Below, one piece after another: positions 1-64,000 of a DNA stretch of 64,000 nucleotides; the stretch's first letter is position 1; every line of letters starts with the position of its first letter. Source of the DNA: Botryllus schlosseri. Lineage: Eukaryota. The position numbers and the translations under genes are program-made. The DNA lies in NCBI GenBank assembly GCA_051294905.1, contig CM119375.1, forward strand, positions 3,782,001-3,846,000, given 5' to 3'. The notes under the pieces are model-generated. The model ran no database searches and had not been told where the DNA came from. It worked only from the letters and a program-made list of their open reading frames with translations.

Positions 1-3000
1 AACTCAATTGAAGTGTCCTTTTTATCCACTATACGAAGACTTTCAGGCCGACCAGGCACATCTGTACAATAAATAAGTGAAACCATATAGTTTTCAAGAG
101 AAGCTTTCTATACCTAAATCGTGTTTATATGACATCTTTAAATAAATGAAAAAATGATAAAAATACATACCAATTGGATCTTGACACAGAACTGAAGGAC
201 ATTCTACCCAGGGTCCTTTGCCCATTGCATTTTCTGCACAAACTCTAAACGCATAGCTTGCAGCCTCATGGACATTGGTAACATCCATGTTGAACTATTG
301 GGAGATAAAATACATTTCATAAAAGACTTGAGAATAAATGAGATTGAGCTACCTTTTCCACTGAGCCCACACTAAGCCACGCCTTCATCGTGATGTCACG
401 TTTCTCAACGTGATATTTCTTTATTGGTCTTCCGCCGTCGTCCAAAGGTGACCTCCATTTTAATCCGATCATCGATTTAGTTACTGCGCCGGTCTTGAAT
501 TCCTGTAGAAAAGATGGTTTGAGAACCTTCAAAGCTGCAGCTACCGGATGGATACATTTTGAAATATATTTTTATTAAAATTGTAAAATCAATTCAAAAA
601 CACCAAAATATTGCAGCAATGTATTGTTCCTACCTAGGTCACAACATCGAAATACTAGGATTGTACACAAAATTATAAAACGGCAATCCAATATTAAATT
701 CAATTTTGTGATCTGATGCTCATAATTACATGGAAATAGTCTGAAAACATCAAAAGATTGGTGAATTGATTAACGCCTACCTAAATCTCAACGTCAAAAT
801 ATGATTCTTCGGTCTAAAGGTATATAACAGTAATCCAACACTAAACTCAAATCTTGTGATTCGATACTCCCAATTCAATGGAGTGCTAATATCATTTCAG
901 CAAATTATTGAGCCTTGGAACAATTTTCCTTACCACAACTTCCCCAGGAACATCGAGAACGTTGACCGTACAAGTCACGAATTTAGAGCCAGAAGAATTT
1001 TTTGCCGTGACTTTATATTCGCCCCAGTCCGACCGCTTGCACTTCCGGACTGTGACTGTACTTCCTGTCAAATGTAACCAATATTAGCTGTGTCACGACA
1101 AAACTGATACCAGACACCTACCGTCTTCAGTTTTCTTTACAAAAGCGCGATCCGAAAGTTCTTCTCCCAATCCTTTAGTCCAAGTAATGTCAGGGTACGG
1201 TCTGCCGGTTACGATCGCCGGAATTTCGAATGTCTTCCCGGCGTCTACAGTTACGCCGTTCATCACAGATGCGTCCAAATCAACAGTGGGTGCCACTACG
1301 TTTAAAAGAATCATCATTATTGAAGTGGCCTTGTTATCAGGTGCATATGCAGACGAACCTCCGTTCATCATATTGAATTAGTTTAAGCAGAGTGACTAGA
1401 TGATTAACTAGCACAACACTTGTATAACAGTAACAGAATGTCTATAATTTTAGTATATGATATTTGGAATACTATTTTCAAAGATTCTATCTAAATGTAG
1501 CCACGTTAGTCACTTTGCGCTGGTCGCGAAGATGCATTTTGCGATCTCATAAGTAGCCAACTCTGACAACCTGATCAAAGTGTGCAAACCCACGACCTGC
1601 ATGTGAACCTACATATTATATCTTCATTTTCTACATCTACTTGAAGCAGTTAGTTACTAGTTCTACTTTTCAGTGTAAATTTATGGCAACACTTCTACTA
1701 CTATATGAGTATAGACTCTGACTACTTCATGAGCACTTCCGATAATAGCATATTTGATTTCTTAACAAACTAAATTACTATAGAATTCATACCTGTTTTC
1801 TCTCTAGCCGCCATTTCCGGCAGTGACACTGGAAGGCTTTCGCCAGCCCTGTTACAAGCCTTCATTCTAAACAAGTACATCCGTCCGGAAGACAAGTTCT
1901 CGATATTGTAAGACAGAGTTTTCAAGTTTTTATCGTTGCATCTACTCCAAGATCCGTCCTCAAGCCTTTGTTCGATGACATACGATATATTCGAGTCACC
2001 GCCATCTGAGGTTGGCTTGTCCCAAGCGAGTAATATGGATGTGTTGGTAGTGTCTTCCACGCACGGATTTTGTGGAGGTGATGGTTTAGTTACGGGGTTC
2101 TCACAAGTAACCGCTTCGCTCGGCAAACTGAATTTGCCGAGGCCGCATCCGTTTTCGGCGCAGACGCGGAATTGATAGGTAACCCCTTCTGTTATATCAG
2201 ATGTTATCTGAAAATTGGAGATAGTTTCGAATAACTGATGCCTGAAATTGTGAATTATCGCTACATCCCGCCTGATTATACATTTTTTCGCCAATAATAT
2301 CAAGTCGATACCACAATTTCAATGAAATATCAATATCAGACACCAGAGGTAAAAAATAGCGCTAATTTTCGTTAAGACACCACATGGTGTAAGGGGGTTA
2401 GAGACCTATAATATGCAGCTGAATAGTATATTCATATTGAAATGAACCCGAATATTTTCAGCCGACACTCGTCAGGAGTAATCGTCAGCAACTAGTAGAG
2501 AATTCGAAAGAACAGCGTATATCAACAATCGTAACACAAAATATGACGTCACCAGCACGAAATGTCGAATACTAGCGATACCTAGCGATTGTTGATATAC
2601 GCTGTTCTTTCGAATTCTCTACTAGTTGCTGATGATTACTCCTGACGAGTGTCGGCCGAAAATATTCGGGTTCATTTCAATATGAATATACTATTCAATT
2701 GTATATTGAAGTTCTGTACCTCAAAGAAGCTGTTCAAAATACTGGAAATCAGGGTTGTAATGACTCGAGTCATGACTCGACTCGAGTCCGACTCGAGTCA
2801 CGATTTTCGGATGGCTCGACTCGACTCGAGTCATTTTCTCCAAATACGGAAATGACTCGACTCGAGTCAGTCTGTGTATTGACTCGACTTGGACTTGAGT
2901 CATTGCGCATGACTCGAAGCAAGTCATTGACTCGAGATTCAGACAGCCAAGACCGGCATTTCATTGTAATTTCGAAGCCAACACACTATTGCGATTTCGT

Positions 3001-6000
3001 TTGTTGGTACTGGTGCTTGAAAATGGGACCAGAAACCGCTAAAAGTGAGGAAAATTGGTATATTATAAATGCGAACCATTCAATATCACCATACAGAGTT
3101 ATAAAAAGTGGGTTTAGGATAACTTTAACTGGAAACTGAGCAGTCAACACAATGACTTGCACTCGGACTCGAGTCATGATACCATGACTCGGACTCGATC
3201 CTCTGTTCGCTGACTTGGACTCGGACTTGACTCAGTGGAAATTAAAAATGACTCGACTTGACTCGAGTCAAAAATATAAAAGTGAGATTGACTTGTGACT
3301 CGGAGCCTTGTGACTTGGTTACAACCCTGCTGGAAATATTGATATATTTCTTATATATATGCAGCTTTTGCAGTTTATGTTATGTTCAATTGCTCAAGCT
3401 TTAGCAATGGCAGTAAGGCTGTTCAAATAAATGGACTGAAGATGTGAAAATGTGCCTTAAGCTAGATACCATTGCTTTTGCATATCTGCTGAATATATCA
3501 AGACTAGCTTAGAAAATAATGTTTGTTGGCGATTAGCTTGAATTAATCCAATAAAATTAGTTTTACTTTGCTCAAAGTTCAGTACAGGAACTAATTTGAT
3601 ATATTAATACACCAAGTAGTCTTATTGACAATCTTATGTTCAGAAGAAACGTATTGACCCTACAACATCACACAGAAAAATAAAGTGTAATACTCTTTAA
3701 ACTTAAGTATCCTTGTCCGTGTTCAAACTGCATCATAATTACCTGGTAGGAGAGATCTCGAATTCTTTCACGAGCAACACGACTCCATCGCGTGGTTTTT
3801 GTATCTTTCTTCTCGAGCCAATATCCGATGATGGTATCCCCACCGTTATTGGGTTCCTCCCATGATACGGTCATGGAATTTTTCGACACATCATCGATGT
3901 CAGGTGCATTTGGTGCATCAGGTGGGTCTAGAAATTTGTATTGAATAATGAAGGAAAAAATTTGGACGTCAACATTAATAGCAAAAAAATCCCGAAAACA
4001 TTACCATTTATTGTAGAAGAAAGTCATTGCAAGGATTGCAATCAAATATGAGCAGATTCGGGTGAGCATTAAAATCTTAATCACCAGAGGGTCAAGTTAA
4101 TTCGAGTAGCTCAAAGAGGCATGAGTTTTTTTTCACAAGCGACTTCCATTTATTCATATATCCATTTAACATATGAGAAATAATTTGAATGAATGATAAG
4201 GATTAAGGAATATGCACAAATAGAGAATCATGAATAAGTCAAGTTGCCTATATAAAACACAAGTTTACATTGATCTATTACAGTTTTTCAGTTAATAGAA
4301 GATATGCGGGTCATGTCAAGTCAATTTAAAATCATCATTATTCAACACTATCAAATCTGCTCACCAAACGGCATCTTAGCAACGTACGGCGCGCTTTCAA
4401 ACCATGGCCCAAGACCGAGTTTATTTTCAGCAGCGGTACGGAAAATGTATTCTTTTCCTTCCATGAGTTTAGTCACTCTCCATTTCGTACCAGACAACGT
4501 GGTCGATACATTGTTCCAAACCTATGAAAAATCGAATGCATAAAGTCTACGGCAATTGAATTATGCACATCTACCATTTCAACCAGAACATTAAAATTTT
4601 CAATTCAAATTGATATAGTCCGAATAAAAAATGTGCACACAATAAGTCGTGAGTTCATCATTTGTAATCATATTCTTATGAATAGACATACCAGAACATG
4701 AACAGCAAACAAACTTAATACGTAAAAAGCAACAAAACATATATAAATAACACATATACAATAATATAAGATATAAATAAGTACGTAGCTATCTGTGTAA
4801 CTTAACAGTTCAGATCACACCATTGATGAGTCATCAGATCAGAACTATTATTACTACCTTTTTGTTACTCTCTCTCATTTGCAAAGTGTAATTTATGATC
4901 TCAGATCCGCCATCGTCTTTCGGCTCCTTCCATTTCAACGTCACCGCTTCTTTCGTAGAGTCTTCATAAGACCACGGAGGTGAACAGATACTCGGAAAGT
5001 CTGAACATTGACCGGACGGTTTATCATTGGAATAGGGAAATACAAAATATCTCATCATACCTAGAACTTTCACATCAACACTATCGGTAGCAGTTCCTTG
5101 ACTGTTCTCAGCGGTAACCACATACTTCCCTTTATTTATGCGATTGGCTTTGGCAATGACCATCTCTGAGTTGTCCTTAGATACCTGTGAAGAGATGTGC
5201 ACAAAATTTTGTATTACATATCATGAATTTTTGTGATGTGTCTGCGCTCATCCAATGTATATGTAATATAAGTTCATATATCACATATTATATATGAAGC
5301 TATATATTATTATATACTTACTCTTATGACATGCTCCTTGCTTTCTGTTATGTCAACATCAGACTCATCGCGGTGCATCCATTTGATTGTTGGCTTCGGA
5401 ACGCCGGAGAAAGTTGCTTTGAGGGTGATAGCCTTACCAGCGCGTACTTCCAAGCCTTGTCGAATTAGAGTATCGAATTCGATTGTTGGAACAGCTGTTG
5501 AATAGGAGAGTTCAATTGAATAAATCTCCGACAAGATGAGAGTGCTTAAAATCCATAAAATATCTGGCTTTAAGTGACTATGTTGACAGAACGTCATTAC
5601 AGTCATAATAGGATTATTAGGGGAATGTTCTGCACAAAATTACCAAGAGGGTCTCTTGCAAGCACTGGTTCGTCCAATTGCGCAAACGGGCTTTGGCCAG
5701 CGTCATTGACAGCAGACACTCGGTAATAATATTCAGCATTCGGAGTAAGTCCTTTTACAACATAACTGCGTTCTCGATGACCTTTAGCCGCCAAAGACCA
5801 GTTCTCAGAGCCCTGATAATGTAACATATTACAATCAAAATTTCCATCGTAAACAGTAAAAATCTGTAGAATTACCTTTTCCACAAATTCCACGTTGTAG
5901 CCAATAATTTTTCCGCCACCATCCGACTCTGGTGCTCTCCAGCTCAAAGTCAAAGTGTTATAGGTAGGATTGGATGATGTGAGATTCAGCGGTACAGACG

Positions 6001-7592
6001 GTGGTACTGAAAACACCATAGATATCAATAGCCATTATGGCAGGTTATAAGAAAAAGTTACCCATCGGGTCTTTGATCAGGATATCGTAGGGAAACTCAG
6101 TGGGTTTGCCAGCGCCGACTTCATTTACAGCAACAATTTTGAAGTTGTACTTCTGATTATTGGTAAGATCATTCACTTTGAGCTCGGTAGATTTAACGCA
6201 CGTTTCCACAGGCATCCAAGTACGCCGTCCTGCATCCCGTCTGAAGCAAATAGTAAAATAAAACCAAGTTAGTAACGCAACAGCAATAATACAAGTGCAA
6301 TCTAACTTGATGAGGGCAGTTTTAGAACAGAGCTTTTTCGTACTTTGCGACATTGTTGTGGGTTGATCACGAAATCACATATATATCATTTCCACTAACT
6401 TGTGTAGCTTTGTAATACGTATTTTTTCCTAGTTGTGTAGCCATGATATATGATATCATGATGGATATGAATGACATTGAAGTCTTACTGAATGTCAATT
6501 GAGATTTCATACCTTTCAACAGTATAGTGTGTTATTTCAGTTCCGCCGTTGTCTTGAGGTTCCTTCCAAGTCAACAGGCATGAATCTTTCCTGACGTCGG
6601 TAGCTTGCAATTCTTCACATACGCCGGGAGAATCTGAGAACAAAATGCTGCTTAAGCCAAATACATTGGGGATAGAAGCATGAAATTACCGATGACTTTG
6701 ACTTGACATGAAGCCACGCATGTGTCCACTCTGTTAGAGACAGTTATTTGATATCGTCCTCCTTCATTACGTGAGCAAACAGGAATAAATATGACGGCAA
6801 CGCCTTCTTCCACAGATGCCTGCAAGTGTAGTAGGATTTTTGGAAATGATTTAAGGTTTTAAAATTAATTGTTATATGAATGAAATAGAAAATGTTTATA
6901 GCTTTAAATACAACGTCTATTGCAGTAAAACATTACCCACTACAACAAGACTTTTCAGGTGTGTCTTTACATAAGTAGGTTACATTATATAATGGTAGTT
7001 ACATTATATAATGGTAGGTACATAAGTTCAATCTTTCAATAATTTCATTATTTCAAAAACACAACAATAGCGCGATAAAATGAAAAGACAGGAAGGAGTT
7101 GAAATGGCTTGGAGCCTTATTTTAATCCAGCACTCACCTTTGAAAGCAGCTAAATAAGAGACATACACACCGAATAAAAAGTAACATATTATAATATAAA
7201 AGGGAAAGCGATTAAAATGACGGGCATGCGTCAATATGTGAAATATATGTCAAATTGTGGTCAGTTGTTCTCGAGCTTGGAATAGTATTCATTCAGTTTA
7301 ATTCACATCAGTTTTATTAATCATTTCACTACTTCAAAGCACCACAAGATTTCGATGAAGGTAAAAGTTAGGAAGAGTCAACGACTAGGAGTAGTCTTTC
7401 AATAAAGCATACCGATCTCGGCCTACAAGAAATAGAAGAAATAACAACTTACCTTCACGGTATCTAACAAATTCTCATCGTCAAATTTCCAAGACACCGT
7501 CGGGACAGGAAATCCATCGATGGCCGCTCTAAGTCTCAATTTCTTTCCTGCAACAACCGTGACGTTGCTCTCGAGTTGACAAGTCGGGGCAG
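1..7592 (-). CDS. TTN: Start of A-band D-zone: Ig-Fn3-Fn3-Ig-Fn3-Fn3-Fn3 then Ig-Fn3-Fn3(partial)
   Basis: Exons 7453-7592, 6690-6819, 6513-6633, 6062-6240, 5876-6006, 5644-5812, 5322-5494, 5061-5184, 4858-5000, 4365-4521, 3743-3927, 1793-2207, 1122-1295, 934-1064, 353-502, 171-294, 1-61. Confidence 0.9.
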
Positions 7593-10500
7593 CTGTTAAA
7601 TCACACATGATGACGCATATATCAAAATCAGTTACTAAGATACAAATAGGCGTACCATCCGCCCTTTGAGCAGTTACTGGGCCTGTTTCAGGACTGGCAT
7701 CACCGATTCCGGCTGAGTTAGCCGCTCTGACTCTGAATTGGTAAGTTCTGCCTTCTCGCAAGCCTGTGACTTCGCCGGTTGCGTTGACAAACGGTTGAAC
7801 GTTGCATCTAGTCCAGTCATTGCTACCAGCCAAGCAGCGTTCAATGTAATAGCCTTCAATCTTATCCCCACCGTCTGAGACGGGCGATTTCCAGGATAGG
7901 GAAACTGAAGTCGTAGTGAATGATTCCACGTTGATATCACGCGGTGACGCGGGCGTCTCTGTTGTAATAAAAAACTCTTTTTTCCAAAATGCAGAGTATA
8001 AAAAGAATTATTTTATCCTAAAAAAGTATTGAGGGGAAGTAAAAGTGGTCAAAAGCATGAACACCTCAATAGATGGTAAAAGTAGGCAAAACCAACTTTG
8101 GTATTTCGAAAAAGTAGATGTACCTCATTACTGACGACAAGGGTTGTTCAAAAATTATTTTTTTTGGTTTCCATGGATTCACTGATTAAATTGTTAGGTT
8201 GCCTAAAAAATCGTCACAAAACAACTTTGACCCAATCACAACTGCTAGATGTGAACGTGTATACGAGATTGAGACAAGATTGTTTAGCATCGTTCTTTTA
8301 GTCAACGTAACAATTTCATGGGGTTGACAGTACAATTTGAATTTTTTTTAATATTTTAATTCTACATTCGAAATTTTCAAACCGCTATGCGTTCACATTT
8401 ACCAGTTGGAATCGGGCAAACTTTTGTGAGCAGCTTTGTTTTTCGCAACCTAAAAATTCGATCAGTGAATCCCCGCAATCGAGAAAGAGAAGTTATTTTT
8501 GTACAAAGTTATTGACCTCATCCGAATTGAAGTATCCTAGTGACTAATTTGTTTACGATAGTCTGTTTCAATACCCGAGATTTTGATGGTATATGTACAG
8601 TTGTACACATTGTACACAGTCGTTTGCCTCGGTTAATGCTCATTTGTCAAGACTTGTGTTTAACAGTTGAAAATTCACTAACCGATGGGATCTCTGACTG
8701 TTATGAGGTCAGAAGGCTCGCTGGGCGCACCCATTCCAGCTTCGTTTTCAGCACTGACAGTGAATTGTACTTGTGTGTTCTCCTTCAACGCACACGCCTA
8801 CATATCAAACGAAAAGAATTACATCAATTCAGATATCTTATTGGTATGTAATGTAACACCAAAGAAAGGAATGCTAAACTAAACAAAATGTATTTACAAA
8901 TACCTTAAAAACGCAGTCTGCATTTCCAGTGTCACCAATTTTGACCCAGTTCCTTGAGGGAAGCTCCAGCATTTTAACAATGTAGTTGGTTATCGGGGCA
9001 CCCCCATCAAAGATAGGTTCTCTCCAAACCAAAGAAACATGCTCCTTCGACACTTCGCTACTTTTAACAGTACGGGGTGGATCAGGTACTTCTGCAGATG
9101 TAAAACTCTGTGTTGTACAAGAGATTGATTTCTACACCTGATAACTTACTGAACATGCATACAGCAGCAATCGGTTCACTTTCGGTCCAACCGCTCTGTC
9201 CGATAGCGTTGATGGCGCATACGCGGAATTCATATTTGTTATCTTCGGTTAGGTCAGTAACGACGTATTCTTCAGTAGGTACTGCCTGGATATCCAAACA
9301 GGATTGGTGAGTTACAAACAAGTGAACATTACTGATTTATCAGTAATTCTTAGTCACATAGAATATCAGAGAAAGTCATGGCATTGACGAATGATCGCAA
9401 GAATAAAATAAATGCAGAATCGTAAAATATTACTGAAATCGTTAGGATTTGACAGTTCAACCCAAAATTTCATTGCTTTCTAAACATCATGGCAAAGTCT
9501 ATGAAAGATCAAATTATACCATCGGATGATAACAAAATGTCTATAGCTCGTTCACTTCGAATTGTACTTATGACTCAATAGTTCAACGAAATGGATCTCC
9601 ATCGACTACGGTATGTGATAACACAATTGTCATAAAAACAATTATCGCATCATTGCATTATTGTATTTAGAAACAACTTGGCAAAGTGTGCTAAAGATTA
9701 AAACATAGATCTAGAACGAATGATAAAATTACGTATAAAACTAGTAGATTTGAAATTGAACTGCGAATAGGTTACATGGATGTATTTGGAGAAAATTGTG
9801 TCGTAGCCGTGAAATAACACATAGAATATCGACAGGAGGATGGCAATCAAATTTTCACCTTTGAAACATCATGCCATACTTGACGCCGCATCTGTCTAGA
9901 TTGCAGATAATACCCGGTAATTTCACTTCCACCGTCGTTGATAGGTTTTTGCCAGCGAATTTTTATGGTAGTTTTGGTTGTTCCGGCCGCTTTTAGATCA
10001 GTCGGAGCATCCGGACTCTTAAGTTTTGGCTTGCATATCACTGCTTCTGATTCTTCCGAGAGCTCCGATTGGCCAGCTCGATTGAGCGCGCACACCCTTT
10101 AGTTTGAACACCAGCGTTAAAATATATTTCTGTGTGATGATTCAGGAAGAAAGAGTTGAAATGCGCACTCAGAGGGAAAGTGTCCGAATAAAGCAGTTTC
10201 AAGTAATAGTTTGGCGTACAGTATCTAAAATCCATGCTGTAATCAGTCCGTAATGTATCAGGTAATCTTTCCTAATCCTTAGTTTCCAATCACTATTTCA
10301 TTGATGAAGTAATAATTATTATAATATATTCATATTGAAATGAACCGGAATATATCCGGCTGACACTCGTCAAGGATACTTCAGCAACTAGTAGAGAATT
10401 AAAAGTAGTATTGTATATCAACAATCATACCACCAACTATTAGCACTGGCATGAAAATTTGAGTAATCGAGGCGAACAGATGGCTTAAGCTCACTACATG

Positions 10501-13500
10501 TATTTGATGATATGATTGTTGATATACAATGAAATTGTTCCTGACTGAGCTCATCAATTGCTATATTCACGATGCATGCTGACTGCTGAGTTTGCAGTTA
10601 GTAAAAGTCCTACGCATATAGTTGTCAAGAAAATATAGACTCACTTGAAGGAATAGTGATACTTCAAAGGCACTAAATCCGACACTGTGCATTCGCAATC
10701 GGTGATATTCTTTTCCCAAGGAGCATATTCCTCCTCCCAAGCATCCTTCTCCACTTCTTTCTTCCTCATCATAATCACGTATCCCGTTATCTGACTACCT
10801 CCGTTGGAGTCTGGTACACGCCATCTCAATTTGCAAGTGTCTTTGGTGATCTGAAATAGGTTCACATCGTCGAGCATTCTAGGAATTCTCCTTGTGAGGT
10901 ATGCAAAGCTTACATCCATGATATTCGGTTTGCCTGGTTTGCTGGGCGGTTTTATCGGGTCCGATGCTTTGACAAGGGGCGAGACCTCACTTGGTTTGCT
11001 CATGCCCGCAATATTTTCGGCGTACACCCTGAAATAAAAGTAACATCATTTTTTTGCGAATTTAGAGCTCTGCACAAAGACTCAGTACTTGAATCTGAGT
11101 CAAGTATTAATTGTAATGATTAGCGTCAAGATGGATAACAGATTATGTTGAGTAAGAGAAATATGCCCCTAATGTTAAGAGTAACATTTTATGAAAACAA
11201 CAAAATAAAACTTCAATGCTGTATTTCCGTCGTAGTCGCCTTGAAACCTAACCGTGGCTAGGCATCGAAAAACCTTTATAAAAAGCTAATTAATATTCAT
11301 GGAACAATATCCCTCCCAAGCAGTGATCGGGCCCGACACAATGACCTCAAAGCCTAACGAAATGGTCGAGTTCCAGGAATACAAAATTATCTTGAATGAC
11401 ATATGTAGTCGGCATTACTTTCGTTGTGGCCAAGATAAGTACTTGAACCTTTTCAAGTCAATATCACCGTTATGACGTTATAATAAGTGATACTAGAATA
11501 CGAAAATTGACTAGACTTTGCTCGGTACATGTTAAAAATAAAAGCCGGAACCGTATTCTAGCCACAACACATTCAAATGAAGAAATATCTGTATTATTGC
11601 TACCTTCAACACCAATTCTAATCATACCTGAACGAATACTCTTTTCCTTTGCTCAAATTACTCAGCTTATGGGATAACGTGTCACCGCTAAATGGCTCTT
11701 TGTTGATCTTCACCCAAGGTCCTGTGACGCCAGTCCGGATTTCCAGGTAATATCCGGCAATAACACTTCCACCATCGTCAGCCGGCTCATTCCATGTCAC
11801 AGTCATTGATTTACGTGTGACATCGTGAACCACGGGACAGTCTGGGGGACTCGGTGGGTTAAAAGGGTATTTGGCTGTTACGACTGGTGATGCTGTGGGA
11901 TCACCGACACCGATCTCATTCACTGCCGAAATCTGAATAGAAATCAAGTTATAAATATAGAGTTTCAAATAAAAAATTGATGAAAAAAAAGTTGAACTAA
12001 ACTATTACAGAATTTCAACATACAATTGAATAATATATTCATATTGAAATAAAACCGAATATTTTTGGCAAAGACTCATCAGGAGTAATAGTCAGAAACT
12101 AGTAAAGAAAAGGAAACAGCAATTTTATATCATATATGACGTCACAGACCTTCAAATATATAAAAAATTAAAATTCAAACATATTTTTTACCTTGAATTC
12201 GTATTCTCTATTCTTGATCAAATTCGTCACATCAAAATGCGCGATATCGCTTTTGATGTCGTCGGCAAGTTTGGTCCATAGCTTCCTACCAGCTTCCCTC
12301 CTTTCGAGGATATACTTTGAAATCGGACATCCCCCATCATCAATAGGGCCCTTCCAAACTATCTTGCAGGTTGTATTCGTCATATCTTCCACATCTAGAA
12401 TTTAATACAAAATATGGATTTTGATGCAAAAGAGTGAAAGTGAGAGATACTATCATTATTTGACAACTATGCAAATCAGAAGCATATATTATAAAATTGC
12501 AATTGAATGACATTAGATATTGAGGTGAACAAGCTATAGAAGGGAGTCTTGATATAACATCATCATAAAATCCGAGCCACATATGCCAGGAGTATCTCAC
12601 TACAGAGGTGGATACACTTGAAACTTTCAATAGATTTACTTAACTACATATATAGAAAAAAAATGGAATATAATTAGAATCTAAATGAAAAACATAATGT
12701 CTATGGTCATTTGCCGATTGCAAAAAAGAATAATTTAGCAATAGCTTCAGAGGAGAGGGTAAAAGAGGTATTTTTGAAACTCACAAGAAGGTAACATAGC
12801 AGTTTGAAACAAGTCAATGAATTCGTGTGAATATTCAATAACTTAATATTAAGTAAAGAAACATGTAAATTAACAAAAGACAAGTAAATATACATTTCCA
12901 TACCGATTACATTTGGTGGTCCAGGTTTGTCAAGCACGACAATGTTGCAGTGGGCTGATGCTTTGCCATGTTCGTTTTGTACAAAAATGGTGTACTCGCC
13001 GGAATCTCCACGTTTGGTCTGTAAATTAAAGTATGTTATAGACAAACAAAAAAGATATATGCATGTATATATATGACAATTGTATGTATATATATATGAA
13101 ATGACCTTACCATTAGCAGTCGTAGTGCACTTCCGTTTGTAGTTTGGTCAATATTGATACGATCGTTAGGAGTTATTGCAGCATTGTTACAAGTCCATCT
13201 TGTGGTTGGAGCAGGTCGGCCTGACACTGTGGCAGTAACGTCAATACTGGTTCCAGCGCGGACCTTATATCCTTTGCAGGATTCCTCGTCCAGTATGACT
13301 TTGGGAGCAGCTGAAGAATTATTTGTAAAGTTGTAAATTAGATAGAATGATTGAATAGTATATTCATATTGAAATAAGGCTAATTATTCACGTCTGGCAC
13401 TTGTAAGATGGTGCATCTAAAAATAGTAAATTGATCTTAAGCGATCTCTTCGCCCTGATTATTCTAAATTCCGTGCTGGTGATGTCATCATTTGTGATCA

Positions 13501-16500
13501 ATTGTTAATAAACATAAAATGATCTTCCCAATTCTATATTAGTTGCTGACTCATGTCATAGTCATGGCTGGCTGCAATTGAGAACCTGAATGATTAAGTT
13601 TTCGAGTATCTCTCAATTTGCTGGTTGGAGGACTTGGAAAGTTCAAATAAGCAACATGTATGCTTTTATCCAAATATGTAACTTTTCTTATCATAGAATC
13701 TCTCTACTCTAATCATATCATTACAATTCAAAGTCGAGTACTCGAATCATTGTGCCGAACTATTGTCATAATACCATGTATGAATATCACCTTTGCTTTC
13801 TTGGATTAATATTGAATCAGTCGGTGCGGACGCGTCTCCATGACCCTGGGTGTTTACAGCTTTAACTCTAAATACCCAGTGAGTATCAGTTTCCAACCCC
13901 TTCACAACACATCTGGCATCGCTGTCTTTGGTTCGTTGATCCAAGACAAATTCGAGATCAGTCTCTTTCTTCTTTTCCACAATGTAATCTGACATGAATT
14001 GTGGTTAAGTGAGGAAATGTCTTTGATTCGAATCAAATTTCCGTACTTGTAATTTTAGACCCGCCATCTTCCTTTGGAGCGGTCCAACTCAACGTGATAG
14101 TGGTGGCGGTCACGTTGGAATGTGTTAGATTAGTAGGTACACCAGGTGGTGTTAATGGGTCCTCGGCCAGGACTGAATCAGGTAGCTCCACATATGCACC
14201 CTTCCCGTACTTGGTAACGGCACAAACGCGGAAATAATAACGCTTGCCTCTTCGTAAATCTGACGCACTTAGTTCATTGACATCCGAATCCGCAACCTGA
14301 GCATTATTGGATGAAATAGATTTGCAGAAATAAATTTATAATAAGAAGAAATATCATTTACTTTCACCCATGCTTTACGCCCTTCCTCTTTCCTCTCAAC
14401 GCAGTAGGAGGTTATTTCCGAGCCTCCATTGTCAACAGGAGCATCCCAGGACAAGTAACATGATGTGGCTGTGATTTCGTCTGCCTTGAAGTTGCTTACA
14501 ATACCTGGTTTAGCTGTGGAGTCAGAAAAATGTATTACTATATGGAAAAAGTGACGATACAGAACTTGGAAACTGTCTAAATCTTCATTAATAACAGCTC
14601 TGCTTCTGGGATGATTAATATTAACAATGTTAAAGAGTTTTGATACAATAGAGCTTGCAGGAAACATCGGTGTAATTTTGGGTATGTCCTGTTTAGAAGA
14701 AACAAGTATAGAAAAAGATGTTGCGAATATGATTTGGAATGATATGTGATGATGATTAATGTGTGAACATAAGTATTTGCAGAAATACGCCCTTCAAACA
14801 CCTGCAATTATCAAAAATATATAGTATCATAAATTTGTAATTTTTATGCGAGTAAATGCAAGATAACTCACCAAACACATACACTCGAAATTCACATTCC
14901 GCTTTTCCTTGCGAGTTGATCAAAATCGCCTTGAAGATTCCGTTGTCTAATTTCCGTTTTGATTTCTCAATTTCCAATTTGGTCAAATTCTCGGAGGAAG
15001 ATATGTTCACTCGGCTATCATCCGACAGAGCTATGTCGCTATTGCTGCGTGACCACGTCACACTGGGCACAGGGATACCAAACATTGGGACCTCCAGTAT
15101 CAATGATTCGGGCTCCAGCAACGTAATGGTTTGTTGATCTTCAGAAATTTCACATTTTGGTGGTCCTGTGTGAGAATATTTATAGGTTTAATGTTGAAAT
15201 TGTAGATATGCTTGAGAATATTGGATCGATTACTCAGGTCAACTTAACAGGCAATAATTTGATAATATTTAAAATCATTCAAAAGAATTACCGGTAACTG
15301 AGATTATATTCAGGTATTAGAAAGTTTGTAGGCAATTACATGTTTTTAAATTAAATTAAATTAAATAAATTAAATTAAATAATGGAAATGATATTCATGT
15401 ATTAGACAGTTTGAGGGCAACTAGGTCCTTTCATACAGCATTTTAAAGCATTAAACTTAAATAGTGAAGATGATATTTATGTATTAGAAATGTGAGTGCA
15501 ACTAGGTGTATTCATATAGCATTTTAAATCAATCAAATTAAAAAAAATGGTGAAGATATTCAGGCAATAAAAGGTTTGTTCACATCTAATATTCCATTAA
15601 AGAGGTATTGCATGAAGTTGAAAGAACTGCTACAGGTGTCGTATAAGAAAAAAAGGCATACTTGGTTTTTCCTGAGCTTTGATAAACTGCGTCGCATCAC
15701 TGGGTGCTCCTTTCCCAGCTTTATTCACAGCGCATACTCTAAACGCGTATTCCTCGCTTTCTATCAAATCTTCAACTTTACACGATTTGGTGTCTCGTCC
15801 TGAAACAGTGGCTGCCTTTTCCCATAACCCTTTGTCGTCCGCTTTATCGCATCGTTCGATAACATAGCCAGTGATGAAAGATCCGCCGTCATCGGCAGGA
15901 CATGCCCACGATAAATCGATGGTAGTCTTGGTTTGGTTGTCGTAAAGTAGGTGAAGAGGTTTGGATGGTGGATCTGTAGACAGTAAAATAACTCTGTAAG
16001 TCTATACACAATTACAAGTAAAGTAATTGATTTTAAAGATGTAGTAGCTCAAGTGGAACCAGGGAATTAAAGGTACGATAATTACTCTGGAAAATAGTTT
16101 AAAAATATCCAAACATATCCAGAAACCCCTTTGTCAAAGAATCTGTTGAGTGCTAGGTAAAAATTAGCAGTAGTTCGTTACTCTAATCACCTACAGCGTG
16201 AACTTCATTATGTTACAATGTGAATTATCTGTACGTCACTATTTCAGTATTTACAGGCAACAGTATCTTACCTATGGGATCTTCAATCTTAATCAAGTCA
16301 GTGGGCAGGCTCGGTTCACTGCTTCCAAATTGATTTTCCGCGGACACTCTGAAATAGTACTGGCAATTCTCCAGTATTTCAGGCGGAGTGACGACCGTTT
16401 TCAATTCGCTGCCTTCGGACACGGCGCAGCACAACCATCTGCAACAAAGTACCGAATATTCATATCTAAATATTAGGAGACTCTTGGAGGTATCGAACTT

Positions 16501-19500
16501 CAACAAACAATTGAATAATATATTGATATTGAAATTTATATAAACCAAAATATTTTGGTCTGGCACTCGACAGGGATAATTGCCATCAACTAAAAGAAAA
16601 TTAGAAAGAACTTGTACGTCAACAATCGTATCTACAAATATGACAACATGGGTACGGAAATTCAAATAGCCGAGGTGAACAGATTACTTAAACTCAACGC
16701 AATATTTTAGATTATACACAAAGTCTTTCTGTTGGGCCAAACTAGGTTGGATTATTACAGTAGTTCCCAAACGGTGGGGAATTCAATGGTTTCTGGTGGG
16801 GAATACCAGCATTTGTTCAAAATTATATACAGGACAGTCTACATATTCACGGAGACACATGCGCAATTACCTTTACCAGTTAACTGCTCTGGAATGTATG
16901 TATCGACTATATTCTGTGTTGTTCACAAAACCTCATTTTTAACTCTGGATGGCCAATCAGGGCGTCACAAACGTATCCAGCACGACTAGTTTGACATGAA
17001 ATAACGCTTTCGCGAAATTTTGAGCGTTACTGGTATCGGTTCACAATACGTTTTATGTTGCAGTTATAGGCGATTGTCTTGCGTACTGGTGCGGTTGTGT
17101 GTCTTGTGTAGTTAAACCAGCAAATAGCTGCTCTGTGATGACAAAAGTGCTGGGTAGTGGGGAACAGGGCCGTACCTGCCGCATCCCAAACCGCAACGTT
17201 TTCAAAAAAATAGCGCCGGCTGCGCGATTTAATATTGCTGAATATCTGATTATTGGGTACCCGTCCCCCACGGAAAGACGTAGAATTTATAGAAATTGAG
17301 ACTTCGGAGTCGGCCATTACTGCGGCACGACGCACCTAGGCATATGAAGGTAAAGGCCATGTAACATGCAACTCCGAGAAGTGTGTCAGAACGATCAGCA
17401 GCGAGAAGACCTTGACCGAGAAGGAATGCCCTTGTGGTGACCCAAAACTTCGATATATATACAATATACATATATGTTTAATTGGCTAAATGGCTGGCAC
17501 CGAATTTTCTTGTCCTGGCAATCTGAACACCATAGGAAAAATGTCATCCCGCAGGGAAAAATTATTTACCAGTCAAGCAATACCAATTTGAAATCGTGTG
17601 TGCCTAAGTTTTGGCGATTTCCACATCTTTTGACATAGCAGATCTAAGAGGTCACGAAATGGCATAATGTATAACGAAGTCAATATACCAATGGGTCCGT
17701 CCGAAGATGTTCAATTCTTTATTCAGGGGTCCTACCTTTCCCAACACACCTCACTCAGCTCTACCGGTAAATCTGATTACGTGAGCAAAGAGGGGATAAA
17801 AGATTGATAGCAAAATATATGCAATTCCCGATCATAATGGCCGATTCAAACATGAATTATATACACTTTTTCGCGCTTCGCGCATTTAGTAGAAGTAAGG
17901 CGACGTACTAAGTCGTAGACCCAATGTAGCTGATAAGTTGCAGGAAAAAAACGTACAGGCTCAACGGGGCTGAGGGGGTTCTGGGGCCAATGACCAACGT
18001 TTTTTTCCGGGGCTGATCAAGTGCTGTTACGGTCCTGTGGTGGGGAATGAAGGCTCGGAAGACATCTGATGTGGGGAATGAAGACAAAAAGGTTGGGAAC
18101 CACTGGATTATCATCAATATAATATTCAATTGCATATTCAAATATGTTGGTTACGGATTTTTTAAGTAACTTACGCTGTGTTGAGCTTGTTTCTGCATTC
18201 AACGACATAACGGGTGACAGGTGAACCTCCATCAAAAGCAGGTGGCACCCATTTCAAGTTGACATGGTCAGCATACACTTCTGCAGCCGTTAATTTCTGC
18301 GGCGGTTGGGGAGGTTCTGCAGAAGAGAAACTCATCTTGCCTCTGAATATTGAATGTCTGGAATATTTCTTACCGAACTTTGATTTTACGAGAATTGGCT
18401 CGTGAACTTCGCTTGGTTGTGACAGGCCCACTTTGTTCTCGCAAGATACACGGAACAGGTATTTGTTGCCTTCCGTAAGATCGTCAATCTGAAAAAGTTC
18501 ACCCAGTTCCAGATATGCTATTTGGATCGTGAAACCGACCACCTCAGCTTAATAATATTGATTTACCAATTGCTAATCTTATCAATCTCTCAATTTAAAT
18601 TATCAAATGATTCAAACAAAATCTCAATATCAATCATTGAAATATATGTCAAGGAATAAAGCAACATGGGCTGATCTAAGATGAAAATTCTTCCTCAAAC
18701 TACAAATAACCATGCCTTAATCAGTATTATTATATAGTCATGGTAGTGAACAAAGAATTAATTCTGAACCATGTAGTCACCGTGATCTCCGTATCTCCAA
18801 GATTATCGGCGACAGTGCGCCACATTTTCCTTTTAATATCCCTCTTCTCGACCACAAAATGAGTGATGGGCGCTCCGCCATCTTCCTCAGGCTCTTCCCA
18901 TTGCAGAGCAACAGAATCGGATGTGATACTGGTCACAATCAAATTCAGAGGAGAGTCAGGTTTGTCTGCCAAAAGAACCAATAGCTAGATGTGAGCGCAT
19001 ATCGAGCAGTTATGTATTCTACCGATTACGGTGATGTTGAACGGAGCTGAGTTCTTTCCGTGTTTGTTGGATACCGATATTAGATATTGACCGCTTTGGT
19101 CTCTCTTCATCTTCTTGAAGAGCATTTTAATTCTGTCGCCTGTAATCTCCCAGTTTTTTTCCAGGCTGATTAGATTCTTTTCAGTCTCCTGCGCATTTCA
19201 ATATCATGGAAACTATTAGTCACCAGAAACCTAAACACTGGGCAATCATAATCAATGAGGAATATAGTTATAAATGTCCCACTTTTATCGAGATATAGGA
19301 TTTTTAGTAGAAATATCATATAATCTCAATAATGTATTGAAGTCATGATGACGATTTTATAGCAATATACAAAATCCAACGCACGATAGTAAACTGCATG
19401 GAAAACTACCAACAGGACTTAGGTCTCTGCCAGATATATTTCCTGCAACTCATGCCAAATTCTGCTAATATTCACAAATTCCATCCGAAATAACTTTGTC

Positions 19501-22500
19501 TTTTCTCCCCCACTGTGTATGCAAGTAAATCTTGAAGCTATTGTGGGAATAGGTGATTCAAGTAATTGCCAAAGTTGACCACATTAGTACATGTCTTCTA
19601 CCAGTGTAGCAATAAAACTGATTACATAATGAATATATCATTAGAATGTATATTATTTTGGAAGATACTCTTGGAGGTAAGGAACTTTAATATTCAATTG
19701 CATAATATATTTATATTACGATAAATCCAAATATTTTCAGCTGACACTCGTCGGGGGGTAATCGACACCAACTAGTAAAGAATTGAGAAAAACATTTCAT
19801 GGCAATAATAATCGCATCAATAAATATGACACTACCTGCATGAAAATTCGAATAATTGAGGCGAACAGATAGCTTAAGCTGCATGAACTAATTTTGGATT
19901 ATACATGAATTCCTTCTGTTGAAAGGATGACAGATTTCGATAAAATATATAAGTTTTAAAGAGCCTCTTTGAGGTACAGAACTTGTGTATTGTATATATC
20001 AATCAAAAATCAAAAAGGCATTTAGCAGTCCAGAACTTCAATATTGCAGCAAACAAGACATTTGTATTGCCAAATTTATTCCACTCGAAGCTTTTCGATG
20101 GACTGTCATCAGGAGCGAACGTCAGTGAATGTGATTGATAAAATTCGAAATAGCCTATAGAACTAACCTTGTATAAAGTTACTTTCGGTTTTGGGATGGC
20201 TTTGTACGTAGCGATAACTTCCACGTTTCCATCGCATTTCGTAGTGATTTCGTTGTCATCAATGAATATTGTCGGTTTAACCGCAACGTCCACAATCCCT
20301 TCTGTTTCGCAAATAACCGTCGAACATTTGGCCGAGTATTTTCCGCGGTCTTCCTCGTCAAAATCATCAATTTCGAGAACATGTCTCTTGCCGTTGTCTT
20401 CGATTTTGATGGATATTTTGCGATTTTCTTTCACGATATCTCCGTCACAACGCCACACTATGTCGAGGTTGCGTTTGTTGAGTTCGCATACAAGTTTGAC
20501 CGACGTCCCGGGCTTGAAGCTCGTGTTGTACAGTCCTTTCGTGAAACGCAGTTGGGCTTCTGTAACTTTTAGTTTGGCAGAAGTCTTTCTCCCGTTGCAG
20601 TGGCATGTGTAAGTTTTCTGAAATTTGAAAACTACGTTTTGAGATAGCAAAATCTTGCAAAAATTTGCGACATCAATAAAAGTTTTAAAAAACACACAAT
20701 ATTGTTGTGTTTACCTAATCTTCACCCATCGTACGATGAAAAATCATTAGTTTCCGTTTTCGTCAATTCATTTCCGACTTCAAATAATATTACAAAATTC
20801 TCAAAACACGCAATATTATCATATTTTGCCTCTCCCCCCCAATTCCACGATAACCAATTATGAGACTCCATATATGTAAAAAAACTTGAATGAAGCTTCA
20901 ATAAAAATTTCAAATCTCAAATTTTAACCTTTCTTTCCTAATTCTGTAATCATAACATCTTTTAAAAAATAATTTTGGACTCTGATGAAAATAACAAAAG
21001 CGTCAAAAGACACAATATCGTCCTGTTTACCCCATCTTCCCAATTCTACATCATTAAAGGGGCAGTGCTCTCTAAAAATGATGTGGTCTCAAATTGAAGG
21101 GCAGAACGAAAAAAAATATTTGGCCGCAGCCGTTTCTGCAGAACGCCACCTACAGAGCTGCAATGTATTGAAATTTCCACAAACACATCACGCTCCAGCA
21201 GTCACACAAAGATCGAATTTTATATAGTTGTCAGCCGATGTTATGAAGGAAATACGTTGTACACGACAGAAATAGAATACACTAGGCCTGATTTTGACAT
21301 CAATCTCCCGACTGAACATCTTCCGTTGAACGCGGTATCTAAACCACCTTGGCGTGTACGACCTATTTCCGTCATAACATCGGCTGACAACTATATAAAG
21401 TTCGATCTTTGCATGACTGCTGGAGCGTGATGTGTTTATGGAAATTTCAATACATTGCAGCTCCATTACGATGGCGTTCTGAAGAAAACGGCTTCGGCCA
21501 AATTTTTTTTTTTTTAGTTTGCCCGTCAATTTGAGACCACATCATTTTTAGAGTGCAGTGTCCCTTTAAACTCCGTTTTAGTAACAAAATTTCGGACTTG
21601 AATATAAATTACTATATTTCAATCGCAACAAGTGTACTGTTTACCTCATCTTCCCCCATTCTACAATCATTAATCATCAGACTCCGTTTTCTTCCAGACG
21701 CAACCACATTCATTCTTCCAGTCCCGTCTCCGAAATTCACCGGTACACCATCAATAGTCCATTGCACTTCACCACTTTCGTTGGACAATTCAACGGTAAA
21801 CACGGCGCGAGTCATTTCTTCCACTTCTAGGTCGCTCAAGTCTGTTTTCAATTCGGCACAAGTCGGCACGACAAACAGTTTAGCCTTGCAAATGCTCTGT
21901 TCAATCTGCACAATTGGAATTGCGTTTTGTTAAGATACTGGAAACAGAGTTACATTTTCCAGAGTAACAGATAGGAAAGTTAAAAAAATAGAAAAACATT
22001 TGATCAAACATGAAAATTTAGATTGTTGGCTAAACCGAACCCTACGTTGATTAAGCTGTGGTGAATATTAGTCCTGCCCCGGATACATAAAGTGATAATT
22101 TATATTCATAGACAGAGAGTTAATGAACCAGGTTGAACATATTAAATCTATGTAACAAGATAAAGACAATTAAAATACGTCCTGCAAATTTCTAATGTTC
22201 TAAAAACTGGATTGACCATCAGGCTGATATTTTGTGATCTTTTTCAAGCTCAACGTCCAATCTCGCACTATACACTTTTTACATACTCAACAATAAACTA
22301 GCTACTGCTTAGCATCATCAAACAATAATTTGATCCTACAGAAAACATATGGTGACATTTTCCATACTGCGACCCACCTTAGCTGATATTATTGATCTGT
22401 CATCACGAATACAGCATTGTGCGATTTCCAAAACATATTTGTTATCGACATTCGTCATGACAGCATCATCCTCTCCTGTTAGTTCGACATCATTTTTGTA

Positions 22501-25500
22501 CCAGGTGATCTGTCACAAAAAGAATCCAGAGTTTACATATGTCACACTACATTGAATCAATGTATCAGTACGATGTATGGAGATTAATATTCATGAAAAT
22601 TCAACAGGAACAAATCCTGTGGAGAACATTGTAAAATCTATACTCTTCAAATGCATATAAACCTGAATATGGTCAGCTGACACTTGTCAGGCGCAATTGT
22701 CAGTAACTAGCAGGGAATTAAATAGAACGTCGTATGTCAACAGTCACAGATGAAATCATGTACAATTTATGATATCAGGACATATGTGCTACGTGTATTT
22801 GGGAATTAAACATTAAACAGGCTCTTAGAAGTACAAAACTTCAGTATTGCAACAAATAATATGTTTATAATGCCAAATTTGTTCCACTCAATGCCTTTTG
22901 ACTGACTCTCATCAGGTGCGAAGGTCACAAAATGCAGTTAATCAAATTAGAAAGATAACAAGAATAAAACTGTCATACCGGCACTCCTGGTTTATTCGAG
23001 ATGCACACAAATCTTGCGGTTTCGTTCTCAACAGCTTTAACATCGTCAGGCGGAATTTCAATACCGACAGGCACCACTTTCAAAGACGCCGTTGCTTCCT
23101 TGTTCCCACATAGTATTTTCACGTCTCCCGAGTCCTCGATTTCCGCTTTGGATACAGTCAAAGACCTCTTACATCCATCTGAGGTGACGGTACATCGGGA
23201 GTTTGAAATTGGTGTTCCGTTTAGCATCCAGGTCGAAGAGTATTTCTCTTTCGTGACCTCGCAAGTGAAAGTAATGTCTTCTCCTTTGCAGCATTTGATG
23301 TCTTGTGGGGTTGACATGAATCCAGGTTGAATTTCTGAAATAGGTTTCGGAGATTTGACATAACAGTTATGTAACTCGAAACAAAAGCTACCAGCAATGC
23401 CGTAATTCTATTTTTACATATAATAATGTAGATTTTGTGTAATTGAACTAAATACTAAAGAATCTGTGTTTTTTGTCTACTTGAAATTTTACTTGAAATT
23501 TTTCTTATAAAAACTACTTATATCATGAGTCAGTGTGTATGTCGCGACAACATCAATCACACAAATATACGACATTGTATTCCTATTTCCATGACCTAAT
23601 AGGTGAGTCACAATTGCTGGAAAACTATATTACCAGTAACTGTCAAGTTGGCAGAGCATCGCGTATCCTGGCCCACGATCTGGTTTGTATATTCCCCTGC
23701 CTCGTCCATACCAACATCGTCGATTAGTAGTCTCCTGAATACATCGTCTGACAGAAATATGACGCGATCCGTCTCATGCAGCAGTTCGTTTCCAATCATC
23801 CATTCCACTTCTGCGTTCGGACGCGAAAGTCGGCATTCGAACACGACGTTGTCTCGTTCTGTCGCATCCAAGTTTTTCAAATGCTCAACGTAGTACGCAG
23901 GCGGGTCATCGACCCACAGTAAAGCACTGGTGGATATGTCACCCTCAATCTCGCATGTGATACAATTCCTAGACAGAAATAGGCTAGTTTGAAGAAAATA
24001 TCTGAAGTATAGCAGATTGAATTGGAGAGAAGAAATATTAATTCATTTTGAAATCAAAGACAATGACCAAAGGTGGTTCAAGTAATCACCGTTCGTCCTC
24101 AAGTAGAAATAGAAGTAGCACAGTTAATTTCTACTCAAACAAAGTAGGAGAGGTGATTTCCAAGCATGCATTCTACCCGTAGAATTACCTTAAAACTGAA
24201 AGCGATTAGCAGAATATAAGTCTTCTTGTGATTAATTATTTTGTTACTGATTGCCTCTGACAATTATTATTATGGAATTTATTTTTGTTATAAGCTCAAC
24301 AGTCCAGGAATTACTTAATGTAAAATAAAGAATTAAAATAATATATTCATACTGAAATAAATCCGAATATTTTAGGCTGACACTCATCAGGGGTAGTCGT
24401 CAATAACTTGTAAAGTAGTAAGTAGGACATTGTTAATAAACAATTGTATTAACCATTACCTGTCATCTTCCACACATTCTTTTATCGTGAGACTCCTGGT
24501 TTTGTATTCCTCCGAAATCACAAATTTTTCTTGATCGCTGTCGATCATCCTTTTATCGTCTCCCGATCCGATAAACCAAGATACCTTCGCGTCACGCGGA
24601 GACACGACACAAGACATAACGCCGACACCCATATGTGGCACAGAGACGTCTGCTAACTCTTGTAAGAACTTTGTAGGAGCACCTTACGAATACGCAATGC
24701 TTTATGGAGATTTACTACAACTAATATATAGCTACACATACTTTCAACTGCCACAATGGCGGACGATTCAGCAAATCTGACGAGAACTTTATATTTTCCG
24801 GAATCGCTGATTCCGCACCATGGCAGAGTCAAGCTTCTTGTAGTTCCATGACATACAGAGACTGCATTTGCACCCAGTATCACAGGCTGGTCATCTTTAT
24901 ACCAAACCGCTTGTGCTGTATCATTTGATACTTCACAAGAGAGCACGAGTTGGTCTTTTTCAAATAGAACTTGATTTTCGAGTGGTTTTGTGATGATGAC
25001 GCCGTCTGAAAACGCAATCACAAAATTATGGCACAATTATATAATTGGAAAGATTGAATTTGGAGTTGGTAAAATCAGGTATGAGTAACCTACGTTTATA
25101 CAAAGCATAAATTTAATCACATTCTTCCAATCTTGAAGTAATGATCTTACCTGGTTCTGATTTTTCCTAATATAATTTCATTATTTCACTACAAGACTGC
25201 TGTTCTATGTAATGATAGGAAGATATTGAAGCGACTTGGAGAACTTTTTCAGTCAGACACTCACCTTACTATATTATTGTTATTACATAGAAGAACCAAC
25301 TTGTCCAAAATTTGGAAAATCTTAAAAAGTATCCGTGATTGTGTCTCATTCTATAGATTACACTGGTCTACAAATTTGAACTTTTTTTTCAGGTTTGGGT
25401 TTTGACAACTGATTGAAATTCTGATGCAATAAACACTGTTTTACCTGTATTAATCTAGCTTTAATTAGCAAACAAGCATTCTATATTCGATTCACGCAAA

Positions 25501-28500
25501 TCTGAGTTGTTTTTATTAAAACTTTATGCCCCGGAATAAAAAAAATAGGCATGCAAAAGAGCAACCATAATAATTATTGATAAAATACAACAATGAGCCT
25601 GAAAGAAGCTTACAGGAAAGCCGTTAAGATTTCGGGCAAAGCGTTTGATAGTAGCTGCTCAAGAATGGGTGTGCCACCGACCATAGAACGGCGAGAAGAC
25701 TAGTAATCACATAATCACGGCTCTTGATTGGCTAATCGGCTATGCTTCAATGATCACAGCAGCAGCAGCTTGCTGATTAGGTGTTCAAGGAGTCTGCTAC
25801 CGGCGGGGGTTCTGCAAGCGCATTGTTGGTAGGTTCGCAGATGATGATTTAAGATTTATTCAGGACATGTTGAGGTAAGAAATACATGATGAACAAACAA
25901 CAGCTGCTTCACAAACCCTTTTACAGCATGAGTGCTTTATTGTGAAGGAAGCGGCTGTAGCCTACACGCCGTGTGTTATCGAGGAAAAGCAAAGGCGCTT
26001 ATGCAAGGGGTGAACGAATTCCCCGTACATGCTTGATGATTATCGGATCTAACCTGTCACTGTCATATTTGCCGTGACTTGGTCCGCCCCGCATTTGCAT
26101 GTGTATTGTCCCACGTCAGACTTCGATATTGCTTTAACGATTAAAGATCTCTGCTTGCCAGTAGCTATTATTTCATACTTGTTGTCTCCGTTCTGAATTT
26201 CCGTGTCACCGAAAAACCACTGCACCACTCCTGACAGCCTGAAAAAGTTTGGAGTTTGAAATTGGAGTTTCATTTCATTTACGGGTAATGGGCAACTTAT
26301 GGTTGAATAACAAATCTAGACACTTAGCATCTTGCACAGGGTATAAACTGCATATGCAATATGCAGCTACAGATATAGAAGTAGCATTACTTAGTAATTG
26401 GACATGCGAACGTAGCTGTCGGTTGAAATTCCTCAGCTTCAACATCTTTTAATTTGCCAGCCAGCTTGGCTTGTGATTCCTGGATATGCAATTTGGCTTT
26501 TGTTGAAGTATTTTTCACCTTGCAGTGAATAAGAGATTCGTCTCTTTGCTACAAAATAACAGATGTTATATTTGAAAAACATAATATTCAATGATAGTGC
26601 TACTTACATTGAGATTGTTGATCGTCAAAGCCAATTTTGTCCCTTCGTGATGAAGATGGTATTTCTCTGAACTTTCAATGAGTTTATTTCCAAGAAACCA
26701 AGCGACGGCCACTGGTTTCACTGTGTCAATTTCACATTCCAAAGTGGCATTTTCACCTTCCACGCCAATGGTCTTCTGCAAAGGCTTCACGAAACATACT
26801 TCCAACTCTGAAATATGGTATACGTGTTTTCATTCATGATCATATATACAGAATTATATGTAAACTTCATATTTACAAAAATAGCTAACAAAACGTATCA
26901 GATGCCATAAAAGCTATGTCCAATTGATTAGTATATTCATATTGAAACAGACCATAATATTTTCAAAAATCGCCCGTCAGTATAGTATAGAATTGCAGAA
27001 ATCCTGTATATCATTGTCAGCCGAATATTAGAGTAATTTGTAATGCGTACCTGTCACAGTTAGGTTCATAGAGGATTGATTGTCAAATGAATCACAAGTC
27101 CATGTTGATTGATCCTCTAATGAAGCACTTGATATCCGTAGCCTTCGTATTACATCGTAGGCTTCAGGGATAAATCTGTATATGATAAGTTGTGTGCATA
27201 TCCGATAAATGATAAGAATTGTCCATTGCACCATACCTTTCATTTGCCGCTATTTCCTCTCCGTTTCGAAGCCATCTGACATTTCTGTTACTTCTACTTA
27301 CTGAGCATTCCAAAACAACTTCATCAAATTCCATACATGCGACATCATTGAGACTGCTTGCGAATGACACGGGCGGTTCTGAAAATGTTAAATATCACAT
27401 GAGCAACAAGAAACAATAAAATACTTCAATAAGTGTGAATAAAGTCCACTTGACATGCAGAGTATAATATCAAAATCAAATATAATCTTGAAACAGTTTT
27501 TCACAGCATAATGAAATTTAAAATGAATACAAACCGACCTATCACAAAAAGCTTGGCTTCTGACACTGCTTTCTTGGAAGTGAATTTGATCGCTGATGGA
27601 TCTCCCAACTTGCACCGATGCAGCTTCAAAATATGCTGCTTTCCGTTGCTGATTATCTCAACCTTTTTACCGGCTTTGAGCTTTTTGCCGTCTGCAACAG
27701 ACATGGTATTATCAATACAGCATCGCCACATAATGAAGAAAGAAAATTACCTTTATACCAAGCCAATGGTATTTCATCATAATTAGTCTCTACTTTGAAT
27801 GTAGCTGTTGTTTTTTCGATCGCCGTGATGTCTTCCAAAGGCTTGATTATCTTTACAGTATATTCTGCAATGGCAGTGTGCAAAAGTTTTTGAATAAATA
27901 AAGTTGAAGAACAACAAATTTGGTGGATTTGTCTAGATAGCAATAATATTAGAATTGTATATTACATTCATATTGGAATAAATCTAAATATTTTTGGATG
28001 GCTATAATCAGGATTCAATCTTCAGCACCAAGTAAAAGTTTTAGAGGAACTTTGTATATCAACAACCATATAACCAAATATGAAAATGTCCCAACTCAGG
28101 GTATGCCAATTGCAGTAAAATCTGATAATAGTATATTGAGTATAAGCCATCTCTTCGCCTCCATTATTCGAATTTCCTGTGCAAGTGACGTCATATTTGG
28201 TGAAACACCGGTTGATAAAGTTCTTTTCAATTCTCAGCTAGTTGCTGACGATAACCCCTGACAAGTGTCAGCCGAAAATATTGGAGTTTATTTCAATATG
28301 GATATATTATTCCGTTGCACACCTAAGTTCTGTAGCTCCGAGTGTCTCTGCAACAATAATATCTGCGACATACCTTCAACGTAAAGCATTGACGTTGACC
28401 TTTCCTCTTCTGCATGCGCAGATATCTCCGCTCTGTCATCGTCCAAAGCTGCGCTGTGAATTATCATCCAGTGCCGCTTGTCCTCTACGCCGAAAGTAAA

Positions 28501-31500
28501 ACTTTTCGATACGGCCAGCTTGGCGCCATTTTTAAACCACGAGACTTCCACGTCCGAATGAGACAATTCGATGTCGAAGCGAACTTCGTCACGTTCGATG
28601 ACTCTCTTCTCTTCTACTTCTCTCAAAAATTTGATAGGACGAGCTGTGGTAGGAGACAATGTTTTAGGCAACATTCATGAACAGCTATGTCAATTAATAC
28701 ACGGAGTACAAATAAGAGAAACAATGCAGCGTGTACAATAAAGGCCGTTGGATTGTGACACAAATATGGTTAACAATGATTAAATTAGCAACTCAGTACT
28801 ATGGTTAAATCAGATCACAGCCAATGCTAATTGGAATCCAATGTGTGTTTGAATCGTATAACTACCGTATACAAAAAGGAATTCAATGAATGAATTCAAA
28901 GTGAGGACATAATCAAACTGAAAATAAAAACAACAACGGAGAGATAGAATAAATCTTAAATCATTTCTGACCTAACCAAGATTACAGCAAAAATCTGCAC
29001 ATAAATCGGACTTAGTAGAAATTTCACCGGTGTTGGGCCATCCATATTATCTCCAGCTACCCACATCATTTCCAGTATTGGGTAATAGTGTTTTTCATTG
29101 AAAAGTCTTTGATCTATCTTGATACATGTACTATTACATACATATATACGGACTCCAACCAAAGTTGACTTTGCAGGTTTTGTAATGCCTTCATAAATTG
29201 ATGCAATAAGGAAATGTGTGATTATAGTAGCCTATTATATGCCAAATAATTATGGTAATGGTCCGTCATATGACCACATTCTCATACCAAAATGTTAGGT
29301 AGCTCAAAGCTTGTATTTAATAAAATTACCTTCGACTGTCAACTTGGCCGTGGTCCTAGCATCATCAGCATCACAGGTGTATTTTTTCTCGTCTTCAAAC
29401 GTACAACATTTGATAACCAACGCTCGTTTACATCCGTCGCAGATAATATCGTATTTTTCCGACTGGTGTATTTCAAGGCGCGCTTTGTACCAACGTACGA
29501 CGGCTGTAGGTCTTGACACCACACACTCAAATGTCACATCCGATTTTTCCTCCGTCTTCATATCTTGCAATAACGTCATGAAATCGACGGGAGGCTCGAG
29601 TACATTGAGACGTGCTGTCGAGTTTGCGTTTGACGCTATGATCTTTACTTCTCCAGTGTGTTTTGGATCTGATTTCTTGATTGTTATGCGGTGTTTACGT
29701 CCGATTGATTCAATGCTGTCATGAATAAACAGATTTAATAAGCATCGCTACCTAATAGAAATAACTCCACAAATTACTACGGTACTTAACTTTAATACCC
29801 AATTTCACCTTATATCAGAGTTGACTAAAATAGGGGCACTTTTTCAGATTTGACTGCCGCGTAACCCGAGATTTAACGTCTTTTGTGGTCTTTTTGAGTA
29901 TTTTATGATAGAAAAGAGAAAAATTTGTCAAAAAAGAGGACATTTGGACAAAGAGAGGACATGTCTTCAAAAAGGAGGACAAATCCTCCTAAATGTGGGC
30001 GAATGGTAACCCTACAAATAGGAATTTTTCACACGTATCAAAACTACTTCAATTGGAGGTAAAAATACAAGTGTCTGAAAAGCAGATCAGCAAGTGTATA
30101 AACAATAGATTTGGTATTGTAGTAGTTGGTTAAAGGCGGCTACCTTCGAAATTACAAGATGTATCTTCGCGACTAACACTAAATGACTAATAACACCGCA
30201 AATGGTAGGGTTTGTGAAAATATATTCAGCTACCATGATACAGGGGTTCATTTCGCTCCTAAATGTGATTAAAACATCTCAAAAGTACTTTCAACTATTC
30301 AAAATCCAATTCGTAAAAAACAAGCTGTGTTGTTTAAGAATTGTGGAAATGGGAGAAGACTAATAACCACTTGTGTATGTACTGCAAGAGGTCAAATCAA
30401 TATATTTGAATTAATTTGTTACTGACCAGGTCAATACATTTACATAAGAAATATAAGTAATCGGTTAATGTCCACAGGTGTAGACACAAGTCTATGAACA
30501 GGTTTACTGAACACCAACGTTGGTTTGAACTCACTTGATATTATCACCAGATGTTACATGCTCATCATTGATATACCATCTAGCATTCACGTCGTTATGC
30601 GAGATTTCACACTCGAAATTGGCCGGGTGACCTTCCAAAACCTCTAAATCTCGCAACGCTTGACGTATCTTGATACTGCGACCTGCGACAAGAAAGTATA
30701 ATAACATCAACATTGAGTTTAAGCCGTCTGAGAGCCTGGATTGCTCAAACTTTCATGCCAGTAATACAGTGATACAGTCGTTGATATACAATGTTCTTTT
30801 CAATTTTCTACTAGTTGCCAGCTACTACCCAAATATCTCAATATGTATAAATTATCCAACTCTTGAAAGTCTGTTCCTCCAAGAATCTCTCTTCAGAAAG
30901 AATAATAGGGAAATGATAAACTAGGAGTAGCATCAAAGTTGAATACAGGATACCGCATAATATTTCATAAGCCAGTCACTTACCTGACACGGTCAATACA
31001 CATTTTGTGTTATCGCCTTCACATTTGCAAGAATACACATTTTCGTCGTTATACGAAACTTTTGATAGTACAAGTTTTCTCCACTTCCCCTCTGATATAA
31101 TTTCGCAATCTTCAGACGATGGCAGTTCCTCATTTCCTTTATACCAAGCAACCTAAAAATAATTGATGTGGTTAAAGTAGTCAGCATTGCTACTCAAGCA
31201 GAAATAGAAGTAGCACCGAAAAATTTCTACTCAAATACAAAACCACTACAATGTCTGTAAAGTACTAGAGTTTCAAAAAGTAGATCCAATCGAATGTTTG
31301 CATATTTACGTTTGCATATTTTTCGACGTAATCAGTACTTGGTTACTTTCAAAATTGCAATATGGATCTTCGAACGCAAAAAGGATAATGCTGAGCGCCA
31401 GGTGAGGAAGCCATGGATGCTACTAATGAGGTCTTTGGTCTGACCCGGCTGGGGATTGAACCAGCAACCTACCGGTAAAGAAGCTTAACACTCCACCATT

Positions 31501-34500
31501 ACACTATCTTGTCGGTATTGTGTTATTTTATTTAAAAAATTGTGTAAAAATAAGTAGGTTTGGGCTACGGCAAATGAATTTACAGTAGAAATGGAAGCAA
31601 TATAAAACATTACCACATCAATAAGTGGTACAAGCATGTAGAACCTATTTAGGACTCCGAAAAAGTAAAAGTACTTTGTTACTGATCAGCTCTGCTATTA
31701 ACTCAATGTGAGTAGCAGGGATGTAATGACTCGAGTCATGACTCGACTCGAGTCAGACTCAAGTCGAGATTTTTCGGTGACTCGAGTTGACTCGGGTCAT
31801 TTTCTTAAAAATGGAAAATGACTCGACTCGACTGGAGTCAATTTCTGTATCGACTCGACTTGTACTCGAGTCGTTGCGAATGACTCAGACCAAGTCATGT
31901 GACTCGAGACTGGGTCTATACCAACACAGGCATTTCATTGTAATTTCGAAGAATGGTAAAGTTATCACACTATTATTATTTCGTCTATCAGTACTTGTAC
32001 TTGAAAACGCTACCAGAAACTGTTAAAACTGAGGAAAATTAATATATTATGAATGCAAAGCATTCGATATCACCGAGGAGAGCTGTAAAAAGTGAGTTTT
32101 ACATGACATCAACTTGGAACTGAACGCTAACAGTCAACGCAATGACTTGGACTCGGACTCGAGTCAAAACTATAAAAGTGGGATTGACCTGTGACTCGGA
32201 ACCTTGCGACTTGGTTACAACCCTGGTGAGTAGTGTGACTACAGGAGGCGCTATTATTGCGTTCATTGCAGATGGTAGCGAGAAAACAGCATTCACATTC
32301 ACAATAACGACAAACGTATGTATTAACAACAATGAAAGAGTGACAACGGACAACTTTGCAGCATGTAAATGTAAGTCTGAAAATTCATGCAACACAAACC
32401 TTTCCGTGACTCTTGCTGACTTCGCACTCAAGCTCAACAGTTTGCAATTCCAATACATTAACATCTTCCAGCTTTTTGATGAACACAACAGGAGCGTCTT
32501 TCACCGTAAGCTGCGCGGTCGTCTTGAGTTCGGCTGCCACAAACGCGAATTCAGCGGCTTCATCCGGCGTCACGTCTGATAGGATGAGAATATGCTTTGT
32601 ATCTTCGGCACGGATCTTAACAGAATCGCTTCTGGATATCTTGACTCCGTTGCGATACCATGAGCCTAAAAATGGCAGAAACAACATATTCTTATAGCAG
32701 TGAATACATATTTTTTTCTTCACCGCTGATTAGAATGCGAAAGTGCATGTAAAAGTGTATTTCTGAGTACTAAAGATGGACTCCATTATATTCAGGTTGA
32801 TTTGTTGCTATACAAACATATTTACATCGGAGTTGCATCATGAGATGCAAAATTTATGGCACAATACTGACTGATAGAGTCTCATCCAAAAATATTTAGG
32901 TTTATCTCAGTACGAACAATGAACATGAACGTACTATTCAATTGCATATTGAAATTTGTACCTCCAAGAAACTCTTTGACTGACAGAAATTAGGAGCGTG
33001 CCTTTCCAAAATACTTTTTAATTCTACTTGAGTACTTATGAAGCTGAATCTAAAATCAGTACTTAGTACTTTAGTACATTCCAACTTGTATTGAATTTTG
33101 CAGCACTGCTTTTAACTGATTAGGATTATTGACTCATAAAAGCTGAGTTGGAAATTAGTACTTCCAATAAAACTTGTACTGAATTATGCAGAGCTGCTTT
33201 AAACTAATAAGCGTCATTGACTACTAAGAAACTTCCACATTTCTGGATTACATACACAAAGGTGTATGATCTACTAAGCATTGAAATTCTCACCTCGAAC
33301 ATTCGGAACGTTCAATTCACATTCTAGCATAACGGTGTCCCCTTCCGCGGCATTCACATTGATGAGGCGTTTCGTAAAGGCAATTGGAATATTCTGCACC
33401 GTCAAAGTTGCTTTCCCCTGATAAAACAATGGTTTAAATTACAAAGTTAAGTTAGATGCTAATGTCAATGCTACCTTAAGATTTTCCGCTACGATCGATA
33501 TCTCTGAGTTATCATCCAGCGTTACGTCATTGAATTGAATTTTATGTTCACAGCCATTTGATTTGATGTCGACGGCACTCGATTGGAGTAATTTCACCCC
33601 ATTTTTGTACCACACAACTTTGACGTTTTCATGTGATAGTATACAAGCAAAGCACGCATTGTCTCCTTCCATTACAGAAACATCCTTCAGAGGTGTCGCG
33701 AATTCAATGTTACGGGCTGTAAGAAAATGAAACGATACTTCAACAATATTACATATACCAAACGAAGTATACAGACACTTTTTATATACTAGAAATCTAT
33801 GTACGATAGTTATCTGACTATGATTTTGGTGAGCTATATTTCAGCATATTACACAGTAAAGTGTAATTTTCTTTCCAGGCAGTCAACAAACAGATGTTCT
33901 AAGCTCACCAGCAATAGACATTGAAGCAACTGTCTTCACTTTTCCTGCAATACACGAATACTCGCTTTCATCCTCGTGGGTGGAATGTTTTACGATCAAA
34001 CGATGTATATTTCCTTCTCGAGAAATTTCAAACTTTCCGTTGCTCGTGATTACGGCGCCTTTTCCCCTGAAAGTGTGAATTAAAATATTATTGGAGTGAG
34101 CAATTCATAAGTATTCAGTAAGTGAAATGAATAATCTTCATTTCGTCATTTCGTCTTCATTTCAACTCAAAGCACATTTGGAAAAAATTATTAAATATAC
34201 AACTGAGAAGGGGTTCCTAATTCTAATCACATTCTGATCATACATTATGGGGTATTGAAATGCTATGGCATTCATAGAAAAGGAGTAATATATATTACGA
34301 TAACTATATGCAAGTGAACACACTCACTTAATCCATTTCACTTCCTCATTCTCGTCAGCCACCTCGCATTCGAAAACAGCATTGCCGAATTCCACGACCG
34401 ACGCATCCTCCAAATGCTTTAAAAACTTTGTGTTATCCCTAAATTGTCGTGATAATATGTCAAGACTTGTTGAGATATATGTGGCATACAATAAATATAC

Positions 34501-37500
34501 TATCAACTACTCACGTGACTTTTGTAACGGAATCAAATCCCTCAAAAACTTCTGTTGAAGTGAACATTTGTTCTGTCAATGTACCCGCTGTCGATTCAAT
34601 CCGTCTTTGCCCGACAGTGGAGCTTGCTAGCATTCTATGCGATTTAACTGCACTCGTCGAAGAAACCTTTTCCATTTCAATGTCTTGCACTGTCGCTTGT
34701 TCGTGACTGGCTTGAATCACCGATGTTGAAGTAGTTGTAGACAACACAGCTGCATGATGCAAATATCCAGTCTGATCAGTTATCTCTGCTGCTGCAATGG
34801 CTTGATAACTGAAAAAAATAAAATTGTATTGTCATTTATAACAAAAATAAATATTCCTTGATCATTTCTTTGATTATGACAGTATTCAACTTACCGAATA
34901 TTCCTATGTTAAAACATTCACAGACTGAATGAGGCTATCGACAAACAAGACAGGATAATACTGTAGAGTGTACATCATTACAATCGTAATTGAGATACGG
35001 ATAAATATTGCTCTGAAATACTCATTATTTATTACAACAACCCTTTTCTTGCCTGAGTAACTCAGAAGAATAAGTGAGAAAATTTGAATGTTCCATTGAT
35101 TACCTTTCAGATAAATTTTCTGTTTCAGCTTCTTGCAAAGCAACAGTAACTTCTTGTCGCGGATAGGCTATATCTTTATAACCGTGCTTCATCGAAGTGC
35201 CTGTCTTTGTTGCATCTCCTCCATCCTCTGATGATGTTTAGTGAGTGTGGAAAATGATATGAATGGAAGATGGGCATGGGAATACAAATATCATGAGTAA
35301 GATATGAGTACATGAGATGAAACTTGTGACTTGTGAATACGCAATGATCGAAAATATACTCAAGATGTAGCGGTAAAAATGAATTGCGATAATCGGGATT
35401 AAAATGGCCATGAAACACATACCCGGCTTAACTTTTAGCACAGCTTCATCAGCTGCTATATCATCAAAACGGACGCTATAGCTGGCAGCATCATCCAATC
35501 CACAATCCTTTGGAAACATAAAGTCGTAACTCAGTATAGAGATTTAAATCATTGATTTGAAGTAACCTTTATAGTCAAATAAAACTTTTTTTCATCCTGT
35601 TTGGTTTCATATTTATCTCCGTCAATATTGACTTTGGTTCCATTTTTGTACCAGACAGGCTCTGAAACATTTTCCGATGACGTTTCAACCACAAACGTTG
35701 CTGGTTCTCTGACCGATGTTTCGATGGGCCGCAGTTTGCAAGTAATGGCCATCAGAGTCACTGTGAACAAATGTGCAGTGAAGGTTAAGCAATGTGCTGG
35801 TCTCAATAACTGATAGCAACTGTGTGATATGACATTAACGTACCTCTGCATTTGCTGATAACATCTGGGTTGGGTCTTGCTTGGCAGCTGAATTCTCCGA
35901 TATCATCTTTTTCCATTCCGGTAATAATCAATTTATGTATCTTTCCGTCAACAACCGGTCGATACTTTGCAGTCAGATAGATTTTGTCAGACTTTTTGAA
36001 CCACGTCACGGGCACGTTCGGGTGTGAAAGCTCGCATAACAATATGGCTTCGTCTCCAATCTGGATTATGTTCAATCGAAGAAACAGGATCGAGAATTAT
36101 TTTATTGAAGCAAATATTTTGATCAAACTTATATTTTTACTATTTTCCAAGTATTATAGAGTTTTTATTTTTAATTCAACCAAACTACAAAACAAACAGA
36201 AAGCATCAATGATGATACAGAAAAATAATGCAAACACAGTATTCGCTATCGAGTAAGACTGATTGATACAACCCTTACAGGCCAGCACGTCCTATCACAC
36301 CATCATAAAAACAAGTACACTGTCTCTACATGATACAGTTGTGAAGGTGTTATCAAAAGACGGAATATCAAGAAATAGTAGCAAAGATATGAAATTGGAA
36401 TAGCTAATAGGGTAACAGTGTTAGTAAATCCTTTATAAATGCATCATACTGCATTTCTTGGATTGTTGTGGTAATTAATTCTAAACGATAGATCCTATAT
36501 GGTGCACATATAAAAATCCACGAACCGCTGGTTTTATCCAAGCTAGATCTAAATTTTATTAGACTACTGTCGTTTATTTGGAAACATCCAATTCATGCCA
36601 TTCATGTTATGATTGTCTAAATGTCTATCGTATACGATGGATCTCTCGGCTACATTACTGGGTATATTATGAAGCACTAATTAACACCTTACCTTCAATG
36701 CCACATCCATCAGTTCATTTGTGAAATGCAAACCCTCAATGGGTTTGAGGTCGATCATCTCGGATTGATCTTCGTCCTCTACCGATATATGCCGAATCTT
36801 TTTCTCAAGACGCTTAATCTCCTCTTCATCCTCAGCAGCTGAAACAATATAAGTCATTCTGCTCATCTGCATGAAACAATATTCACAAACGTTTGCTTAA
36901 TATTTACTAACCAGGAAAATTGAGTGGCTACCATATCGGTTTATCATTAGAAATTGATCATTCTCATCATTGTAAAATCGTATTAGGAACTCACGAATGA
37001 CTGTTAGCTTTCCGGACGTCTTGCTACCGTTATCCAGAGTGCAAGAGTATTCGATCTCATCTTCTGCTTTGCAGTCAAGCACTAGAAGACGTCTCATCTT
37101 TTTCATTACAAGTATCTTATATTTCTTATTCTGTCAAAAGCATTCAGCAATATGATAGACACAATTCTATTAATGAGTCATAGTGATGGATACCTTCTGT
37201 GTAATTTCAGTCTCTCCTGCAAACCATTTGACTTTGACATCGTCATTGTTAACAGTGCATTCAAAGGTGGCTGTTTTTCCTTCAATGGCTTCTTGGTCAG
37301 ATATTGGAGACAAAAATTCCAAACCTTGACATTGGATTAATTGAATCATACATAAGGCTATTCAACAATTACACACAATACAAATACCAATGAATTCATG
37401 ACACACAATTTCAAAAGTGCCATCTGCTATTGGATATTGTCTTAAAGAGGTATGCTTTCTCAATCGAATGAAAAGACAAAACTAATAACATTTAGGCTTG

Positions 37501-40500
37501 CAGCTTACGAGTACATGTGTATATTTTTTTCAATATCAAGTTATTAGCAGGATTGTAATGACTCGAGTCCAACTTGAGTCACGATTTTCTGATGACTCAA
37601 CTCGACTAGAGTCATTGTCTCAAAATACGGAAATGACTCGACTCGAGTCAATACACAGATTGTGCATGACTTGAACCAAGTTATATGACTCTAGACTCAG
37701 ACGGCCAAGACCAACATTTCATTGTAATTTCAAACAATAGTAAAGTAACCACACTATTGGGATTAGGTCTATTGGTCCAGGTACTTGAAAATGCGACCAG
37801 AAACTGCTAAAGGTGGGGAAAACTAGTATATTATATATGCGAACCATTCGATATCAAAAAACAGAGTTATATAAATTGGATTTACCAGAATTTAACTGAG
37901 AACTGATCAGTCAACATAATGACAGGGACTCGGACTCAAGTCATAATACCATGACTTGAACTCGACCCTCTGCTCGGACTTGACTCGGTGGTGAATTGAA
38001 ATTGACTCAATTTGACTCAAGTCAAAACTATAAATGTGAGTTGACTTGTGACTCAGAGCCTTGTGACTTGGTTACAACCCTGGTTATTAGTATACGGTAT
38101 CAATTGTAAAGATATTTTGAATAGTAACGTCGTGTATTTAGGGCCAGCCAGCCAGGAAAATTGATATTGGTCCAACTTTGAATTTTCATAAAGGCATGCA
38201 TTTAAGTGGTGTGTCGGTGTTTAGTTCTAAACTTACTTTTATCTGGAAAAATAACTCTTGTAAGCGTCTCAGTGTCGTCGTCGTTATCGACAATTTTGCA
38301 CTTATAAATGACACCGTTATCTTTGTCTCGGTTCGTGGCTGGTATGGTGAGCTTTCTCTTTCGGCCAGCGCTCGAGATTTTATAATTTCTCCCATGCTTC
38401 AATTTCTCGTCACCACGATACCATTCCAATCGAGCACGTTCTAACGAAGTTTCGCACTCTAATGTGAGAGCATCCCCGTCCTCTGCAGCAATCTCTTCCG
38501 GCAGTGGAGTTGTGAAGACGATAGCTAGAGTGATTCAGATGAATTCAATGATATCATGATAATTCTGATGCAGCTGAGTTCCCAAGGATCATTCTCGGCC
38601 AATGATTTTCTATTTATATTCGACATAATCTGATTGGGGGTGAATTAGGTTATACCATGTTTATATTATAGTGAATACCAATCAGGGATATATAGAACTC
38701 CGGGATGGCTGACTGCGTCAATTGCGTCATCGCGGTATTACCTAAGTGGGTCCAGATTCGCGCATTCAGTTTTGATTCACGTTACGGTCAGCCGCTTCAT
38801 CTGTGTGTAATTTTAAGTTTTTGAGAGCGGTAGAGGCATATAATATCCATGTTTATGTTATTATATAAAGCTAGAGGTTAACTAGGTTATGAGATGTTCA
38901 GGTAGTCTGAAACTTTGCGGTATTAGCCCTATTCCTTCAGCAGCAATTTACCGGTATACCGGTAAGGCCATTTACTCGCCTTCGGAATATCTCTGCTTCT
39001 GTAGTATCTCATGTAACATGATTTGCTGCGCTGATAATCGTGAGAAGATAACAAAATGTAGAATAATTTCCAACGTTAACATTGATATCCGCAGTACGAT
39101 TTTGATTACGCCTTGCGGTATGTTTTTCATTTACCGGCATGTTATGCGAATGTATGTCACTATCCAAGGCTGTACATTGCACAAGTACAAGTGTACATTT
39201 ACACTGTGCCGTGTCAACTATGAAGGCGACCGTTAGGAGGGACTTTGTCAGTTAAGATCTTGTACTATAGATTAATATGTGAATATGCAGGTATAGTGCT
39301 GGCTGCTGGTATTGCAGGCTTACCGGTATTCCAGATCATGGCTGGATTATTCCTAGTAAGAATTGGAGCCACTGAGTACACCACCGGTGTGCAAGATTCA
39401 AGAGGAATTTCAATTGAGAATAACCAAACATTTGAATCTAATACAAACACAACACAACGCGTCAAGGTCTTTGCAGTTGTGTAAGTGTCCATAGCAACTG
39501 TTGAATCCAATCTCTTGTTACAGATACTATTCATCAGTAACATGTCTGGTAAAACAAGGCAGGCATATGTTTGTTAATGAGCGGCACCTCAATGCTACAG
39601 TACTGGAATTATACTTCAACAGAAGTGCACTGTTGTGAACTACCAATGGCTGACTCCCAGTATATGGCCACAACATTTGTTGACCATTTGCTCTTACTGA
39701 GGCCATGAAGATGCCCACTCCCTTGAATGGATAAGCCAACACAATCGTCAGAACAAGAGACGACCCTGAGATACGGCCTGTCTTTACCATATAAACACTT
39801 ATAGCCTATAGGCTATAGGCCTGTACGATGGAGGAAGAGAAAACTCTGAAGATTGCTTTCAATTTGCAAGGTTTAGTCAAATCGTTGCAATAACGCATGG
39901 ACCTCTCCTCAGTCGGCCCAAGGTAAGTTTGGCTGATTCTAGTGATACGTTATTACATGAGCGATTTACATTAATCTTGATGTGGTTAAAGTAGTCTGCA
40001 TTGCTACTCAAGTAACAGTCGTATTCCCGAGCGTACTGGTATTTAAACTTCCTTAAGTAGCTGTAAAGTGAAATGCCTGCAAGGTACTCAAGTTTGGAGA
40101 TGGCTGTTTCCGAATTACAAGATGTATCTTCGAAAATAGGCAACAACTACTTGAGTACTGCAATGAAGTAGAAGTTCTTCACTACTGACCAACTCTGCAT
40201 ACATCTATATATATTCTTAAGGTTAATTTGTGTCTCTAAATACATCATTTGTTTATTTTTGTTGCAGATTCCGGAAAAACAAACGCGATGTTCCAGCATT
40301 TGCATCACGTCAACAGTGGATATCCTGATATATTATACTGGGCACATTCCATTGAAATCTTGGCAAAGATGGCCACGATTTGAATATTTGGATCTCGTGC
40401 CTCCTCACCGAGATGATTTTTTTACATGGAATCATCTATCGCTCTATCGGAAAATCTGCAAGACAATGATACTGAATATTTCTCAACTGATAAATGGCAT

Positions 40501-43500
40501 GAAATGCTTCAGGAGGCCCATTCGTGATGTACCGTTAAGCCATGGTGGCAATTTCTTCACTGCGGTCATGAAACTATTTCTCGGTGAACAAAATATCAGC
40601 TGAATTCAACAACTGGGTCTACCGAATGCTTCTTGAATTGATAATGATATGTACCAAACTTCTACCCGAGGCTACATTTGAACCTGAAGTATCAATGGTG
40701 TGTTGATTTCTTGATCAACTTTCATTGAGTGACATAGAAGCTGACAATGCTGCTATCACAATTTCGAGTCCTTACAGGCCGTGCTATCTTTTTGTTATTG
40801 GAAATGCTCCATGGCAGGGGTGCATTTAAAATAAACGGTGTTTGAAATACTATGTTTAAAATATGCTTTAAACAGTGTTTTAAACAAAGGCCTTTTGAAA
40901 AAAATTCTTCCAACGTTGTAAAATTATGCCATAATTGTGTAAATACTTTCTAAAATACGTGTTATATGAGCCTACGGACGATTACCACCCGATATAGCCG
41001 ACTAATATCGATATGGGATGGCTGGAACCCTCAAAATAGTCGGTTCAACGGCAATAGCACAGATATTTCGTCAAAGGAGCTATATTTACACTATATTTGC
41101 AATTGTCAATGTCAATCCAATATGACGTCACTATTGAATATTCTTGACGTCATGGCTTAAAAAAAGTATATTTTATATAAGGGCCTGGTTTTGAATATGT
41201 TTGTTTTAAATGCAACCCTATACTCCATGGTAATTGTCGGTTAACGCGAATTGAAACGGTTGATTTAATCAATCCTATTACCCCCCCCCCCATCCCAGCT
41301 GCAAGGTTTCCGACAATGGCTTGTAAATAGGTAGAAGACGCTGATATTATTCGTTATTCACTCTGTTATTTATGGCCTGATGCAGATTATATGATGTGTA
41401 GAAATTAAACACATTCATGATTTACTGAAATTCAGAGTTGTGATAGTTTACTTGGTTGGCTATACAGCAGTGTTGAACTTTACTAGGTTGGCTATACAGC
41501 AGTAAGGTTGTGATAATGGAAGAATGTCTAGCTTAACTAACTCTTCCGCAAAAGGTTGAGGATCGTTATTCTAGAAACAGCTGTATTGCTAGCTTGCAGA
41601 AAAGTGGATATTTCGAGGCAGATTGCAGGTAACTTTCTGGACCTACTTAGGTAATGGCCAAAATGAAGTCAGCCATCCCGGAGTTCTATATATCCCTGAT
41701 ACCAATCAACAAAATGGTTACTAATAAGAAAGGAATTTGAAGATCATGAGCATACCAATAGCTGTGCATATTATCTAGTTATTAACCAAGAAGAGTACAA
41801 TGATTGTTTCCTACGAGTGTTGATTAGGGCCTAACAAAATCAAGCTCTGAATTGAGTATTAGGCTTCAAGTCGGGTATTCGAGCATCGACACTTCGCAGA
41901 TATGTCATTTTCACTGACGTGTTTAACTTTGTACTACATATTTCATATGTTGCGATACTTCCAATCGAGATTGCAAGGCTTCTACAGTTGAAAATAGTAT
42001 CGAAACTATAATTCTCGTCGATAAATTGACCGTTATTGACAAGGAGCGTACCATTTCGGTACTTGAAAATCTTCTCTCGTGACTCGACTCGAATCAATAG
42101 ATGTGAGATGTGACTTATATTCATTATTTGTAAATTTTGCTATTATAACTTGAAAGTGATAAACATACTTGAATCAACTTTGACGTAAGCCTTTGTCTTA
42201 ATGCTAGGGTTGGATTTCAGTGCACAGCTGTATTCCCCATCATCGTTTTTGTTTAGTTCTTTGATCGTGAGACTGTACTTAGACTTGTCGTTTGTCAATT
42301 TGTACTTGGAACCGGGATACAGGCGTTTATTTCCTTTGTACCACAGTACAGTTTCTAATGGACTTCCGACTTCACAGGTAATAGTGATCGAATCTCCTTC
42401 ATTTACCAACTGGTCATCAAGTTTGACTTTGAATGCTACATGTATATTTTAATGATGTGATGAGATGAGATGATGAAAAAGAGAGAAAAAAACATGAATT
42501 ATTACCAGAAAAAGCGATTGTTGATGCTAAAAAGAACAATACAACCATATTAATTACTGTTATATATATATCTGTCAAATATGTTGACTTGACGTGAATC
42601 AGAGACCGCATGTCAATATTTTGGCAGACAAACCAGGAGAGCTTTCTGATGTTCAGAAGGCCGCTGATTTCAAATTTGGCCTTACTTTTTTTCAAATTGG
42701 CTCTAGTTTTAAAGATATAATCCATAGGGCAATTTTGATTGAAATCACATTTGAGCCTTATGTGCTAGATAAAAAAACAGCTCAGTCGTACTATAACATT
42801 AGGGAATTAAATTTAATTGTTATTTGTAAACAATCAAGACAGTTTCAAATCATAAAACAGCAGCATTATAAAATTTTAGGGGTGCTATCCCAGTTGAAGA
42901 CTGTTACATATATCATGTACACAAACCTCAACAATAGATACAAGTATTTACATAAAACAGTAGAAAAACGTTGCATTAATTCAATCAGTTTATGTCATAT
43001 TGATATATAGCAACATGTGCCATACAACACCTATTGTAGATTCAGAATGGACACAGGAATGCAATAAGCCATAATTAGAGTATAAATATTACCTTCTGGA
43101 GCATGTGTCAGTTTTGCGGCAGTCTCCACCGTTGTATGATCTTCAAGCTCCGCATGAGCGGTGATCTCGCCTTCATCCTCCATTGTGACATCATGGATTT
43201 TGATAATGTGCGTTCCTCCGGAAGCCGCGATCTCGAATTTTGGTGACGGTTGAATTTTGATTCCATTTCTGAACCAGGTCACTTTTGCATGGGGTTCAGT
43301 GACACTGCAGGAAAATTCGGCGACTTCCCCAAGTCGAACTTTTTGGTGCTTCAGTTTCTGCTTGAAATCCACTGTGAATAAGGAACAAGTCTAAATGGTA
43401 TGCGAGCTAAACTAGGGAGCTAGGAGTATATGATATATAACACAATGGCCACCCTTTGATGTAGCAGACTCCATATGCCATGACCAGGCTTACATGAGAA

Positions 43501-46500
43501 TCATCTTTCTATAGGCATTAGTCCTGAATTCTGCAGCCATTTCTTAAACTGATCAGACATAGTTATTGATGAGGCGATGAATCCCACCATGCAACATGAA
43601 TCATGGGATGGAAAGCCTAATATAGCCTAAAACTTGAATGAATGATGCTGGAATTATTTCGGAAAATTTATAATTTATAATTTAGCTCCCCTACTAACAG
43701 ATATATGTGATGTCCTATTTTTTGATGATTGTAAATATAAATATACAACAAAGATTATTGATAGAAGGTTGAATCAAAACAATAAACATCAATTATAAGA
43801 CGGAAAACCTAATCCAGCCAAAAAATTGAACGGTCCTGAGATAATGTCAGAAATTGAAAAATTTGCTCCCCATATAAAAGAAATATCTCATGCTTGCTTT
43901 TTTTATGATTGTGAAAACAGATAGACAAGCAGACACAATGTAAATGAGATGTCGGATCATGTATTTCGGTGGGTATGAGTGTTTTTCCACACCACCTACT
44001 ATAATTAAGAGCTTTCTTCTTTGGAGATGCAGCAATTGTGGATGGTTGAGAATTTGCATCCTTCGTCTGATGCGCAGAATGATACTGTTGTACCTCCAGA
44101 GTTTCAACTCTATTGGTGGCTTCAATCGGTATCACCTGGGACTGAGCAACAGCAAACTGTCTTTTGGGTCTGGTTTTGGGTACATTCTCTGACAACATCT
44201 CATTTTCTGATTTGCCTGCGACAATCAGGCTTTCAATGCCTTTTTCTGACTTGTCAGAGATAGCCGCCATGCTAGTCTTTCTTGTAACTGTTTGTTTTTC
44301 TGATGAGGTGGATTGTTTATATGAAGTGTCTTTTCTATCAAGAACAGCTTCGGAATCATCAATGGCGGTTTGTCGTTGGAAAGTAAGCTTAGTTCTCCGA
44401 GAAATACTCTTTTCGCTTCCCTGCTTTTCTGTATCCACATCTGATGTGACAGTTTTAGAGGAGTCTATACTTTCAGACTCGGATTGGAATAATTCAGTTT
44501 TTAAGGCTTTCTTCACAACAGTTTTTGTGCGGGATTGCTTCTCCTTGCTGTCGGCAGTTGAAGTTTTGTTATCTTCAGCACGCTTGCGTATTTTTACGAC
44601 TGATTCCTCTTGTGTCTGACTCACTGGGACTTTTACATCTTGAGAGGCATCTTGAGCGATTTTCGAATGACTGGATGGTTCCGTTTTATTCTTTGTTTCC
44701 GCAACTTCCTCTAACGATTTCTGTTTTCTCACTCTCTCTTTTTCTTTCTGGTCTTTGATAAATTTTTTCTGTGCCTCATGACGCTCTTTCAGCTTCTTTA
44801 TTTGCTCGGTTTCTGCATCTTTCTCAGTTTGATCAATCGGATTAAGAGAAAGATCTTTAGGCTTACTTGCAGATTCCAATTTTGCTTTCAGCGGGACTTG
44901 TGCAAGGGGTGCAGTCTCTATATTACTTGCAGCCGTTGGTTCAATCACTCGATTTCCCACTGGTTCCTTGGAATCAGTTTTAGCGATTTCAGATTTGTCG
45001 GTGACCTTCGTTTGAGTTGATGACTTGCTTGCGCGAGTTTTAACTCGTGGTTCAACCCTAATGGATTGTGAGCTTTTAGATTCATCTGATTCTATCAAGT
45101 CAGTTTTGGTGACTTCGACATCAGCCTTCTCCTTGCTTATTTGAGTTTTAGCTTGAGGTTGAACTTGTTCAGGCTTAGTAGTTTTATCTTTAGCTGGCTC
45201 ATTGAAATCAGTCTTGAAATCAGTTTTAGTGATTTCAGATTTACTGGTAACCTTCGTCTCAGCGGAGGACTTGCTTGCTTGAGTTTTAACTTGCGGTTGA
45301 ACTTCTTCCGGCTGAGCAATCTTACGTTGAGCTGGCTCCTTGAAATCAGATTTAGTGGTTTCAGATTCGCTGGTGACTTTGGTGTGAGCAGTCGACTTGC
45401 TTGCTTGAGTTTTAACATGAGGTTCAACTTTGACAGGCTGCACCTTTCTAGATTCAGAAGGCTCTTTCAATTCGGTATTTATGACTTCAGATTTGCTAGG
45501 GACTTTGGCATCAGCCAACGCCTTGCTTTCTTTAGTGTCAAATTGTGGTAAAACTGCTTCAGGCTGAGTAGTCTTAACTTCAGCTGGCGTCTTGAAATCA
45601 GTCTGAGGGATTTCAGACGACCTAGGGACCTTCGTCTGAGTAGGAGACTTGCTTGCTTGAGCTTTAACTCCTGCTTCAGCCATTGCCGGCTGATCCCTCT
45701 TAGGTTCCGTTGGTTCTTTCAAGTCGCTTTTGGTAATTTCAGGTTTGCTAGTGACTTCTAAATCAGACAAAGCCTCAACTGCTTGAGTAGCAACTCGTTG
45801 TTCAACATCTTTCGGCTGCTTGGCTGTAGGTTGAGCTGGTTCCTTGAAATGAGTTTTAGTGATTTTAGATGTGCTGGTGACCTTCATTTGTGCTGATGAC
45901 TTGCTTGCCTCAGTTTTAACCTGTGGTTCAACCTTAACAGGTTGCATACTTTTAGGCCCCGTTGGTTCTTTCAAGTCAGTTTTGGTGGTTTCAGATTTAC
46001 TGGTGATCTCCACATCAGCCAATGCCTTGCTTGATTCAGTTGCAACTTGTTGTTCGACTTCTTTAAGCTTCTTGACTTTAGGTTGAGTTGGCTCCTTGAT
46101 ATCTGTTTTTGTGATTTCAGATTCGCTACTGACCTTGACATCAACCAAAGTCTTGCTTGATTGAGTTTTTACTCCTGGTTCAACTTTGACAGGCTGCGCA
46201 CTTTTAGGTTCAGCTGGTTCTTTCAAGTCAGTTTTGGCGATTGCAGATTTGCTATCTTGCTTCCTTGCTTGAGTTTCAGCTTGTTGTTGAACATCTTTAG
46301 GCTTCTTGACTTTAGGTTCAGCTGGTTCTTTCAAGTCAGTGTTGGAGATTTCAGATTTGCTAGTGACCTCTACATCAGCCAACGCCTTGCTTGCTTGAGT
46401 TTTAACTTGTTTTTCGACTTTGATAGGCTGAAGTTCAGCTGCCTCCTTGGACTCAGTCTTAGTGATGTCAGATTTGCTAGATACATTCGTCTCAGTAGAT

Positions 46501-49500
46501 GACTTGCTTGCTTGAGTTATAACCGGTGGTTTAACCGTTGCAAGCTGATCACTTTTAGCTTCACCTGGTTGCTTCAAGTCGGTTTTAGTGATTTCAGATT
46601 TGCTCGTGACTTCCAAATCCACCTTGCCAGTTTTAGATCTAACTTCATCAGGCTGCTTGACTTTAGGTTGAGTTGGTTCATTGAAGTCAGTTTTCGTGAT
46701 TACAGAATCACTAGTCACCTTGACATCAGCCTTGCTTGCTTGAGTTTTAACTCGAGGTTGAACTAATTCAGACTGAGTAGTCTTAACATCACCTGACTCT
46801 TTGAAATCCATCTTAGGGATTTCAGATTTGCTGGTAATCTTTGTGTGAGTAGAGGATTTCATCGCCTGAGTTTTACCTTGTGGTTCAACCTTGACAGGCT
46901 GCACACTTTTCGCTTCAGTTGGTTCTTTCATATCAGTTTCAGTGATTGCAGACTTGCTAGTGCCCTCCGCAGTAGCCTGCTTGCTTGCTTTAGGTGCAAC
47001 TTGTTGTTCAACTTCTTTAGGTTGGATAATTTTAGGTTCAGCTGGTTCTTCTTGTAAGGCAGTTTTTGTGGTTTCAGATTTGCTAGTGACCAACGCTTCT
47101 GGTGTTTCGTGTTGCTCTGTTTCAACATCAGATTTTGCTGCATCAGTTTTACCCTCAACTGGTGTAACCATCTCTGGTTTTATATGTTCTGCTTCAGGAC
47201 TCTCAGCAGTTTTTTGTCTCTCCAAAACTTCATCTTCAAATGATAGTCTCTTGCCGACACTTTGGCTGGCAAGTCTTCCTTTCCTGTCACCGGGCTTCTT
47301 CATAATTGATTTTAGCTTAGGCTCGGGGACCGGTGTAACATTCTCGATTACAATTTTCGGGTGTCCGAGATCTTCAACTTTTTCAGTAGGGACAGAAACA
47401 GTGTCCGATTTTGAGGTTAGAATTCTAGTTTTAGCCGTTTTCTTAGCAACTGTACGTCCATCTGCAACATCGTCACCTCGGGTTTCTGTAATTTTATCAT
47501 TGTTTTTTGGAAAGTCAAACACTTGAAGAAACAATAGGATATCAAAGCGTCAAGAAATGCAGTAGGACTCAAAGATATTGCATAAGGTAAAATTCGTTCA
47601 ACGAAAAACATACCTGATATGACTTTCAGGTTAGCAGTGGAAGAATGAGGTCCGGCTACGATGCGATATGAGCTCGCATCCGAATCATCCACGTTTTTGA
47701 CAGTGAGAGAATACTTGTCACCATCTTTCACGATATGATATTTGTCACTTGGTGACAACTTTTCATTTCCCTTATACCTGGTAAGACCACAATATCGTTT
47801 TCAGTATCAGATCCCTGTCATGCAATCAATTACTGATATTGTTGTGTTTAACTATTAGTTCCAAGTCAATAACGTAATGAAGGTGTAATTCACCAACAAG
47901 ATTCAGCAACTAACCAATTGACTTCCGCTTCAGGAACATAGATCTCTAGCTCGGTCTCGAAGACTGCTGATTTCCCATGCCCCACCGATACGTCCTCAAT
48001 ATCCTTGATTACCTTGACGGTTTCTGACAAGGATATGCTTCTTTGCATGAATTTAAACAAAGCAGAGACGTCGGCCGCTTCTGAACTGGCCGACTTGCCC
48101 TCTTTCTGCGGAAAGAGAAGAAATGCTTGAAATATTCTACGGATATGATACATAAAATAGATAGTATTAACTATTCTTTTCAAAATTACACATTTGTTTT
48201 CTATTTATCCATCTGTTCATAGATTAAGCTTCGTGGAGCAACGGATAAATTGAACTATATAACACAGGGGTTTCAAATATTTTTTACACCGTGGCCGCCT
48301 TTGAAACATTTAAAAATCACTGACCTTTTCTAGTTCATCAACCTCTAGAAAAGTTAGGAAACGCTATTTTACTCATATAAATGGTTTAAACGGCACTGTT
48401 GAACAAAAAAATACATTGAGACTTGCACACTCCTTTGTCGCGCAGATATGTAAAACTAACCTTGAGATACTTGTTGCGCAAATTAATTATTGATATCAAT
48501 AAGTCTTAGAGAAAATAAATTCAAAATAAAGATGTGCCTTTTTGCTTTACTGATATGTATATTGAATTTTAATTATTTTCTTATCTTGTAGTTGATGTAC
48601 ACATAAACATGACAAATTTCTTTATTTCCCCGAAGTAGGGAACCCCTCATGTAACACTACATCTGCAAAAATGGACGTAAGTACCTTCCACAGCAACACA
48701 CTTACCGATGAGTCACGCCATTCCTGGAACCTCGACAGAAGTTGTCTGTAATCTGTAATGCCGTAGTTCCTTGCATATTTCTCATATTCCTTCGGATCAA
48801 CTTCTTGCATGAGTTCATACAATCTTTTCAATTCCTCTTCCTTAGAGATACTTTCACGACGAGGTGTTCTGAAATGGATTACATAAATGGAATTCTTCCT
48901 GAATAGGTAGCCTACCTAGTGGGATAATACTTTTTCAAGGCAGACTTGTCGACTTTTTCCACGACTTTATCTGTGACTTCGATATTGAATTGCACGTCGG
49001 CTTGGCCGTGCTTGTTTTTGGCTACGCACCTGTCGATGTAAAGCTTGTCAATGAAAAGATGATTAGCATGATGAAACAAACACTCAGAACAAGACAATCA
49101 TCGATAGAAACGAGCAGATTGAGTATTATACGGTAGTTCACGGACTCGTACAAACTACTCCTGGAACTAGAACTGGAACTGCTCACTTTTCAAAAGTCGC
49201 AACTAGAACTACTCATTGTCAAAATCCGCTAATAGAACTAAAACTCCTAAAAAATTTGAGAACGACTGATGTAGATTGTAGGCAGGCCTACTGATTGATG
49301 TGATATCACCATTTTGTGTGTTCATGACTTCAAATCACATTAGGCTCATCTGAACTGGTTTACATAATAGAGAGTATGCCATATAATATCGAAATAATGA
49401 TTGAAGACCAGGACAATCTTTTTACCTGTAGCTTCCTTTATCCGGCTTGTCAAGTTCAGTTATTTGTAACTTATGAATTGGACTGCCGTCTTCGTGAATT

Positions 49501-52500
49501 ACTTTGAATCTTCCATAGCTGCTGAGCTTTCTCCATTTTCCTTTATTCCATTGGACGGAAGGCTCTGGATAGCCCGTAACTTCCGCAGTGAAGACGAGGG
49601 TTTCTCCTAGATTTGGATACAGAATTATTACATACATCTTGAAAGTTGCCAAAAACAAGTCAACCATCCTTTTCATTAATTATTTCGTTTGTTATGTTCA
49701 AAAGTATCAGTGATCGTTTTAGAATTTGGATAATTGGGTGACCAATCGAAATTTGTTGAAACCTTAATACAACCAAATGTCGAAACGAAAATGAAATCTC
49801 AATCCAGATCGAGTAGCTGGTATTCAGTTACGCACTGATTTATTACAGCAGCTTCTTGGAGGCATATAACCTCAATATACAATTGAATAGGATGTTTAAT
49901 GCACAATGCAATGATAAATTATCACAGAAAGTCATGCTCCATCAATGTCACCATGACTGCTTGTTGTTAGTTGGTGTAAGATTTGAAATACATAGGTGAA
50001 ATACTATCACACGGTGATAAATTAAAATGGACTCGAAGATGCTCATTGCTCATGGCATAACTTGAAGAATGCTTGGAGACGCCGAAAAAGAGAGATGTCT
50101 TTTCAGCGACGACACGGGTAAATCCAGAACATGATTCAATGTAAGCGTACTATTCTACGAACCCTGTGCAGCAGATGAACTCTCTGGAGAGGTGACAAAC
50201 ACCGGTGCGTTTTCGTTCACTTCTCTTGAAGGAGCTTTCTTGACAATTTGAGTTTTCTGAGAATCCTGCTTGATTTGCTTTCGCAGGGACTCGGCTAAAG
50301 ATTGCTCTGAAACAGAACAAATTCTCTCCATCAATACCAGAAAAAACAAGGCCTATCACAACCTGCACAATGCACAATTTGCACATATACTTCAACGAAA
50401 TGCATATTCTCGAATTTTGAATATGTTAACGGTGCATGTTTCAGTATAACTGTTCTATATATATTTTATGGGGACAGATTGTTGAATAGCGCGGCGAAGG
50501 AGTTGCTTTGTTGGTTGTGGTACTCCTGGTGTGTTTCGACTGCAATGATCATTTACACCAGGTCGACATTCTTTATTTTGATTAAGTAGCTGCTGACTTC
50601 TGGCACACTGTCCACTTCTTTGCCTTTTATGATACGCGGATCAGATAGCGTGGAGCTTAGATAAACCCACGACGCTTCGGTAGGGTTTTTAGAATCGACC
50701 TCGCCCGCACTGAAACCCGCAACCTATTAATATGGCAGCCGCCAAGGAGTTCAAAAGTAGCAAGGATAATCATCATCATATTCATCATATAACTACATAA
50801 CACCCGTCTAAATGCAATCGCCAATCGTCCACACAGGACACCTTCCACTTTTGGTGCAAAGTGGTGCGTTGGAAATCCCAAGATAAAATAGGTGAAGACG
50901 AATTACAGTTATGATCTACCTTCGGTAAGCAATGGGATACGACATCGGGTTTCGCCTGCTGAATTTTCGGCAACGCAATCGTAAGTGCCAGCGTCGCCCG
51001 CAGTCAATTTTGACACAGTCAATACGTGTTCGTCTTTGGCTTTGTCGTAGAACGTTTTGACACGCCCAGACGGTTGTAGCTTCTTGCCCTGGCGTAAACG
51101 AAAATATTATTTCCCCGACAATGAAAAGAGTTACCTAAAAGTGGCAAAGATGCCTGATATCATTGTGTAATTGTTGGAGGTACGGTATTACACGCGACTC
51201 ACAGTCTTGTCCTTGCACCAGCACGGATGGGAGCGATATATCGACGGAATAGATATAATTCAATTGTCTAGCTCCAATACATCATTAGTCAATAATCATT
51301 GCCGTAGCTTTATATCTCAGCCGCGTTGACAACGTAGCAGTATCAGTGCATTCAATTGTCGGATTTACATTAAACCACTCGGCGCTGGTTCTTAACAGAC
51401 GTCTAAAACCCTGTGAAAGTCCCACCACCTTCTTGGTGCCAATATATAAATTTCATAACAAGTAGTTTTATTTCCTCAAGCCATCACGAGTGATCTGCAG
51501 CGAACATTCTTGATTAGAACTGATGTCCTAAATTTACGCGATACCATTATAACCAGGGCTGCGGAGTCGATTCACCGCGCCATCGACTGCGACTCCCAAA
51601 TCTACGCATTTCCAAATTAGCGACTGTGAAACAGAGTTGGATCAATTGTAATTTGTAATTGTAATTGAATGTAATTAATTACATTTTTCAATGTAATTGT
51701 AATGTAATTGTAATTGAAGCGTTTTTATTTAGTGTAATTGTAATTGTAATTTGACAAAAATTCTGCTCAATTACAATTTAAATTACATTAAATTGCTATT
51801 GAGACCTGACAAGCACAACATAAAATAATTGACTTATAATGCATTCTCTTTAAATGTCGACAAGGAATTTGGTGGATCCTTGAGGGCGAAGTTTTTTTTA
51901 TTTTTACCGCTATGCTGGCCTCGGCTGCCATTGTATACAATTTTTAGATTACCAACCAACGGATGGATTCGCAACACGTGACTCACGATTGAATACGCCG
52001 AGAAGCGAACTGCTGAGCCGGCTAATTGATAGCAGAATTGTTAGTCCCATAGCTGGCGATCCAAGCGTCGAAATTTGATATGTATGGTCCTAATCGAAAG
52101 CTAGTGTCGCACTGATTCCGCAATAAAAGTATATTTCCAGGCAATGGTACCATCCCAAAATAGTCGTGAAAGTCTGGGAATCGGCATTGTTCTGAACAAT
52201 CGCTGGGCGTAATTGGAAATTGTTGTGGTCATGCTGCTGCAGCGCTCTCACTTTTCAGAACAGTCGGCCTTAAACGGCTATTTTGGAGGAGTTACATTGC
52301 TCTGACGAGATTTTATTTTGTATTTTCGGAATTAGTACATCAATAGCTTACGATAAAGACCAGATGCTTCAAATTTGGACGCATTAATCGCCAGCTCTAG
52401 GACTACGAAGTTTGCTGCTTTTAGCCGGCTCTGCAGTACGTTTGTCGGTGCATTCATTCGTGACTCACATCTTGCGCATCTATCCATGGGTTGGCAATCT

Positions 52501-55500
52501 ACAATACGATTTCAGATCACGATGCTGCATCGTTACTTCGTCTGGCTAACTAACCAGACCACTGGATATTATATAACGTCTTATCTGACAAAGCACGGTT
52601 TTGTTTTTACTCCTCATCCTAATCCTACGTCCCTCGATAAAAATTTTATTATTTCTTTAATTATATACTATATACGCAAATCCAACACGTGCATACATTA
52701 TAATAATTTTTCAACGACATACTGCACCCTATCCTTAATCCTAACCCATAGGAAATTAGGTAAATAACATTTTACATTTCCAATTACGTGAGCCATAATT
52801 ACCGAGCACACAAAACACGCTTATATTACGTCACAATGACATCTTACATAGCATACTATGTACGCACATAAACGCATTTATTACTACACAATCTGAACTA
52901 GACTTGAATTGTTGTTAAATACGACGCTACAGTTGTCAAGGAGCACGGTTGAATTTATGATTATTCAATTACACGTTCAACAGCAGCAATTGTAATTGTA
53001 ATGTAATTGAAGCATGCAATGCGTAATTGTAATTGTAATTTGATATTTCTAGCATGGAGTAATTGTAATTGTAATGTAATTGAAACATGCATGAAAGTAA
53101 TTGTAATTGTAATTGTAATTGAACTGAAATAATGTAATTGATCCAACTCTGCTGTGAAATAGCCGAAAATCAACAGGGCAGTAATGAATTATTCCCAAGT
53201 TGTTGTCATATGCAGCTCTAGCTATGTTCTACGTGTCACTGTTAGGTCCCAAGGATTTTTTATGTTGCGTAGGCTACACAGCTCCATTGCTTATAGGCCA
53301 GTGACTATTCGCAAAACTATTGATATATATATAGCATATTTACATATTTTATGGATATCATATTCATTCTAGTCATAACCAACATCATCTTACTTCCTTC
53401 TCCCAGTATATTTCAGGCTTCGGAATTCCTTTTATCTTTGCCCGGAAGGAATGCGATTCGCCCAATTTGGCGACTCCAGCCTCGGGCCTGGTCACAAACT
53501 CTGGGGCTATTCCTATCAGAGTAATAGATCCGTGAGATGCTATCTACGATTATATTGACCGTTTCGCGTGCTCGTTGCTCACCCATGCATACAGTATCGC
53601 ACATGCTGAAGAACATCAACTGTAGTTAGCTATGTAGCCAAGGGTGCAACAAACGGCCCATGGCTCATACATGCAGGATTATCTGACAAACTGACTCGAA
53701 CTGGTAACTTGAATAACTATACTTGCGACCCTAATGGATTCTGGCGAGTTTGTTTAAAAAGCAGGCTAGCTAACGACATATCTACTGCCATCTCACCCCG
53801 ATTCTGTGCTTCACCAGATTCTCAGGTCTCAATATTCCGTATATTTTATAGGGTTATCTATGACTTGTTTTGAAAATTGAATTGGATTGACGACCGCGGC
53901 TACTTCGACGAGATTAGTCCCAAGGAACGGAATAAAAATACATCAGATGTTCAATATATGTTGATAATGCACGCCCGCAGAGAGTGTATATTTAACTCAA
54001 TATCGCCAAACACGTCTCTTTAGTATGACTAGATCGAATCCGAGTAACAATTCTGCCACAATTCACGGCGAATAGCTCACTTTTCCTCACCACTCTAATA
54101 TAACCTAAATATCCAAACGTATTTTAAGATCCCGCTGAAACATCAAACCAATGTATCCAATATCCATGGATTAAAATTCTTTCATTCTGGTACAGCAGCC
54201 TACCCCGCATCCCGTTTATTCCGCGGTAGTTCTTTGTGATTGCCAATCAAACATTCAGTCATACAGCTGAAGCAAATGCAGCATCATATCATGATGTCAC
54301 AATAGTGGTAATCAAAGTAGTCATCCACATTCGAGTGCGAGTCAAAATGTCCGTAACATTGAAATTGCAAGATGATATAGGTTTTCTTGCAAACAAGCAT
54401 CAAATTTAGTCTTTATCATGCACATGAAACACGAAATACAGAATAATATTTTATCGTTAAGTTGTAAATCCTAGCCGACTACATGTAACTTGTCGCATAA
54501 AAACATGCAAAAAAAACACAAGAAGCCGCTCAAACAAAATGCTAAAGAAAAAGTGAAATAAATTCAGATACATAAGATTATTATGGCAACAATTGAGCTA
54601 CTTACAAATACCGAAATCAATAATACGGATTCTGAAGACTTGCTTCGGAACTGACACAATGACCGAAACTGTCGTGTTACAAATTATATTCCAAAGCCTT
54701 GTCGGCGATGGTGAGCTCAATCAATATCGAATTTTTCTGTATTGAGGCCTCCATTATCGGGAAATGGACATTATTTAACTAAGGTTAGTGTTATTTAGTT
54801 CTCGCGACCCTGGTATCAAGAAGTAGGATATATTTCTACGCTATCAAGTCGGTCAATAACACAGTCAATGACAATAAACATGCGTGACGGAAAGCAACAA
54901 TAAGCAACATTGCATCTTCACGGCAGGCACGACCGACCTTCAACGGTAAGGTAAGCGGAGCAGGTTGCCACTCCTTTTTTATTCTTCGCCATCACGGAAT
55001 ACTCTCCAGAGTCGCTTAAAATTAAACGGGGGTTTCAGAGCTATTAGCAGAATGCATAACTGTTCCACGTACACACGGATTTTCATTAAAGGACATAAAT
55101 GCACTAGGTGAGAATAGCTGTATCAGCATACAGTTGGCTATATAATGAATTTCGTCGACTTCGATAACCCTAGTCATTCAACAAGCGAAGATGCCTGTAT
55201 GCTGCTTTATACTCATTCTTACCTGAGTGCAATCTCGGGAAATTCAACGAATGGAGATCTTTCGTCGATATTGACGAGAGACGATGGTAGCAGAGGATTA
55301 CCGTCCTTAGACCAGGTAATCTGGATCGGAGACGATCCGGTCAGCTGACAGTGCAACCGAACCTATGAAAAAGGAATGAAGGCCAATGGAGATTGTTCAA
55401 CTGCACTTTGTAATCAGTATATCATATTTTGCGTAGTTATGTAGTCATGGCTAAATTCTGCAATATATAAGACAACAGAAATGAAAAGCCGTCTACAGAT

Positions 55501-58500
55501 TAGTACAGACCTGGGCAAAGTGCGGCCCGCGAAGCTATTCCGTGCGGCCCGTGAAAGGTTGCTTGGAATTTAAAACTTAAAACTTGCTTTTTGAATGACT
55601 AAAACCATAGGCTGTATCAAATGAACAGGAAATTCGTTTACTTTGAAGCCCGTTCATTAATATGCCACGATTTCGCTGCCTTCGTACCTGACATGCGTAA
55701 TCTAGATTTAAAATAAAGGCAATGTGGCAAAGTATGAGAAGCAATTGAAATCACAAAAAATCACTTTTCCATATAGTTTAGAGCAAACCTTATTTGTTGC
55801 CATTGTCACGTTACGCATTATGCGGTATGTGTTTCAATTTGTTACGTGATATGTTTCCAAATACCAATTCGTAATACAAGTCAATCTGAACTCGCGATAA
55901 TTATATGACTCATCATATCTATTACCCATAAAGGATAGCCTACCATGCCGAAAACTGAAATTCAAAGAAGGTATAGGTTTAGAATTTAGAGCACGAAATA
56001 TTCGTATACTGGAGTCTGGGGTGAACCAGTCCTTTCAGTTTTTGCCGAGCATGTCGCCGAGATTAAGGATTTTAATTAAAGTCGGTCTTATTACAAAAAC
56101 ACGGAACACTCGGACAAGGGAGGGCGAAGTTCAGAAAAACTGCAAGCTTCGCTAAACGTAAAGGGTATTTAAGCTGTACACTGCTCGGAAGGCAGCACAG
56201 CCAAGAAAATAAGCTTTGTACTATTGCATATACATTTCAGTGCAATGGTTCTCGAACTGAAAGCATCAGAACGGTGGCGCGAAGCCGAAGTTCATTGAAA
56301 AAAATTTTCGCGCTAGGCGCGATATACCCCCGGCTTATAGATGCTGCTCTGTGTATTGTCCTACTTTTATATTTCACAATTCTCTCATCAACAGCCAAAA
56401 TAGTCCATGCCATCAAACTATCCGTTGGTTGCACTTTTTAATATTTTGAGATATCATGATAAGGGGACGCGAAATTGTTCACTATTGTTAAGGGAGGCGT
56501 GCCTAACAAAGTTTGAGAACCACTGCTTTAGATTCTTAATAGAGGAACATGGATAGGTGTTCAAAGAGAACTAAGATTTATCATGTTTAACATTGTTTCC
56601 AAGCATGACAGCAAATAGCTATTTTTTTTAATTAACCGTCACTTTCTCATTACCTAATATCAACACATTCACTGAACAGCATTTATTAACTATGCAATTT
56701 GCAAATAAAATTAAAACACGCTGGAGAATATAACTAAAATTTTTCACTCGGCCCGCCAACGTATATATTTTTCTCATTTGGCCCGCGGAGGAAAATAATT
56801 GCCCACCCCTGGAGTAGTGTGACTAGAAAAATTTAACCTTCCCAGTTTATATTAGAACTAGAATGAAGTATATAATTAGATAACCAGCATTTCGCTCTAA
56901 TTAGTCTAATCACACAATTCGAATTATCTAATTATCTAGTTGTCCAGGTCCAATCTACAGGCCCACTGCATATTCCAGACTCCTGACTACATCGACATCT
57001 CTACATACCTTCTCTCCTGCGGTGTATTTTGAGGCTATCAATTTCTTCGTAAAATTTGGAGCTTCAACTTTGTCTTCTGAGGCATTATTTTTAAAGTAAA
57101 ATGAAGTATCGAAAAAACACAAAAAGCCACGCGTTAGTGATTACCGAAATTGATTTCGCTAAAAAGCATGCAGCCGAGCAAAGTAACGGTGACGGAAACA
57201 TACAGCAACTTAAGATGATCAGTGCGTGATTAAAAAGTGATGTATCCACTTCAGCGCGGAAGAAGGTAACGTGACTCGTGAAATGAAAGGAAATAAATAC
57301 GTTCACGATCATACAGGATACAAGAAATGGGTGAAGTGATACACCGCGACATGCATTGTTGAATATCTATTCTTTCTACTCCACTAAACTCGAGCCTCAC
57401 CGTAGCTCGGAGGGTGATTGAAATTGGAAAACCCCAGAATTTGCTCTACTCCCAATCTTGACAAGCTGAATGAAAGCAAAGCGGCTAGAAATGTGCACAA
57501 GATGAAATGCAATGCCATATCGCATAGACATTGCGACGCGTTAGTCTGCACGTTCAGCACAGCTGATGGTGAACAATACGAGGGTGATAATGAGAAGCGG
57601 TGATTAGCTCATTGGAATAGCTATCACGTTAAGTTTATTTTTTCTTATCTTTGCAACTGTGGCACAGAAAAATTCGCGCTTGAAGCTCACATTAACGCAG
57701 TATGCTGGGATCCACATTACGAGATATGTGGTTTTGTTATCCTTAGGCTACTGAATTGCAAGTAACGTCGACTAAAGCTGTTGCAAATATAGTGCTAATA
57801 CTCTTACAGACGGATTATCCCTACATCAAGGCAGGACCGTAGTTCCCAATCTACCATTAGCAAAGCCCTGTAATTGTTCCATACCTATTTCTAAGATATT
57901 AACTTGCGCGCTGATGCCTAATAAAATAATGCTAATAAAGCATTTGACTGCGTTTCATAATTAATAACCGTGTTGTGCTACTTCACATTTCCCGACGCTT
58001 TCGACGTGACAAACATACATGCAAAATTGCCCGACTTACACCTACGTTATAGTGTCCTATACACCACTCGTTACATTGCTAGATATCGTGTAAACAGCCG
58101 GAAAAGACTTCCTGCTCTGAGTGTCTAAAATATCAACTAAACCAGTGCAAGTGCCGCCATAGCATCGACATGTTCGTGGCATTCCAAAGGTCGTGCTTGT
58201 GAACCGCACCTTCGCCAGTTTCATAGTCATTCTTTTCACCCAGGTCTTTAGAATTAACCGCCTTATTCTTCCTCGATATCTCCAGCGTTTGTGACATTTG
58301 ATCCTTATAAGTCCGACGTTGATATGATTCAAATGAAGTAGGCTCGTGTCCTGGCGGCCTGGCCACGTCTGGCCTTACGATCAGTTTGGCCGTGCACTTG
58401 ACACTGCCGTAGATATTTTCGGCAATACACGAGTACACACCGCTATGCTGTCGATAGGCATCACTGATTAGCAGACAGCCTGCTTCATCATCATCAATGA

Positions 58501-61500
58501 TGCCTATGTTTGGAGTTTCAACGCTCCTTGTTATCTCAATACCGTTTCTCTGCCACGTTATGGCGGTCGGGTTAGTAGTTTCGATGATGTAAACAAAGTA
58601 CGCGGTTTCTCCTTCAGTGATAAAGCAATCGCATACTGGTTTCATGAATCTGGGTGGCGCTGCGTGTTCCGGAGCTTGGCTGGATTTGGTAACTACAGTT
58701 TGCGTTTCGTTAGATACTTTATGCCTGATTTCTGATTCCTTGCGCAATTGCTCCCTGATATCCATCTCTTCTCTTATCAGTCGACGAACTTCTTCCGTCC
58801 AGTCGTATTCCTTGCCTACGACTACATGTTTCAGGCTGATTGTGGACGACGCTTCGCTGCATACGTCACTGCTGTCGCTGCCGCCAATAGGGTACTCTCG
58901 AAGAAGGTTATCTTCGCTGAAGTGCACAAACTTTTGGTTGTGATGTCTGTTTGAAGATGATGCATACGTAGCTGAATTTATATGACCAACATTGCCACCG
59001 TGTTGCTGAATTTGGACGGTGTCCATTGAATCAATCTCATCGCTGTCCAACATCATCAACGGGATGGTTTTGATTGAAGTTTTACTATTTCTATTCCCCT
59101 CGTGCGTGTGATGTAGCGGTGGGGAATAGCAGCCACCTTTTGTGGTCATAGTGGGGTGAGAAAGAAGGACATCTTTTCCATAACTTGTCGGAACGCTGGT
59201 TACCGTGTTCATACTTTCGAGTAGCGACAAGCCGGCGGAGAGCATGGTAAGGCTTGTAGCTGTCTTCTGCTCCATCTTTCGGAGATAACCTGAGACAGTT
59301 GTATTACGTCAACGAAAACCACAAATCCTTCAACCGAAAAGCGGAATTCACATGTAAAGGAAATAGAATAGACACTCGGCGGTTAATAATGAGTAAACCC
59401 AGTACATCTCAAACATACACGCCATTACTTACGCCTATATTGCTAGATCGAAATAAGCAGTACATAAGTATTAACGCCTTCGTGACACAGAACGTGTACA
59501 TATTTTATTCATTGTTCCCGCCAACCTAATGCATCGTCGAACAAGTCCGGCATATTTACGCGCATGTAAACGCTCGTTCTCGGTGCTGCAATTTTTATCT
59601 TGGAGTTACATAGGCCTACTCTTTAGACCAGCGTTTGTCAAGATATCTTGTCAAGTTTCATCTTCACCACCTGCGCCAATCACGCGAAGGCGCATAATTT
59701 TCGTAGCAACCCCGGCAGAGCTCCAAGCTTTACAGATGTACACTCCCTCATCACTAGCGATAATTTCGTCGATTCGCAACACGCAACGTATATCTAAATC
59801 TGACGGGAAGAGCGATGACTTGGAACAGTCGAAAGGAATCTTCCACGATGACGGCAAATCATTCTCCTCAGTTGGCAAATGCTGATGGCTGATTCTTCCG
59901 AATATTTCCAATAAAACCCCGTCCTTGTACCAAGCAATTTTGGCAGGCGGATGGGATATCACGCTGCATTTTAGCGTGGCAGTTTTTCCTTCGCGTGCCG
60001 TTACCTCGTCCTTCTTCGAGCCTATAAATTTAGGGGGAATTATTACTTGGAAGGTAGGGGGTGTGCAATAACCTCCACTGTGGCTTATAGTTTGCTTGCT
60101 GTCGGAAGAGTAATCTTTCGAGCCTGTTGTGTCGTAGGCAGTAGTAGTTCTGCTTGAGTCGCAATCAGAAAAAGAGTCATGCGAGCAGCATCCAACAGGA
60201 GTCGCAAAATTAATGTCGCCATCTGGAGTATTAAATTCTAAATCGGACAGCAACGCACCGGATGAGCAAGACAAATATTCGATTGTGACGTCAGATATAG
60301 TAATCATTGATTCGTCGTCAAATGTATCGTTTCCATCGAGATAGCTCGTAGAATTTGAACTATTCTCTATATCAGTATCTTTACGTTCAAATATGCACGT
60401 ATCGTTGCAGTAGTCCGTGTCTAAAATGATAGCTTTTTTCTCGTCGACCGCGTGATCTGAACCGTCGCTAGCATCATCAAACGGTGTACCGGTAGAAGAC
60501 TCTAAAGAATACTGCCGATGGATTATTTTCAAGCTTGCGCCCACACTGTCGCACCTAGCCGGATGCGAACGTGGTTGATTTGCGGAGAGAGGTAAAATTC
60601 CTATATCCATTCCTAATCTCTCCGACAATTTCGAAGTGACACAGTCGCTATCGCTAAAAGACGAGTTTCTAGTCAAATGCCTGGTCTCGGTACTGGAAAA
60701 ATATTCAGACTCAAGGCTCGAGTTTCGGCTAATGGTTCCACGTTTGAATACCAAAGGTCTGCCCAAACTTTGTCTGTGCGTTATTTCGTCGTCCTCGCTC
60801 TTTTTCGGGGTGCCTCGAACGCCTTCCATTTCGCCCATCATGATGGCTTTTTCCAGAGCTTCAAACGATGCCAATGAATCCGCAGAGTCGACGGCATCAG
60901 AATCATTGCTTCGCAAAATTCTTATGTTCAATGGATTAGGGTCCATACTAGCTTGAATTGTGGTTGAACTTTCATACTCAAATTCATCAACTTCCAAAAT
61001 TGGTGATAATTCTTTGGGAGTAGGGGTCTCAAAGCGGTCTTCAAACTCGCAGGGCGACTCGGCACTTACAACAGGCAGTTCCATTGGTTGTGTGGGATCT
61101 TCGTCCGACAGCTGCCTATCCTCTAAAATAGAAGGTAACATCTGATCATTAGAACTCGCTTCGCTTAGGCATGATTTAGTCTCGTTTTGAGAAGCTGGTG
61201 TAATATTGTCGTATTTGAGTTTTAACTGCTCTCTTGGTATTTGTTGATTGCAAATTTGTCCTTCATCTACAGATTTGGATGTGATAGCCCCAGTTGAAAT
61301 AAGGTGATCTGTGGTGCCGATAAGGAGTGACTCTTGCATATTTTTCTTGTTCTCAACGACTGGGTGCGGTGTCGGAGATAGACAAACGTCTTCAGCTATA
61401 TCACGCAATTCGCAACCGTCTGTGGAGTCACAATCATCACTTAGTTCTACGCTAATTGATTTTGTGATCGCATTATTCAGAGCGGCACTGTAATTTGATC

Positions 61501-64000
61501 TTTCGTTGCCGATAAAAGATGCCTCTTCGAATTCAGAAAATGTCCTGGGATAGTCTGTTGGTAGATATTCGTCGTCCGCTGTGTCACAATCGAAAGTACC
61601 GGTGGTAAAGCTGGCAAAAGGTGATCCGACAGTATCTCCGGGTGACCAAGCTCTGGAACTGGGGTTTGGCGATACCGTAATATGTTCATTTCTAGCGTCG
61701 GCGGTGTTTTCGTTGGAATGTACGCTATTCGTCAACTCATCGGGCACAGGAGTGTTACTGAGTGTGCGATTCGGGTCGGGCCGTGGCATTAAGTCACTGG
61801 TAGGTCGTGGGTGATCAACCGATGCGTAGTCCAATCCACTGTAATTATTTTGTAGGATAGCAGTAGCACGATTAACTCCCAGAATTGCCTCCAAATTGCT
61901 TAATGTTGAGTTTACCTCTGTGCAAAGAGTAAGAGCATCAGCCAAGGCTTCATGACATGAAATAACACCAGAGAGGTCGCGTTTCTCTGACACAGCTTCA
62001 TTTCCTTTCTCCCCTATGTGTTCTGTGTGCTCTCTATTCAATCTCACCACCGAACTCTCAAGCTCACATTCAGCGATACCGGTCTCCGTATTCGGTTGTT
62101 TTACAAATAAAACAGATTCCTTACTGGTATGTTTTGAATTGGTTTCAGATGCCGTGATATCGATTTCAGTGGGATCGACAATGTCCGAGGCCTCCAGGCC
62201 ACCCGCATTCGATATCCATTGCTTGTATCCAAGAACTTGGTCAAATTCGAAAGACGTGATAGATTTCTCTCGATCCGTTGCCTTTGACGGATGACCTAGA
62301 TCGATTTGCTGGTGTTCAGATGAATATGTGGAGGAGATCATGTCGTCAAATGTCGGAATGGATCCTTTGTCGATACGGTTTTCTGGGTTGGGGATTATTT
62401 TGGACGATTTGCCTGAATCGGCATTGTCCTTCTCATGAGCAATCGAACGGACCCCACATATCTCCCCATAGTCGGGATCAGGTAAAGGGTAGGAAAATGA
62501 CGGAAATGACGATAAGATACCCGTATCTGAACCTTCGCCATCACTTTTCCTTGACCAGGTAGATAGCTCATCATCGATGGAAATACTTCCGGCAAAAATA
62601 TCGTATGCAGTAACATGAGCGAACATAAGTGGCGCCTGTTGAACGGGGGTCAACCTATGCAGAATATATTCTGGAAGCCTGAATGGTTTTTCAATACCGT
62701 CCATTTCACACCAGCTAGCTCTTGACGCATAATCGTAACTCCTTGGTAATGACGCAGATCTGGTTACACTTTTCAAACTAGATCGTTCATTAGTTAAACT
62801 ACGACCGTCGACGCTTGACGCGCGCCTTGTAAGCCTATGATTTGGACCTTTCGAAAGGCATGGATTCCCGGACAGAACTATACTTGCGTGGGATTGATAT
62901 AACGTCCGCATCGCGGGTTTGTCTTCACGTGTCCTGGAGCGGCCTTGACGCTGCGTAAGACTAGTTGTTTTATCTTCGGGGGATATTCTAGATATCTTGC
63001 TGCTACTAGGTGTATCAACGTTATTATTTACTCTACAGCGCTCAATGCGTTCGCAGTCATTAGCAGATGTCGCTTTCGTTGTCGATTCCAACAGTTTGCG
63101 GTTTATACGCAGAGCTGGCCTTTTGCGCTGGCGGTTCGTGAACTGTGGATTACGTACCTGGCCTGTAAATGAAAAAGCTTTATAAATCTCCCTGAATTCC
63201 GTGGCTGATATCTTTACCTCACTTAGTGCAGCAACATTCCACCGTGCGTCACTCAACAAACTCATGCACGGCATACTGCAAATGCGATGTTAGTTTTTAT
63301 ATTTAAAAAAAAACGACACACATACACACACATGTCATGTGCTGAACCCAAGCTGAAAACTTTGATCTTAAACGTCGTCCCTTTATACTTCCACGATTTC
63401 AGGCTCAAATTGTCGAAGGCACTCACGTAATAGACATTCCTTCTCTTTACACTTACAGAGCTACATTCAATTCCAAACATGTATTTTTTCCAATAAGTAG
63501 GATTCAAACGGTAGCCTACCGTCAACCAGAACTTTGTATGCCATGACAGGCTGTATGGCTTCATGGATTTATTAGGGATTAGGACAATAAAGTGTATGTA
63601 AAGTGTAATATACGGAAATATCAAAGACATAAAGTATAGGAGTAACAAGATGCAAAAAATTGTATGGATCGTTATTCAACCTCATGCTTTTTCAAAACGC
63701 GTGACAAAATGAGAGAAAATTCGTGCAGAACAATACAAAATATCGATATTTCGCGAACTTGATCGCAATCATACATAATATACAAATGAAAACGAAGCAA
63801 AACAATCAATGTAGTTGAACATTGACTTCACTCATGCAATGCAGTGTTGTGTCAAAAATACAAACATCGCTCACATCTCACCTTCGCAAGGCAGTACCGT
63901 GACTTTGGAAGTGCTAGACGCGTCGCCGGCAATATTTAACGCAGAAAATGTATACACCCCCGAATCGGCCGCGGTGGGACTTTTAATTGTCATGGAGAAC
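1..64000 (-). CDS. TTN: Titin/connectin orthologue, multi-exon, partial (I-band through I/A junction to start of A-band D-zone)
   Basis: Dozens of minus-strand exons encoding I-set Ig (W..G..L / D.G.Y.C) and Fn3 (PP..DGGS.I..Y / Y.FRV.AEN..G) domains joined by phase-consistent GT-AG introns; N2A motif and I/A domain pattern match vertebrate titin. Confidence 0.95.
2416..2701. mobile_element. Palindromic MITE-like element (family A), full hairpin copy
   Basis: About 110-bp arm 2421-2531 is a near-perfect reverse complement of 2586-2696. Confidence 0.85.
2750..3329 (+). mobile_element. hAT-type non-autonomous element with internal GACTCGA(GT) repeats, copy 1
   Basis: Ends CAGGGTTGTAA...TTACAACCCTG; perfect 8-bp TSD CTGGAAAT (2742-2749 / 3330-3337). 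Confidence 0.9.
7656..20290 (-). CDS. TTN: I/A junction: Ig-Fn3-Fn3-Fn3-Ig-Fn3-Fn3-Ig-Fn3x6 (14 domains)
   Basis: Exons 19023-19188, 18781-18965, 18374-18488, 18175-18316, 16272-16438, 15662-15973, 14872-15165, 14362-14513, 14047-14296, 13791-13988, 13111-13310, 12904-13018, 12192-12394, 11628-11932, 10914-11028, 10645-10850, 9859-10096, 9150-9285, 8904-9091, 8683-8797, 7656-7958. Confidence 0.9.
10321..10545. mobile_element. Family A copy (diverged)
   Basis: aatatattcatattgaaatgaaccggaatat...ctgacactcgtca...gcaactagtagagaatt matches the 2421 arm. Confidence 0.75.
12023..12150. mobile_element. Family A half copy
   Basis: caattgaataatatattcatattgaaat...tcaggagtaat...aactagta...atatgacgtcac. 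Confidence 0.7.
13351..13580. mobile_element. Family A copy (decayed)
   Basis: gaatagtatattcatattgaaat start; tagttgctga reverse-arm remnant. Confidence 0.55.
15381..15560. repeat. Intronic tandem duplication of an about 80-bp unit, preceded by (AAATT)n
   Basis: gatatt.atgtattaga...gcaactagg...ttcata.agcattttaaa occurs twice. Confidence 0.55.
16480..16690. mobile_element. Family A copy
   Basis: ctcttggaggta..gaactt...caattgaataatatattgatattgaaat...ggcactcgacagg...gtcaacaatcg. Confidence 0.65.
17165..18037. mobile_element. TIR DNA element (CAGGGCCGTA...TACGGTCCTG), non-autonomous
   Basis: Short imperfect TIRs; flanks tagtggggaa / tggtggggaa (9 of 10 identical). Confidence 0.6.
19660..19880. 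mobile_element. Family A copy
   Basis: aatattttcagctgacactcgtc...aactagtaaagaatt...gaggcgaacagat. Confidence 0.7.
20290..34438 (-). CDS. TTN: Distal tandem Ig segment, about 18 Ig domains (exons incl. 34328-34438, 33909-34066, 33475-33716, 33294-33417, 32400-32665, 30984-31152, 30535-30682, 29330-29715, 28374-28643, 27751-27864, 27539-27691, 27237-27378, 27051-27175, 26608-26807, 26391-26548, 26054-26238, 24742-25005, 24460-24682, 23634-23968, 22979-23334, 22378-22509, 21645-21905, 20168-20617)
   Basis: Repeated F.K.L.D..V.E...A.FECE / W.K.G / R.L.I / D...Y.C motifs; splice phases checked. Confidence 0.9.
21058..21565. mobile_element. TTAA-flanked hairpin MITE, Kolobok-like (AGGG...CCCT ends)
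   Basis: TTAA at 21054-21057 and 21566-21569; about 190-bp inverted arms (21058-21247 vs 21375-21565). Confidence 0.85.
22658..22770. mobile_element. Family A half copy
   Basis: cagctgacacttgtcagg...gtcagtaactag...gtatgtcaaca. Confidence 0.6.
24335..24440. mobile_element. Family A half copy
   Basis: aatatattcatactgaaataaatccgaatattttaggctgacactcatcagg. Confidence 0.7.
26925..27030. mobile_element. Family A internally deleted copy
   Basis: tagtatattcatattgaaa...tgtcagccgaatat. Confidence 0.5.
27953..28318. mobile_element. Family A, second full hairpin copy (diverged)
   Basis: Forward arm about 27953-28075; reverse arm about 28210-28318 (ctagttgctgacgat...tgtcagccgaaaatatt...tttcaatatg). 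Confidence 0.75.
29816..30014. mobile_element. hAT/Tip100-like MITE end fragment
   Basis: AGGACA-rich subterminal motifs and terminal GGTAACCCTA; no TSD found. Confidence 0.35.
30745..30860. mobile_element. Family A half copy, reverse orientation
   Basis: gttgatataca...ttcaattttctactagttg matches the reverse arm at 2586-2640. Confidence 0.6.
31381..31515 (-). mobile_element. tRNA-derived SINE (head plus body)
   Basis: Minus strand has box A TAGTGTAATGG and box B GGTTCAATCCC, followed by GGGTCAGACCAAAGACC...CCTGGCGCTCAGCATTA; no closing tRNA acceptor stem. Confidence 0.7.
31716..32225 (+). mobile_element. hAT-type GACTCGA-repeat element, copy 2
   Basis: CAGGGATGTAA...TTACAACCCTG; perfect TSD GTGAGTAG (31708-31715 / 32226-32233). 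Confidence 0.9.
32870..32980. mobile_element. Family A half copy, reverse orientation
   Basis: aaaatatttaggtttat...tactattcaattgcatattgaaatttgtacctc matches 2660-2725. Confidence 0.6.
34515..35227 (-). CDS. TTN: Non-Ig Ser/Thr-rich insert (exons 35104-35227 and 34515-34808; possible microexon 34895-34903)
   Basis: EDGGDATKTGTS...NLSE (phase 1-2) then YQAIAAAEIT...VLSTTTSTSVIQ...DSVTKVT (phase 2-2), joining in frame to the next Ig exon at 34438. Confidence 0.7.
35423..43371 (-). CDS. TTN: About six tandem Ig domains (exons 43093-43371, 42169-42435, 38237-38524, 37194-37324, 36995-37130, 36693-36838, 35844-36060, 35567-35760, 35423-35507)
   Basis: Ig motifs in ORFs 43031, 42143, 38202, 36897, 35803, 35549; phase-consistent splice sites. 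Confidence 0.85.
37548..38082 (+). mobile_element. hAT-type GACTCGA-repeat element, copy 3
   Basis: CAGGATTGTAA...TTACAACCCTG; perfect TSD GTTATTAG (37540-37547 / 38083-38090). Confidence 0.9.
38683..41698. mobile_element. 3.0-kb TIR DNA transposon (hAT or P superfamily), apparently without an intact transposase
   Basis: Perfect 32-bp TIR CAGGGATATATAGAACTCCGGGATGGCTGACT; perfect 8-bp TSD ATACCAAT (38675-38682 / 41699-41706). Confidence 0.9.
40806..41230. mobile_element. Inverted-repeat-bounded segment nested in the 3-kb element
   Basis: ccatgg...gg.tgcatttaaaa.aaac at 40806-40835 is mirrored at about 41190-41230. Confidence 0.45.
44000..47521 (-). CDS. TTN: Giant PEVK-analogous exon (3522 nt, 1174 codons, phase 1-1) with a 42-aa tandem repeat array
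   Basis: ORF 43809..47534; acceptor ttcttcaag before 47521; likely donor GTAGGT after 44000; K/E/S/T/P/Q/V-rich. Confidence 0.85.
44960..47090 (-). repeat. Coding tandem repeat, about 18 units of about 126 nt (consensus like VTSKSEITKTDLKEPAEPKSAQPVKVEPQVKTQASKSSAQTK)
   Basis: Units counted in the translation; recurring plus-strand motifs gatttcagattt, gacttgcttgcttgagttttaac. Confidence 0.9.
47614..50306 (-). CDS. TTN: N2A element: linker + I80-like Ig, UN2A unique sequence, I81-like Ig (exons 50163-50306, 49426-49606, 48931-49029, 48706-48868, 47915-48105, 47614-47777)
   Basis: W.KGKWR motif in the first Ig; ALKKTP...EEE...VDPKEYEKYARNYGITDYRQLL; ETVKVIKDIED...YKGNEKLSPSDK...YRIVAGPH; all closely resemble recalled vertebrate I80-UN2A-I81. 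Confidence 0.9.
50920..53512 (-). CDS. TTN: One Ig domain in two exons (53394-53512, 50920-51088)
   Basis: IAPEFVTRP...KIKGIPKPEIYWEKE joined in phase 0 to GKKLQPSGRVKTF...GDAGTYDCVAENSAG. Confidence 0.85.
51632..53151. mobile_element. 1.5-kb hAT-type non-autonomous element with (TAATTG)n subterminal arrays
   Basis: TIR CAGAGTTGGATCAATT; perfect TSD CTGTGAAA (51624-51631 / 53152-53159); gtaatt repeats at both ends. Confidence 0.9.
54938..57076 (-). CDS. TTN: One Ig domain in three small exons (57009-57076, 55223-55362, 54938-55014)
   Basis: Manual splicing gives DKVEAPNFTKKL...VRLHCQLTGSSPIQITWSKDG...SDSGEYSVMAKNKKGVATCSAYLTVE; not in the ORF track. Confidence 0.85.
55506..56811. mobile_element. 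hAT (Charlie-like) non-autonomous element
   Basis: CAGACCTGGGCAA...TTGCCCACCCCTG; CGGCCCGC subterminal motifs; TSD gattagta / gagtagtg (6 of 8, central TA). Confidence 0.75.
56243..56525. mobile_element. Small hAT MITE nested in the 55506-56811 element
   Basis: caatggttctcgaact ... agtttgagaaccactg TIR pair (14 of 17 match); TSD not conserved. Confidence 0.55.
58133..59289 (-). CDS. TTN: Exon with about 200 aa unique sequence, one Ig domain (PPRFMKPVCDC...HSGVYSCIAEN) and a tail; ends at a weak donor (58210 or 58240) or at the 58133 stop
   Basis: ORF 58133..59275; acceptor ctgtctcag before 59289 (phase 1). Confidence 0.8.
59504..59509 (-). terminator. Candidate polyadenylation signal AATAAA
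   Basis: Plus-strand TTTATT about 140 nt downstream of the 59651 stop in the direction of transcription. Confidence 0.5.
59651..63162 (-). CDS. TTN: Large unique-sequence exon (about 1170 aa, Ser/Asp/Glu-rich) ending in one Ig domain and a stop codon; candidate alternative terminal exon
   Basis: ORF 59651..63274; acceptor tttcatttacag before 63162 (phase 1, matches upstream donor); C-terminal PPKF...WYKDG...DEGVYICKA Ig; TGA ending at 59651. Confidence 0.8.
63882..64000 (-). CDS. TTN: Ig domain C-terminal half (partial exon): FSMTIKSPTAADSGVYTFSALNIAGDASSTSKVTVLPCE
   Basis: Manual translation shows DSGVY..A.N..G Ig motif; phase-1 donor GTGAGA follows 63882. Confidence 0.85.

What the first reader, a model, noticed from the sequence alone, without database searches (positions are those of the whole stretch)
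44000..47521. Single giant skippable exon of 42-aa repeats directly after the I81-like Ig, in place of a classical PEVK segment
Seen: 3522-nt exon, phase 1 at both ends, so the I81 exon (ends 47614) could splice directly to the Ig exon at 43371. It holds about 18 units of 42 aa rich in K/E/S/T/Q/P, with no 28-aa PPAK motif. Established: vertebrate PEVK follows I83 and is built from many small exons. Inference: this may be an independently evolved entropic spring acting as an all-or-none stiffness switch, placed inside N2A if the next Ig (WFRNG...DEGEITAHAELE) is the I82/I83 orthologue.
Basis: partly seen in the sequence, partly recalled or inferred. Interest (0 to 1): 0.7.

Follow-up and report, generated by a model that had tools for sequence, protein, structure and literature searches.

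The report
Repeat-built spring exon in sea-squirt titin
One 3.5-kb expressed exon of a sea-squirt-type titin gene encodes 18 copies of a floppy 42-residue repeat at the spot where vertebrate titin carries its PEVK spring, so it is most likely this animal's own version of that spring, but nothing shows it is switched in and out by splicing.

Summary
Spliced RNA contigs from two studies join 47614 to 47485, not 47521, and one joins 44000 to 43371. The real exon is 47485..44000 on the minus strand: 3486 nt, phase 1 at both ends.

It encodes 18 tandem 42-aa units (47102..44937) flanked by unique sequence. It has no Cys or Trp, 41% P+E+V+K and 22% S+T. It matches no Pfam family, and the whole genome has no PPAK motif. 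AlphaFold and charge/hydropathy both indicate disorder, apart from one 49-residue charged helix.

The context is firm. The exons just upstream are specific orthologues of human titin UN2A and I81. About 24 Ig domains and then the first Fn3 follow. The exon therefore sits in the PEVK position.

Two parts of the reading are not supported. No skipping junction was seen, both sampled transcriptomes include the exon, and a symmetric phase only permits skipping. The next Ig matches I81, I82 and I83 equally weakly, so "inside N2A" is unresolved. "Independently evolved" is plausible but untestable here, because the protein databases returned nothing and hold not even this species' own fragments.

Verdict: a lineage-specific variant of the titin spring, moderately interesting.

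The parts
44000..47485 (-). The expressed giant exon: 3486 nt, phase 1 at both ends, 1161 full codons.
   Evidence: RNA contig joints 47614|47485 (X12, X1) and 44000|43371 (X1), with CT..AC ends that read GT..AG on the minus strand. No joint lies inside the exon. Sequence read.
47486..47521 (-). Use of the upstream AG at 47522 is not seen.
47103..47483 (-). N-terminal unique part, exon residues 1-127. Charged and predicted disordered by charge/hydropathy.
44937..47102 (-). Array of 18 tandem 42-aa units with an 84-aa super-repeat. Consensus: xADxKVTSKSEITKTDxKEPxEPKxxQPxxVEPQVKTQASKS. Each unit has an S/T/K-rich half and a P/E/V/K-rich half.
   Evidence: AlphaFold pLDDT 58, pTM 0.12, almost no secondary structure (one 4-residue helical turn)
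44001..44936 (-). C-terminal unique part, exon residues 850-1161. Non-repetitive and mostly low-confidence coil.
44685..44831 (-). Predicted 49-residue charged (E/K/R-rich) helix, exon residues 885-933.
   Evidence: AlphaFold block-mean pLDDT 86-96, H36-84 of the 312-aa segment; sequence
47614..47777 (-). Upstream exon: C-terminal half of the I81 orthologue.
   Evidence: About 55% identity and 48.6-51.8 bits to human titin I81 (7AHS domain 1, 5JOE). RNA joints; the tool gives the upper edge as 47775 with the cut possible 2 bases further, at 47777, which puts the AG just before the exon.
48706..48867 (-). UN2A-orthologous helical exon (Pfam THB).
   Evidence: PDB 7NIP titin 44.5 bits against MyBP-C 22-29 bits; Pfam PF18362 E 4.8e-9
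43093..43371 (-). First Ig exon after the giant exon: I-set, 279 nt, phase 1-1. Orthology to I82/I83 is unresolved.
42165..42435 (-). Second Ig exon after the giant exon.
20300..43371 (-). Tandem Ig segment of about 22-24 domains that follows the giant exon. The first Fn3 lies in the open frame 18174..18542.

Best explanation
The exon encodes a roughly 1160-residue, largely disordered extensible segment of I-band titin. It lies between the conserved N2A anchor (UN2A-I81) and the tandem Ig segment that leads into the A-band. Under stretch it would straighten as an entropic (worm-like-chain) spring, adding up to about 440 nm of contour length, about 270 nm of it from the 18 units. That is the job PEVK does in vertebrates. 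The array grew by duplication of an 84-aa double unit and is now old and under weak purifying selection. In the transcriptomes sampled it is included, so I read it as a regular, probably constitutive, part of the muscle isoform.

Shown: exon borders, expression and inclusion, the repeat structure, the position in the gene, and the absence of PPAK motifs.
Inferred: disorder (in silico only), elasticity, and constitutive inclusion (two runs, tissue unknown).
For: Spliced RNA contigs from two studies carry the exon with both borders and give zero depth in the flanking introns. There are 18 in-register 42-aa units. The exon has no Cys or Trp, 34% charged residues, and hydropathy below the Uversky boundary in all three parts. 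AlphaFold on a double unit with the other units as alignment gives pLDDT 58, pTM 0.12 and almost no secondary structure; the C-terminal part is coil except for one helix. Upstream lie specific UN2A and I81 orthologues. Downstream lie about 24 Ig and then Fn3. No other PEVK-like stretch occurs in the window plus 140 kb upstream, and the genome has no PPAK hit. Among the SNPs listed between the reference and the RNA contigs, the exon has 14 synonymous and 20 non-synonymous, against 5 and 0 in the next Ig exon; the one indel seen adds 6 nt in frame. Between units pS is 0.48 and pN 0.33.
Against: No mechanical or biophysical data exist. Disorder is only predicted, and the alignment given to AlphaFold was shallow. 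Tissue and stage of the two RNA runs are unknown, and contig assemblies drop rare isoforms. Two raw-read RNA runs gave almost no coverage. Conservation in other species could not be tested: three protein-database searches returned nothing, not even fragments from this species.
Confidence: 0.62

Rival explanations
1. Regulated cassette exon. The exon is included in some muscles (heart, body wall, larval tail) and skipped whole in others, switching titin between a compliant and a stiff form.
For: Phase 1-1 gives an in-frame 47614->43371 product. The acceptor in use has a poor pyrimidine tract, aaaattacag, which is common in regulated exons. Vertebrate titin tunes stiffness by splicing PEVK and Ig exons (PMC6469411).
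Against: No skip joint appears in two transcriptomes that carry the neighbouring exons. Contig depth over the exon is equal to or higher than over its neighbours. A symmetric phase is also found in the neighbouring Ig exon, so it is no specific sign.
Confidence: 0.15
2. The array is mainly a multivalent docking or regulatory scaffold. The 18 conserved motifs (VTSKSEITKTD, KEPxEPK, KTQASK) would bind a thin-filament or signalling partner, or serve as phosphorylation sites that tune stiffness. Elasticity would be secondary.
For: Motifs within the units are kept across old duplicates: aa identity 44%, pS > pN. S+T makes up 22%, concentrated in one half of each unit. Vertebrate PEVK and N2A are known binding and phosphorylation hubs (PMC8553726).
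Against: No known domain or motif family matches. S/T-x-x-D/E sites are not enriched over shuffles: 31 against 26 +/- 4. Non-synonymous polymorphism is high in the exon's non-repeat C-terminal part, where all the listed SNPs lie. A docking role would not exclude a spring role.
Confidence: 0.13
3. The segment is the direct but unrecognisably diverged descendant of the ancestral olfactorean PEVK: same locus, with repeat turnover and loss of introns. It would then not be an independent invention.
For: It has the same position relative to UN2A-I81 and the distal Ig run. The central 18 residues of each unit are 60% P/E/V/K.
Against: No PPAK match even at E<=1. The period differs (42 against about 28 aa). 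It is one exon against 113 annotated in human (PMC6469411). If the next Igs are I82/I83, the positions differ by two domains. This rival concerns origin only and is compatible with the best explanation for function.
Confidence: 0.3

Closest known systems
Vertebrate titin PEVK segment
   Same: It lies between the N2A element and the distal tandem Ig segment. It is a low-complexity tandem repeat predicted to be disordered. Its length falls within the range that, from my memory, PEVK isoforms span. It starts and ends in phase 1.
   Different: P+E+V+K is 41% against about 70%. S+T is 22%. The period is 42/84 aa, not 26-28. There is no PPAK (PF02818) match. It is one 3486-nt exon against 113 annotated exons in human. 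It follows I81 directly, not I83.
Disordered tandem-repeat springs of invertebrate titin-like proteins: C. elegans TTN-1 PEVT and other repeats, crayfish I-connectin PEVK-like and SEK repeats, Drosophila Sallimus PEVK. Recalled from Flaherty 2002, Forbes 2010, Fukuzawa 2001 and Machado & Andrew 2000, not re-read here; these proteins are named as I-band counterparts in PMC12198301.
   Same: Lineage-specific charged repeat arrays, as I recall encoded in large exons, within the I-band part of a titin-family protein, with compositions that depart from strict PEVK.
   Different: Here the array sits in a chordate titin that keeps vertebrate-type UN2A and I81. Sequence relationship to those repeats was not tested, because no sequences were available through the tools.
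Titin N2B/N2A unique-sequence springs
   Same: Non-repetitive disordered sequence flanked by Ig domains that extends under load. The exon's 127-residue N-terminal and 312-residue C-terminal unique parts resemble this class.
   Different: There is no sequence similarity, and most of the exon is a regular repeat array.

Membership tests
Vertebrate-type PEVK (PPAK/polyE) segment | About 70% Pro+Glu+Val+Lys | tested here: not met
   41% over the exon and 43.5% over the repeats. With Ala added it reaches 49%, below the 0.54 per-exon threshold of PEVK_Finder (PMC6469411).
Vertebrate-type PEVK (PPAK/polyE) segment | 26-28-residue PPAK motifs (Pfam PF02818) | tested here: not met
   No Pfam hit in the exon at E<=1. 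No PF02818 hit in six frames of the whole genome.
Vertebrate-type PEVK (PPAK/polyE) segment | Built from many short exons | tested here: not met
   A single 3486-nt exon with no internal RNA joints.
Vertebrate-type PEVK (PPAK/polyE) segment | Located between N2A and the distal tandem Ig segment | tested here: met
   UN2A and I81 orthologues lie upstream. About 24 Ig and then Fn3 lie downstream. It starts after I81, not I83.
Vertebrate-type PEVK (PPAK/polyE) segment | Intrinsically disordered entropic spring | tested here: inconclusive
   In silico results agree with disorder. Mechanics cannot be tested with these tools.
Titin N2A element | UN2A helical unique sequence | tested here: met
   44.5 bits to titin 7NIP against 22-29 bits to MyBP-C; Pfam THB above its cut-off.
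Titin N2A element | I81 immediately after UN2A | tested here: met
   48.6-51.8 bits and about 55% identity to I81, against 15.8 (I83) and 0.1 (I82).
Titin N2A element | I82 and I83 following I81 | tested here: inconclusive
   The next Ig scores 29.4, 30.4 and 33.3 bits against I81, I82 and I83. Igs further downstream score similarly per residue.
Alternatively spliced cassette exon | Length a multiple of three, with the same phase at both ends | tested here: met
   3486 nt, phase 1-1.
Alternatively spliced cassette exon | Both inclusion and skipping junctions observed in RNA | tested here: inconclusive
   Only inclusion junctions appear in two contig-level transcriptomes. The raw-read runs were uninformative, and the reads tool allowed a single call.

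The most novel reading that the evidence does not exclude
In the tunicate lineage the titin spring next to the conserved N2A anchor was replaced, or built from scratch, by an unrelated bipartite 42-aa repeat. The repeat is encoded in one exon inserted between I81 and the I82/I83-type Igs, and the exon is spliced in or out as a whole to set muscle stiffness. This would be a one-exon stiffness switch, and a natural case showing that the spring's sequence is free to change while its anchor is not.
Probability: 0.12. Interest if true: 0.65.

Novelty: new variant of a known kind. Interest (0 to 1): 0.42.

Why it matters
Titin's PEVK spring sets the passive stiffness of vertebrate muscle, but its origin is obscure. 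This locus shows a chordate outside the vertebrates (other agents' notes call the genome an ascidian) that keeps the vertebrate N2A anchor at 55% identity or more (UN2A and I81). Next to that anchor it carries a spring of quite different sequence, period and gene structure. That gives a natural comparison for asking which properties of the spring matter (length, charge, proline content, phosphorylatable residues) and which are historical accident. It also supplies a compact, single-exon, repeat-defined construct for single-molecule mechanics. No open paper describing the spring region of tunicate titin was found. The one paper on Ciona connectin (Hanashima 2012) could not be read.

Tried and rejected
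1. Homologue searches. The whole exon against 1.84 billion cluster representatives gave 0 hits. The whole exon and a 327-aa repeat piece against the 5.8-billion-cluster database gave 0 hits. Fragments from this species are not found either, so these blanks say nothing about other tunicates.
2. ESM Atlas. The best score was 0.79, to bacterial low-complexity proteins, which is meaningless.
3. Raw-read RNA runs. X20 gave 18 partial reads and X24 gave none, so there are no junction counts. The reads tools are single-use, so tissue-specific splicing could not be pursued.
4. Assigning the next Ig to I82 or I83 by best PDB hit. The scores do not discriminate. A proper tree needs the full set of human I-band Igs, which no tool supplied, and I did not type sequences by hand.
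5. CK2-type S/T-x-x-D/E enrichment in the units. Not enriched.
6. A second copy of the repeat. None elsewhere in the genome.
7. Classical PEVK elsewhere in the gene. None in the window or in 140 kb upstream.
8. Read-through of the donor at 44000. It would add 64 residues before a stop, but depth is zero at 43700-43899, so there is no sign of it.
Full report
**1. What is there**

The region lies in a minus-strand gene made of Ig and Fn3 exons. A 1241-aa open frame spans 43809..47534. Purine excess on the coding strand is marked across 44000-47500 only (AT skew about -0.3 on the plus strand).

The upstream exon ends ...aaagtcatatcag|gtatgt at 47614. The donor after 44000 is ...aattata|gtaggt. 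The next exon starts at 43371 after ttattcacag.

**2. Exon borders from RNA**

I laid two raw-read RNA runs and two Logan contig sets on 42100-48099. The contig sets X12 and X1 come from different studies. They are RNA: they carry intron-less joints with GT..AG ends on the minus strand and have zero depth in the introns. The joints are:

- 47913(47915)|47775(47777)
- 47614|47485, in both runs
- 44000|43371, in X1
- 43093|42435, in both runs

This removes 12 codons, keeps the frame and keeps phase 1 at both ends.

The exon is 3486 nt. No joint falls inside it, and no 47614->43371 joint was seen. Contig depth over the exon (about 8-12) is equal to or higher than over most flanking exons (about 3-11). 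Contig depth is a crude measure, and contigs drop rare forms. The two raw-read runs gave 18 partial reads and none, so they do not bear on splicing.

**3. The repeat**

- TRF reports periods of 126 and 252 nt at 66-74% matches.
- Protein autocorrelation peaks at lags 42, 84, 126 and 168. Identity at lag 42 is 31%, against about 14-18% at the other listed lags.
- An HMM built from twelve units finds 18 units over exon residues 128-849, window 47102..44937. Four are truncated and one carries a 4-residue internal duplication.
- Double units align at 42-62% identity to the first row.
- The consensus is xADxKVTSKSEITKTDxKEPxEPKxxQPxxVEPQVKTQASKS.
- The unit is bipartite. Positions 18-35 are 60% P/E/V/K and 8% S/T. 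The rest is about 32% S/T.
- Twelve full-length units average 64% nucleotide and 44% residue identity, with pS 0.48 above pN 0.33. The duplications are old, and the peptide is under moderate constraint.
- The repeat occurs nowhere else in the 495.5-Mb genome.

**4. Physical character**

The exon has no Cys, no Trp and only 16 aromatic residues in 1161. It is 34% charged with a near-zero net charge. Mean hydropathy lies below the Uversky boundary in the N-terminal, repeat and C-terminal parts. No Pfam family matches.

AlphaFold was run on a double unit with the other eight double units as its alignment. It gave pLDDT 58, pTM 0.12 and almost no secondary structure, only one 4-residue helical turn.

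For the 312 C-terminal residues, the only confident element is a 49-residue E/K/R-rich helix: exon residues 885-933, window 44831..44685, block-mean pLDDT 86-96. Two short helices of about 50 pLDDT are also drawn, and the rest is coil.

Fully extended at 0.38 nm per residue, the exon would span about 440 nm, and the array alone about 270 nm.

Among the SNPs listed between the reference and the RNA contigs, the exon has 14 synonymous and 20 non-synonymous changes. All of them lie in its non-repeat C-terminal part. The next Ig exon has 5 synonymous and 0 non-synonymous. The only indel adds 6 nt in all, keeping the frame. This is the pattern expected of a translated but loosely constrained disordered segment.

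**5. Position in titin**

| Element | Window coordinates | Evidence |
|---|---|---|
| C-terminal half of the Ig just upstream | 47776..47615 | 48.6-51.8 bits and about 55% identity to human titin I81 (7AHS domain 1, 5JOE); 15.8 bits to I83, 0.1 to I82 |
| Exon before that Ig | 48867..48706 | 44.5 bits to titin UN2A helix (PDB 7NIP); 22-29 bits to MyBP-C; Pfam THB above cut-off |
| Downstream Ig run | 43371 to about 20300 | About 22-24 Ig domains by a locally built Ig profile |
| First Fn3 | open frame 18174..18542 | Pfam |

The order is therefore UN2A - I81 - giant exon - tandem Ig - Ig/Fn3. The vertebrate order is UN2A - I81-I83 - PEVK - distal Ig - A-band (PMC8553726; PMC12241362).

No PEVK-like 22-residue window exists on either strand of the window, or on the minus strand of a further 140 kb upstream, except inside this exon. 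Pfam PPAK finds nothing in the whole genome. The exon is thus the positional counterpart of PEVK without being a PPAK-type PEVK.

**6. Is it inside N2A?**

The Ig after the exon (43371..43093) scores 29.4, 30.4 and 33.3 bits against I81, I82 and I83, at about 28-31% identity. The following Ig scores 91 bits in total on the I81-I83 chain but scores better on I65-I70. Two Igs 10-14 kb further downstream give 65-70 bits for 70-74 residues, nearly the same per residue.

Nothing here resembles the sharp one-to-one signal seen for I81. The count of about 24 Igs would fit I82+I83 plus 22 distal Igs, but that is weak evidence. I leave this point open.

**7. Is it a switch?**

Skipping would keep the frame (g|tg = Val). 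The neighbouring 279-nt Ig exon is also phase 1-1, so a symmetric phase permits skipping but does not indicate it. The used acceptor has a weak pyrimidine tract, which is at most suggestive. Every junction observed is an inclusion junction. The claim is untested in the tissues that matter, and so far nothing supports it.

**8. Origin and species**

Notes by other agents on this genome call it an ascidian. I did not test that. The high SNP density (about 2-4% between the reference and the RNA contigs) and the close UN2A/I81 matches are compatible with it.

Cross-species comparison failed. Three large protein searches returned nothing, not even fragments from this species, so the blanks are uninformative.

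The open literature held here says only that urochordate connectin has an I-band elastic region and an A-band region (PMC12198301). It has no paper on a tunicate titin spring. The Ciona connectin paper (Hanashima 2012) is not held, so prior description there cannot be excluded.

**9. Verdict**

The best reading is a lineage-specific, disordered tandem-repeat spring at the PEVK position of a tunicate-type titin, included in the transcripts sampled. It is a new variant of a known kind. Repeat springs that depart from PEVK are known from nematode, crustacean and insect titin-like proteins (from my own knowledge). The switch idea and the 'inside N2A' placement remain hypotheses.

Noticed in passing
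window 48706-48867 (-): This exon is a specific orthologue of the human titin UN2A helical element: PDB 7NIP 44.5 bits, with the 23-residue core VDPKEYEKYAR-YGITD-R-LL differing at only three positions. It also hits Pfam THB, the MyBP-C M-domain tri-helix bundle. This ties titin N2A to the C1-M-C2 region of MyBP-C.
   Followed up: partly
window 44685-44831 (-): A 49-residue E/K/R-rich helix predicted with high confidence inside the otherwise disordered exon. It may be a single-alpha-helix (ER/K) element in series with the repeat spring.
   Followed up: partly
window 46618-46621: The RNA contig of run X12 carries three small insertions here (CGG, A, CG) that add 6 nt in all and keep the frame. 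This is a length polymorphism at the boundary between repeat units 4 and 5.
   Followed up: no
window 42165 and 38520-38524 (-): The RNA contigs run from ...aagtat at 42165 straight into cgtcttcac... at 38520. The reference has tag|ctat before that sequence and no GT directly after aag, so this junction does not fit GT-AG in the reference allele. The cause may be a polymorphism or a non-canonical site.
   Followed up: partly
window 43346-43519: A 174-nt contig in run X1 crosses the acceptor at 43371 unspliced, from pre-mRNA or a trace of DNA. The X12 contig breaks exactly at 43371.
   Followed up: no
window 18174-20700 (-): The switch from tandem Ig to Ig/Fn3 lies inside this window (the I-band/A-band junction). 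The whole distal Ig segment, about 24 domains, can therefore be read here.
   Followed up: partly
window 59654-63289 (-), and 69142-79878 (-) on the window's coordinate scale continued past its end (loci L002, L008): Two further giant open exons of 1212 and 3579 residues lie upstream in the same gene. They are S/T/D-rich with P+E+V+K of only 22-30% and are unrelated to the 42-aa repeat. The gene carries several large non-PEVK unique segments.
   Followed up: no
window 42100-48099: SNP density between the reference and the RNA contigs is about 2-4% (for example 41 differences in 1077 nt), which points to a very polymorphic species.
   Followed up: no

Follow-up and report, generated by a model that had tools for sequence, protein, structure and literature searches.

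Signalling from the titin spring centres on the N2A element, which has been linked to muscular dystrophy (the mdm mouse, calpainopathy) and to the heart's response to stress. In the accessible literature it is treated as a vertebrate feature and dated to jawed vertebrates (PMC12241362), although an earlier account may exist in Hanashima et al. 2012 (Methods 56:18). The locus described here raises the question of whether such an element also occurs outside the vertebrates. A sequence-only reading of a stretch of 64,000 nucleotides, referred to here as the window, had placed a vertebrate-type I80-UN2A-I81 element in an apparently non-vertebrate titin. Our analysis upholds this core claim through the exons and their junctions, a match to the solved human UN2A structure, and an alignment to human titin in which the I81-like domain was 50% identical to I81. 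With a probability of roughly 0.8, we interpret the locus as the tunicate orthologue of the titin N2A core, situated in the I-band with tandem Ig domains on one side and, on the other, an optional repeat spring encoded by a single exon, and we infer for it a role in partner docking.

The peptides quoted in the earlier reading all lie on the minus strand of the window. Six minus-strand exons, all with GT-AG boundaries, splice into a single open frame of 313 residues (Table 1); five fall within the span first noted and are preceded by an upstream exon starting at 50306. The frame runs from a linker through the I80-like Ig into ...SALKK/TPRRESISKEEELKRLYELMQEVDPKEYEKYARNYGITDYRQLLSRFQEWRDSS/KEGK...ALFKFMQRSISLSETVKVIKDIED... 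and on to the I81-like Ig. Every junction was reproduced by spliced Logan contigs from runs X15, X7, and X5, representing three independent studies. Introns were skipped exactly in these contigs (47777/47915, 48105/48706, 48868/48931, 49029/49426, 49606/50163, and 50306/50920), and the skipped segments have CT..AC ends on the plus strand, equivalent to GT..AG on the minus strand. The limits originally given to the element also held: the I81-like exon does end (3') at 47614, and the exon opening the I80-like domain begins (5') at 50306. Further upstream, the partner exon of 50920..51088 lies near 53391. Run X23 contributed only two raw RNA reads on the stretch. Together, these data show the exons, splicing, and expression of the N2A-like core. 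The same exon-by-exon layout was repeated in three other assemblies.

Table 1. Exons of the N2A-like element and its neighbours, in window coordinates.
Feature	Position	Strand	Evidence
C-terminal part of the Ig preceding the element (I79-position Ig)	50920..51088	-	Pfam I-set 3.4e-10; joined to 50306 in X15 and X5 contigs
Charged linker of about 30 aa and N-terminal strand of I80-like Ig (APVFVTSPE...)	50163..50306	-	contig junctions 50306/50920 and 49606/50163
Middle of I80-like Ig (GYPEPSVQW, KGKWR)	49426..49606	-	Pfam I-set 5.5e-9; GT-AG; RNA junctions
End of I80-like Ig (NKHG = NxxG) and start of unique sequence, to ...SALKK	48931..49029	-	GT-AG; contig junctions
UN2A-like exon: TPRRESIS lead-in and tri-helix bundle core (VDPKEYEKYARNYGITDYRQLL)	48706..48868	-	Pfam PF18362; PDB 7NIP; tree
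C-terminal UN2A linker (ALFKFMQRSISLSE, containing the serine that aligns to human Ser-9895) and N-terminal half of I81-like Ig, BC loop EIYVPEAE	47915..48105	-	PDB 7AHS, 5JOE; human I81 alignment
C-terminal half of I81-like Ig (YKGNEKLSPSDKY...YRIVAGPHSS...)	47614..47777	-	Pfam I-set 2.8e-7; RNA junctions
Optional repeat exon right after I81	44000..47521	-	3,522 nt, frame-neutral (divisible by 3)
First Ig exon after the element (3' limit provisional)	43090..43371	-	Pfam I-set 3.1e-16; spliced directly to I81-like exon in observed transcripts

The order of domains is that of vertebrate titin N2A (human TTN; PDB 7NIP for UN2A, 5JOE for I81, and 7AHS for I81-I83), namely an I80-type Ig, the UN2A unique sequence with its central three-helix bundle, and an I81-type Ig. 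The UN2A-like exon matched the solved human titin UN2A bundle (7NIP) with 44.5 bits (E = 8.1e-11) and the Pfam THB model (PF18362) at 4.8e-9, a similarity that, judged on sequence, lies far beyond chance. AlphaFold2 predicted three helices (residues 9-22, 25-34, and 40-53) with a mean pLDDT of 74.7. A Foldseek search of PDB with this 54-residue model returned no match, and wide VIA-align searches gave generic helical matches only (Z < 5). As the domain is so small, these structure searches were uninformative, and the sequence evidence stands alone.

Library matches to the UN2A-like exon (n = 48) were exclusively vertebrate titin, tunicate-like, or spurious. Three long matches with 3-7 matched stretches (P0025, P0034, and P0046) were repeat proteins composed of YIQNYGITDQ units. 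As only the word NYGITD was common to them and the exon, they were rejected as relatives. P0042 displayed the same score pattern as these three.

The nearest named relative of the exon was a Ciona savignyi titin fragment (UniRef100_H2YLF8, P0005), whose titin-type THB was 64% identical to it. In a tree, the two bundles formed one clade (support 92/89), and both carry the signature RQLLSR where vertebrates have RGLLQA. The Ciona fragment is an automatic gene model which starts in UN2A and continues into a non-I81 Ig, and therefore probably skips exons; no N2A annotation or commentary on it was found in accessible text. The core VDPKEYEKYAR.YGITD[FY]R.LL is nearly identical between the tunicate element and vertebrate titin N2A. 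In contrast, the acidic C-terminal half of vertebrate UN2A (EIEELEKSERDEKEFEE) is represented here by a shorter, Ser/Ala-rich linker that is not acidic.

Three-helix bundles of this small fold family also occur in MyBP-C (PF18362; PDB 9PFE, 5K6P, and 2LHU), a short thick-filament protein whose M-domain lies between Ig C1 and C2. On an alternative reading, all or this part of the gene encodes a MyBP-C/IGFN1-like protein rather than titin. The Pfam THB model that matched the exon was built on MyBP-C, the motif [DE]YE..A..YG[IV].D.R is common to both bundles, and the RRxS upstream of the window's bundle recalls the MyBP-C phosphorylation sites, with basic phosphorylation motifs lying N-terminal of the bundle in both cases. 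However, MyBP-C bundles in PDB reached at most 29.4 bits (E 5.8e-6 or weaker), about 15 bits below titin UN2A. The genome also contains separate MyBP-C-type THB exons of its own on contigs C2 and C4, with just 21-24% identity to the window's UN2A exon, and the tree divided titin-type from MyBP-C-type THBs with support of 94/87. The gene context differs too, as the flanking Ig domains are of the I80 and I81 types and the gene runs on into about two dozen Ig domains followed by Ig/Fn3 super-repeats. The MyBP-C M-domain is a separate paralogue, and we consider it very improbable that the locus belongs to that type, which agrees with its original assignment to titin.

Directly C-terminal of UN2A, the I81-like Ig aligned to human I81 without gaps at 50% identity over 88 residues, compared with 18% for I82 and 34% for I83. 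PDB matches of its first exon (47915..48105), which is conserved in L009, L010, and L011, were limited to the titin I81 entries 7AHS and 5JOE. For three of four vertebrate I81 fragments, the second exon (47614..47777) matched better than any other part of the window (46-55% identity, with E values as low as 1e-16), while roughly 30 decoy Ig domains gave about 30% identity or less. The alignment of the fourth, whale-shark fragment P0043, overran the exon and was approximately level with a decoy (33% over 106 residues). The domain also exhibits the oddities of I81, being devoid of the PPxf strand A, having Y-PE in its BC loop, and carrying GPH in place of NxxG; these atypical features have been listed for I81 (PMC8305307).

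An I80-type Ig lies directly N-terminal of UN2A and is recognizable by KGKWR, a PxP BC loop, and an NxxG FG loop (40-52% identity). Its middle exon (49426..49606) was the best match in the window to vertebrate I80 segments, at 40-47% identity and by a modest margin, and was 52% identical to a Tara transcript. KGKW occurs nowhere else in the window.

These flanking domains bear on whether the likeness to vertebrate N2A was inherited. The THB is a small, one-exon domain found in several muscle genes, and tunicate titin might have gained its bundle independently by exon shuffling from another gene, in which case the resemblance would be parallel. Against such a gain stand two flanking Ig domains that are specifically I80- and I81-like, the LKK/TP intron, which has the same position and phase in mammalian titin, and the linker motif F.Q.R..S..E.V..IKDIE common to the window and the vertebrate element. 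We therefore view shuffling as highly unlikely and the element as very probably orthologous to the vertebrate titin N2A core.

Some differences accompany this orthology. The tunicate I81 is interrupted by an intron at W/YKG that mammals do not have. Vertebrate N2A continues into I82-I83, whereas alignment to human I81, I82, and I83 and comparison across the window revealed no counterpart of I82 or I83 after the tunicate I81. In the X15 and X7 contigs, the loose end corresponds exactly to 43342-43371, within the first Ig exon after the element. As this Ig has only 28-31% identity to human I81, I82, or I83, it is not a specific I82/I83 orthologue. Conservation between tunicates and vertebrates in the UN2A-I81 stretch is much above that of neighbouring Ig domains, which suggests a conserved interaction surface on UN2A-I81.

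In the genome, I81 is followed by the optional repeat exon. It lies in an open frame of 1,236 residues with a phase-compatible acceptor and a GTAGGT donor, and consists of a unique N-terminal part followed by 42-residue repeats rich in K, E, T, S, P, and V (126-nt period). PEVK residues make up 39.6%, and no Pfam family was found for the exon. The X15 and X7 contigs skip it, joining 47614 to 43371, and this skipping isoform was the sole form seen in contigs at the I81/repeat-exon junction. Evidence that it can be included comes from the open frame, the splice sites, its conservation, and a single bin of depth. In L010 the N-terminal part is conserved, and a comparable open frame of 612 residues occurs in L009. 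The exon is a spring-like segment in the PEVK position, although its form differs from that in vertebrates, where many 28-residue PEVK exons take the place of one skippable 3.5-kb exon.

The wider gene context agrees with an I-band position in titin between tandem Ig domains and a PEVK/spring segment. Ig exons are also present upstream of the element, and many exons of the window are matched by Ciona savignyi titin. Downstream of the spring exon are about two dozen Ig domains and Ig/Fn3 super-repeats, with 16 Fn3-type frames that all fall below 19 kb of the window.

The suspicion that the host is not a vertebrate proved correct. Contig C9 contains a GT2 cellulose-synthase domain (PF03552, 15029126-15029521) and a GH6 domain (PF01341, 15025585-15025875) on the same strand a few kb apart, and a second tandem PF03552/PF01341 pair at 15088283 and 15068570. 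To our knowledge, cellulose synthase with GT2 fused to GH6 is, among animals, found only in tunicates. This fused gene and the UN2A exon, whose closest named relative is Ciona savignyi titin, together identify the host as a tunicate. The Ciona spliced-leader 16-mer occurred once in the 496-Mb genome, a count that carries no weight for or against a tunicate host because this species may use another leader. Were the window from a vertebrate, the element would be an ordinary titin N2A, and the nearly identical core motif would be expected. This is scarcely credible given the two GT2/GH6 pairs, each on one strand, the RQLLSR signature instead of RGLLQA, a single 3.5-kb spring exon rather than many small PEVK exons, and the absence of I82/I83.

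In vertebrates, N2A binds MARPs (CARP/ANKRD1, ANKRD2, and ANKRD23) through UN2A-I81, while the main calpain-3 site is the I82-I83 tandem together with the start of PEVK. The CARP interface is said to have been placed by Zhou and colleagues in 2021 on the helical hairpin, the C-terminal linker, and the I81 BC loop. If the tunicate element works as in vertebrates, it would act as a folded docking platform where two spring segments meet. An ankyrin-repeat (MARP-type) protein would sit on the hairpin, C-terminal linker, and I81 BC loop, and the conserved serine where UN2A meets I81 could be the target of a basophilic kinase. How long the spring behind this platform is would depend on whether the neighbouring 1,174-codon repeat exon is included or skipped. 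By analogy with vertebrates, we give conserved partner docking not quite an even chance. More tentatively, and with a somewhat smaller chance, the N2A platform and a MARP-type stress partner may both have been present in the tunicate-vertebrate ancestor, with ascidians keeping a minimal I80-UN2A-I81 beside a skippable spring exon.

Another real possibility, to which we assign somewhat less than even odds, is that this N2A orthologue is not a MARP/calpain-3 hub in tunicates. It may have been kept as a mechanical or structural junction, or for another, older partner, for which SMYD2/Hsp90, a conventional calpain, and the thin filament are candidates. Vertebrates would in that case have gained the MARP signalosome along with I82-I83. 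Consistent with this, I82/I83 have no counterpart here, conservation does not extend to the acidic C-terminal half of UN2A, and no report of MARPs in ascidians was found in the literature searched, where N2A isoforms are dated only to jawed vertebrates (PMC12241362). Conversely, the best-conserved parts of the element are those reportedly forming the CARP interface, and calpain catalytic domains were found at six loci in the genome. With respect to calpain-3, the element has the region of the secondary site (I80-UN2A) and lacks the primary one, I83-PEVK.

A clear, expressed I80-UN2A-I81 orthologue in a tunicate dates the platform to the common ancestor of tunicates and vertebrates; the pre-vertebrate age proposed for the hub is thereby borne out for this part of it. 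The ancient parts are the helix bundle, the border serine, and I81 with its odd loops, whereas I82-I83 and the acidic linker are vertebrate additions. On this division, the probable MARP site and the calpain-3 site differ in evolutionary age. Because they are transparent and have compact, CRISPR-editable genomes, ascidians could provide a test system. If the ancestor indeed possessed both platform and MARP partner, they would offer a genetically simple model for titin mechanosensing and the coupling of spring length to signalling. The gain is nevertheless incremental, as public gene models already contain the sequence and function here is argued by analogy.

The sequence-only reading had also pointed to an RRES PKA-type site just upstream of the conserved helix. 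This motif is indeed present in the lead-in to the bundle, but it is not a general one, and mapping placed the vertebrate PKA site elsewhere, at the border between UN2A and I81 (PMC7093598). L009, L011, and C. savignyi have no such motif, and the closest relative alone carries it, in the form RRDS, such that we rejected it as a generally conserved PKA site; RRES/RRDS is lineage-specific. At the UN2A/I81 border, a serine aligned gaplessly to human Ser-9895 (QQRLS vs MQRSIS), the basic residue standing at -3 here rather than at -2. This putative PKA/PKG acceptor is kept in L009, L010, and L011.

All peptides quoted by the sequence-only reading, which had proposed a vertebrate-type I80-UN2A-I81 element, are present on the minus strand in stop-to-stop translation. 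Boundaries of exons A-E were set from sequence and place these exons in one open frame. Together with the preceding exon they encode 313 residues: two Igs flanking unique sequence, preceded by a charged linker. Logan contigs from three public RNA runs of different studies (X15, X7 and X5) lack exactly these introns, whose plus-strand ends are CT..AC, and a single X15 contig of 1,503 nt covers seven exons. Because public spliced contigs skip exactly these introns, the element is confirmed, coordinates included. Within the intron between exons A and B, positions 49105-49251 had very high contig depth (~690 in X5), numerous loose ends and joints marked 'goes back'. The stretch resembles an intronic high-copy repeat of AACTAGAACT-like units that may be transcribed.

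The window holds one minus-strand gene, and its gene order is that of a titin I-band to A-band layout. Two very large open frames at 59654-63289 and 58136-59308 (minus strand; 1,212 and 391 aa) lie in a GC-richer stretch (~45%) and consist mainly of unique sequence with one I-set Ig domain apiece.

Exons and domains of the titin-like gene in the window, and the other tri-helix bundle (THB) exons of the genome
Feature	Position	Strand	Remarks
Large Ig-containing exons	63-58 kb	-	First in gene order within window
Ig exons, then N2A-like element, then 1,236-aa open frame		-	Follow large exons in gene order
Upstream exon of N2A-like element	50306-50163	-	Spliced frame with exons A-E
Exon A	49606-49426	-	AG acceptor, GT donor
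Exon B	49029-48931	-	AG acceptor, GT donor
Exon C (bundle exon, 54 aa)	48868-48706	-	AG acceptor, GT donor
Exon D	48105-47915	-	AG acceptor, GT donor
Exon E	47777-47614	-	AG acceptor, GT donor
Repeat exon	47521-44000	-	Phase-compatible acceptor at 47521, GTAGGT donor at 44000; 3,522 nt
About two dozen Ig domains		-	After 1,236-aa open frame
16 Fn3-type frames interleaved with Ig	from ~19 kb downward	-	Last in gene order
L003, THB exon then Ig exons	G000:C2:10789183		Typical MyBP-C M-domain bundle
L004, THB exon then Ig exons	G000:C4:29146937		Very divergent bundle, IIEILKTAEPHDYERICMEYGFFDFR

Exon C matched the Pfam tri-helix bundle family PF18362 (4.8e-9). Among all PDB sequences it best matched the solved structure of the human titin UN2A helical core (7NIP; E 8.1e-11, 44.5 bits), ahead of the slow and cardiac MyBP-C bundles (29.4 bits and below). 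The exon is thus closest to titin, not to MyBP-C. HMMER, run exhaustively against 1.84 billion cluster representatives, returned 48 matches. All but four sort into two classes, typified by ...RGLLQA and ...RQLLSR. The former comprises vertebrate titin fragments, the named ones being from rodent, bird, tortoise, teleosts and whale shark. The latter, which carries ...RQLLSR or a more divergent tail (P0011 and P0044), includes exon C and has Ciona savignyi titin (UniRef H2YLF8) as its sole named member. Four matches were rejected as unrelated repeat proteins with only the word NYGITD in common. A Tara Oceans marine plankton transcript (P0006, ERR1712136_217495), presumably from a pelagic tunicate, encodes an I80-like Ig and a titin-type bundle whose signature, RQLLSR, is tunicate-like.

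Two other THB exons of the same genome, on contigs C2 and C4, share 21-24% identity with exon C and carry the MyBP-C type of bundle, separate from the titin type of the window. In a tree of 40-residue cores, whose few columns make only deep splits (titin/MyBP-C, Ciona clade) trustworthy, titin-type and MyBP-C-type bundles split with 94/87 support and exon C joined the Ciona sequence in one clade (92/89). AlphaFold2 modeling of exon C from the alignment predicted three helices (residues 9-22, 25-34 and 40-53; mean pLDDT 74.7); the model was too small for structure-database searches to be informative.

Vertebrate N2A fragments were compared by BLAST with all window open frames, so that ~30 other Ig exons acted as decoys. 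Vertebrate I81 picked out exon E in three fragments out of four (46-55% identity, E down to 1e-16), where decoy Igs reached ~30%; the alignment of the fourth, from whale shark, overran exon E at 33% and scored about level with a decoy. Once spliced, the I81-like Ig is 50% identical to human I81 (from 7AHS) over 88 gapless residues, versus 18% to human I82 and 34% to I83. Features that distinguish I81 among titin Igs (PMC8305307) recur in it: strand A lacks PPxf, the BC loop has Y-PE, and GPH replaces NxxG. The upstream Ig is 40-47% identical to vertebrate I80 segments and is the only one in the window with KGKWR. Its KGKWR, PxP BC loop and NxxG turn fit the description of I80 as N-conserved. 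An I80-like Ig, a UN2A-like bundle and an I81-like Ig stand in the proposed arrangement. In mammalian genomic fragments of titin, the bundle exon starts at the same place and phase (...LKK followed by TP...), whereas the intron splitting the window's I81-like Ig between W and YKG is absent.

The suspicion of a non-vertebrate, tunicate-like host was borne out. In the 496-Mb assembly, contig C9 carries GT2 cellulose-synthase and GH6 domains on one strand with 3.5 kb between them (C9:15025585-15029521), and a second same-strand pair lies nearby (C9:15068570-15088690). Among animals, GT2-GH6 cellulose synthase is known only from tunicates; this pair and the Ciona affinity of the element therefore identify the host as a tunicate. 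In both C9 genes the GT2 domain is upstream of GH6, and the two resemble tunicate CesA genes in tandem. A Ciona spliced-leader 16-mer occurs only once in the assembly, which weighs neither for nor against a tunicate host. The sequence of the element is already in public gene models. No statement of an N2A element in tunicate titin was found in the literature searched, which did not extend to Hanashima et al. 2012 on ascidian connectin structure. Reviews of N2A make no mention of invertebrates, and a 2025 study based on shark data gave N2A isoforms an age of more than 450 million years (PMC12241362).

Of the whole I-band, the parts most conserved from the tunicate to vertebrates are a helical hairpin within the bundle, the C-terminal linker and the BC loop of I81. 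These three parts reportedly form the CARP interface, as described by Zhou et al. in 2021. Their conservation is taken as indirect evidence that an interaction surface has been kept. Most likely, the N2A-like element would act as a folded docking platform where two spring segments meet, carrying a candidate regulatable serine, with an optional spring exon beside it. The chief alternative is an ancient platform to which vertebrates added the MARP/calpain-3 signalosome together with I82-I83. Vertebrate I82 and I83 had no specific partner in BLAST against all window open frames, and calpain catalytic domains occur at six loci in this genome. Ligands of the vertebrate N2A region include MARPs (on UN2A-I81), SMYD2 (on UN2A) and calpain-3 (on I80-UN2A and I82-PEVK) (PMC8042602, PMC8305307).

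The putative spring of this platform, a single-exon stand-in for vertebrate PEVK, directly follows the I81-like Ig. This repeat exon, which lies in the 1,236-aa open frame, is divisible by three and thus frame-neutral, has a 126-nt (42-aa) period of K/E/T/S-rich repeats (P+E+V+K 39.6%), and matched no Pfam family. X15 and X7 contigs skip it, with the I81-like exon spliced directly to an Ig exon at 43371, so the repeat exon behaves as a cassette. Its open frame, conservation in a relative and slight depth in a single run suggest inclusion in other isoforms. The exon-by-exon arrangement of the element recurs in three other tunicate-like assemblies (loci L009, from ENA; L010, the closest relative; and L011). 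L010 keeps the N-terminal unique part of the repeat exon, including KRLSFEDEV. L009 has a 612-aa charged open frame after I81, while the more distant L011 (3451-4334) has an ordinary Ig exon within ~200 nt of the I81-like exon and no large unique exon. Presence and length of this spring exon therefore seem lineage-specific (612 aa in L009, ~1,174 aa in the window).

The RRES motif, proposed as a PKA-type site, is present, but L010 has RRDS instead, and L009, L011 and C. savignyi lack the motif, which is thus a young, lineage-restricted feature. It also lies on the opposite side of the bundle from Ser-9895, the PKA/PKG site mapped experimentally in vertebrates, which is located at the UN2A/I81 border (PMC7093598). 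At this border, human FIQQRLSQTEPV and window FMQRSISLSETV align without gaps. All the tunicate-like loci retain the aligned serine (MQRSMS, MQKSLS); their basic residue is farther from it by one position than in human.

What the first reader, a model, noticed from the sequence alone, without database searches (positions are those of the whole stretch)
59504..63162. Candidate novex-3-like alternative terminal exon producing a short titin
Seen: a 3.5-kb exon with a long unique sequence, one Ig, an in-frame TGA only 8 codons after the Ig, only a weak donor (GTGGTG) before the stop, and AATAAA about 140 nt later. The next exon acceptor (59289) is also phase 1, so this exon can be skipped. Established: vertebrate TTN has novex-3, a large alternative last exon in the proximal I-band upstream of N2B/N2A, whose product binds obscurin. 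Inference: a truncated-titin system may be ancestral to, or convergent in, this lineage.
Basis: partly seen in the sequence, partly recalled or inferred. Interest (0 to 1): 0.7.

Follow-up and report, generated by a model that had tools for sequence, protein, structure and literature searches.

The report
Alternative stop-carrying end block in sea-squirt titin
Inside a giant titin-like muscle gene, this 3.5-kb exon is the last of four exons that end in their own stop codon, a block the long transcript skips and that is conserved in other sea squirts, so it probably makes a short titin much as the vertebrate novex-3 exon does.

Summary
On the minus strand there is a 3.5-kb exon (63162-59651): about 1,040 residues of unique sequence, one I-set Ig, TGA nine residues after the Ig, and AATAAA 142 nt later. 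The acceptors at 63162 and 59289 are both phase 1.

The novex-3-like reading gains support and widens.
- Orthologous exons all stop 1-9 residues after the same Ig. These include a Phallusia transcript-derived protein and Ciona LOC113474550.
- Three of four other loci have no in-frame GT donor there, and the fourth has only a poor one.
- The Ciona model lies nested, same strand, inside a gene with a 25,656-aa product.
- One contig of a public run joins a 45-nt micro-exon, about 8.2 kb upstream, directly to acceptor 59289. That removes exactly the four-exon block homologous to the Phallusia protein.

Not shown:
- use of the poly(A) site in this species (RNA reads were too few);
- joining of the block to titin's N-terminal exons;
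- sequence orthology with vertebrate exon 48.

The genome is probably an ascidian's. The scan also noted this stretch in an overlapping window (s1-278790).

The parts
63883..64000 (-). 3' end of exon c of the alternative block: the end of its second Ig, with a phase-1 donor GAAG|GT after 63882. The exon continues beyond the window to about 64878.
   Evidence: Sequence. P0158 residues 127-465 map to 64878-63892. Translation.
59651..63162 (-). Exon d, the candidate terminal exon: phase-1 acceptor, about 1,040 aa of unique sequence, one I-set Ig with an insertion of about 30 aa, a 9-residue tail, and TGA at 59653-59651.
   Evidence: Orthologs all end 1-9 aa after this Ig.
59681..60100 (-). Terminal Ig with the preceding GY.TPP.F..IPPKF motif. 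This is the most conserved part of exon d.
   Evidence: 42-64% identity to P0001, P0002, P0005, P0006, P0008, P0010 and P0011, and 45% to P0158. Alignment A1. PDB matches are generic I-set only.
59662..59671 (-). Two tandem phase-1 candidate donors, GCAG|GTGGTG and GGTG|GTGAAG. Their use is unknown.
   Evidence: Absent from L001, L002 and L007; L003 has only C|GTTAAT.
59504..59509 (-). AATAAA candidate poly(A) signal, 142 nt after the stop, followed by CA and a TGTGT-rich stretch.
   Evidence: A canonical hexamer lies within 160 nt of the stop in 4 of 5 species loci. Use not shown.
58210..59289 (-). Exon e, the first exon after the block: phase-1 acceptor at 59289, unique sequence plus one I-set Ig. 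The donor near 58210 is inferred. It is used by the long transcript.
   Evidence: The X13 junction contig ends on 59292-59263. 45% identity to Styela clava 'titin-like'.

Best explanation
Exon d (63162-59651) is the last exon of a four-exon alternative 3' block inside a titin-like gene of what is probably an ascidian.

Proposed mechanism:
- After a 45-nt phase-1/phase-1 micro-exon (window-equivalent 67587-67543), the transcript takes one of two routes.
- Route 1: it splices to exon a (66703-66430, phase-1 acceptor), then to exons b, c and d. It then terminates at the TGA right after the terminal Ig, with cleavage and polyadenylation in the roughly 360-nt gap, most likely at AATAAA 59509-59504. 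The block contributes about 1,650 residues: three Ig domains separated by long unique sequences.
- Route 2: it splices directly to exon e (59289) and continues into the N2A-like, repeat and A-band parts of the long protein.
- The block's product lacks the whole thick-filament part, as vertebrate novex-3 titin and insect kettin do.

Shown:
- the anatomy and splice phases;
- conservation of the stop and the absence of donors in relatives;
- transcript or annotated proteins that end here in other ascidians;
- nesting in the Ciona giant gene;
- one bypass junction.

Inferred:
- use of the poly(A) site in this species;
- joining of the block to the titin N-terminal exons;
- any function in the sarcomere.
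For: 1. Orthologous ORFs found without a length filter all end 1-9 residues after the same Ig. Their tails are unrelated and of variable length, as expected for a free C-terminus.
2. DNA of four other loci. L001, L002 and L007 have no phase-1 GT between the Ig and the stop, although the next acceptor, read in L001 and L002, is phase 1. L003 has only C|GTTAAT. In L002 an AATAAA overlaps the last codons.
3. P0158 is a Phallusia mammillata transcript-derived protein of 1513 aa with four Ig domains and long unique sequences. It ends one residue after this Ig. It maps colinearly to exons a, b, c and d of this genome.
4. Ciona intestinalis LOC113474550 (XP_026691854.1; 1296-aa partial version P0161) ends at the same Ig. 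In AP043575.1 it lies, same strand, inside a gene whose product has 25,656 aa.
5. A 53-nt contig of run X13 (depth 10.8) carries 23 letters followed by window 59292-59263. Those 23 letters match, with 2 mismatches, the 3' end of the micro-exon at G000:C5:3849546-3849568. That site lies on the minus strand, 8.2 kb upstream in the same gene, and is flanked by ag| and |gttagg. The reversed control pattern gave 0 hits. The junction obeys GT-AG, keeps phase 1, and removes exactly exons a-d.
6. Exon a has a phase-1 acceptor, is open from that acceptor, and has no ATG before the conserved TMTGKEFTI motif. This favours cis-splicing from titin exons.
7. The block is single-copy in the genome.
Against: - In this species two in-frame GT donors precede the stop. 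GTGAAG resembles donors that seem to be used elsewhere in the gene, so exon d could also be spliced on to exon e.
- No RNA evidence for a 3' end near 59490. Two bulk RNA runs gave essentially no cover. The 3'-biased single-cell run gave 16 sense reads scattered over exon d and the upstream intron, and none in 59443-59840.
- Run X13 is of unknown type. Its contigs are otherwise colinear with the genome, introns included, so it looks like DNA or pre-mRNA. The bypass junction rests on one short contig with 2 mismatches.
- The Phallusia and Ciona models start inside the block, so a link to the titin N-terminus is not shown anywhere.
- AATAAA in an AT-rich gap is not significant alone.
Confidence: 0.62

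Rival explanations
1. In this species exon d is an ordinary or cassette internal exon. It is spliced from GCAG|GT or GGTG|GT to 59289, so the block is an optional insert of the long protein. The TGA and AATAAA would then be intronic by-products.
For: - Two phase-1 donors match the phase-1 acceptor.
- GTGAAx and other non-consensus donors occur elsewhere in this gene.
- No reads were seen at the proposed 3' UTR in the 3'-biased run.
Against: - Orthologous exons in three other loci lack any in-frame donor, and a fourth has only a poor one. All end right after the Ig.
- Phallusia and Ciona proteins stop there.
- No contig joining exon d to 59289 was listed at the acceptor where the bypass contig was seen, although some rows were not shown.
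Confidence: 0.2
2. The block is a stand-alone nested gene. Its mRNA would start at exon a, from an internal promoter or by spliced-leader trans-splicing at the exon-a acceptor (common in tunicates). It would give a protein of about 1,600 aa with three Ig domains and no titin N-terminus.
For: - The Phallusia model starts with Met at the exon-a equivalent.
- Ciona annotates it as a separate gene, LOC113474550.
- From general knowledge, ascidians trans-splice many mRNAs.
Against: - In this genome exon a is open from a phase-1 acceptor that fits the micro-exon donor. It has no ATG upstream of residues that still align with Phallusia.
- The Ciona model is flagged partial.
- No spliced-leader junction was seen.
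Confidence: 0.15
3. The bypass junction is an artefact (reverse-transcriptase template switch at the shared CAGGTTA) or comes from a retrocopy in another individual. The early stops in relatives would be chance stops in introns.
For: - Seven letters are shared at both sides of the junction.
- The evidence is a single 53-nt contig.
- Stops are frequent just after phase-1 donors.
Against: - Both ends coincide with predicted exon borders and obey GT-AG and phase.
- The removed block equals the Phallusia protein's footprint.
- Relatives lack donors, not merely have early stops.
Confidence: 0.03

Closest known systems
Vertebrate TTN novex-3 (exon 48; Nx3, about 650 kDa)
   Same: - A large alternative unit in the proximal I-band part of the gene, upstream of the N2A-like and spring regions.
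- Ig domains interspersed with long unique insertion sequences.
- Its own stop codon and poly(A) signal.
- Skipped by full-length isoforms.
- The product would lack the A-band part (description of Nx3 from PMC13649281 and PMC6098106).
   Different: - Vertebrates have one exon of more than 2,000 aa with six Ig domains (I18-I23). Here there are four exons, about 1,650 aa and three Ig domains (four in Phallusia).
- No sequence similarity to any vertebrate protein beyond generic Ig matches was found.
- Use of the 3' end and the link to the titin N-terminus are not shown here.
- In this species in-frame donors exist before the stop.
Drosophila sallimus short isoform kettin (and C. elegans ketn-1)
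   Same: A truncated Z-disc/I-band product of, or relative of, the giant titin-like gene. It ends before the thick-filament part (general knowledge; parallel drawn in PMC13649281 and PMC6098106).
   Different: Kettin is a long run of Ig domains with short linkers. There is no resemblance in sequence or domain spacing, and the lineage is different.
Ciona intestinalis LOC113474550 and Phallusia mammillata A0A6F9DI3.. ('uncharacterized protein')
   Same: Direct orthologs of the block:
- the same terminal Ig with an insertion (44-45% identity);
- the same TMTGKEFTI and DSLASFEA motifs;
- the same C-terminal end.
   Different: They are annotated as separate, uncharacterized genes and are not linked to titin. 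Phallusia has one more internal Ig.

Membership tests
novex-3-type alternative terminal unit of titin | Lies inside a titin(-like) gene, on the same strand, between proximal Ig exons and the spring and A-band parts. | tested here: met
   - Ig exons upstream and a giant upstream exon.
- Ig, then Fn3/Ig super-repeat-like exons downstream to coordinate 1.
- The Ciona ortholog is nested in a gene with a 25,656-aa product.
novex-3-type alternative terminal unit of titin | Own in-frame stop directly after the last domain, plus a poly(A) signal. | tested here: met
   - TGA at 59653-59651 and AATAAA at 59509-59504.
- The stop position is conserved in all orthologs.
- Whether the signal is actually used was not tested.
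novex-3-type alternative terminal unit of titin | Skipped by the long isoform. | tested here: met
   - One junction contig runs from the micro-exon to 59289.
- The Ciona annotation agrees.
- This rests on a single contig from a run of unknown type.
novex-3-type alternative terminal unit of titin | No onward splicing from the unit (truly terminal). | tested here: inconclusive
   - The window has two phase-1 GT donors.
- L001, L002 and L007 have none, and L003 has one implausible donor.
- No reads were available to decide.
novex-3-type alternative terminal unit of titin | Transcripts join the titin N-terminal (Z-disc) exons to the unit. | not tested
   Only indirect evidence exists: exon a has a phase-1 acceptor that fits the micro-exon donor, and it has no upstream ATG. 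The known ascidian models start inside the block.
novex-3-type alternative terminal unit of titin | Sequence orthology with vertebrate exon 48 (I18-I23 and the insertion sequences). | tested here: inconclusive
   An HMMER search of 1.84 billion representatives gave specific hits only to unnamed contigs and ascidian proteins. All other hits were generic Ig matches of about 26-34% identity, almost all away from protein ends. No vertebrate exon-48 sequence could be obtained for a direct profile comparison.
novex-3-type alternative terminal unit of titin | C-terminal region binds obscurin. | not testable with these tools
   No test was done. The interaction is also questioned for vertebrate Nx3 I21-I23 (PMC13649281).

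The most novel reading that the evidence does not exclude
The ascidian block is the true ortholog of vertebrate novex-3. A short, thick-filament-free titin made by an alternative 3' end would then have existed already in the common ancestor of tunicates and vertebrates. The 'uncharacterized' Ciona and Phallusia proteins would be its products. That would give a simple chordate model for the unexplained conservation of the novex-3 exon.
Probability: 0.3. Interest if true: 0.65.

Novelty: new member of a known kind. Interest (0 to 1): 0.5.

Why it matters
Novex-3 is described as conserved among vertebrates, and the reason for keeping such a large exon is called a long-standing mystery (PMC6098106). 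I found no paper in the held library on a tunicate counterpart. A conserved block in ascidian titin that carries its own stop and is skipped by the long transcript would have two consequences.
- It would move the origin, or show a repeated invention, of short Z/I-band titins outside vertebrates.
- It would link orphan database entries (Ciona LOC113474550 and LOC100184276-like) to titin.

Ciona is a tractable animal in which the role of a short titin could be tested.

Tried and rejected
- Reads. Bulk RNA runs X21 and X23 gave almost nothing on the exon. Single-cell run X19 gave 16 scattered sense reads and none near the proposed 3' end. This is too sparse to decide either way. X13 behaves like DNA or pre-mRNA apart from one junction contig.
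- Organism. I first assumed a lancelet from genome size. I dropped this because the named nearest relatives are all ascidians and earlier notes call the genome a sea squirt.
- Generic donor weight matrix. Many evident donors of this gene score low, so it cannot rule the two GT sites in or out.
- Vertebrate homology. Searches with length limits, the ESM Atlas and PDB gave only generic Ig matches. The Pfam scan of P0158 likewise shows Ig families only.
- Alternative acceptor at 63277. Rejected because it is phase 2 and does not fit the phase-1 donor at 63882.
- Exon e as the first coding exon of a separate downstream gene, using the ATG 14 nt after the acceptor. Not favoured, because that ATG is not conserved in frame in L001 and a cis junction onto this acceptor exists.
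- DNA of the closest relative (P0001) could not be fetched.

Full report
**What is there**

The whole window is one titin-like gene on the minus strand. Ig exons lie at high coordinates and Fn3/Ig exons at low coordinates. The flagged exon starts at 63162. Its acceptor, tttacag|GC, is phase 1 and fits the phase-1 donor after 63882. The frame stays open to TGA at 59653-59651.

Pfam sees a single Ig domain near the end (I-set 2e-11) and nothing in the roughly 1,040 residues before it. The Ig carries an insertion of about 30 residues. Nine residues follow its last strand. AATAAA lies 142 nt after the stop, at 59509-59504, and is followed by CA and a TGTGT-rich stretch. The next exon starts at 59289, also phase 1.

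One point was missed. Two phase-1 GT sites precede the stop: GCAG|GTGGTG and, three bases on, GGTG|GTGAAG. GTGAAx-type donors seem to be used elsewhere in this gene. A generic donor matrix does not separate true from false donors here.

**Relatives**

An HMMER search of 1.84 billion representative proteins, with no length limit, gave seven specific hits. Every one ends 1-8 residues after the match to this Ig. One is Ciona intestinalis XP_026691854.1, 'uncharacterized protein LOC113474550'. A later search added two more:
- a Phallusia mammillata transcript-derived protein (P0158, 1513 aa, four Ig domains separated by long unique sequences), which ends one residue after the Ig;
- a 1296-aa partial Ciona model, P0161.

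The tails after the last strand are unrelated in sequence and vary in length, as expected for a free C-terminus.

At DNA level:
- L001, L002 and L007 have no phase-1 GT between the Ig and the stop, although the following acceptor, which I read in L001 and L002, is phase 1.
- L003 has only C|GTTAAT.
- Four of the five loci have AATAAA or ATTAAA within 160 nt of the stop. In L002 it overlaps the last codons.

In the annotated Ciona assembly the 1296-aa model lies, same strand, inside a gene whose product has 25,656 residues. That is the picture expected when a long isoform skips a unit with its own end.

**The unit is larger than the exon**

P0158 maps colinearly on this genome:

| P0158 residues | Window-equivalent coordinates | Exon |
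|---|---|---|
| 11-61 | 66584-66429 | a |
| 63-122 | 65881-65702 | b |
| 127-465 | 64878-63892 | c |
| 1364-1512 | 60100-59681 | d |

Exon a (L006 2703-2430) has a phase-1 acceptor and is open from that acceptor. It has no ATG before the conserved TMTGKEFTI motif.

**A junction that bypasses the block**

In run X13 a 53-nt contig (depth 10.8) consists of 23 unplaced letters followed by window 59292-59263. The 23 letters are absent from the window. With 2 mismatches they match G000:C5:3849546-3849568 on the minus strand, 8.2 kb upstream in the same gene. The only other genome hit has 3 mismatches, and the reversed control gives none.

The site is the 3' end of a 45-nt exon, acag|GCC...CTGCAG|gttagg, which is phase 1 at both ends. 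It lies about 840 nt upstream of exon a. The junction therefore obeys GT-AG, keeps the frame, and removes exactly exons a-d.

Caveats:
- X13 is of unknown type, and its other contigs are colinear with the genome, introns included.
- The junction is a single contig.
- Seven letters (CAGGTTA) are shared at the two sides.

**Direct expression evidence in this species is poor**

Two bulk RNA runs gave almost no cover. A 3'-biased single-cell run gave 16 sense reads scattered over exon d and the upstream intron, and none at 59443-59840. I could not test whether the poly(A) site is used, nor whether exon d is ever spliced to 59289.

**Organism**

The genome has 495.5 Mb in 219 contigs. The named nearest relatives of exons d and e are Ciona, Phallusia and Styela. 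The non-Ig linker of exon e looks well conserved with Styela clava 'titin-like' by eye, and the overall alignment is 45% identical. Earlier notes of this scan call the genome a sea squirt. I take it as an ascidian; this is an inference.

**Interpretation**

The most likely reading (about 0.6) is an alternative 3' block a-d whose last exon is the flagged one. Splicing of the micro-exon to exon a leads to the stop after the terminal Ig and to polyadenylation in the 360-nt gap. Splicing of the micro-exon to 59289 gives the long protein.

Rivals:
- a cassette use through the two GT sites in this lineage (0.2);
- a stand-alone nested gene started by an internal promoter or by trans-splicing at exon a (0.15);
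- artefact and chance (0.03).

**Comparison with known systems**

The design matches vertebrate novex-3: a unit with its own stop and poly(A) signal, Ig domains interspersed with insertion sequences, skipped by full-length titin (PMC13649281, PMC6098106). It differs in exon number, size and Ig count.

No vertebrate protein gave more than generic Ig similarity, and I could not obtain an exon-48 sequence for a profile comparison. Orthology versus convergence is therefore open.

I found no paper in the held library on a tunicate counterpart. The block is single-copy in this genome.

Noticed in passing
L004 1542-1498 minus (= G000:C5:3849587-3849543, window-equivalent 67587-67543): A 45-nt micro-exon, phase 1 at both ends, encodes about 15 residues (..LFDSASQQDNAPTA..). 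It acts as the branch point between the block and the long route.
   Followed up: partly
L006 2703-2430 minus (exon a): The motif TMTGKEFTI(K/Q)RS.V..L.G.NYI..S..DPSL.DTPIL is about 60% identical between this genome and Phallusia P0158. That is unusually conserved for a non-domain stretch. Its function is unknown.
   Followed up: partly
window about 60900-61000 minus (unique part of exon d) and the middle of P0158: The short motif DSLASFEA(L/H)EK is shared by this exon and the Phallusia protein inside otherwise diverged unique sequence.
   Followed up: no
window 59700-59900 minus: The terminal Ig has an insertion of 30-40 residues between its two halves. The insertion is present in all orthologs but its sequence varies, and Pfam I-set therefore matches the Ig in two pieces.
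   Followed up: no
window 59275-59273 minus: An in-frame ATG lies 14 nt after the exon-e acceptor. In a tunicate this could serve a trans-spliced downstream start, but it is not conserved in frame in L001.
   Followed up: partly
window about 59170-59120 minus (exon e): The motif DVLLSHPTMTTKGG.SPP is 89% identical to the start of the Styela clava 'titin-like' model P0163.
   Followed up: no
window 63423-64000: Bulk RNA run X21 laid 41 reads here only. Most fit only in part and had loose ends at 63651 and 63946, some running into adapter sequence. They may come from a repeat or another locus.
   Followed up: no
window 59751-60054: Run X13 has no contig over the first half of the terminal Ig, and nine unplaced letters sit at 60055. 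This may be a divergent allele or an indel in that sample.
   Followed up: no
L006 5139-9974 minus: A giant open exon of more than 1,600 aa lies upstream of the micro-exon. It contains repeated units of about 330 aa carrying the motif KKT.RKWNAKKRCFEEIPVDD. Other readers of this scan have already noted it.
   Followed up: no
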